This document shows positions 1 through 20,000 of a stretch of DNA of 20,000 bases, piece by piece. The DNA is from an uncultured virus (IMG/VR IMGVR_UViG_3300033143_002397) (lineage: Duplodnaviria; Heunggongvirae; Uroviricota; Caudoviricetes), in IMG/VR virus record IMGVR_UViG_3300033143_002397; one strand, 5' to 3'. Positions within the stretch are counted from its first letter, which is position 1; each line of letters starts with the position of its first letter. The notes under the pieces were generated by a model. That model worked only from the letters and a program-made list of their open reading frames with translations, was not told where the DNA came from and did not search any database. Both the position numbers and the translations under genes were made by a program.

Positions 1-623
1 AGGTGCTCCGAGCCTCGGCCGTCGAGCCGTTTGGCTGTCCCACTCGCAGCGTTGCGAGGGTTGGCCATGTCCGGGAAGTGTCGCTTGAGGTCATCCTTGA
101 ACAACAGGATCTCGCCACGAGTCGTCACCGAGATGGGCTCGGGCAGCGTCTTCAGCACCCCCTTCATGCGTGCAGCATTCGGAGTGATGTCCTCACCCGT
201 CTCGCCGTCACCTCGCGTCAGGGCCTGGATGAACTTGCCGTCCACGTACCGAAGACTGACGCTGATCCCATCCAGCTTCTCGGTGATCAACAAGCGCTCG
301 TAGGAGAGCCCTCCCAAGGCGCCCTTGCTCCGGGTGATGGCCTGCACCCAAGAGGTCATCTCGTCGAGCGTCTGGACCTTGGACAGACTGCCCATCGGGA
401 TGAGGTGAGCTACCTTGGGCCACGCCGAGACAGGAGGGGCTCCGACGGCTGTGACAGCGGTACTGTCCTCCTTCAGCTCCGCCAGCTCGTCCACGAGGGC
501 GTCGTATTCCTCGTCAGAGATGGTGGACTGAGCGTTGTAGTAGTCGTGACGAGCCTGAGCAATCCGCTCTTCCAGCTCATCGACTCGGGCCTTGTTGGCC
601 AGCTCCATCAATTCGGTCGACAT
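1..623 (-). CDS. ligA: NAD-dependent DNA ligase, N-terminal part (runs off the left end of the window)
   Basis: Not in the ORF track; manual translation from ATG at 623 gives MSTELMELANKARVDELEERIAQARHDYYN...ISDEEYDAL...HLIPMGSLSK...ITEKLDGISVSLRYVDGKFIQALTRGDGETGEDIT...RGEI...ANPRNAASG. This has the Ia domain (YY..., SDxEYD), the KxDG adenylation motif, and the TRGDG and NPRNAAxG motifs of LigA. Confidence 0.96.
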   Translation of the reverse strand, partial: MSTELMELANKARVDELEERIAQARHDYYNAQSTISDEEYDALVDELAELKEDSTAVTAVGAPPVSAWPKVAHLIPMGSLSKVQTLDEMTSWVQAITRSKGALGGLSYERLLITEKLDGISVSLRYVDGKFIQALTRGDGETGEDITPNAARMKGVLKTLPEPISVTTRGEILLFKDDLKRHFPDMANPRNAASGTAKRLDGRGSEH

Positions 624-634
624 CCCTTCTTCTC

Positions 635-641
635 TACACCG
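635..641 (-). promoter_or_regulatory. YGGTGTA box upstream of ligA (representative of 11 copies)
   Basis: Plus-strand TACACC(R) at 635, 1309, 8949, 10737, 11088, 12386, 13539, 13741, 14645, 15531 and 18607. Confidence 0.75.
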
Positions 642-665
642 GCGAAGGGATTGATCGGACAGCTT

Positions 666-1298
666 TCAGCTCTCACCACCCCCGATAGTGCCGACTCCCA
701 TGACTCGGCCGCCGCCCTGTTCCTCAACCATCTTGGCGAGCTTGGCCAGGTCTTCGAGGCTCACGAGGGTGAACTTGACCTTCTGACCCTTGAGGGCCTC
801 GAAGGCTGCGAGGATGTCGAACGACTCGGACTTGCCTTCCACGCCGGTCATCCTGATGACGTAGCGGTCGGTCATGGGGTCTTGCTCGACCGTGCCCTCT
901 TTGAGATGGCCCAAGTTGAAGGGATTGCTCATGATGATGCTCCTGGTCTTGCGGTCCTTGTGGCCCCTGAAGTCTGACCACTCACCCTTGTGGTTGCAGG
1001 TGAGGCATAACACGTAGCTCAAGCGAGGGGAGTCCATGGTGGGCTTGGTGCCCTCGGGGATATCGTAATGCCCAGAGAACACGACTCGCGAGCTGCCACA
1101 GAGGGGGCAGCCGTAGGGGGCGTCGTCGTACTCGGGCACGGGGCCGTACTCGTCCTCGCGGTGCTCATCCTCATAGCACTCGTAGCAACCACCATCCTGG
1201 GGCTCCTTCTCCAGCACCACAGGGCAGTCATCATGGTTGTACTTACAGCCATGGATGACACAGCAGTGGGAGGCACAAGAGGCGTGGTTGTCGTCCAT
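666..1298 (-). CDS. Hypothetical Cys-rich protein (HCCxxHGCKY...CPV module, CPLC...CLTC zinc ribbon, C-terminal domain)
   Basis: 210-aa ORF in line with its neighbours; YGGTGTA box 10 nt upstream of the ATG; several CxxC pairs. Confidence 0.75.
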   Translation of the reverse strand: MDDNHASCASHCCVIHGCKYNHDDCPVVLEKEPQDGGCYECYEDEHREDEYGPVPEYDDAPYGCPLCGSSRVVFSGHYDIPEGTKPTMDSPRLSYVLCLTCNHKGEWSDFRGHKDRKTRSIIMSNPFNLGHLKEGTVEQDPMTDRYVIRMTGVEGKSESFDILAAFEALKGQKVKFTLVSLEDLAKLAKMVEEQGGGRVMGVGTIGGGES

Positions 1299-1316
1299 GC
1301 CTCTGATCTACACCGG

Positions 1317-1559
1317 CTAGTCCTCGTCGGGGTCGCCCAGGAAGATCCGCATGATCTTGATGGCCTCGATTCGGGCCAGCTGCTTCACGCCCTCGGGCAG
1401 CTCTGCGTAGGAGCCCAACTGCTGGCTCCACTGCTCGACCTGCTCCCTCGGGATGGTCACCGACCCGTCGTCGTTCCGGGTGGACTTCTTGAGCAACTCC
1501 CCCGCCCAACTGGCCCACGCCTCATGGGCGTAGGCCGCCAACTGCTCGTTGGCCTTCAT
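1317..1559 (-). CDS. Small protein, RyR-domain-like
   Basis: 80 aa from an ATG overlapping the nrdJ stop (ATGA): MKANEQLAAYAHEAWASW...SYAELPEGVKQLAR. The HExW..W and Y.ELPE..K...R patterns recall prokaryotic/phage RyR domains (family call tentative). Confidence 0.6.
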   Translation of the reverse strand: MKANEQLAAYAHEAWASWAGELLKKSTRNDDGSVTIPREQVEQWSQQLGSYAELPEGVKQLARIEAIKIMRIFLGDPDED

Positions 1560-3496
1560 CGGATCGGGCAGGAGCCACCTTCGCAGCTCTCCACCAGGAT
1601 GTCGCCACCCGTCACGAGCTTGCTGCCGTGGTCGATCTTCGAGGCCAGGTCCACGAAGGTAGACTCGTCGATGGCCTCGTAGGGAGCCTGCCTGTAGCCG
1701 TGGGCCTTGGGCATCACCGAGGTGCTCTTGAGCCGTGGAACGTACTCTTCCAGACACGCCGCTAGTTGCTTCTTCTCCGTCTTGGCGTCGAAGTTGAGCG
1801 TGGCACTGACGGCGTTGTCCGCCCACCACTCTTGGAGGGTGGCCTGCCGCTCGAACTGGGCCTTGAGGGTGTCGGTGTCCTTGGTCACTCGGCTGTGGGG
1901 CGCCTTCATCGGGAACGCGAAGACCCAGGTCTGACCGCTCTGGTCGTACTCATCCTCTTCGTGGGGCACGCCGGCCTCGGTCAGGGCCTCGGTCATGGGG
2001 TCGTTCTTGGCCACACGAACGCGACGGAGATAGTGATCCGAGTGGGGAGCGTGGATGCCGGGGCTGGAGCCGTTGAGCAGGCTGATGGTGCCGCTCGGCT
2101 TGACCGTCGTCACCGTGATGGGTCGGTTGACTCCCAGCTCGTCGGCGTAGTCGTCGGCCTCGTGCCGACAGACACCGAACCACTTGGCGAGCATCTCGGG
2201 TGTCCAGTCGAAGTCGCAGACACCGCCGATACCGACGCCGATCCGCATGTTCTTCTGACCAACCGCGTGGCTCTTCGGATCCGACAACGGCGTGAGACGC
2301 TGACGGAGGCAGTAGCGTGTGACCAACCGGAAGACCGTGACCGGGTCGGTACCTTGCTCGAACAGAGCAGGGAACACCTCGGCCAGATTGCAAGCCTCCC
2401 GGTCGTGGAGTAGTTGCTCGCCGCAGGGGTTGACGCCCTTGGCCAAGGGATCAGTCTGACGGCCCAAGGGAAGGTTGAGGATGCCGGGCTCGCCGAACTC
2501 GATATTGTCCTCGACCAGGCCACGCCAATTGAAGCTCTTGAGCTGATCCCACGAGCGGAAGGCGATGGAGTTGTTGCTGGTGTGCCGATGGCTCAGGACC
2601 GCATCCATGTCCTTCTTGGCGTCACGGAAGCCACGGTCCTGAGGCTGGCCCAGCACAATGAGAGCGCTACGGCGGACGTTGCCGGCCTTGATGCACAGAC
2701 CGATGTGATTGGTGATGTCCAAGCACTCAACGCTCGTGAGCTGGCGGCCAGCAGCACCGCGGATCAGCTCCCAGGTCGAACGCAACATGTGAGCAAGCGG
2801 CCCAGGGCCACAAGCCACGCCACCAAAGGTCTTGATGGGGGTGCCACGGGGTCGGACATCCGAGAGGTCCACGACCAGGTCCTTGCCCGAGAAGGCCGCT
2901 GTGAGGGCCTTACGGAGCGACAGGACCCATCCCTCGCGGGAATCCTCACAGTCGTAGCGGTCGGTCGACCCGTTGAGGAACGCTGGACCCTCGGGTTTCA
3001 CGTCCTTGAAGTTGGGGTGGTCCTCTCGGCACCAGACAGCGAAGCGTGACTGGTTGTCCCTGACGAAGGGCATCTCGTTGATGTCGCCCAGACCGACTCC
3101 AACACCGCCACCGAGCATGAGCTGGTTCGCCGTCCAGCACCAGTCATCAACCCCGTACAAACCGGTGTACCAACAGTTGAACCGAGCATCGGCAGGGATG
3201 CCGTCGATGCCACCCGTCCAGAGCCCCCGTCCAGGGGGCATGGCTTGCCCAGTCCAGAACAGATGGAAGAGTAGTTCCATCTCGGCCTCGGTCACACCGG
3301 GAGCTAGTTGGGCGTTGCCCTCGACGACACGGCAGATGGTGTCCGTCCAAGACTCGCCGTCGCGGCAGTATTTGGTGAGGTACGTCGATCTCGCCAGCAG
3401 CGTTTTGAAGGGGTCCACCTTCTTCCGGTAGGGGGACAAGAACTCTTCTTGTAGTTCGATCCGGGAAGGGGTTAGCACAGTCTCGACGATCTCCAT
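1556..3496 (-). CDS. nrdJ: Class II (adenosylcobalamin-dependent) ribonucleotide reductase, monomeric RTPR-like type
   Basis: PPGRGLW, FNCW, GGGVG, IKTFGGVACGP, GNVRRSA, NPCGE (thiyl radical Cys), CNL, TVKPSGT, and C-terminal CEGGSCPIR redox pair. Confidence 0.95.
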   Translation of the reverse strand: MEIVETVLTPSRIELQEEFLSPYRKKVDPFKTLLARSTYLTKYCRDGESWTDTICRVVEGNAQLAPGVTEAEMELLFHLFWTGQAMPPGRGLWTGGIDGIPADARFNCWYTGLYGVDDWCWTANQLMLGGGVGVGLGDINEMPFVRDNQSRFAVWCREDHPNFKDVKPEGPAFLNGSTDRYDCEDSREGWVLSLRKALTAAFSGKDLVVDLSDVRPRGTPIKTFGGVACGPGPLAHMLRSTWELIRGAAGRQLTSVECLDITNHIGLCIKAGNVRRSALIVLGQPQDRGFRDAKKDMDAVLSHRHTSNNSIAFRSWDQLKSFNWRGLVEDNIEFGEPGILNLPLGRQTDPLAKGVNPCGEQLLHDREACNLAEVFPALFEQGTDPVTVFRLVTRYCLRQRLTPLSDPKSHAVGQKNMRIGVGIGGVCDFDWTPEMLAKWFGVCRHEADDYADELGVNRPITVTTVKPSGTISLLNGSSPGIHAPHSDHYLRRVRVAKNDPMTEALTEAGVPHEEDEYDQSGQTWVFAFPMKAPHSRVTKDTDTLKAQFERQATLQEWWADNAVSATLNFDAKTEKKQLAACLEEYVPRLKSTSVMPKAHGYRQAPYEAIDESTFVDLASKIDHGSKLVTGGDILVESCEGGSCPIR

Positions 3497-3507
3497 GGGG
3501 TTCTTCC

Positions 3508-4473
3508 TTACGTGGCGATAGACAGCACGGCCAGCTCGACCTGGGTTCGTTTGGAACGAGCTGAGCCTTTGACCAAGGCGTCCAATCTACATAGGGTCTT
3601 CATCTGCCCCCTCAGCTGGTCGACAGAGTGCAGTCGAGCCATCGGTAGGAGGTTCACTTTCAGTGGGTACTCGTGCATCCCCAGTCGCTGAGCGATGACC
3701 TTCACGGCATCTTTCGCGTCCAGCATCGACCGAGCGATGATCAGCTTCTCGACAACCCGCACCAGGGCATGAGTCAGGGGCACCGCGGCCCCCTCGCCCA
3801 GGTTGCGGTAGACCAAACCCAGCTTGGTCATGGCCTGCTTGGACTGCTTGCTAGCAGCAGCCTGAGCTACCTCATAGGGCGTAGCCGGGAAGACATGAGG
3901 CACTAGCATCCCCACGTGCTTCCTCGTCGCTACCTCACCGTCCACCAGGTAGAACAGCTTCTGCAACTCGTTCACGATCAAACGCAGGTCGTACCCACGG
4001 ACCTTGATCAGCAGCTCGGGGACACCCTTGTCGAGCTTCAGACCCAAACGAGTAGCTTGCTCAACCACACGGCGTACGCGCTCCTGCTCTTTCCAAGGCT
4101 TCGGCTGGAGGTGCTCAACACAGCGACCCTCACTCCGCATGGTCTTCAACCACGTGGGTGTAAGTCGAGGGACTCGAACGATAGCCACCAAGAGGACGGT
4201 CTTGTCCTCAGGATCCTTGTCCTTGACGTATTCCTGAAGGGGTTCCGGCGCCTTGACCTTCTGGGCATTGTCAATGATGACCAGTCGAGGGCTGCCGTCG
4301 AACGACCGCGTCTCGCAGATAGACACGACCTCTTGCCCGTCGATACCCTCACCGTCGAGCAACGTCACCGAACGAGTCTTGTGTGAGCGGACCTGATTCA
4401 GGGCTTGGTCAAGGAGCAGCTCTTCATCACCGAAGAAGACACGAAAGGGGCTTGACTTCCTTGAGGCTGCCAC
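3508..4473 (-). CDS. holA: DNA polymerase III delta subunit (clamp loader)
   Basis: Probable GTG start at 4473 after GAGGT. FFGDEELLL, SFDGSPRLVII, DLRLIVNELQKL, and C-terminal RLDALVKG...VELAVL match HolA architecture. Confidence 0.85.
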   Translation of the reverse strand: MAASRKSSPFRVFFGDEELLLDQALNQVRSHKTRSVTLLDGEGIDGQEVVSICETRSFDGSPRLVIIDNAQKVKAPEPLQEYVKDKDPEDKTVLLVAIVRVPRLTPTWLKTMRSEGRCVEHLQPKPWKEQERVRRVVEQATRLGLKLDKGVPELLIKVRGYDLRLIVNELQKLFYLVDGEVATRKHVGMLVPHVFPATPYEVAQAAASKQSKQAMTKLGLVYRNLGEGAAVPLTHALVRVVEKLIIARSMLDAKDAVKVIAQRLGMHEYPLKVNLLPMARLHSVDQLRGQMKTLCRLDALVKGSARSKRTQVELAVLSIAT

Positions 4474-4480
4474 ATTGACC

Positions 4481-5422
4481 TCAGTCAGAAAAGGCTGCGA
4501 GGAAGCAGGACTTGACGTGGAACGGGAGGATGATCTTTGCGTGAGCCCGCTCACGAACTCGACGAGACTCCTGCAACAGCGCTTCCAGCTTGGCCTCGCC
4601 TATCTGGGTCCGCAGGCCGTCGAGCTGGTCGACGACATCTACGTTGGTCAGACGGCTGGGGTCATGTGGGAGCATGAGAAGGTCGCGAAGGAGATGGTCC
4701 AAAAAACGAAGACCGCGATCCAGATCACTTTCAATTTCGTCGATAGTCGAAAACAGCGACGAAACATCCTGGGTGAGCCCAATTTTCAGCAAGCTCAACA
4801 CTTTGTTCCGCAGCGTAAGACGCCCAGAAGCGAGGTACTGATACGCCCTCCCCACTGAGCCCTCTGCAAGGCGACAACAGACAAGTGCTTTAGCGTCGTC
4901 GTCGGTATGCTCACGAAGAAAATCAACGATGAATTTCTCCGACAGCGGTCGATAGCGAACAACACCACACCGAGAGCGTATCGTGGGCAAAACCGAAGAG
5001 GCCGACTCGGTCAGCAGGAAAAAGCGTGACGTACGCGGGGGCTCTTCCAACGTCTTCAGCAGAACATTCGCCGCCGCGATGGTCATAGTGTCGGCGCCGT
5101 CGATCACGATATAACGAGAGGACACCATCGAGGGGAAGGACTGTGCCTGCTCAACGACAGCTCGCATGGCATCGACACCGATCTCCTTGTCATCCTCAGG
5201 ACGCACTACCACGAGGTCAGGATGCATACCCTTGGAGATCTGAACACAGTGGATGCTCTCGGGGTCACCCTTGGAGAAGGCTTCCTTCGCGGCCTCGATG
5301 ACCGAGAACCGTCGGCCAGTACCCTCGTCACCAACAAGCAGCAGCGGAGTCGTCAAACCCCCCTCGACGACCCGTCGGAGGAAGCGTACCCCCTCAGTCT
5401 GTCCTTGCACTGCGCTCAGCAT
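4481..5422 (-). CDS. holB: DNA polymerase III delta' subunit (clamp loader)
   Basis: Degenerate Walker A (LLVGDEGTGRR), HPDL, AANVLLKTLEEPP, LPTIRSRC (SRC arginine finger). The usual Cys4 zinc module is absent. Confidence 0.9.
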   Translation of the reverse strand: MLSAVQGQTEGVRFLRRVVEGGLTTPLLLVGDEGTGRRFSVIEAAKEAFSKGDPESIHCVQISKGMHPDLVVVRPEDDKEIGVDAMRAVVEQAQSFPSMVSSRYIVIDGADTMTIAAANVLLKTLEEPPRTSRFFLLTESASSVLPTIRSRCGVVRYRPLSEKFIVDFLREHTDDDAKALVCCRLAEGSVGRAYQYLASGRLTLRNKVLSLLKIGLTQDVSSLFSTIDEIESDLDRGLRFLDHLLRDLLMLPHDPSRLTNVDVVDQLDGLRTQIGEAKLEALLQESRRVRERAHAKIILPFHVKSCFLAAFSD

Positions 5423-5582
5423 CTTCGCCCCCCTCCAAGAGCAGAGTTGTTCGAGGCGCCTCTACGGGCACCAACTGCATTTGCAAGATGTAGTGCTGCC
5501 CGCAATCGGGGTTCGAGCACACGTGTCTCGTGGGCTCCTTGCCGCTCCGCTCCAGTGTACTCTTACACCGGAGACAACGCAT
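5394..5582 (-). CDS. Small zinc-ribbon protein
   Basis: 62 aa, MRCLRC...HVCSNPDC; overlaps the holB start. Confidence 0.65.
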   Translation of the reverse strand: MRCLRCKSTLERSGKEPTRHVCSNPDCGQHYILQMQLVPVEAPRTTLLLEGGEDAERSARTD

Positions 5583-5606
5583 GAGCCCAACCCCCTCACC
5601 CACAGC

Positions 5607-6416
5607 CTAGTCCCCCTCGTTGATGAAAGCGTGGACGACGGCGTAAGGGTGTTCGTTTTGAAGATCACCCGAGTTGGCCAACAGGTTGTAGCCCGTCACA
5701 GACACTCGAACCCGTGGGCCAGACCAGCACATGAAGAAGTAGTCCGGCCCAGTGAACTTCGAGACAATCCGCTCGATGTAGTCGGGCGTGAAAACCTTGT
5801 AGAGCCACCAGGCTAGAGCCACGTTCATACCGTAGCCCCGAAGCTCCCACTTGGTCCGCCAGTAGGCTGGCCAGGGGATCGCGAAAAGCACCACCCCTAG
5901 AAGTACCAAGGCCCACCAACCCGTCAACCACCAGGCCAACACCCCGGTCCCCCCAAGCAGCAAAGGCAACACCACCCAGAAGAGGGCCTTGGTCAGCCGG
6001 GCTGCACCACAAGCCAGCACGTAGCTCACGAAAGGCAGCAGCGTGATCCACGAATAGGGCCAGGCCAAGACCGCGTAGGCCAACAGCGGCAACAGCACGA
6101 GGATCTGCGGGAACATGTAGGAGAGCTTGAACGTGAGCGGGTGCAGCTTGGAGTCCGAAAGGTGAACGAACTCGTGGGCCAGGATCCGGAAGCTCTTCTC
6201 GGGTGTTTCCTCGTAGAACTCCTGGTACGGGAAGAAGACCGTGTCACCCCAGGTCGTCGTGTACCGTTCCATGAAGTCCGAGTTGAAGGGGTACGACAGG
6301 AAGCCCAGCAGGGCCATGAGCTTGGACTCATCCTTGAACGCAACCTCGAACGAAGGGATCTCCCGACGGACGACCCCCTCGAAAGCTTTGAGGGCCTTGG
6401 CGTCCAAGGTCCTCAT
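5607..6416 (-). CDS. Membrane protein with zincin-like HExxH motif (putative metallopeptidase)
   Basis: ATG at 6416 overlaps the upstream stop (TGATG). ILAHEFVH is followed by ~4 hydrophobic segments, then WELRGY (candidate third-ligand Glu). Confidence 0.7.
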   Translation of the reverse strand: MRTLDAKALKAFEGVVRREIPSFEVAFKDESKLMALLGFLSYPFNSDFMERYTTTWGDTVFFPYQEFYEETPEKSFRILAHEFVHLSDSKLHPLTFKLSYMFPQILVLLPLLAYAVLAWPYSWITLLPFVSYVLACGAARLTKALFWVVLPLLLGGTGVLAWWLTGWWALVLLGVVLFAIPWPAYWRTKWELRGYGMNVALAWWLYKVFTPDYIERIVSKFTGPDYFFMCWSGPRVRVSVTGYNLLANSGDLQNEHPYAVVHAFINEGD

Positions 6417-6628
6417 CAGAAGCCGGCCCCGCCACCCACGTTGACGGGCATCGTCATACCGCACTCGATGCAACGGTAGACACGCAGGCCCCCAGCGCCC
6501 TCGATCTTGATCTCCGTCGCCGTGATCGAGGGGCAACCACTTCTACGGCACTTCATGTTGTGCAGGATCTCTTCAGGCTTGGCCTTGTTGGCCAACCCTG
6601 GGGTCGTTCCACTGGGATCAATCGGCAT
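6416..6628 (-). CDS. Small zinc-ribbon protein
   Basis: 70 aa with CRRSGC...YRCIECG. Confidence 0.7.
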   Translation of the reverse strand: MPIDPSGTTPGLANKAKPEEILHNMKCRRSGCPSITATEIKIEGAGGLRVYRCIECGMTMPVNVGGGAGF

Positions 6629-6636
6629 GAATCATC

Positions 6637-7023
6637 TCACAGGTCAGAGGTGGGGTACTCTTCGGGAAACAGCTCCTGAAGCGTGTGCAGAATCCGTTCG
6701 TACAGGCGAGGATCGTTCTGGTCGAGCATCACATCGCTGTAGGTCACAGGGGGATGCAGGTAGCCGAACTTCATCGAGGACGGGTTGAACAAGCTGATCG
6801 TGCCATCCTCGATCTTGGGCAAGATCAATGCCCAGTCCTCCTTGAGGATCACAGCATTCACGGTTGAGCCGAAGATACGGACGTAGCGAACATGCCCCCC
6901 AGCGGTGTACGTCCGAGCCTTGTACCGCAACATCGCCTGAATGGCCTTCGCCACGTTGGGGAGGTCTTGTTGACGCAGTCGGTGAGGACGGCTGCCGTTG
7001 ATATTGAAGAGACGAGTTTCCAC
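6637..7023 (-). CDS. Hypothetical protein
   Basis: 128-aa ORF with GTG start and purine-rich upstream sequence; tiles with its neighbours. Confidence 0.65.
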   Translation of the reverse strand: METRLFNINGSRPHRLRQQDLPNVAKAIQAMLRYKARTYTAGGHVRYVRIFGSTVNAVILKEDWALILPKIEDGTISLFNPSSMKFGYLHPPVTYSDVMLDQNDPRLYERILHTLQELFPEEYPTSDL

Positions 7024-7047
7024 CTCTCAAGCAACGGCACAAGTGGG

Positions 7048-7251
7048 TCAACGAACCAACGGCATCGTCACGCCGGGGGCGCCGGGGACGCCGACCCAGC
7101 CCTGAAGCACGACTTCCCTCAGCTTTTCGTCGAGCAGCCGGCTTGCAACCTCTTCCTTCGTCGAGCCGAACAAACCTTGCTCGACCAGCGTCCCGAGCAG
7201 ACGCCACACCTCGTCGCGAACATCCAGCTCGATTTTCGTCGTATCCGCCAC
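7048..7251 (-). CDS. Small putative ribbon-helix-helix DNA-binding protein
   Basis: 67 aa; an alternating strand (KIELDV) followed by LVEQGLFGSTKEEVASRLL, resembling CopG/ParD-type RHH proteins; starts 3 nt after the groEL stop. Confidence 0.55.
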   Translation of the reverse strand: MADTTKIELDVRDEVWRLLGTLVEQGLFGSTKEEVASRLLDEKLREVVLQGWVGVPGAPGVTMPLVR

Positions 7252-7254
7252 CGC

Positions 7255-9324
<2,070 letters not shown>

Positions 9325-9325
<1 letters not shown>

Positions 9326-10725
9326 TAATCGGTGCCCTTGAGGTTCGCCACAGGGTACAGCCGACGACTGACCTTCGCGATGTCCTCTGCCTCCAGCACA
9401 CCGAGAACCGCGTCGAGGTTCTTGTAGACGTGGGTGCATTCATCGAGCGGGACCTGTCGCGTGTTGCACAGAATGCCCTCGACCTCTGTCCCACCGAGGG
9501 TCCGCTTGACCTCCCGCATCTCGGAGTTGATCTCGTCCTGGCGCTCGGCCAAAGCCCTCTTGGCAGCCTTGCGGCCCATCGTCCGACCCGAGCCGTGGTT
9601 GACCGAGCAGGCCGTCTTGTGAGCCCCCTCCAACGGGAAGAGGATGGCGGCCCCGTCATACATCGAGCCCGGAATGAGGCACGGGTGTCCGGTGCTGGCC
9701 CACTTGGAGCCCACCAGGTCGGGGTGCCCAGCCGGCATAGCTCGCGTAGCACCCTTGCGGTGGACGAGGCCCTTCTTGGTCGAGCCGTCCGGCAGCACCA
9801 ACGTCTCCTGCTGGATGAGGTTGTGGCTGATCTCGTAGTAGACCTGACCCGCGGCCCCGTAGACCTTCTCGGTGGCCTCTCGCACACCTGCCGCGATCAC
9901 GTGGCGGTTGGCGATGGCGTAGTTGGCCGCCGCGTTGTGGCAGGCCCAGTATTGCTGCCCGACGGGCTCGTCCAGCCGGAGCCAGGAATCCCCGCGACGA
10001 TTCTTGGCCAACCCTCGCTGCTCGGCCCCAGCGTAGAAGAAGTGCTCAGCCGTCTGCCAGCCGTAGCCGCGGCTCCCACAGTGGACCATGGCGAAGACCT
10101 CACCCGTGACTTCATCAACCTGCATCTCGATGAAGTGGTTGCCGCCCCCGAGGCTACCCATCTGGGCCAAGACTTTGCCCTGAGCCCTCGGGATGGTGAC
10201 GAGGTGGTCGTCATTCACCGGGATGAAGAGCCGCTCACAGTAGTCCGCTGGGACACCCAGAGCCTGAGCGCCGTAGTGGAGGATGTCGTCGGCCTTCTTC
10301 TGGTCGAACGTCGGCATCAGCTTCGGGCGATTCGAGCCCACACCCAGAGCGACCCGCTGCTCGATCTCTTCGATCCACAACCGACGACGAGCCAGGTCTC
10401 GGATGTCGTCGGCCATCAGACCGGTCGACATGTAGAGCACACCACAGGAGATGTCGTAGCCCGAGCCCGCCTGAATGAGCGTGTCCTCGGTCACGATGAC
10501 GGAGCCGATGGGCACGCCGTAGCCCATGTGGGCGTCGGGCATGATGTAGGCCCCGGTCACGCCCTCATAGGAGGCACCGTTGCGGAGCTGGTCCCAGAGG
10601 GTCTCGTCCGATGCCGCGTACAGGTCCTCCGACAGGAAGGCGTGGGCATCGACCTTCATCTCCTTGGTCTTGGGCAGGACGTAGTGGTCGGTGCCCACCT
10701 TGGTTGCGGCGTATTTGAGAGACAT
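9325..10725 (-). CDS. rtcB: RNA 2',3'-cyclic phosphate/5'-OH ligase RtcB
   Basis: MPDAHMGYGVPIG, GYDISCG, GSLGGGNHF, VHCGSRG, SHN, VHRKGATRA, IPGSM, NHGSGR, YKN, and C-terminal LKG. Confidence 0.96.
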
Positions 10726-10748
10726 GTGAGGGTAGATACACCAGCCAG

Positions 10749-11078
10749 CTACGCCAGCCGGACGTTATCTTCCCGCATCTGGTCGATGGTCCGAACACCC
10801 GTCGACCAAAGCACTCCCTGGATGAAACCGAGCCACCGCATGGCCTTCTCCATGGCCGCCTGGGTTTCCGCCAGCTCGGGGACAGGCTCACCGATCTTGT
10901 GGTGAGGGAGAAAGCCCAGGACCTCCCGGCACATCCAACGAAGGTGCTGCTGCTGGGAGTAGGTGTCCGGAGAGGGGTCACCCATCGCCGAACACCGCTC
11001 GGGCTCACCCCCAAGAAGGTGCTTATCCAAGAGCTGGTCGTACTCGTTGAGGACTCGGTGAAGCTGCTTGAGGGTCAT
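10749..11078 (-). CDS. Hypothetical protein
   Basis: 109 aa with HLRWM...EKAMRWLGFIQGVL; YGGTGTA box 9 nt upstream. Confidence 0.75.
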   Translation of the reverse strand: MTLKQLHRVLNEYDQLLDKHLLGGEPERCSAMGDPSPDTYSQQQHLRWMCREVLGFLPHHKIGEPVPELAETQAAMEKAMRWLGFIQGVLWSTGVRTIDQMREDNVRLA

Positions 11079-11095
11079 ACCCTCATGTACACCAG

Positions 11096-11869
11096 CTACT
11101 CGGGATCGCCGACCGCTTCACTGGCGATCAACTCGACCAGAGTCTCGACCGCCCGGTCCGCGTTGGCCTGGGAGACATACAGCTCACCGTGCCCGATGAC
11201 CTCGTAGTTGGCGGCCTTGAGCCGGAAGTACCATTGCTGGCCGTTACTGGCCTCCAGGACCTCGTAGCGCTCGGGGAGGCGGCCGTTGGTCCTCACAGAC
11301 TCGACGCCGTTCAGAGCCCCGCTACGGGCCACGTAACCCTCGCTCTGGAGCATGATCTCGCCGTTGGCGGCTCGCAGATGGAAGTAGAACTGATCGTCCT
11401 GGCCCTTGAACAGCTCGAAGTGTGCCCCACCGGTCTCCGCAGCCTCGACCTGAACGTTCTGGATGATGAGGCCCTGGACGGTCTCGCTACCCCGCTCAGC
11501 GTTGGACTTGCTCACGTAAGTCTCGCTGGTGCCGACGATCTCATGGTTCTGGGCTACCAGATTGAAGTACCACTCGACGTTGGCCGCTTCGAGCAAGTCA
11601 TAGTTGCCCAGGTCCACGCCGTTGGCCTTGACCGACTCGATGCCGTTCGCGGCTCCTGCGAGGCTGACGTACCCCTCGCTGTGCAGGACCTTCTGGCCGT
11701 TGGCTGCGAGCAGGTGAAAGTAGAACTGGCCATCAACGCCCTCGAAGGTCTCGAAGACCCCTGGACTCTCGGTGACATGCTGCTCATCGGTGACGATGTC
11801 ATCGCCAGAGCAACCGACGAGGGCGAACGAGAAGGCGAGAGCTAGCAGACAAAGCAGGCGTGACATCAT
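11096..11869 (-). CDS. Predicted lipoprotein with four DUF1508/YegP (UPF0339) repeats
   Basis: Start MMSRLL after AAGGAG; signal peptide ending in lipobox LVGC; four repeats of (F/W)YF.L.A.N.....SE.Y.S...A..G..SV. Confidence 0.85.
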   Translation of the reverse strand: MMSRLLCLLALAFSFALVGCSGDDIVTDEQHVTESPGVFETFEGVDGQFYFHLLAANGQKVLHSEGYVSLAGAANGIESVKANGVDLGNYDLLEAANVEWYFNLVAQNHEIVGTSETYVSKSNAERGSETVQGLIIQNVQVEAAETGGAHFELFKGQDDQFYFHLRAANGEIMLQSEGYVARSGALNGVESVRTNGRLPERYEVLEASNGQQWYFRLKAANYEVIGHGELYVSQANADRAVETLVELIASEAVGDPE

Positions 11870-11916
11870 GAGCTTCTCCTTGGAGGTTCCGGGGACGCGA
11901 GGGCACAAGAGCAACC

Positions 11917-12375
11917 TCAATCATCCTCCATGAGGCGTTCCCACTTGGAAAGCCTCGTGGGCTCGGGCTCGGGCTGCGCCGGACACCAAGTGTTCGTCGC
12001 GATCTTCTGCATTTCCCGCTTCGTCTGCGGTCCCAGGAAGTTGTCCACAGGCAAACCCAGGACCTTTTGAACCTGAGAAATCACGTCTCGTCGGTCGCCC
12101 TCCCGACACTTGTGGACCACGAGCTGCTGCTCGTACACCTCGATGAGCCAACACGCTTTCTGACGAAAGACACTAGGGACGAGCAGCTGGTCGCCTACAG
12201 CGGCAACTCGCTGGCTCGCTGGGACAAGAACGGTGAGCCCCTCGTCTTCGACCCAGGCAAAGACGAACTCCGGGTACAGCTCAGCCAACTCACCGACGAG
12301 AGCCTCAGGGTTAGCTCCGGTCAAGAGCTGCTGCACGAGCACCCCAGCTCGACGAGCCTTCTGAGCGATGGGCAT
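11917..12375 (-). CDS. Hypothetical protein with a peptidoglycan-binding-domain-like segment
   Basis: 152 aa. QVQKVLGLPVDNFLGPQT resembles the Q..LGL.vDG..Gp.T PG-binding signature (tentative). YGGTGTA box 10 nt upstream. Confidence 0.65.
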   Translation of the reverse strand: MPIAQKARRAGVLVQQLLTGANPEALVGELAELYPEFVFAWVEDEGLTVLVPASQRVAAVGDQLLVPSVFRQKACWLIEVYEQQLVVHKCREGDRRDVISQVQKVLGLPVDNFLGPQTKREMQKIATNTWCPAQPEPEPTRLSKWERLMEDD

Positions 12376-12424
12376 GGTTGATCAATACACCGACAGCTCG
12401 ACAGGCTCCTGATTTGTCCTCACT

Positions 12425-13021
12425 CTAGGCCGCCGTGATGAAGGGCGTCCACTCGTCGGGCACCTGCTCTGGATTGAGCCGTGGTCCGGCCAGGGGCAGC
12501 ACCTTCGGCCGCCTTGGAACGCTGAGCAACATCATCCCCGCCTGCTCCGGGGTCTTGTCAGCCTTCCGGCTGTTGCAAGCGGTGCAGGCCATGACGATGT
12601 TGGTCCAGGTCGTGGGCGTGGTGGACTTCTTCCACTGCGCCTTTGGGACAACGTGCTCATACTCCAGCTGGCTGAGGGGCAGCTTGACACCGCAGTATTG
12701 GCACGAGAAGTTGTCCCGCAGGGCGACGTTGATCTTGGAGAACTTGATCCCTGTCTTCACCCTGCTCACCTGCCGACGCAGAACTGCGACGGCCGGGACC
12801 TTGATGGTGATCGACTCAGCATCCGTCCCGATGACCTGACGCAACGCCCTCCGCAGCTCGGGGAACGTGATCAGGTGGTTGCGGCCGATGACTGTCAGGA
12901 TCTCGTCGTACTGGGCCAGGACCTCCAACTTGCCGTTGAACATCCTCGTCACAGCATCCTTCCAGTCAGTGACCTCGTGGGGTCTGTAGGCTTGGTTCAA
13001 GATCAAGGTCTGTGTCCACAT
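12425..13021 (-). CDS. HNH endonuclease (McrA-like, with LN..Y.P...W..A N-terminal domain)
   Basis: RDNFSCQYCG...EHVVPK...WTNIVMACTACNSRKADKTPEQAGM. Confidence 0.92.
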   Translation of the reverse strand: MWTQTLILNQAYRPHEVTDWKDAVTRMFNGKLEVLAQYDEILTVIGRNHLITFPELRRALRQVIGTDAESITIKVPAVAVLRRQVSRVKTGIKFSKINVALRDNFSCQYCGVKLPLSQLEYEHVVPKAQWKKSTTPTTWTNIVMACTACNSRKADKTPEQAGMMLLSVPRRPKVLPLAGPRLNPEQVPDEWTPFITAA

Positions 13022-13025
13022 GGCT

Positions 13026-13052
13026 TTACCTCAAGCGTTTCTTCTTCTTCAT
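13026..13052 (-). CDS. Putative Lys-rich leader peptide MKKKKRLR
   Basis: GAGGAacc-ATG AAG AAG AAG AAA CGC TTG AGG TAA, ending 4 nt before the HNH ATG. Confidence 0.5.
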   Translation of the reverse strand: MKKKKRLR

Positions 13053-13091
13053 GGTTCCTCTGACGCAGGGACCTCCCGCATCTGACAGGTA

Positions 13092-13133
13092 CAAAAGCAA
13101 GGCCCCCGGCCAGTTAGGTGACCAGGGGCCTTG
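13092..13133 (-). terminator. Intrinsic terminator downstream of tmRNA
   Basis: Minus-strand hairpin CAAGGCCCCUGGUCA/UGGCCGGGGGCCUUG followed by CUUUUG. Confidence 0.8.
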
Positions 13134-13137
13134 ATAG

Positions 13138-13484
13138 TGGAGACGCCGGGAATCGAACCCGGGTCCACGACGATTCCAGTCGTTCCTCGCTCACGTGCGT
13201 AGCCGCTCTACCCTCACGGCGGGGTCCCCAGTCTTCCCTGGGTGCCAGCTCCTGTAAATCTCGACTTTCCCTACTGAAGCGCTCGGGTCAGTCCAGCCCT
13301 AGTGGGTTGATGCCGGTGAGAGGACTACCAGGACGATCTCGTCCAACCGACAGCTCAGGCAGCGATGCCCAAAGCGGATGCGTTGTCGTTCGCAAATACG
13401 TGTTGCCCTGTTGATCGAGGCGGACTGGGCGCCGCCTGCACGTTCAGAATCACCTTCCTTGCCATGTCGAAGCCAATCGTCCCC
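13138..13484 (-). ncRNA. ssrA: tmRNA (one-piece); tag (A)ANDNASALGIAA at 13393-13355
   Basis: 5' GGGGACGAUUGGCUUCGAC pairs with 3' GGACCCGGGUUCGAUUCCCGGCGUCUCCA, including the G3.U70 Ala determinant. Internal reading frame GCG AAC GAC AAC ... GCU GCC UGA. CCA is not encoded (CUA follows). Confidence 0.96.
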
Positions 13485-13550
13485 AGAATGGGCCAGCACT
13501 GAGAAGACCCCGAAGGGACGGCTGACCCACTTGGACTATACACCAATCGG

Positions 13551-13632
13551 TACCCAGGGAGGGACTTGAACCCTCACACCACTAGGGCACGGGAGTTTGA
13601 ACCCCGCGTGTCTGCCATTCCACCACCTGGGC
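13551..13632 (-). tRNA. tRNA-Leu(CAA)
   Basis: GCCCAGG/CCUGGGU acceptor, loop UU-CAA-AC, long variable arm, UUCAAGU T-loop; no encoded CCA. Confidence 0.93.
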
Positions 13633-13633
13633 A

Positions 13634-13730
13634 AAAAGAAGGCCCGAGTGCCGTTGCTCCCTTCCGGGCCTGGCGGCATCGAGCCTAGGGCCGCCGAAGC
13701 GGCTCCACCACTGGGGGTCTAAGCCCCAGA
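13634..13730 (-). ncRNA. ffs: SRP RNA-like (4.5S) gene; domain IV hairpin at 13640-13686 plus two 5' hairpins
   Basis: UGCCG-CCAGG-CCC-GGAA-GGG-AGCAA-CGGCA gives a GGAA tetraloop and CAGG/AGCA symmetric loop, closed by AGGCUCGA/UCGGGCCU and followed by a U-tract. Transcript ends are approximate. Confidence 0.85.
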
Positions 13731-13748
13731 TCACGTACTATACACCGG

Positions 13749-13822
13749 TGGAACCCCAGGGGTTCGAACCCTGAACAACCCGGTTATGAGCCGGGGGCTC
13801 TGACCACTTGAGCTAGAGTTCC
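13749..13822 (-). tRNA. tRNA with CAU anticodon, probably Ile2 (lysidine type); Met not excluded
   Basis: GGAACUC/GGGUUCC acceptor; CCCGG-CU-CAU-AA-CCGGG anticodon arm; no encoded CCA. Confidence 0.85.
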
Positions 13823-13823
13823 G

Positions 13824-13910
13824 TGGTAGCCCCTCCCGGCCTCGAACCGAGATGTCTCGAAGGACCGCGGGTTTTAAGCCCACTGCGTCTACCAATTCCG
13901 CCAAGGGGCC
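13824..13910 (-). tRNA. tRNA-Leu(TAA)
   Basis: GUGGG-CU-UAA-AA-CCCGC, long variable arm, CCA encoded. Confidence 0.93.
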
Positions 13911-13911
13911 G

Positions 13912-13951
13912 TGTTGTGAAACAAGGTTGTTGTGAAACAAGGTTGTTTCAC
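13912..13951. repeat. 16-bp tandem repeat (TGTTGTGAAACAAGGT x2) overlapping a 9-bp inverted repeat (GTGAAACAA-gg-TTGTTTCAC)
   Basis: Read directly: copies at 13912-13927 and 13928-13943; palindrome at 13932-13951. Confidence 0.85.
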
Positions 13952-13952
13952 G

Positions 13953-14027
13953 TGGTGGGAGGAACAGGGATCGAACCTGCGACCATCGGCTTGTAAGGCC
14001 GGCGCTCTACCACTGAGCTACCCTCCC
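13953..14027 (-). tRNA. tRNA-Val(TAC)
   Basis: Loop CU-UAC-AA; GGGAGGG/UCCUCCC acceptor; CCA encoded. Confidence 0.93.
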
Positions 14028-14032
14028 GAAGT

Positions 14033-14329
14033 CTACCAGCGACGCTCTTGCTGGACTAGCCGCCCGAAGAGCTTCCGCAGAGGCTTGATCCCCATGACGA
14101 CGAAGCCTTCTTGGAGGCCGGCGAACTCGCCTCCAGCTCGGGAGATGTAGGTCACCCGAGCCATGAGCCAACGCCGCGTGTAACGGCCTCGCTGGGGGTC
14201 GTATTCCTGGAGCTTGAGCCGGTCACCCACCTCAAAGCCCCGGTCGTCCTTCCGAAGCTCGTAACGCTTGAGGCCGGCTGCGATAGCATTGAAGCCGCTG
14301 GGCCAGGTCTTCAGCTCGTGCTCCTTCAT
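14033..14329 (-). CDS. ASCH/PUA-like protein (DUF3850-like)
   Basis: HELKTWP..F..I..G.K.YELRKDDRGFEVGD.L.L.E pattern. Confidence 0.85.
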   Translation of the reverse strand: MKEHELKTWPSGFNAIAAGLKRYELRKDDRGFEVGDRLKLQEYDPQRGRYTRRWLMARVTYISRAGGEFAGLQEGFVVMGIKPLRKLFGRLVQQERRW

Positions 14330-14634
14330 CTGTACTTCCCTCGCTTCTGCTGGTCCTTGGGACGCTCAATGTTGAGCCTCTTGCTAGGGTCCTGCTTGGC
14401 GATCCAGCGGATCATCTGCCGGAAGCGGTCATCAGCCATGAGGGCCTTGACCGTGCTGTACGTCGTCGCCAGCTCCTTGTTGGAGAAGAAGGCGTGGATA
14501 GCCCGATGACACGAGAGGCAGGAGTCCACCATGACCTCTCCCCCTTTGCCGCCACGACTCCGAGGCACCAGGTGGTGCCGCTTGAGGTGGACTGCGGGTC
14601 TCTTGCAGAAGGGACATGTCGGAAGCTCGACCAT
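14326..14634 (-). CDS. Small HNH endonuclease (YisB-like)
   Basis: CPFCKR...HHLVPRSRGG...CLSCHRAIHAFFSNKELA...WI; YGGTGTA box 10 nt upstream. Confidence 0.85.
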   Translation of the reverse strand: MVELPTCPFCKRPAVHLKRHHLVPRSRGGKGGEVMVDSCLSCHRAIHAFFSNKELATTYSTVKALMADDRFRQMIRWIAKQDPSKRLNIERPKDQQKRGKYR

Positions 14635-14660
14635 AGAAGTCTACTACACCACGAAGAAGT

Positions 14661-14999
14661 CAACGGGTTGTAAGCCGGGTCCTGTCAAGGATGATCATTC
14701 ATCTAGGAGTCGCGTTGCCACGACCCTCAAGCAGCCTACCCGGAAGCGTTGGGCGAGCGACCCCCTTCCTGTCTGGCCTTGCTTCAGATGGGTGCGCCGT
14801 GCCATCCCTGTTGCCAGGAACGCGGTGGGCTCTTACCCCACCCTTTCACCCTTACCCTGTGGCCGAAGCGACAGGGCGGTTTGCTTTCTGCTGCGTTTTC
14901 CTCGGGGTCACCCCCGACCGGGCGTTACCCGGCATCCTGCTCTGTGAAGCCCGGACTTTCCTCCCGCAGCCGAAGCTGCCGGCGATCATCTGCTCCCGT
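14661..14999 (-). ncRNA. rnpB: RNase P RNA, bacterial type A
   Basis: GAGGAAAGUCCGGGC (P4 5'), GGUAACGCC, AGAAAGCAAACCGCC, GGGUGAAAGGGUGGGGUAAGAGCCCACC, AGCAAGGCCA, GGGUAGGCUGCUUGAG (L15 GGU), UAGAUGAAUGAUC, and ACAGGACCCGGCUUA (P4 3'); P1 is CAACGGG/CCCGUUG. Confidence 0.96.
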
Positions 15000-15085
<86 letters not shown>

Positions 15086-15086
15086 G

Positions 15087-15518
15087 TCATCGACACAACC
15101 GCTTAGACATCTTGATGGCCGCCTTGCTCACCTCATCGTCCTTCCAGGAGATGGTGTTGCCATCCTTGTCCTTCACGGGGTTCTGAATCTGGTTGTGATA
15201 GTCCCAGCCCATCCAGAAGCACCAGAGCCAAAAGACACCCACGTCGAGGTGCTTTTGCACCAGCAAAGGCCAGCCCTTGGAGCGCTCCTTGCCCTGGCCG
15301 TAGACCTCCGTCTTACCGTTGTAGGTGAAGCTCGACTTGCCGTAGCCCATCTGAAGAAGCACGGCACCGGTGGCGCCACACCCCCTGGGCAAGCTCTTGT
15401 CTTCGCCCAAGCCTGACCAGTCGAACAAGCAGCCCCCGCGAACGATCTGGATGCCTTGAGCCCGAGCTTGCTCGATGGCGTGCTCGATGGCCTTGAAGGC
15501 GTGCTGCTTTTTGACCAT
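15087..15518 (-). CDS. Hypothetical protein
   Basis: 143-aa ORF filling the gap between two tRNAs; YGGTGTA box 12 nt upstream. Confidence 0.75.
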   Translation of the reverse strand: MVKKQHAFKAIEHAIEQARAQGIQIVRGGCLFDWSGLGEDKSLPRGCGATGAVLLQMGYGKSSFTYNGKTEVYGQGKERSKGWPLLVQKHLDVGVFWLWCFWMGWDYHNQIQNPVKDKDGNTISWKDDEVSKAAIKMSKRLCR

Positions 15519-15539
15519 GCACCTTGTTGGTACACCGGT

Positions 15540-15614
15540 TGGCTGGGGCGGCAGGGTTCGAACCTGCGACGACCGGGTTCAAAGCCCGGCATTCTGCCAC
15601 TGAATTACACCCCA
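15540..15614 (-). tRNA. tRNA-Gln(TTG)
   Basis: U1-A72, G73; CCGGG-CU-UUG-AA-CCCGG; CCA encoded. Confidence 0.93.
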
Positions 15615-15620
15615 AAATAG

Positions 15621-15692
15621 TCACTGGAGCCGGGATCGAACCGGCGACGCCCGCCGTATGAGAGCGGCGCTCTGCCTCTGAGCTACCCAGCG
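15621..15692 (-). tRNA. tRNA-Met(CAT), probably elongator
   Basis: Loop CU-CAU-AC; 1-72 is paired and the anticodon stem lacks the GGG/CCC run, so it is not an initiator; no encoded CCA. Confidence 0.85.
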
Positions 15693-15734
15693 TTCTGCGG
15701 AATGCTCTTTTAGTCCGCCTAGTTCGAGAACCAC

Positions 15735-16685
15735 GTGAAGACTCCCATCGCGAAAATTGAAGTAGGCTCTTCGACAGCCCTGAGCATCCTGTTGGTCGAG
15801 GACAACCCGACCGACCGAGAGCTGCTGCGCTACCTCCTTGAGGCTCGCCTTCACCCCTCGTCCCAGTTCTTTGAGGCGTCCAACCTCCAGGCGGCATTCC
15901 TTCACCTGGAACAGAACAACATCGACTGCGTGTTGCTCGACCTACGCTTGCCTGACTCAGCCGGCAAGGAAACGTTCGAGAAGCTCGCCGAGCTGTACCC
16001 CACGATCCCCATCATCGTCGTGACCCACACGAAGGATCGCGAGCTGGCCATCGAGATGATCAAGGCTGGCGCCGCTGACTACCTACTGAAGAGCTACACG
16101 GACGAGGACGCCATCTTCCAACGGATCATGCTCGCTGTCACCCGACACAAGCAGAACGTCCGGGTGTCACCCGATCAGGCTGGCATCTTCCAACGGCTCG
16201 ACAAGGCCCAGGCCAGCATCACAACCGCTCGACGACGACAGAGCCAAACAGAGCTTCAGGCCGCATCAGCAGACACAAACCACGCTATGGCCGACGTGTC
16301 CCGCCAGCTCTTCACCGATGTTCAGAGCCTCAAGCAGGTACTAGGTGAGCAGGCTGTCCGGCAAGAGCACATGCTGGACAGCGTGAAGATCTTGAACACG
16401 GAACTGCTTCACGGCCGCTCTGGGCGCCCATCCATGAAATCGCAGATGAACCTACTCGACCACCGCATGACAGCCGTAGAGGTCGGCGTGGGTAAGATGA
16501 AGCAGGATGCTGACGAGGCCGGGGACACCCAGCGAAGGGAAGCCCTCCAGCTCACAACAGCGAGGTGGAGCAACCGCACAAAGATCCTCGTCGCTGTCTT
16601 GGCTCTCGTGGGGGTCATCTCCACCGCAGCCGCCACCTACTTCGCGACCACCCACAAGCCCCCGGCAGCAGGAGCCCCGAAGTGA
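15735..16685 (+). CDS. Response regulator: receiver domain, helical/coiled-coil region, C-terminal transmembrane helix
   Basis: ILLVEDN, VLLDLRLPD (phospho-Asp), IIVVT, GAADYLLK; C-terminal ILVAVLALVGVISTAAATYFA. Confidence 0.88.
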   Translation: MKTPIAKIEVGSSTALSILLVEDNPTDRELLRYLLEARLHPSSQFFEASNLQAAFLHLEQNNIDCVLLDLRLPDSAGKETFEKLAELYPTIPIIVVTHTKDRELAIEMIKAGAADYLLKSYTDEDAIFQRIMLAVTRHKQNVRVSPDQAGIFQRLDKAQASITTARRRQSQTELQAASADTNHAMADVSRQLFTDVQSLKQVLGEQAVRQEHMLDSVKILNTELLHGRSGRPSMKSQMNLLDHRMTAVEVGVGKMKQDADEAGDTQRREALQLTTARWSNRTKILVAVLALVGVISTAAATYFATTHKPPAAGAPK

Positions 16686-17758
16686 CAAGCTCTGAGCACG
16701 AACGAGCCAGAGGCGAAGCCATCCTGGCCGCCATCCCCGACATCATCTTCGAGGTCGACAGCGAAGGGCGCTTCCTGTTCGTACACGCCCGACCGGGCCA
16801 GACCTTCGTCGAGAACGGCAAGATCATCGGCAAGCTCGTGACCGAGCTACTGCCCGAAACGGTTGCCTCTCAATGCGTGGACTGCATCACTGAGGTCCTC
16901 CGAACCCAAGAGGTCCAGACCCTCGACTACACGCTCCCCTACCCCAAAGGCGAGAGGTACTTTCGAGCACATCTGGGACCATCAGCCAAGGGCACTGTCG
17001 TGGCTGTCGTACGCAACGTCACGTCGGACAAGTGCCACCGGAGCAGGCTTGAACATCAGACCGAGCAGCTCCTAGAGGCCAACGAGAGCCTGGAGCAGTT
17101 CGTCCACGTAGCCTCACATGACCTACGTGAACCTCTCACCGGCATCGCTGGGTTCGCCACCCTTCTCCGCAAGCGCTACGGCGACGAGCTAGACGACAGC
17201 GGCCAGCACTTCCTGAACGAGATCATCGCTGGGACCAAGAGGATGGAGCAGAAGATCGAAGACCTCCTGGCCCTATCCCGAGCTGGGCGTGGGACACCCA
17301 ACGGTCCCTTTTCTCTGGGCTCAGCTATCGAGGAAGCTCGTCGTAGCCTCGTCAGGGCCTTCAAAGAATCGGGGGCAGTCCTCCAAACAAGCGAGCTACC
17401 CACGGTCCGAGGGGACCGCAGCATGATCGCCCAGGTCTTCCAGAACCTCTTCAGCAACAGCATCAAGTATCACCCGGAAGGAGTGAAGCCAGTCATCGAG
17501 ATCGAGGTCCTACCCGACTCAGACCCCAAGATGGTCCACGTCGCGGTCACCGACAACGGTATTGGATTCTGCATGGACCACGCTGACCGGATCTTCGGGA
17601 TCTTCCAGCGGCTCTACACGATAGAGCAGTACCCAGGGACGGGCATCGGACTCGCCATCGCCAAGAAGATCGTCGAGAAGCAAGGAGGTCGTATCTGGGC
17701 CTCTTCGGAGCCCTCGAAAGGGTCCACGTTTCACTTCACCTTGCAGAAGGCCACGTAA
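16682..17758 (+). CDS. Cytoplasmic PAS-domain sensor histidine kinase (Cph1/bacteriophytochrome-type kinase core)
   Basis: GTG start overlapping the upstream stop (GTGA). PAS (ILAAIPDIIFEVDSEGRF), H-box ASHDLREPL, N-box FQNLFSNSIKY, G1 DNGIG, F-box IFGIFQRL, G2 GTGIGLA. Confidence 0.93.
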   Translation: MTSSEHERARGEAILAAIPDIIFEVDSEGRFLFVHARPGQTFVENGKIIGKLVTELLPETVASQCVDCITEVLRTQEVQTLDYTLPYPKGERYFRAHLGPSAKGTVVAVVRNVTSDKCHRSRLEHQTEQLLEANESLEQFVHVASHDLREPLTGIAGFATLLRKRYGDELDDSGQHFLNEIIAGTKRMEQKIEDLLALSRAGRGTPNGPFSLGSAIEEARRSLVRAFKESGAVLQTSELPTVRGDRSMIAQVFQNLFSNSIKYHPEGVKPVIEIEVLPDSDPKMVHVAVTDNGIGFCMDHADRIFGIFQRLYTIEQYPGTGIGLAIAKKIVEKQGGRIWASSEPSKGSTFHFTLQKAT

Positions 17759-18282
17759 TGCCTAACGAAAAAGTCAGCGTCCTCTTGGTCGAGGACAGCC
17801 GCACCGACGCAGAACTCATCGCCGAGGCGCTCAAAGACTCAAAGCTGCCTCATCGACTAGACCTGGCCACCGACGGAATCGCGGCCCTGAAGTACCTCGC
17901 GGACAACGACCGGCCACACCTCATCCTGCTCGACCTCAACCTCCCCAAAAAGTCGGGGTTGGAGGTCCTTCGAGAGATCAAGCAAGACACCGACCTCTGC
18001 ATCATTCCCGTCGTCATCCTGACCAACTCCGAGTCCAAGAAGGATGTGACCCAGTGCTACGAGAGCTTCTGCACGACCTACATCCGCAAGCCGTTGCACT
18101 TCGAGGACTGGGTAGCCACCCTCAACTGCCTGTCGCACTTCCTGTTTCGAGTAGCGACACTCCCCCATGAATCCCCGCTGCTCAAGCGACGAGGTTGCCT
18201 CGTGAGTGCCTGGGTCGAGCCCAGGTCGTCAAGGCGGCCCCCTCCCAAAAAGAAGCGGGCCAAGAAGCGGGCCAAGAAGTAG
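17758..18282 (+). CDS. Single-domain response regulator (Rcp1-like) with basic C-terminal tail
   Basis: VLLVEDS, LILLDLNLPKKSGLEVL, IPVVILT, YIRKP; TAATG coupling to the kinase. Confidence 0.92.
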   Translation: MPNEKVSVLLVEDSRTDAELIAEALKDSKLPHRLDLATDGIAALKYLADNDRPHLILLDLNLPKKSGLEVLREIKQDTDLCIIPVVILTNSESKKDVTQCYESFCTTYIRKPLHFEDWVATLNCLSHFLFRVATLPHESPLLKRRGCLVSAWVEPRSSRRPPPKKKRAKKRAKK

Positions 18283-18356
18283 CCTCCCCGAGAAGATTCG
18301 AACTTCTGACCTCTTGCTTCGGAGGCAAGCGCTCTATCCAGCTGAGCTACGGGGAG
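18283..18356 (-). tRNA. tRNA-Arg(CCG)
   Basis: CUUGC-CU-CCG-AA-GCAAG; D-loop GGAUA (A20); no encoded CCA. Confidence 0.93.
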
Positions 18357-18361
18357 ATCGT

Positions 18362-18595
18362 CTAAGGCCGGGCCGCCATCTTGCGACGAGTTTCCTCGGA
18401 GGGATTCTCATCCGGTAGAGCTGGCCAGCCGTGGTCATCGACGTGCAGCTTCATGGCCTTGGCTGACGCTCGCCACTTCAGCCGAATACCGTCGTGAAGC
18501 TCGTCCCACGGAGTCACAGGAGGGTCACACCGAGTGGCGTAAGCAGCGTAGCCGACACGAGCGAGGTCCATGAAGGGGTCGTTGCTGTAGGGCAT
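18362..18595 (-). CDS. Hypothetical protein
   Basis: 77 aa, MPYSNDPFMDLARVGYAAY...PWDEL....RLKW; this ATG lies 11 nt after a YGGTGTA box (alternative ATG at 18607). Confidence 0.65.
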   Translation of the reverse strand: MPYSNDPFMDLARVGYAAYATRCDPPVTPWDELHDGIRLKWRASAKAMKLHVDDHGWPALPDENPSEETRRKMAARP

Positions 18596-18616
18596 GAGCC
18601 TCTTCATACACCAGGG

Positions 18617-18689
18617 CCTCCCTGGCTGGAATCGAACCAGCGACCTCGTGGTCCGCAACCACGCGCTCTATCCGCTGAGCTACAGAGAG
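18617..18689 (-). tRNA. tRNA-Arg(GCG)
   Basis: CGUGG-UU-GCG-GA-CCACG; A20 present; no encoded CCA. Confidence 0.92.
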
Positions 18690-18694
18690 ATGGG

Positions 18695-18748
18695 CTTGTC
18701 TAAAAGGGCCGACTTGACCTGTTGATCAAGCAGGACCTTTTAAACAAG
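18695..18748 (-). repeat. 23-bp imperfect inverted repeat forming a long hairpin between two tRNA-Arg genes
   Basis: CTTGTCTAAAAGGGCCGACTTGA-N8-TCAAGCAGGACCTTTTAAACAAG; two of the four mismatches become G.U pairs on the minus strand. Confidence 0.8.
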
Positions 18749-18749
18749 T

Positions 18750-18825
18750 TGGCACCCACGGAGGGAGTCGAACCCCCAACCGACGGCTTCGAAGGCCGCT
18801 GCGCTATCCATTGTGCTACGTGGGC
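18750..18825 (-). tRNA. tRNA-Arg(TCG)
   Basis: GCGGC-CU-UCG-AA-GCCGU; CCA encoded. Confidence 0.93.
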
Positions 18826-18828
18826 ATG

Positions 18829-18905
18829 TGGCGTCCCCAGCCGGACTCGAACCGGCGTTTGCTGATCGAGAGTCAGCGATCCTGGGCCAGCTAGATGATG
18901 GGGAC
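18829..18905 (-). tRNA. tRNA-Glu(CTC)
   Basis: GUCCCCA/UGGGGAC acceptor; GCUGA-CU-CUC-GA-UCAGC; CCA encoded. Confidence 0.92.
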
Positions 18906-18934
18906 TTGACTTAGGGTGTAGGTCCGTGTAGGGT
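18906..18934 (+). promoter_or_regulatory. Candidate sigma70-type promoter TTGACT-N17-TAGGGT
   Basis: -35 at 18906-18911 and -10 at 18929-18934, upstream of ORF 18963. Confidence 0.5.
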
Positions 18935-18957
18935 TGGGTGTAGGTCCGTGTAGGGTT
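18914..18957 (+). repeat. Perfect 22-bp tandem repeat (GGGTGTAGGTCCGTGTAGGGTT x2)
   Basis: Read directly: 18914-18935 and 18936-18957. Confidence 0.9.
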
Positions 18958-18962
18958 ATGTC

Positions 18963-19130
18963 ATGAAAGGTACTACATCAGATTGGTTCAAAACACTCAC
19001 CCTGCGAGCGATGAAAGACCTCGTGTGCTTGCTGTTTGACCTCGACGGCAAGGCCCGAGGCCACCGGCACTACGAGCTGTTCAAAGAGCTGCGGTTACGC
19101 CTCGACGACGAGTACCACGGGCTCAAGTGA
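18963..19130 (+). CDS. Small hypothetical protein (55 aa)
   Basis: Below the ORF-track cutoff: MKGTTSDWFKTLTLRAMKDLVCLLFDLDGKARGHRHYELFKELRLRLDDEYHGLK; its stop abuts the tRNA-Arg(TCT) 3' end. Confidence 0.55.
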   Translation: MKGTTSDWFKTLTLRAMKDLVCLLFDLDGKARGHRHYELFKELRLRLDDEYHGLK

Positions 19131-19205
19131 TGGCACCCTCGGTAGGATTCGAACCTACGCTCTGCGGTTTAGAAGACCGCCGCCTTTCCGCTTGGCTACG
19201 AGGGC
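19131..19205 (-). tRNA. tRNA-Arg(TCT)
   Basis: GCGGU-CU-UCU-AA-ACCGC; CCA encoded. Confidence 0.93.
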
Positions 19206-19369
19206 ACACCGCCGCCCGGCCAGGCGACGGGATCTTCAGTAGGAGCCCCATGGAGAGGTCAGAGCCCTTTCCTTCCGGCCCCCACTCCTTCTCTCAGGGG
19301 ACCAGCAGCACCCGCAGGCTTAAAGGCCCCGGTGTGACGGCGATGACCGCCAGGGCCGCTAGGCCCCAG
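19206..19369 (-). ncRNA. Candidate unassigned structured RNA between tRNA-Cys and tRNA-Arg
   Basis: At least four G.U-containing stems that form preferentially on the minus strand; no credible ORF; see findings. Confidence 0.5.
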
Positions 19370-19441
19370 AGGCGTGGGCGGGGATCGAACCCGCGTATGG
19401 TGGTGTTGCAGACCACTGCCTTTCCGCTTGGCTACCACGCC
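19370..19441 (-). tRNA. tRNA-Cys(GCA)
   Basis: GUGGU-CU-GCA-AC-ACCAC; U73 discriminator; no encoded CCA. Confidence 0.93.
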
Positions 19442-19468
19442 AGGATGTTTCGATGAGGGGCCTAGGAC

Positions 19469-19738
19469 ATGGACATGGTCACACGAGTGGTGCGACGCTT
19501 CATGGCTTTCAAGTACGTGCCGAAAGAGAAGAAGAAGGCGAAGGTGGACCGCCTCACGAAGGTCATCCGAGAGAAGACCGGCGTGAGCCGTGGGACCGCC
19601 GAGGACATCGCCGACGCCATCGTGCGAAACCGCGATGTCGAACGCCTGGCACGCCAAAAGAGCTGGCCCATCGAGGACGGAACCATCGAAGGGCCGAAGG
19701 GCCAGATCACGATCAAGGCTATACGGGACCAGCTGTGA
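19469..19738 (+). CDS. Hypothetical basic protein
   Basis: 89-aa ORF coupled (GTGA) to the next gene. Confidence 0.7.
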   Translation: MDMVTRVVRRFMAFKYVPKEKKKAKVDRLTKVIREKTGVSRGTAEDIADAIVRNRDVERLARQKSWPIEDGTIEGPKGQITIKAIRDQL

Positions 19739-20000
19739 GGATCCTGATCGTCGAGGACAACCCCGCCGACCGCGAACTACTCGTCTTCACGCTCCAAGAG
19801 CACTTCAAGACTGAGGCCAAGTTCCGCGAAGCATACGACCTGGAGGGAGCCCACAGCTACCTCCAGCGAGGTGGGGTTGACGCTGTCGTCCTCGACCTCC
19901 AGCTACCAGACAGCTCGGGCCTCGATACCTTCACGAGGATCCACAAGGCGTACCCTCATCTGCCCATCATCGTTGTGACCCACAACATCGACCTGGACCT
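19735..20000 (+). CDS. Response regulator receiver domain (runs off the right end); paralogue of 15735-16685
   Basis: Manual translation from GTG 19735: MRILIVEDNPADRELL...VDAVVLDLQLPDSSGLDTF...YPHLPIIVVTHN. Confidence 0.9.
   Translation, partial: MRILIVEDNPADRELLVFTLQEHFKTEAKFREAYDLEGAHSYLQRGGVDAVVLDLQLPDSSGLDTFTRIHKAYPHLPIIVVTHNIDLD

Follow-up and report, generated by a model that had tools for sequence, protein, structure and literature searches.

An RNase P RNA, a tmRNA and an SRP domain-IV-like hairpin in the tRNA island of a probable huge phage

Introduction

The stretch of DNA described here, 20,000 nucleotides of the uncultured-virus record IMGVR_UViG_3300033143_002397 of IMG/VR (the window), is read with moderate confidence as part of an island of tRNAs and other stable RNAs from an uncultured huge phage, in which an RNase P RNA would be co-transcribed with its substrates and would make use of host proteins. 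RNase P in bacteria processes tRNAs, tmRNA and 4.5S RNA, and the window would carry this ribozyme alongside its own substrates, namely tRNAs, a tmRNA and a 4.5S-like hairpin. The RNAs are conserved in structure and recur in large phage contigs; no protein partner is found in the 25 records surveyed.

No published account of such a phage RNase P RNA island was found in the literature. Large tRNA arrays and tmRNA have been described in phages >200 kb by Al-Shayeb et al. (2020; PMC7162821), and the association of a tRNA array with tmRNA in the window and its relatives resembles the tRNA/tmRNA/translation-gene islands of those huge phages; the main text of that paper mentions tmRNA and SmpB, with no occurrence of RNase P or SRP RNA. 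For two megaphages, the accessible part of PMC8172020 gives tRNAs and one tmRNA as the only products of a full Rfam scan.

The stable RNAs of the island

The RNAs and the HNH genes found with them all lie on the minus strand (Pfam, Rfam), as the initial annotation had proposed. The features of the island are as follows, each tRNA being called by both Rfam and ARAGORN:

12425..13021, minus strand: HNH endonuclease gene, 198 aa (Pfam), downstream of the tmRNA
13098..13133, minus strand: terminator-like hairpin, 15 pairs then CTTTTG, directly after the tmRNA
13135..13484, minus strand: one-piece tmRNA (ssrA), CCA not encoded (Rfam and ARAGORN)
13549..13632, minus strand: tRNA-Leu(caa)
13640..13686, minus strand: SRP domain-IV-like mini hairpin, 47 nt (relaxed covariance search and fold)
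13687..13746, minus strand: 5′ part of a putative SRP-like transcript, with a GGTGTATAGT motif and two small hairpins
13747-13822, minus strand: tRNA-Met(cat)
13824-13910, minus strand: tRNA-Leu(taa)
13953-14027, minus strand: tRNA-Val(tac)
14033..14329, minus strand: DUF3850 gene (Pfam; PHROG, where its name is ‘RNA-binding protein’)
14326..14634, minus strand: stand-alone small HNH nuclease gene, 102 aa (Pfam HNH, 21.4 bits)
14657..15001, minus strand: class A RNase P RNA (rnpB-like), full-length, 345 nt (RF00010)
15000..15085, minus strand: tRNA-Leu(tag), directly adjoining the RNase P RNA
15087..15518, minus strand: orphan ORF, 143 aa, with GGTGTA ahead of it, upstream of tRNA-Leu(tag) and the RNase P RNA
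15540-15614, minus strand: tRNA-Gln(ttg)
15620-15692, minus strand: tRNA-Met(cat)
18282..19441, minus strand: six tRNAs, i.e. Arg(ccg), Arg(gcg), Arg(tcg), Glu(ctc), Arg(tct) and Cys(gca)

Both larger RNAs score above the Rfam gathering thresholds, the RNase P RNA with 265.3 bits (RNaseP_bact_a, cut-off 100) over the whole model (1-367) and the tmRNA with 113 bits (RF00023, cut-off 47) over model positions 1-374, including the tRNA-like domain. Rfam and ARAGORN agree on the same set of 13 tRNAs, which bears out the earlier claim of an RNase P RNA and a tmRNA amid a 13-tRNA island.

The likeness to bacterial class A RNase P RNA (RF00010; rnpB, M1 RNA) extends to the helix P4 core, whose CR-I and CR-V (GAGGAAAGUCCGGGCU and ACAGGACCCGGCUUA, respectively) align to the consensus, and to helices P1-P18, all of which, including the specificity-domain hairpins, are found in the RF00010 alignment. 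When the window copy is folded together with 16 other viral-contig RNase P RNAs, 40 of the 49 RNAalifold pairs (pseudoknots left out) have compensatory changes on both sides; CR-V, which lies outside the CR-I motif used to find the viral RNAs, is kept in all 17. The closest bacterial copies examined are ~78-83% identical to the window RNase P RNA, which is thus not the same in sequence as any likely host copy. The window copy differs from the bacterial RNAs in being placed in a phage-type island and in beginning within the CCA terminus of tRNA-Leu(tag). Since the first two bases of P1 are shared with the tRNA CCA, one precursor cannot yield both RNAs fully mature without repair.

In the tmRNA, the third acceptor-stem pair, as read from the alignment, is G-U, and the tag peptide called by ARAGORN is ANDNASALGIAA, with a hydrophobic ..AA end before the stop; the tags of relatives are ANDNSAMPVAA and ANDNGVAQARAA, likewise followed by a stop.

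The third RNA is a domain-IV-like hairpin and not a full SRP RNA. It consists of a GGAA tetraloop, a 5x5 symmetric internal loop and a 12-pair stem with one bulge, is followed by a UUCUUUUU run (U-run), and stands 8 nt upstream of tRNA-Leu(caa). No SRP family reaches its gathering score in the window (Rfam); in a relaxed search, Bacteria_small_SRP (RF00169) aligns to 13634-13689 with 31.5 bits (cut-off 40), large deletions being required, and Archaea_SRP gives 29.6 bits at model positions 192-221 (E 5.7e-4 over 7.1 kb). The core of the hairpin agrees with the RF00169 consensus and with 27/27 aligned SRP cores, the SRP stem covaries over the 27 aligned sequences, and a 26-nt core is identical to that of two viral-contig copies that score above threshold (L094, L101). 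However, compared with bacterial small SRP RNA (4.5S), the asymmetric internal loop and the distal stem are absent, as is the GUGAAC...UAAG signature of the full SRP rows. The hairpin is in keeping with the wording ‘SRP-like’ of the initial annotation; the truncated form may not work as an SRP RNA. Similar mini hairpins lie in the tRNA islands of three other contigs (G020, G024 and G021), although they are unlisted at E <= 0.01 in an evalue-mode scan.

Genomic setting and phage relatives

The protein genes that flank the island or interrupt it are the following:

3..5422, minus strand: replication block, i.e. NAD-dependent DNA ligase (partial), orphan ORF, class II ribonucleotide reductase (RNR), clamp-loader delta and delta′
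7255..8979, minus strand: GroEL-type chaperonin (Pfam, PHROG)
9325..10725, minus strand: RtcB RNA ligase (Pfam, 289.7 bits; phrog_1075)
15735..18282, plus strand: two-component cassette, i.e. response regulator, PAS histidine kinase, response regulator (Pfam, PHROG)

The two-component cassette, which went unmentioned in the earlier description, separates the two tRNA blocks and is extended by an additional plus-strand regulator from position 19453 on. The 143-aa orphan ORF has no family match in Pfam, PHROG or NCBIfam searches.

The GroEL of the window, used as query, leads to relatives that are IMG/VR contigs of 155-452 kb. The gene order ligase-RNR-clamp loader-GroEL-tmRNA-tRNA is common to the window and these contigs, in which the tmRNA and tRNAs lie upstream of GroEL and the order of the tRNAs also matches. 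The closest relative (G001) repeats the order of the replication block, and keeps a histidine kinase; its 80 longest ORFs include terminase, portal and head protease genes. The 20-kb window itself contains no terminase, portal or capsid-maturation gene, and the Pfam terminase and tail-sheath models match nothing in most relatives; 16S rRNA, the absence of which had been proposed as a check, is found in none of five relatives. The phage-like character assigned to the window by the initial annotation is supported indirectly, through the gene order of its relatives and the terminase, portal and head protease of the closest one, and the DNA appears to be of phage type.

The three nearest relatives (G001 to G003) have no RNase P RNA anywhere in their records, so that the RNA is dispensable in that clade. 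In the window it is placed exactly between tRNA-Leu(tag), which is orthologous to tRNA-Leu(tag) of G001, and the 102-aa HNH gene, which is missing at the matching site of G001. The conserved flank on the other side of the insertion site is the DUF3850 gene, the product of which is 54% identical to its G001 orthologue (E 5e-32).

Recurrence in large phage contigs and absence of protein partners

Exact-motif searches of 2.9 million IMG/VR viral contigs return 41 loci for RNase P RNA (CR-I) and 45 for SRP RNA, in line with the earlier expectation that these RNAs are rarer in phages; of the 41 CR-I loci, 20 were checked with Rfam, and all 20 hold a full RNase P RNA. Rare as they are in phages, both RNAs still recur across large phage contigs.

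Among 25 surveyed large phage records, RNase P RNA is found above cut-off in 13 (>=90% complete in seven of these), tmRNA in 11 and SRP RNA in six. The partner proteins, for which a search had also been proposed, are found in none of the 25, neither RnpA (PF00825; control 10/14 genomes), nor the Ffh M domain (PF02978; control 14/14), nor SmpB (PF01668; control 10/14). The window conforms to this pattern, with no rnpA among its 25 ORFs (Pfam) and no SmpB (PF01668, Pfam scan). In the lack of SmpB the surveyed records differ from the huge phages of PMC7162821, in the main text of which SmpB is mentioned. At seven of 11 loci examined, as in the window, a tRNA lies 0-6 nt upstream of the RNase P RNA, the seven loci representing five tRNA contexts.

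Proposed expression and use of the RNAs

The hexamer GGTGTA occurs 20 times in the window against 4.3 copies expected, a number reached in none of 200 shuffles; it stands 9-12 nt ahead of seven start codons, and is also found ahead of the tmRNA and the SRP-like RNA. The island is therefore likely to be expressed as short polycistronic units, each opened by this gene-start motif, that is: (i) the 143-aa ORF, tRNA-Leu(tag) and the RNase P RNA; (ii) the HNH gene, the DUF3850 gene and three tRNAs; (iii) the SRP-like RNA and tRNA-Leu(caa); and (iv) the tmRNA with its terminator. None of the RNA sequencing runs searched contains the stretch.

Because the RNase P RNA starts within the CCA of the tRNA before it, the machinery that processes tRNA ends would cut it free. 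With no protein partner in the 25 surveyed records, the RNAs of the phage would form their complexes with proteins of the host, the RNase P RNA joining host RnpA, the tmRNA requiring host SmpB, and the mini hairpin possibly joining Ffh. The likely benefit would be that tRNA 5′ maturation, for which a need would arise as tRNA precursors of the phage swamp the cell, and ribosome rescue are sustained while host RNA synthesis or integrity falls. The replacement kit for the stable-RNA arm of translation, as put forward in the initial annotation, suits the RNAs that are present; its SRP part is, however, a truncated hairpin, and any such kit would be made of RNA only and reliant on host proteins.

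Alternative explanations

The RNAs might instead be spare parts, along the lines suggested in the initial annotation: the tRNAs, tmRNA and RNase P RNA of the host would be cleaved or run low, whether through its RNase-based defences or through the shut-off that the phage imposes, and the phage copies would take their place, with RtcB resealing the cut molecules. This explanation is possible, although unlikely. Indeed, rtcB lies 2410 nt from ssrA (Pfam), close to the ~2.4 kb given earlier, and an RtcB or RNA ligase gene adjoins the RNase P RNA in two other contigs (G014, where RtcB is within the tRNA array, and G010); divergence from bacterial RNase P RNAs would also suit a replacement. Iyer et al. 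(2021; PMC7824862) tie phage tRNAs to RtcB and Rnl ligases that mend cleaved tRNAs, and RtcB beside the tRNA/tmRNA island of the window recalls the RNA-repair modules they describe; the island differs from these in its other components, since RNase P, tmRNA and SRP occur nowhere in the accessible part of that review. Nothing in the window points to a nuclease threat, and rnpB is missing from the nearest relatives. Furthermore, we know of no host defence directed against RNase P RNA or SRP RNA, and literature searches gave none.

A doubtful, though not negligible, explanation is that the RNAs, the mini SRP hairpin above all, act as decoys that sequester host Ffh, SmpB or RnpA, so that membrane-protein targeting or quality control in the host is shut down and no function is supplied. 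The encoding of RNA subunits alone would fit, as would a hairpin that retains the tetraloop and symmetric loop without the asymmetric loop and distal stem, and that has counterparts in three further tRNA islands. However, loss of the asymmetric loop may, from structural work, weaken binding to Ffh, and an RNase P RNA and a tmRNA that are full-length, with their functional signatures intact, go beyond what a decoy needs.

It is very unlikely that rnpB is a passenger, gained by recombination within the tRNA array or brought in together with the adjacent HNH gene, and kept without benefit to the phage. Its patchy distribution (none in G001 to G003, and a different location in G009, which has 51 tRNAs and a tmRNA within 54 kb) and the precise indel beside the HNH gene, with orthologous flanks on either side, would be expected of a passenger; yet the RNA is full-length and high-scoring, has undergone compensatory evolution over the phage copies, and turns up in phage records that span 34-68% GC, with at least five tRNA contexts among them. 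Nor does an HNH gene neighbour it at any of 10 other loci, and the 102-aa HNH product is closer to HlpB (NCBIfam HlpB-like, 81 bits, under the cut-off of 130) than to a classical homing enzyme.

That the window is bacterial chromosome, e.g. host sequence flanking a prophage that has entered at ssrA, or an assembly chimera, is most improbable: prophages classically integrate at tmRNA genes, many short IMG/VR contigs have RNase P RNA at the contig end (one group of them matching bacterial-looking records of the phage collection), the copy in the GenBank ‘Microcystis phage MaAM05’ lies between fabI, engB and mtgA, and G009, like G018 and G019, is labelled ‘provirus’ in IMG/VR, but against this stand the gene order shared with phage contigs of 372-452 kb bearing terminase and portal, the 13 tRNAs and HNH genes within 6 kb of the window, the absence of 16S, rnpA and smpB from relatives, and the direct terminal repeats of two records with RNase P RNA (G008 and G012).

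Implications for huge phages

The preferred reading remains that of a phage island in which RNase P RNA and its substrates are made together and host proteins are put to use. Its new point is the encoding of RNA only, the 25 surveyed phage records being devoid of the partner proteins. More tentatively, huge phages may systematically encode just the RNA subunits of three ribonucleoproteins universal in hosts, RNase P, tmRNA-SmpB and SRP, as tRNA-like cistrons in tRNA arrays from which RNase P would release them, and may thereby capture the protein subunits of the host through subunit swapping; the mini SRP hairpin would then be a small phage RNA of a new class, acting on host Ffh by engaging or by blocking it.

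RNA and protein genes of the window

RNAs were called with Rfam at curated thresholds and with ARAGORN, the two tools being in agreement, and the initial annotation is upheld as regards ssrA, rnpB and the 13 tRNAs, all on the minus strand, as well as the position of rtcB about 2.4 kb from ssrA.

Features of the window (coordinates, strand where assigned, description)
7255-8979; GroEL-type chaperonin
9325-10725; RtcB, 2.4 kb from ssrA
11096-11920, minus; DUF1508 protein with four repeats (207 bits), between RtcB and tmRNA
12425-13021; second HNH gene, downstream of tmRNA
13135-13484, minus; one-piece tmRNA, tag ANDNASALGIAA* (Rfam 113 bits, cut-off 47)
13549-13632, minus; tRNA-Leu(caa) (Rfam, ARAGORN)
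13747-14027, minus; tRNA-Val, tRNA-Leu(taa), tRNA-Met (Rfam, ARAGORN)
14033-14329, minus; DUF3850 gene, between RNase P RNA and tRNA-Val
14326-14634, minus; HNH gene, between RNase P RNA and tRNA-Val
14657-15001, minus; class A RNase P RNA, full model (Rfam 265.3 bits, cut-off 100)
15000-15085, minus; tRNA-Leu(tag) (Rfam, ARAGORN)
15540-15692, minus; tRNA-Met, tRNA-Gln (Rfam, ARAGORN)
15735-18282, plus; cassette of response regulator, PAS histidine kinase and response regulator, splitting the tRNA blocks
18282-19441, minus; six tRNAs: Cys, Arg(tct), Glu, Arg(tcg), Arg(gcg), Arg(ccg) (Rfam, ARAGORN)
19453-19998, plus; further regulator beyond the two-component cassette

The CCA end is encoded in 7 of the 13 tRNAs, and neither in the other 6 nor in the tmRNA. 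A unit of about 16 nt, AACCTTGTTTCACAAC, is present twice as a tandem direct repeat between tRNA-Val and tRNA-Leu(taa) (about 13911-13950, minus strand). The remaining protein genes include clamp-loader subunits, a class II ribonucleotide reductase and an NAD-dependent ligase; no family was found in Pfam, PHROG or NCBIfam for the ORFs at 15087-15518 (ORF143), 11917-12375, 8918-9439, 6644-7258 and 5607-6536, and the ORF at 666-1298 gave only a weak, sub-threshold match to the Lar family (TIGR03655, 19.6 bits versus 39.6).

Relation to huge phages

No near match to the window was found among GenBank phages, except for 82% identity to one tRNA in two Mycobacterium phages, and neither IMG/VR nor the metagenome contigs searched contain an exact 40-mer of the window. 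Its GroEL, in turn, matches 16 IMG/VR loci, the best relatives being G001 (70% identity, 372 kb), G002 (62%, 155 kb) and G003 (60%, 452 kb), with G004, a 412-kb record with direct terminal repeats, at 50%. A tmRNA and tRNAs lie directly upstream of GroEL in G001 to G003, and G001 and the window have in common the tRNA order Cys, Arg ... Gln, Leu(tag) ... Leu(taa), Met, Leu(caa), tmRNA, along with genes for ligase, ribonucleotide reductase, clamp loader, GroEL and histidine kinase, the last being the kinase of the two-component cassette (L136:11267-12418 in G001). At the position of the window tRNA-Val, G001 has an odd tRNA-like gene (L001, 6937-7026), of which ARAGORN leaves the anticodon undetermined and which gives a tRNA-Sec-like Rfam match of 34.9 bits, below threshold.

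Pfam structural models mostly missed: Terminase_6N matched only G008, another large phage record, whose terminase protein found no homologue in 5 relatives when used as query, Terminase_6C matched none of 8 records, and Phage_sheath_1 gave one weak match. The structural hallmarks were settled by a PHROGs scan of the 80 longest ORFs of the whole G001 record. It picked out the large terminase (phrog_2, 80 bits), the portal (phrog_16240, 86 bits) and the head maturation protease, as well as a DNA polymerase, a UvsX-like recombinase and helicases; no PHROG family matched 47 of these 80 ORFs. Given this gene content and the absence of 16S rRNA from all 5 relatives searched, the window is read as a piece of a huge phage, a reading that draws on the relatives and not on its own contig, for the structural genes and the lack of rRNA alike.

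In two further phage records, G007 and G006, the GroEL-like frame (L071 and L072, respectively) contains one in-frame TGA, which may be a recoded stop, a break or the boundary of two genes.

The insertion junction of the RNase P RNA

Whole-record searches found no RNase P RNA in G001, G002, G003 or G004. The CCA end of tRNA-Leu(tag) leads, in G001, into GTGGTGTATCTTAGGGTC and then into the ATG start of the DUF3850 gene. After the end of the same tRNA the window has, in this order, the 345-nt RNase P RNA, CTTC and GTGGTGTAGTAGACTTCT, the ATG of the HNH gene and the DUF3850 gene, the product of which is 54% identical to that of G001 (E 5e-32). The orthologous flanks thus delimit two adjacent indels, rnpB and HNH. 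Since the three nearest relatives are without rnpB, its gain in the lineage of the window would be a simpler reading than its loss. The junction is so tight that the CCA of tRNA-Leu(tag) and helix P1 of the RNase P RNA have two bases in common.

The HNH protein (14326-14634) shows similarity to HlpB, a small stand-alone type (81 bits against a cut-off of 130), and differs from the classical homing enzymes. The idea that rnpB generally travels by HNH homing was discarded, an HNH neighbour being present at none of 10 other phage RNase P loci.

RNase P RNA in other phages and its origin

The exact CR-I motif, a conserved core block of RNase P RNA, was found at 41 loci in IMG/VR, of which 13 belong to contigs 100-497 kb long, and Rfam recognized a full-model RNase P RNA (156-334 bits) in all 20 loci submitted to it, which included the 13 large ones. 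Several short contigs carry the gene at the contig end, one group matching bacterial-looking records in the phage collection, and such contigs are probably host flanks. On the large contigs the RNase P RNA is wedged within dense tRNA arrays, with an upstream tRNA within 6 nt at 7 of 11 loci, in records of 34-68% GC, and also in the window.

tRNA neighbours of RNase P RNA (P) in large phage records, with distances to P
G014, G018; Thr(ggt), P, Gly(gcc); 0 nt upstream
G017, G008; Leu(cag), P, Arg(tcg); 0-1 nt upstream
G013, G011; Cys, P, Gly(tcc); 6 nt each side
G009; Trp, P; 0 nt
G012; Gln, P, Val; 71 and 106 nt
G010, G006, G016; no tRNA within 3 kb of P

RNAalifold applied to 17 copies gave 49 pairs, 40 of which show compensatory changes, and the CR-V block, which had no part in ascertainment, is conserved in all 17. 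The P13/P14 region is missing in some phage copies; that of the window is full-size. The closest relative with an RNase P RNA is G009 (GroEL 57%), where a stretch of 54 kb contains 51 tRNAs and a tmRNA. Its copy, found at a different position and only 70% identical to that of the window, suggests separate acquisition or relocation.

A weak full-span match of 246 nt (30.5 bits) in G005, a 172-kb record with direct terminal repeats (L017; G005:126743-126988), lies about 200 nt from a tRNA run and may be a miniature RNase P RNA. The 'Microcystis phage MaAM05' record (L158, GenBank MW495066.1) contains an unannotated RNase P RNA (251.8 bits) and was rejected as a cultured example, the neighbours in 112323-118472 being the bacterial-looking fabI, engB and mtgA; this region looks like bacterial chromosome.

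As for the origin of the gene, the P13-P14 variant of the window is found at 42 loci in species-representative bacterial genomes, mostly of Alphaproteobacteria (Hyphomonadaceae, Caulobacteraceae, Rhizobiaceae and Rhodobacteraceae). The best bacterial identity to the window copy is about 78-83% over 170-270 nt, within a sample biased by the selection of its 42 loci for that very variant; among phage copies that of G006/G007 comes closest, with 82% over 168 nt. No recent bacterial donor emerged among the loci compared. The biased sample hints at an alphaproteobacterial source or host, and a recent capture from the species compared is excluded. A Longimicrobiales MAG contig of 178,692 bp has the P13-P14 motif twice, at a distance of 6 kb (L187 and L197); two rnpB-like genes so close being odd for a bacterium, this contig may hold a phage or prophage.

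A miniature SRP-like hairpin

The initial annotation had recognized an SRP domain IV RNA, also worded as SRP-like, and what is present is a domain-IV-like hairpin with the GGAA tetraloop, below threshold and short of a full SRP RNA. No SRP model reached the Rfam threshold in the window. In a relaxed scan, Archaea_SRP matched the domain IV core locally (29.6 bits, E 5.7e-4 over 7.1 kb) and Bacteria_small_SRP gave a gapped end-to-end alignment (31.5 bits versus a cut-off of 40). The 114 nt that separate tRNA-Met from tRNA-Leu(caa) fold, with an overall energy that is not unusual (z = -1.2), into two small hairpins and one of 47 nt (13640-13686). The latter has a stem of 12 pairs with a single bulge, a 5x5 internal loop and a GGAA tetraloop, and UUCUUUUU comes after it.

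The SRP core CAGGNCCGGAAGGNAGCA was found at 45 loci in an IMG/VR scan, part of which, in coding sequence and without a closing stem, look like chance matches. In an alignment of the 27 structured cases the stem beside the conserved SRP loops covaries (91% of cells paired versus 66% in shuffles), the covariation score being reached by none of 500 shuffles. The 26-nt core in the window is identical to those of L094 and L101, two loci above the SRP threshold; the GUGAAC...UAAG asymmetric-loop signature, present in every full-length copy, is absent from the window and from eight other mini hairpins. The identical core and covarying stem, together with the missing signature, indicate at the level of sequence a hairpin that is derived from SRP RNA without being a full SRP RNA.

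Similar hairpins lie in tRNA islands elsewhere, on the strand of the tRNAs. In the window 8 nt separate the hairpin from tRNA-Leu(caa), which lies downstream of it, and 165 nt separate it from tmRNA. In three other records the hairpin is upstream of tRNA-Arg (G020; 20 nt, with tmRNA 1.9 kb away), of tRNA-Phe (G024; 20 nt, with tmRNA 1.2 kb away) and of tRNA-Ser (G021; 60 nt). An evalue-mode Rfam scan of these three loci gave no SRP match at E <= 0.01.

RNA subunits and partner proteins

Twenty-five records were surveyed: 13 carry RNase P RNA, 7 carry the SRP motif, and 5 are relatives by GroEL. RNase P RNA was above cut-off in 13 of them, tmRNA was found in 11 and SRP RNA was above cut-off in 6, with SRP-like matches below cut-off in 3 (G020, 28.5 bits; G024, 28.8; G021, 22.6). 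None of the 25 gave a match to RnpA (PF00825; controls 10/14), to the Ffh M domain (PF02978; controls 14/14) or to SmpB (PF01668; controls 10/14).

The co-occurrence of the three RNAs, singled out in the initial annotation, was found elsewhere as pairs: RNase P RNA accompanies tmRNA in G008, G009, G010 and G016, and full SRP RNA in G006 and G007, two records that seem to represent a single phage type. All three were present in none of the 25 records; the window has all three if its sub-threshold hairpin is counted. In G019 (290 kb, 32% GC) a full SRP RNA shares its tRNA island with a tRNA of anticodon CTA (L157, 550-624), an amber suppressor labelled Pyl by ARAGORN, and this phage may read TAG as a sense codon.

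Proposed transcription units and working of the island

The hexamer GGTGTA occurs 20 times in the window versus 4.3 expected, a count reached in none of 200 shuffles, and 15 of the 20 matches are on the gene (minus) strand, for example at 635, 1309, 10737, 11088, 12386, 13539, 13741, 14645 and 15531. It precedes the ATG of seven genes by 9-12 nt, lies 50 nt ahead of tmRNA and is found again at the opening of the SRP-like region; the gene strand of G009 has 30 matches versus 10.8 expected. GGTGTA is probably a clade-specific promoter or gene-start signal. A sigma-70 promoter scan of 12900-15800 gave no site, and a search of sequencing runs for the window returned no RNA run containing the stretch and 8 DNA runs with word shares <= 0.07.

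The placement of GGTGTA suggests four short transcription units, which would comprise (i) ORF143, tRNA-Leu(tag) and RNase P RNA; (ii) HNH, DUF3850, tRNA-Val, tRNA-Leu(taa) and tRNA-Met; (iii) the SRP-like RNA, with its U-run, and tRNA-Leu(caa); and (iv) tmRNA, closed by the 15-pair terminator-like hairpin that follows it. Bacterial RNase P processes, besides pre-tRNAs, the precursors of 4.5S RNA and tmRNA, so that the island may be seen as a ribozyme housed with its own substrates. The RNase P RNA would be freed through processing of the tRNA 3' end and, because CCA and P1 overlap by two bases, either one of the products would need repair or a shorter P1 would be tolerated. Host RnpA and SmpB would then serve as the protein partners of the phage RNAs, and a phage expressing dozens of tRNAs would probably benefit in that tRNA maturation and ribosome rescue are sustained. 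Rival readings of these RNAs, compatible with the same data, are that they are defence-proof spares, that they act as protein decoys, or that they are a neutral passenger.

Novelty and significance

RNase P RNA is generally taken to be a housekeeping ribozyme confined to cells. A search of the open full-text literature, subscription-only papers and supplements aside, gave no account of an RNase P RNA or SRP RNA encoded by a phage, and two recent jumbo-phage papers mention neither. tRNA arrays, tmRNA and RtcB are already known in huge phages (PMC7162821, PMC7824862). In another study a full Rfam scan of two megaphages gave only tRNAs and a tmRNA, and the absence of further RNAs was taken as a sign that the two 0.5-Mb circles were not cells (PMC8172020). 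New in the window are the full-size RNase P RNA copy, its precise insertion junction with respect to a close relative, its co-occurrence with tmRNA and a mini SRP hairpin, the RNA-only pattern over 25 records and the class of mini domain IV hairpins within tRNA islands.

For annotation, such genes can give phage contigs a bacterial or provirus look. The RNA-only pattern leads to the directly testable idea that the phage supplies the RNA subunit and the host the protein that works with it. A full-size, structurally conserved rnpB fused to tRNAs in giant phages would carry the viral take-over of translation, known for tRNAs and tmRNA, on to tRNA maturation and, perhaps, protein targeting.

Follow-up and report, generated by a model that had tools for sequence, protein, structure and literature searches.

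A short SRP-like RNA among the tRNA, tmRNA and RNase P RNA genes of a putative huge phage

The DNA analysed here, called the window below, is the whole of a 20,000-nt stretch from an uncultured virus recorded in IMG/VR (IMGVR_UViG_3300033143_002397). G+C content is about 60% across it. The minus strand encodes a NAD-dependent DNA ligase, a class II ribonucleotide reductase (RNR), clamp-loader subunits, GroEL and RtcB, together with a 4x DUF1508 protein and HNH endonucleases. After these genes, and on the same strand, comes an RNA island in which Rfam and ARAGORN identify 13 tRNAs, a tmRNA and a complete class A RNase P RNA. Within the tRNA cluster we find a non-coding RNA of about 97 nt, the final hairpin of which mimics the tip (helix 8) of SRP RNA. 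A tRNA-Met and a tRNA-Leu hug this element, so closely that hardly any bases between them are unassigned. Coordinates of the features discussed are given in Table 1.

The RtcB protein has 21 relatives at 58-68% identity; the IMG/VR viral contigs that carry them reach 619 kb, and direct terminal repeats bound five of these contigs. Based on the gene content and on the IMG/VR relatives with terminal repeats, the window looks like part of a huge phage, or at least of a phage-like giant mobile element. It holds no structural genes, and a search with the Terminase_6N model (PF03237) matched none of five relatives; the terminases of huge phages are expected to be too divergent for this model.

Table 1. 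Features of the RNA island and of the SRP-like RNA, in window coordinates
Feature	Position	Strand	Evidence or remark
Strong terminator-like hairpin after the tmRNA, at the end of the RNA island	13098-13133		Terminator scan
tmRNA, tag ANDNASALGIAA	13135..13484	minus	Rfam, 113 bits; ARAGORN
Second GGTGTATAGT copy, about 50 nt before the tmRNA	13535..13544	minus	Conserved in L130
tRNA-Leu(CAA), downstream neighbour, starting one base past the U-tract	13549..13632	minus	ARAGORN; Rfam, 50.8 bits
U-rich tail UCUUUUU, directly before tRNA-Leu	13633..13639	minus	Read from the sequence; kept in L124 and L130
SRP helix-8-like hairpin, 47 nt	13640..13686	minus	Rfam local match; motif match; folds; covariation of the flanking helix
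5' hairpin 2 (GCCGC/UUCG/GCGGC plus two G-C pairs past a bulged A; 7 bp, UUCG loop)	13688..13706	minus	MFE folds
5' hairpin 1 (6 bp, 7-nt loop CUUAGAC)	13711..13729	minus	MFE folds
Variable spacer between box and RNA body, 7 nt	13730..13736	minus	6 different nt in L124 and L130
GGTGTATAGT box, candidate -10-type promoter element of the SRP-like RNA	13737..13746	minus	Exact sequence occurs twice in the window; kept in L124 and L130
tRNA-Met(CAT), upstream neighbour	13747..13822	minus	ARAGORN; Rfam, 60.9 bits
RNase P RNA, class A, complete	14657..15001	minus	Rfam, 265.3 bits, model positions 1-367

The original prediction, made from the sequence alone, proposed a truncated SRP RNA with an intact Ffh-binding core. 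This core is indeed present. A GGAA tetraloop (13662-13665) caps a 3-bp CCC/GGG stem, which stands on a 5-nt/5-nt internal loop (CCAGG/AGCAA) and then on a 13-bp lower stem with one bulged C (13648). Two hallmarks of SRP RNA (RF00169) are thereby found, namely the GNRA tetraloop closed by a short G-C stem and the symmetric loop CAGG/AGCA with its invariant A-C and G-G/A non-canonical pairs. The Rfam local match, to Archaea_SRP positions 192-221 (29.6 bits, with E 2.2e-5 in a search of 271 bases), agrees with the consensus at all 30 aligned positions. Rfam lists none of its SRP families for the window at gathering score, and this 30-nt match to helix 8 is the only local one. The 18-nt core pattern CAGGNCCGGAAGGNAGCA occurs once in the window, at 13655-13672 on the minus strand; allowing up to two mismatches, 0.03 occurrences are expected in the window, and 5 of 200 shuffles contain any match.

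Other hallmarks of SRP RNA are missing, as had been noticed for the asymmetric loop. In SRP RNA this loop has a 5' strand longer by 2-3 nt and lies about 3 bp under the symmetric loop; here five pairs follow the symmetric loop, then the single C bulged from the 3' strand of an otherwise continuous stem. The asymmetric loop, absent here in canonical form, also contacts SRP54 according to part of the text of PMC4605306. The helix-5 rod and the distal GTPase-activating site are missing as well: the hairpin is self-closed at 13 bp, and the U-tract and a tRNA come next. The short minus-strand hairpin ending in a U-tract is thus as originally described, and both folding and alignment show no conventional full-length rod. 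A 28-mer that includes the extra fourth G-C pair of the inner helix is found in none of 185,579 species genomes, so this exact geometry has never been seen with a cellular Ffh; the exact 32-mer of the core likewise has no match in cellular genomes. The overall stability of the RNA is not exceptional: its three-hairpin MFE fold has a free energy of -49.6 kcal/mol (z -0.74), which 47 of 200 shuffles equal or better.

When metagenomes were scanned for the box together with the core, 15 loci were found. Two of them, L124 and L130, are relatives that are syntenic with the window, with overall identities of about 84% and 74%, respectively. The other 13 are ordinary cellular-type SRP RNAs that have a chance or promoter-like TGTATAGT upstream, and were discarded as non-relatives. 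L124 aligns at about 84% identity over 16289-15001 and 14628-13562. From hairpin 1 to the U-tract, the RNA body is identical to that of the window at 95 of 95 positions in L124 and at 94 of 95 in L130, and both relatives share one inserted G. With this G, the bulged C becomes part of a 1x1 A.C mismatch, and according to folding stability is unaltered. The sole substitution, G13719 to A in L130, falls in the loop of hairpin 1; hairpin 2 is unchanged in both relatives and hairpin 1 is unchanged in L124. A 50-aa ORF at 13582-13734 was considered as a coding sequence and rejected: it overlaps tRNA-Leu, and the 1-nt indel of the relatives would frameshift it, so the region is non-coding.

The surroundings have diverged much further, flanking tRNAs and ORFs being mostly 72-86% identical in the relatives. 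Identities in this comparison are 65/76 for tRNA-Met, 69/87 for tRNA-Leu(TAA), 237/297 for a DUF3850 ORF and 267/309 for an HNH-like ORF; tRNA-Val, at 73/75 (96%), is the only neighbour compared that is conserved like the SRP-like RNA. That the RNA body is almost unchanged amid such flanks suggests that the whole RNA is under selection, and the stretch of about 97 nt, including both 5' hairpins, appears to behave as one constrained unit. The near-identity of the three copies could instead result from a recent transfer of the cassette. We also observed that the RNase P RNA gene is cleanly missing from L124 and, in separate searches, that class A RNase P RNA scores above the gathering threshold in six other viral records.

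Folding recovers the two separate hairpins described on the 5' side of the SRP-like hairpin. They had been read as a mini-Alu domain joined to an S domain. Of this architecture we retain a truncated S domain, reduced to helix 8; the mini-Alu half did not survive comparison with known SRP RNAs. Rfam SRP models do not align to 13688-13729 even at E values of up to 10, and no 3' strand able to form helix 5 is present. The linker between the two hairpins reads UGGUGG and not UGUNR, the Alu-domain motif found between helices 3 and 4; in that domain, the loops of helices 3 and 4 form tertiary pairs, and helix 5 provides the junction with the S domain (both points from part of PMC4605306). Here the loops CUUAGAC and UUCG are not mutually complementary. 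The Alu domain of large SRP RNAs (RF01854 and the eukaryotic/archaeal types) is therefore not recognizable in this RNA.

With a covariance model of the whole RNA, R1, built from three near-identical sequences, the SRP hairpin is recovered in 16 of 35 other large viral records; that hairpin drives the full-length matches, and a homologous 5' domain is found in none of the 35. The columns of hairpin 1 fall on T or anticodon arms of preceding tRNAs, or on unrelated hairpins. In one record (G022), a small hairpin with a 7-nt loop precedes the SRP hairpin, with a sequence unrelated to that of the window; elsewhere, copies have no upstream hairpin, one, or different ones. Judged by these sequence comparisons, the GGTGTATAGT box and the pair of 5' hairpins are confined to the lineage of the window, L124 and L130. 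We dropped the mini-Alu reading because the 5' hairpins are lineage-specific and have no Alu features. A pairing between the loop of hairpin 1 (CUUAG) and a downstream linker (CUAGG), also put forward originally, is possible on paper; however, it competes with four pairs of the MFE stems, and one of its own pairs is broken by G13719 to A in L130. As a separate observation, the loop of hairpin 1 resembles an anticodon loop, with UAG in the window and UAA in L130, and bears some likeness to the tRNA-Leu genes of the window. We make no claim from this likeness that hairpin 1 is a relic of a tRNA-Leu anticodon arm.

The SRP-like hairpin itself belongs to a wider class. Scans of IMG/VR for the core, with either GGAA or GAAA as its loop, gave 63 instances at 61 viral-contig loci. 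In 43 of the 63 instances, three or more consecutive pairs adjoin the loop; of these 43 hairpin-bearing instances, three, all in L113, are collagen-like coding repeats and were rejected. A same-strand tRNA lies within 150 nt of 14 of the 43 instances with a hairpin, and of none of the 20 without. Short, self-closing, helix-8-only versions are located between tRNAs or just behind them on contigs of 46-436 kb (L007, L014, L027, L036, L037, L110, L117 and L120). In L017 (417 kb) the core lies about 60 nt from a tRNA; in L041 it sits in a tRNA array, with the nearest tRNA about 170 nt away; in L006 and L007 the hairpin is found behind a tRNA-Gly. The copy in G021 has its own promoter, TTGACA-17-TATAAA.

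The members of this class differ in how much of the SRP RNA they retain. G030, G031 and G032 carry near-full 4.5S-like RNAs that score above the gathering threshold (57.7-58.7 bits, positions 1-97). The hairpins of G024, G001 and G035 retain a small asymmetric loop; a single A.C mismatch is seen in G023 and in the relatives of the window, and the stems of G011, G021 and G022 are perfect.

We aligned 17 phage copies (16 distinct) without gaps; they were picked by eye from the motif matches, a choice that favours pairing. In this alignment, 94.6% of the cells of the flanking helix are paired, versus 63.8% in shuffles, and 29 cells are changed on both sides, versus 8.3 in shuffles; none of 500 shuffles reaches either value. 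The three pairs beside the symmetric loop are formed in all 16 sequences, with 5-8 double changes each, and sliding the 3' partners by 1-3 columns brings pairing to 26-48%. Core columns of this alignment are invariant by construction, since the copies were found by the core motif. Among the phage copies, the helix beside the symmetric loop covaries; the 5' hairpins, represented by three near-identical copies, yield no covariation.

The SRP-like element is sporadic, not universal. Among 20 RtcB-related records, many of which are fragments, four have convincing matches (E up to 1.2e-4), three have weak ones (E 0.099 to 0.71) and 13 have none. Matches of a looser pattern, AGGNNNGNRANNNAGCA, in the same 20 relatives mostly have no complementary stem, and we dismissed them as chance. 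Upstream of RtcB, G001 has an SRP-like hairpin, an RNase P RNA and a tmRNA; G011 has two of the three there, the hairpin and the tmRNA, and gave no match to RNase P RNA. In cultured phages (INPHARED), blastn found no match to the 114-nt element of the window or to the L013 element, and the fuller 4.5S-like element of L021 matched only contigs named 'Acinetobacter phage MD-2021a', which we suspect to be bacterial. Compared with the window, four DNA runs gave contigs that are mostly tRNA or RNase P look-alikes of other organisms; one 455-nt DNA contig (run X3) covers 13600-13733 with eight differences. A search for RNA runs containing window positions 12400-15100 had no match.

The element could also be a remnant of integration, that is, a piece of ffs carried in the attP of a temperate phage. 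The ffs gene is documented as a phage attachment site in part of PMC12540744, and several of the IMG/VR motif matches are full-length cellular-type SRP RNAs on short or provirus-labelled contigs. However, none of the 22 window ORFs scanned belongs to an integrase family, and relatives bounded by direct terminal repeats resemble free phage genomes. The element is the apex of the RNA made into a self-contained hairpin, its lower stem is found in no cellular genome, and the same position in a tRNA array, on the tRNA strand, recurs in many unrelated large viral contigs. We regard an origin of this kind as highly improbable.

How the RNA might be expressed is suggested by the sequence on its 5' side. 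The original prediction placed a promoter box ahead of the hairpins, and this box is found there as GGTGTATAGT. It has exactly two copies in the window, both on the minus strand, against 0.27 expected; at least two occur in 4 of 200 shuffles. The second copy precedes the tmRNA leader. In L124 and L130 the box ahead of the SRP-like RNA is kept, and the 6-7 nt from box to hairpin 1 are entirely different. A fixed box, a free spacer and an RNA fixed from 13729 onwards form the pattern of a -10 element and a start site, which is why we read the box as a candidate promoter element; transcription likely starts at or near the 3' end of the spacer. A -10-like TATAGT lies inside the conserved box, but no -35 element was found and a scan gave 0 promoter-like sites in 12900-15800, so that a sigma-70-type promoter (-35/-10 at 16-18 nt spacing) is not what we see here. 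A -10-only or phage-specific promoter would fit the fixed box and variable spacer. The second copy and the conservation of the box support the original idea of a promoter box indirectly.

Transcription would run on the strand of the tRNA/tmRNA/RNase P island, probably from this -10-like element; transcripts reading through from the tRNAs upstream may contribute. The 3' end would be made by RNase P cutting at the 5' end of tRNA-Leu, by partial termination at the U-tract, or by both. The terminator scan did not report the hairpin and its UUCUUUUU, the hairpin having internal loops, and tRNA-Leu lies behind with no box of its own; hairpin and U-tract would be a leaky terminator at most. The U-rich tail could be the tail of such a terminator, or a 5' leader cut off from tRNA-Leu by RNase P.

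We may then ask whether the element is anything more than structural, such as a fragment of a cellular ffs captured as a leaky terminator or attenuator, as a nuclease barrier, or as a spacer that aids RNase P and RNase E in cleaving the poly-tRNA transcript. The U-tract behind the hairpin and the tRNA on either side would suit such a function, as would the U-rich tails of several other phage copies (for example, L035 and L036), the ordinary fold energy and the dispensability of the element in many relatives. However, a terminator, barrier or spacer has no need of non-Watson-Crick loop strands or of a GNRA loop, yet these are invariant, in a set admittedly selected by that motif, while the helix around them varies. 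Termination cannot be efficient, because tRNA-Leu(CAA) follows the U-tract directly and has no box of its own, and the 5' hairpins and linkers are conserved as strongly as the SRP hairpin. A purely structural role, with no relation to SRP, thus seems distinctly unlikely.

We favor instead a phage-made minimal SRP RNA, consisting of helix 8 only, that is predicted to bind the Ffh of the host. We give this reading a probability of roughly one half. In helix 8, the 54-kDa subunit is bound by the two internal loops and FtsY is tethered by the apical tetraloop, making complex formation about 100-fold faster (from part of PMC4091067); the NG dimer then shifts to the RNA's distal end, where an RNA base triggers GTP hydrolysis (from part of PMC5454536). 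The window RNA keeps the internal-loop and tetraloop elements and is without the distal site. Its symmetric loop CAGG/AGCA would offer the universal docking surface for the M domain of SRP54/Ffh, and so bind host Ffh, and the GGAA tetraloop would serve as the FtsY tether. The resulting Ffh-RNA particle should recognize cargo and recruit FtsY; the full targeting cycle may be impaired when the distal GTPase-activating site is absent.

Protein partners are not provided by the phages surveyed. The Ffh M domain (PF02978) is found above cut-off in none of 32 related or SRP-hairpin-bearing viral records, and the SRP54 GTPase (PF00448) in none of 35 viral records; control searches detected both domains in 14 of 14 cellular genomes. 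No window ORF matches PF02978 or PF00448. Since these phage records have neither Ffh nor FtsY, any SRP role must run through the host Ffh.

The same elements could serve the opposite end. As a decoy or brake, the RNA would bind host Ffh tightly, compete with host 4.5S RNA and trap the SRP-FtsY complex, or slow hand-over to the translocon, thereby damping membrane-protein biogenesis in the infected host. An RNA that retains the contacts to Ffh and FtsY and has lost its rod and its distal site, which is needed for GTPase activation (from part of PMC5454536), is what such an inhibitor might look like; the phage records lack an Ffh or FtsY of their own, and a possible own promoter would permit high expression. 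A pure decoy, however, would not need the fuller 4.5S-like RNAs, over gathering score, that G030, G031 and G032 carry, and the RNase P RNA, tmRNA and tRNAs next to the element are complete, supportive components. Moreover, holins and similar phage proteins need membrane insertion. We consider the decoy rather unlikely. Since the neighbouring RNAs are complete and supportive and some phages carry full-length versions, a surrogate or retuner is favoured over a pure decoy: most likely the RNA acts as a surrogate or back-up SRP RNA that keeps up, or retunes, membrane-protein targeting during infection. It would form one kit with the phage tRNAs, tmRNA and RNase P RNA.

A more unusual hypothesis, which we hold to be doubtful, is that helix 8 is a portable 'Ffh handle' that huge phages graft onto other RNAs. 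We raise it because of a 480-kb viral record, G033, which is among the six other records with class A RNase P RNA and in which a complete RNase P RNA has a P12 tip that is a look-alike of SRP helix 8. The handle would be fused in the window to a strictly conserved 5' domain of two hairpins, and would elsewhere stand a few bases behind a tRNA. It would recruit host Ffh to phage RNAs, together with the ribosome exit site or the membrane receptor FtsY; alternatively, Ffh might act as a protective protein cap. In either form the hairpin would be an address label, not cargo.

Returning to the minimal SRP RNA that we prefer, its closest known counterpart is domain IV (helix 8) of 4.5S RNA (ffs, RF00169). 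Shared features are the GGAA tetraloop with its 3-bp stem, the CAGG/AGCA loop and, beneath that loop, a helix that covaries; by analogy the Ffh M domain would be the partner in both cases. Unlike 4.5S RNA, the window hairpin measures 47 nt, lacks a canonical asymmetric loop, a helix-5 rod and a distal site, and scores below the gathering threshold; it is also preceded by two unrelated 5' hairpins and resides within a tRNA array of a phage-like element. The other helix-8-only phage hairpins (L007, L014, L017, L027, L035, L036, L037, L041, L110, L117 and L120) share with it the core, the tRNA-array setting and the strand, as well as short self-closing stems and often a U-rich tail; a small asymmetric loop, absent from the window hairpin, is retained in L027, L041 and L117.

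Genuine SRP RNAs with a truncated 5' strand in their asymmetric loop are described for some basidiomycetes in part of PMC4605306. At the corresponding position of the window hairpin there are 0 nt in the 5' strand and 1 nt in the 3' strand. Those eukaryotic RNAs are full-length and, in the portion of that paper concerned, their changes are associated with changes in Srp54, whereas the window RNA is a stand-alone hairpin that would face an unaltered host Ffh.

Stable non-tRNA RNAs have a precedent in phage tRNA clusters. The tRNA cluster of phage T4 yields the species 1 and species 2 RNAs, which are released by tRNA-processing enzymes and, to our knowledge, have no SRP motif. The window RNA is likewise a non-tRNA RNA within a phage tRNA cluster, and it differs from the T4 RNAs in having such a motif.

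The tRNA arrays and tmRNAs of huge phages (Al-Shayeb et al. 2020, PMC7162821) follow the same logic as the island described here, in which phages keep copies of translation-linked stable RNAs of their hosts. The main text of that paper mentions tmRNA, and the terms 'SRP', 'signal recognition', '4.5S' and 'RNase P' do not occur in it. Among open-access papers, we found no description of a phage-encoded SRP RNA.

The natural helix-8-only versions amount to an evolutionary deletion series performed on a textbook RNA, in which the Ffh loop and the FtsY tether are kept, the distal GTPase switch is shed and the asymmetric loop is progressively lost. They raise the questions of what a minimal working SRP RNA is and of whether viruses retune co-translational targeting. 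Besides rRNA and tRNA, bacteria have three classic stable RNAs: SRP RNA, RNase P RNA and tmRNA. All three are represented in a single island here, which points to giant phages taking over or backing up more of their hosts' RNA machinery than just tRNAs and tmRNA.

The RNA island, a minus-strand cluster that also holds 13 tRNAs, tmRNA and the SRP-like RNA, includes in its phage-like surroundings a class A RNase P RNA that is complete. L124, a syntenic metagenome relative about 84% identical to the window, lacks exactly this segment: window positions 14629-15000 are replaced by 21 nt, which sit between tRNA-Leu(TAG) and an HNH-like ORF. RNase P RNAs scoring over the gathering score are also carried by the viral records G001, G004, G013, G030, G031 and G033, and a search of the open-access literature found no paper on a phage-encoded RNase P RNA. 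Separately, an unannotated stretch of Microcystis phage MaAM05 (MW495066.1, 115323-115472) is 76% identical over about 140 nt to the conserved core of the window RNase P RNA; this cultured jumbo cyanophage may carry an RNase P RNA-like gene.

Features of the window and of the G033 record
Feature	Location	Strand	Remarks
HNH endonuclease ORF	window 12425-13021	-	
15-bp terminator-like hairpin	window 13098-13133	-	directly 3' of tmRNA
Second GGTGTATAGT box	window 13535-13544	-	about 50 nt upstream of tmRNA
HNH endonuclease ORF	window 14326-14634	-	
Class A RNase P RNA, complete	window 14657-15001	-	265.3 bits, model positions 1-367
Response regulator, PAS histidine kinase, second response regulator	window 15735-18282	+	
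Further receiver domain	window 19453-19998	+	window's end
RNase P class A RNA	L121 1501-1864 = G033:C1:56887-57250	+	272.5 bits

The RNase P RNA of G033, a 480,838-bp viral record labeled as a provirus in IMG/VR, has a 21-nt insertion in the tip of P12 whose fold resembles SRP helix 8: it combines a CAGG/AGCA loop with a GAAA tetraloop, and its asymmetric loop is small. A local match to the Archaea_SRP model is found here (L121 1622-1653; 25.1 bits, E 0.0043), and the G033 molecule may be an RNase P/SRP chimera.

In the 5' part of the window SRP-like RNA, the loop of hairpin 1 (13711-13729, minus strand) resembles an anticodon loop, with a pyrimidine-U, a triplet and a purine-N; the anticodon-like triplet is UAG in the window and UAA in L130, a second syntenic relative. 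The hairpin arm and the bases that follow it show some similarity to the window tRNA-Leu genes in their anticodon and variable region. The 5' domain may be a tRNA-Leu relic.

Some SRP-like hairpins consist of helix 8 only, such as that of locus L100 in G021, a 416,714-bp viral record. A consensus TTGACA-17 nt-TATAAA promoter precedes this hairpin by about 70 nt, which lends independent support to the idea that helix-8-only hairpins can form separate transcription units.

Midway through the tRNA island, the opposite strand encodes response regulators and a PAS histidine kinase; the plus-strand genes would be a phage-borne two-component system. At its 3' end, the island is delimited by a second copy of the GGTGTATAGT box, a candidate promoter element, and a terminator-like hairpin; the tmRNA leader (minus strand) is itself predicted to form a hairpin. 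The two HNH ORFs flank the stretch from tRNA-Val to tmRNA, with the SRP-like RNA inside, and L124 has about 500 nt extra between tRNA-Leu(CAA) and tmRNA. Together, the flanking ORFs and the extra sequence suggest that homing-type elements remodel the RNA island.

Follow-up and report, generated by a model that had tools for sequence, protein, structure and literature searches.

Three overlapping genes in the 20,000-nucleotide stretch of uncultured viral DNA analysed here (the window) encode a two-component signalling cassette, consisting of a membrane-anchored receiver (ORF1), a soluble PAS histidine kinase (ORF2), and an Rcp1-type receiver (ORF3). An operon of this kind had been observed in a preliminary description of the sequence, and this observation is confirmed: the operon is complete and intact, as judged from its domains and motifs, and phage-borne, as judged from the virion genes of its relatives. 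The cassette very likely constitutes an autonomous, working phage signalling system, and on balance we attribute it, as a functional two-component set, to a clade of huge (~370–450 kb) tailed phages. Such phages probably sense the condition of the cell they infect and exert their effect at its membrane. The usual view is that phages monitor their hosts by means of a handful of repressors or small peptides; this entire clade of huge phages would retain a complete kinase–receiver set under selection, with a membrane-anchored output for which no counterpart is known in cells. Response regulators would thereby gain a novel type of output module, and the cassette, being clonable, would provide a tangible means to study what a virus detects within its host and how a decision follows.

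Gene layout and domain composition

The genes of the triad are joined by the GTGA and TAATG overlaps noted earlier (Table 1). ORF2 was taken to start at the GTG that overlaps the ORF1 stop codon, and not at position 16565, where the longest frame begins; this choice is backed by a 358-aa database twin (P0127) and by an identical 4-nt overlap in a relative (L001). The last stop codon indeed abuts tRNA-Arg(CCG), which also neighbours the cassette in two relatives (L006 and L011). The cassette genes lie on the plus strand, whereas the minus strand carries all 13 tRNA genes together with the tmRNA and every remaining gene of the window. The cassette had been described as inserted into this tRNA island, which is not borne out. 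Six of the nine relatives examined, and additionally L103, carry the cassette amid opposite-strand tRNA genes, and its GC content (0.59–0.61) equals that of the flanking DNA; the antisense arrangement is therefore inherited. A scan for sigma-70 promoters returned 0 sites.

Table 1. Positions of the cassette genes and adjoining features in the window.
Feature	Position	Strand	Basis or context
tRNA-Met	15620..15692	-	42 nt upstream of ORF1, opposite strand
ORF1, receiver + coiled coil + tail anchor, 316 aa	15735..16685	+	Pfam, AlphaFold model, family alignment
ORF1 C-terminal module, homologous to stand-alone tail-anchored coiled-coil phage proteins	16272..16652	+	profile search, hhalign
ORF2, soluble PAS_4-HisKA-HATPase_c histidine kinase	16682..17758	+	Pfam, motifs, hydrophobicity
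ORF3, Rcp1-type single-domain receiver, 174 aa	17758..18282	+	Pfam, PDB sequence matches
tRNA-Arg(CCG)	18282/18283..18356	-	adjoins ORF3 stop (18280-18282), opposite strand
Conserved 89-aa protein of no known family	19469..19738	+	stop overlaps start of fourth gene (GTGA)
Fourth gene, stand-alone receiver, GTG start	19735..20000 (window end cuts gene)	+	paralogue of ORF1 receiver

A Pfam search, as the preliminary description had proposed, identified a Response_reg domain in ORF1 (residues 18–128, E 1e-22), PAS_4 (16–111), HisKA (137–203, 2e-16), and HATPase_c (244–356, 6e-25) in ORF2, and a second Response_reg domain in ORF3 (8–122, 9e-19). In agreement with the earlier reading, domain searches found no DNA-binding output in the triad proteins, and the catalytic residues are intact: H146 in ORF2 (17117–17119), D69 in ORF1 (15939–15941), and D59 in ORF3 (17932–17934, with its surrounding context kept). 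The sequences show the features of a classical HisKA-type system, with an H box at H146 and N, G1, F, and G2 boxes at 255, 291, 305, and 319 of the kinase, and with an acidic pocket, Asp, Thr/Ser, and Lys in the receivers. These kinase and receiver proteins are small and, except for a single helix, soluble. ORF2 lacks any hydrophobic segment (best KD 0.98), whereas ORF1 ends in a hydrophobic helix (284–302, KD 2.23) within a predicted tail-anchor segment (280–306), which upholds the distinction between a soluble kinase and one membrane-anchored receiver.

In ORF1, the receiver is followed by helices at 146–167, 171–226, and 234–275, the latter two separated by a conserved loop (227–233, GRSGRPSMKSQ), in an AlphaFold model with a pLDDT of 79. 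Residues E22, D23, D69, T97, and K119 of the receiver are invariant in 34/34 aligned relatives. The ORF1 family comprises ~78 database clusters with full-length similarity (E 1e-197 to 5e-45) and has as its hallmarks a GRPSMRSQ loop and a single hydrophobic helix at the C-terminus; a single C-terminal hydrophobic segment is present in 76 of 78 relatives.

The kinase core of ORF2, whose best solved-structure matches include bacteriophytochrome kinases, is by these comparisons of the Cph1/bacteriophytochrome type. Its sensor region consists of the one PAS_4 domain, and Pfam returned no GAF or PHY match. Of the best 120 kinase relatives, only 33 share this PAS, and from one relative to another the sensor domain is exchanged. 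A QCVDC pair in the PAS had been put forward as the sensing element. Among the 33 sharers of the domain, however, the first cysteine is kept only in the closest relatives and the second in a handful, and the pair is rejected as a redox sensor for this lack of conservation. No conserved cofactor motif was found in the PAS of these relatives either.

ORF3 has its best PDB sequence matches in 5te9 (2e-30), Rcp1 (1i3c, 5e-28), and RcpA (1k68). Its K/R-rich C-terminal tail of 38 aa is unique to the window, a basic tail being missing in 9/9 relatives. A third receiver had also been claimed, and is real: it is the stand-alone product of the fourth gene, whose homologs in L004 and L011 are 153–157 aa long. 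The 89-aa protein encoded just upstream has a homologue of 97 aa in L004; a helix-turn-helix suspected in it by eye was without Pfam support.

Occurrence in huge phages

The search for synteny proposed in the preliminary description recovered the triad, in identical order and strand, in 10/10 IMG/VR contigs (82–452 kb) holding ORF1. Compared with an 86%-identical relative, dN/dS was 0.128 over 185 codons, and selection on the cassette is therefore taken to be purifying. As these comparisons show, the cassette genes are intact, are passed on together, and evolve under purifying selection. Each of the genomes of 5 relatives carries exactly one HATPase_c and 2–3 receivers.

No virion gene was found in the window, so its viral nature rests on its relatives. 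One of these (G003), with a length of 437,331 b, carries direct terminal repeats and is rated 100% by CheckV. Genes for a terminase large subunit (phrog_2, 1.4e-16) and for a portal (phrog_16240, 7e-25) are present on the L001 contig. In the genomes of 5 relatives, a profile search gave no match to Terminase_6N, Terminase_6C, or Phage_sheath_1, and TerL_ATPase reached only 17.5 bits; the terminase and portal emerged when the region of this weak match was scanned with PHROG profiles. The GroEL of the window is 61–70% identical to genes in 5/5 relatives' genomes and at most 48% identical to GenBank phage records among the matches listed. No DNA match to the window was found in GenBank phages, and an exact 51-mer taken from it was absent from IMG/VR. 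Among 43 loci from a scan of 185,579 prokaryote species genomes, there was no full-length ORF1 match. A metagenome scan was dominated by generic receivers, with only ~5 of 80 loci being members of the ORF1 family.

The preliminary description had allowed for a non-viral element, or for a decaying capture without syntenic relatives. If the region were cellular DNA, or a recent and decaying capture of host genes with no role in the phage, this would account for a window in which all genes are of cellular type (ligase, RNR, clamp loader, GroEL, RtcB, tRNAs, tmRNA, and RNase P RNA). However, the terminase, portal, and terminal repeats of the relatives, the conserved synteny, the intact motifs, the dN/dS of 0.13, the GC content shared with the flanks, and the want of full-length ORF1 relatives in the species genomes largely refute this explanation, which we regard as extremely improbable. 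Judged from its genes and their surroundings, the cassette has not been freshly inserted, nor is it a capture in decay.

The membrane module and its relatives

Profile comparisons place the membrane module of ORF1 in a phage family whose members also exist as separate small proteins. The ORF1 C-terminus aligned with a family of small "GNGQPS-loop" phage proteins in hhalign (Prob 99.1, E 1.4e-18, 130 columns), with homology spanning helix, loop, helix, and membrane helix, and a profile of the module matched the stand-alone proteins at E 1e-8 to 1e-3 among 1.84 billion proteins searched. When BFVD and PDB were searched by fold, a model of the ORF1 C-terminus had no match at E ≤ 0.001; a fold search with the full ORF1 model retrieved receiver domains only. 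Pfam returned coiled-coil noise only for the module, and no score in the Atlas comparison exceeded 0.80.

The weak Atlas lead for the module was XhlA (0.77). XhlA of the Bacillus prophage PBSX is described as a membrane protein needed for lysis and thought to act with the holin XhlB (PMC5589764). Like the ORF1 module, XhlA (PF10779) is a small coiled-coil protein with a C-terminal membrane helix. Unlike it, ORF1 has no direct profile match to this family, 10 ORF1 C-termini giving no PF10779 match at E ≤ 10, and has no adjoining holin or endolysin. The PHROG "hemolysin" profiles phrog_937/1193 matched 5/18 stand-alone relatives versus 0/3 ORF1 C-termini, and were unspecific in controls; at the position of ORF1 they matched in 0/5 huge-phage genomes at E ≤ 1, while matching 13–14 of 14 control genomes. 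No lysis gene was seen among the ORFs of the window, and the stand-alone relatives lie 7.5–8.9 kb from the nearest lysozyme-like gene. The XhlA reading was considered but not adopted, and a role in lysis timing is not supported by these direct tests.

Among known systems, Cph1/Rcp1, CphA/RcpA, and bacteriophytochrome pairs share with the cassette a HisKA core and an overlapping downstream receiver resembling 5te9, Rcp1 (1i3c/1jlk), and RcpA (1k68). In contrast to these pairs, the phage kinase has a single PAS_4 in place of the bilin-binding PAS-GAF-PHY photosensory module, and the cassette is phage-borne and includes, besides the Rcp1-type receiver, two more receivers that are of a different type and of which one is anchored in the membrane. 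In Myxococcus, FrzS and AglZ combine a receiver with a long coiled coil and act through protein contacts. Their non-DNA output and layout liken them to ORF1, but they are cellular and have no membrane anchor, whereas ORF1 is a tail-anchored phage protein. PADLOC defence models gave receiver-level matches only (E 1e-4 to 1e-7).

A closer counterpart was found in Microcoleus phage My-WqHQDG (OR578706.1, 88856–91946), where four overlapping genes, on the strand opposite to their neighbours, encode a kinase (33% identical, 1.5e-33), an ORF3-like receiver (30%, 3e-8), an ORF1-like receiver (31%, 1e-5), and a 179-aa tail-anchored coiled-coil protein with a GNGQPS loop (hhalign 95%, E 2.8e-8). Unlike in ORF1, receiver and membrane module are separate there; the gene order also differs, a hydrophobic segment is present at the N-terminus of the kinase, and the genome measures 163 kb. 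The preprint on this phage contains none of the signalling terms looked for. In the literature searched, we found no phage- or virus-encoded histidine kinase or two-component cassette of this kind; the accessible main text of PMC7824862, PMC7162821, 10.1101/2025.02.27.640493, PMC11748809, and 10.1101/2023.04.12.536658 makes no mention of a classical two-component system, and their supplementary tables may list such genes.

Proposed mechanism and alternatives

We propose that the PAS domain, exchanged between relatives, would bind a cue in the host cytoplasm, upon which the kinase would autophosphorylate on H146. D69 of ORF1 and D59 of ORF3 would then receive the phosphate, as would, probably, the receiver of the fourth gene. 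Phosphorylation of the ORF1 receiver may alter its dimer, with the change travelling via helix alpha-5 to the helical hairpin and the membrane helix, and may thereby switch how the module oligomerises or binds its partners on the inner side of the cytoplasmic membrane. Competition for phosphate between the two single-domain receivers would set a threshold and a delay. With phosphate competition and switching of the membrane module, the output would therefore be a membrane-located step of infection, and not transcription. It appears quite unlikely that this step sets the time of lysis or permeabilisation. Equally doubtful is a fuller, "inside-out" scenario of a virus-owned device, in which the kinase phosphorylates the tail-anchored receiver, the phage-only module switches the onset of permeabilisation or lysis, and PAS swaps retune the cue to each host; if true, the phage would time the opening of its host by two-component signalling.

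The proposal treats ORF1 as an output of the kinase rather than an input, which we moderately favour. ORF1 could instead be an input or scaffold that holds and gates the soluble kinase at the membrane, while the real output runs through protein contacts of the Rcp1-type receiver. N-terminal receivers gate the kinase in receiver-PAS-kinase proteins, and in P0224 and P0237 an ORF1-type receiver (58–64% identical) is fused to the N-terminus of a PAS kinase. These fusions fit an upstream role equally well, and the coupled position of ORF1 upstream of the kinase gene and the resemblance of kinase core and ORF3 to the cognate Cph1/Rcp1 type also speak for it; scanning IMG/VR with the fused form P0237 gave no match. 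However, all phospho-acceptor residues of the ORF1 receiver are kept in the 34 aligned relatives, and the Microcoleus phage has its ORF1-like receiver gene coupled to that of the membrane protein, with the kinase gene two genes away; we regard the scaffold reading as fairly unlikely. Host signalling was considered as well, with the kinase phosphorylating host regulators, or the phage receivers draining phosphate from host kinases, and so reprogramming the cell. Three receivers per kinase would suit phosphate sinks, and the lack of a phage DNA-binding output points the same way, but the co-inheritance of kinase and receivers in all 10 contigs fits a self-contained set, and we consider this alternative very unlikely.

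Returning to the doubtful "inside-out" scenario, the conserved placement of the cassette antisense to the island of tRNA, tmRNA, and RNase P RNA genes may also render expression of cassette and island mutually exclusive.

A coupled signalling cassette within the RNA island

Past the minus-strand protein genes of the window (GC 0.56-0.65) lies an RNA island made up of a tmRNA, a class A RNase P RNA, and 13 tRNA genes, all on the minus strand, which encloses a plus-strand triad. ORF1 and ORF2 overlap by 4 nt and ORF2 and ORF3 by 1 nt, while the ORF3 stop codon touches tRNA-Arg(CCG); the preliminary description, which had reported three coupled plus-strand genes ending at this tRNA, was accurate in this respect.

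Features of the window, with strand and main characteristics
Feature	Position	Strand	Remarks
NAD-dependent DNA ligase		-	
Class II ribonucleotide reductase		-	
Clamp-loader subunits (n = 2)		-	
GroEL		-	
RtcB		-	
Protein of four DUF1508 repeats (2e-62), two HNH endonucleases, DUF3850 (ASCH-like RNA-binding) protein	11096-11920, 12425-13021, 14033-14634	-	interspersed among the RNA genes
Terminator	13133-13098		strong, 15 pairs, after tmRNA
tmRNA	13135-13484	-	113 bits; tag ANDNASALGIAA
Class A RNase P RNA	14657-15001	-	full-length bacterial; RF00010, 265 bits, E 2e-86; inside tRNA island
ORF1	15735-16685	+	receiver domain, E 1e-22
ORF2, PAS_4-HisKA-HATPase_c kinase	start GTG 16682	+	kinase boxes complete; H146 at 17117-17119
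ORF3, single receiver	17758-18282	+	best solved relatives 5te9, Rcp1, RcpA
ORF3 tail	18168-18279	+	38 residues, 13 K/R (…PPPKKKRAKKRAKK); extends to tRNA gene
Tandem ~22-nt unit (GGGTGTAGGTCCGTGTAGGGTT)	18912-18957	+	2 copies, between tRNA-Glu and 55-aa ORF (by eye)
89-aa gene	19469-19738	+	overlaps start of fourth gene
Fourth gene	from 19735	+	receiver paralogous to ORF1 receiver; runs past window end

A Pfam search returned no domain in ORF1 besides the receiver. Its AlphaFold model (pLDDT 79) consists of the receiver and helices at residues 146-167, 171-226, and 234-275, followed by a last helix spanning 280-306. The receiver catalytic residues, a loop of the form GRPSMRSQxDLLxHR, and the C-terminal hydrophobic stretch are retained in 34 aligned relatives, and a single C-terminal hydrophobic segment is present in 76 of 78 database relatives, its end lying at a median distance of 16 residues from the C-terminus. 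No hydrophobic segment was found in ORF2. Among 185,579 prokaryote species (one genome each), a scan with family-typical receiver-domain patterns, from which very distant forms could escape, detected no full-length ORF1 relative; its 43 loci were all receiver-only matches.

The basic tail of ORF3 may result from read-through, or it may be a nucleic-acid-binding feature particular to this lineage; the tails in 9 relatives comprise 2-18 residues and are not basic. The 89-aa gene, which matched no Pfam or PHROG family, encodes a protein with the conserved motif ETGLSxGxAEDIADAxVRGRD…QKGWPIEDG. Such a gene is coupled to a stand-alone receiver in 3 genomes (the window, L004 at 8553-8846, and L011) and occurs by itself in 2 (L006 and L009), with the L006 version adding a zinc ribbon.

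Inheritance of the cassette in a phage lineage

Full-length ORF1 relatives were found in 10 IMG/VR contigs of 82-452 kb. When these were searched by tblastn with the window proteins, all 10 had kept the ORF1-kinase-ORF3 order on a single strand, at identities of 35-50% for ORF1, 36-64% for the kinase, and 40-54% for ORF3. The five genomes searched whole each contained exactly one HATPase_c match and 2-3 receivers. In six of the loci (L001, L003, L005, L006, L010, and L011) the cassette is flanked by opposite-strand tRNA genes, with tRNA-Arg(CCG) directly after ORF3 in L006 and L011, as in the window; such flanks were not found in L004 and L008, and in L009 they are 3.7 kb away. A short contig with 84% identical DNA (L103) carries the same upstream tRNA array, and over the 185 ORF1 codons that it covers, dN/dS was 0.128 at a dS of 0.61. 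The GC content of the cassette does not differ from that of its surroundings. Taken together, the synteny, the shared tRNA flanks, the dN/dS, and the matching GC indicate that the cassette belongs to the inherited gene content of the genome. The preliminary description had spoken of an operon inserted in the tRNA island and had raised a recent, decaying capture as a counter-case; both an insertion unique to this phage and a decaying capture are therefore rejected.

No virion genes were found within the window, and its putative viral nature rests on relatives. A protein search placed an ORF1 twin on a contig of 72,775 b and further relatives on contigs as long as 466 kb. Of the 10 IMG/VR contigs, G003 (437,331 b) is bounded by direct terminal repeats and rated 100% complete, and G004 (451,925 b) is rated 94% complete. 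These genomes escaped the usual Pfam models for terminase and sheath; in a further one, G001, PHROG profiles run on the surroundings of a weak match identified genes for terminase (large subunit, 1.4e-16) and portal (7e-25). The window GroEL is 61-70% identical to one gene in each of five genomes (5/5), located a few kb from their cassette, as against a best identity of 48% among the matches listed in GenBank phage records. Judging from these relatives, we regard the window as a stretch of a huge tailed-phage genome from this clade. In G004, the GroEL homologue lies inside a 701-aa open frame with one TAG read through (G004:C1:32344-33960), which might reflect a sequencing error, an artefact of the frame, or reassignment of the stop codon.

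Literature searches found no papers on histidine kinases or two-component systems encoded by phages or viruses, and other searches found nothing on such a cassette. In a jumbo-phage review, a term search of the main text returned a divergent receiver unrelated to kinases as the sole related item (PMC7824862). Signalling terms were absent from the main text of PMC7162821, 10.1101/2025.02.27.640493, PMC11748809, and a preprint on the Microcoleus phage My-WqHQDG (10.1101/2023.04.12.536658).

Kinase sensor and membrane module

The best 120 database relatives of ORF2 all scored below 1.4e-77 and share a kinase core of 54-67% identity, while the sensor is not conserved: the PAS type of the window was found in 33 of them, and PAS_3, PAS_9, or two PAS domains occur in others. 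Of the 120, 28 are at most 270 aa long, with no PAS recorded for the listed ones; a part of these 28 may be truncated gene predictions. Against L001, the core alone aligns (62%). The cysteine pair QCVDC had been proposed as the sensor; among the 33 same-PAS relatives, the first cysteine is kept in the closest only and the second in a few, and the pair is therefore not a conserved sensor. No conserved cofactor motif was seen in the kinase sensor.

Two database proteins of 492 aa (P0224 and P0237, the latter on a contig of 323,560 b) carry an ORF1-type receiver (58-64% identical) at the N-terminus of a PAS kinase, without the coiled-coil membrane module. These fusions tie the ORF1-type receiver to a kinase, and either direction of control fits them. 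We infer a mechanism in which the soluble PAS kinase would read a cytoplasmic cue and phosphorylate both the tail-anchored ORF1 and the single-domain receivers. The phosphorylated ORF1 receiver would then re-pack the coiled-coil hairpin and membrane helix, switching a membrane-located step, with the small receivers acting as competing sinks. What the data show directly is that the components of this scheme are present, intact, linked to one another, and owned by the phage; the phosphotransfer steps, the cue, and the target would follow from the model.

The last 177 residues of ORF1 were turned into a profile which, searched against 1.84 billion representative proteins, recovered two groups: receiver-fused forms, and stand-alone proteins of 126-173 aa (E 1e-8 to 1e-3) with a helix, a 'GNGQPSL' loop, a second helix, and a C-terminal membrane helix. 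Profile-profile comparison matched the two groups over 130 columns (probability 99.1%, E 1.4e-18). By tblastn, one stand-alone protein led to My-WqHQDG (OR578706.1), next to the one place in its genome that matches the kinase. Here, four overlapping plus-strand genes among minus-strand genes encode a PAS kinase, two receivers, and a 179-aa hypothetical protein with the loop and a hydrophobic helix, which matched the small stand-alone family (95% probability, E 2.8e-8). In BLASTP, the first receiver pairs with ORF3 and the second with the ORF1 receiver. Receiver and membrane module are thus separate neighbouring genes in My-WqHQDG but fused in the window, so that ORF1 corresponds to a fusion of two such neighbours. 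This relation is independent evidence that receiver and module work together.

As to what the module does, fold searches gave no significant match, Pfam returned coiled-coil noise only, and the Atlas score was 0.80 or less. The boldest reading, which goes beyond our finding, is that the cassette times lysis. PHROG families labelled hemolysin, which we take to be of the XhlA kind, were matched by 5 of 18 stand-alone relatives (best E 1.6e-6). XhlA is described as a membrane protein required for lysis and thought to work with a holin (PMC5589764). We nevertheless consider this reading unlikely: none of three ORF1 C-termini matched the hemolysin profiles, nor did these profiles match at the place of ORF1 in five genomes (E<=1). 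Among 14 control genomes, 13-14 gave a match to them. Of 37 stand-alone loci in IMG/VR, mostly of one phage group judging by near-identical matches (~200 kb by completeness estimate), none had a receiver or an SLT (0/37), and a lysozyme-like gene lies 7.5-8.9 kb away in 10. The neighbour that was checked is an Ntn-amidotransferase-like gene.

RNA genes around the cassette

RNase P RNA is absent at the loci of 10 relatives, among them L103, which skips exactly that stretch. For a phage, carrying an RNase P RNA seems unusual; in a literature search on the subject, the term occurred in no paper among the matches listed. Upstream of the cassette, tmRNAs with ANDN... tags are also present in L001, L003, L006, and L010.
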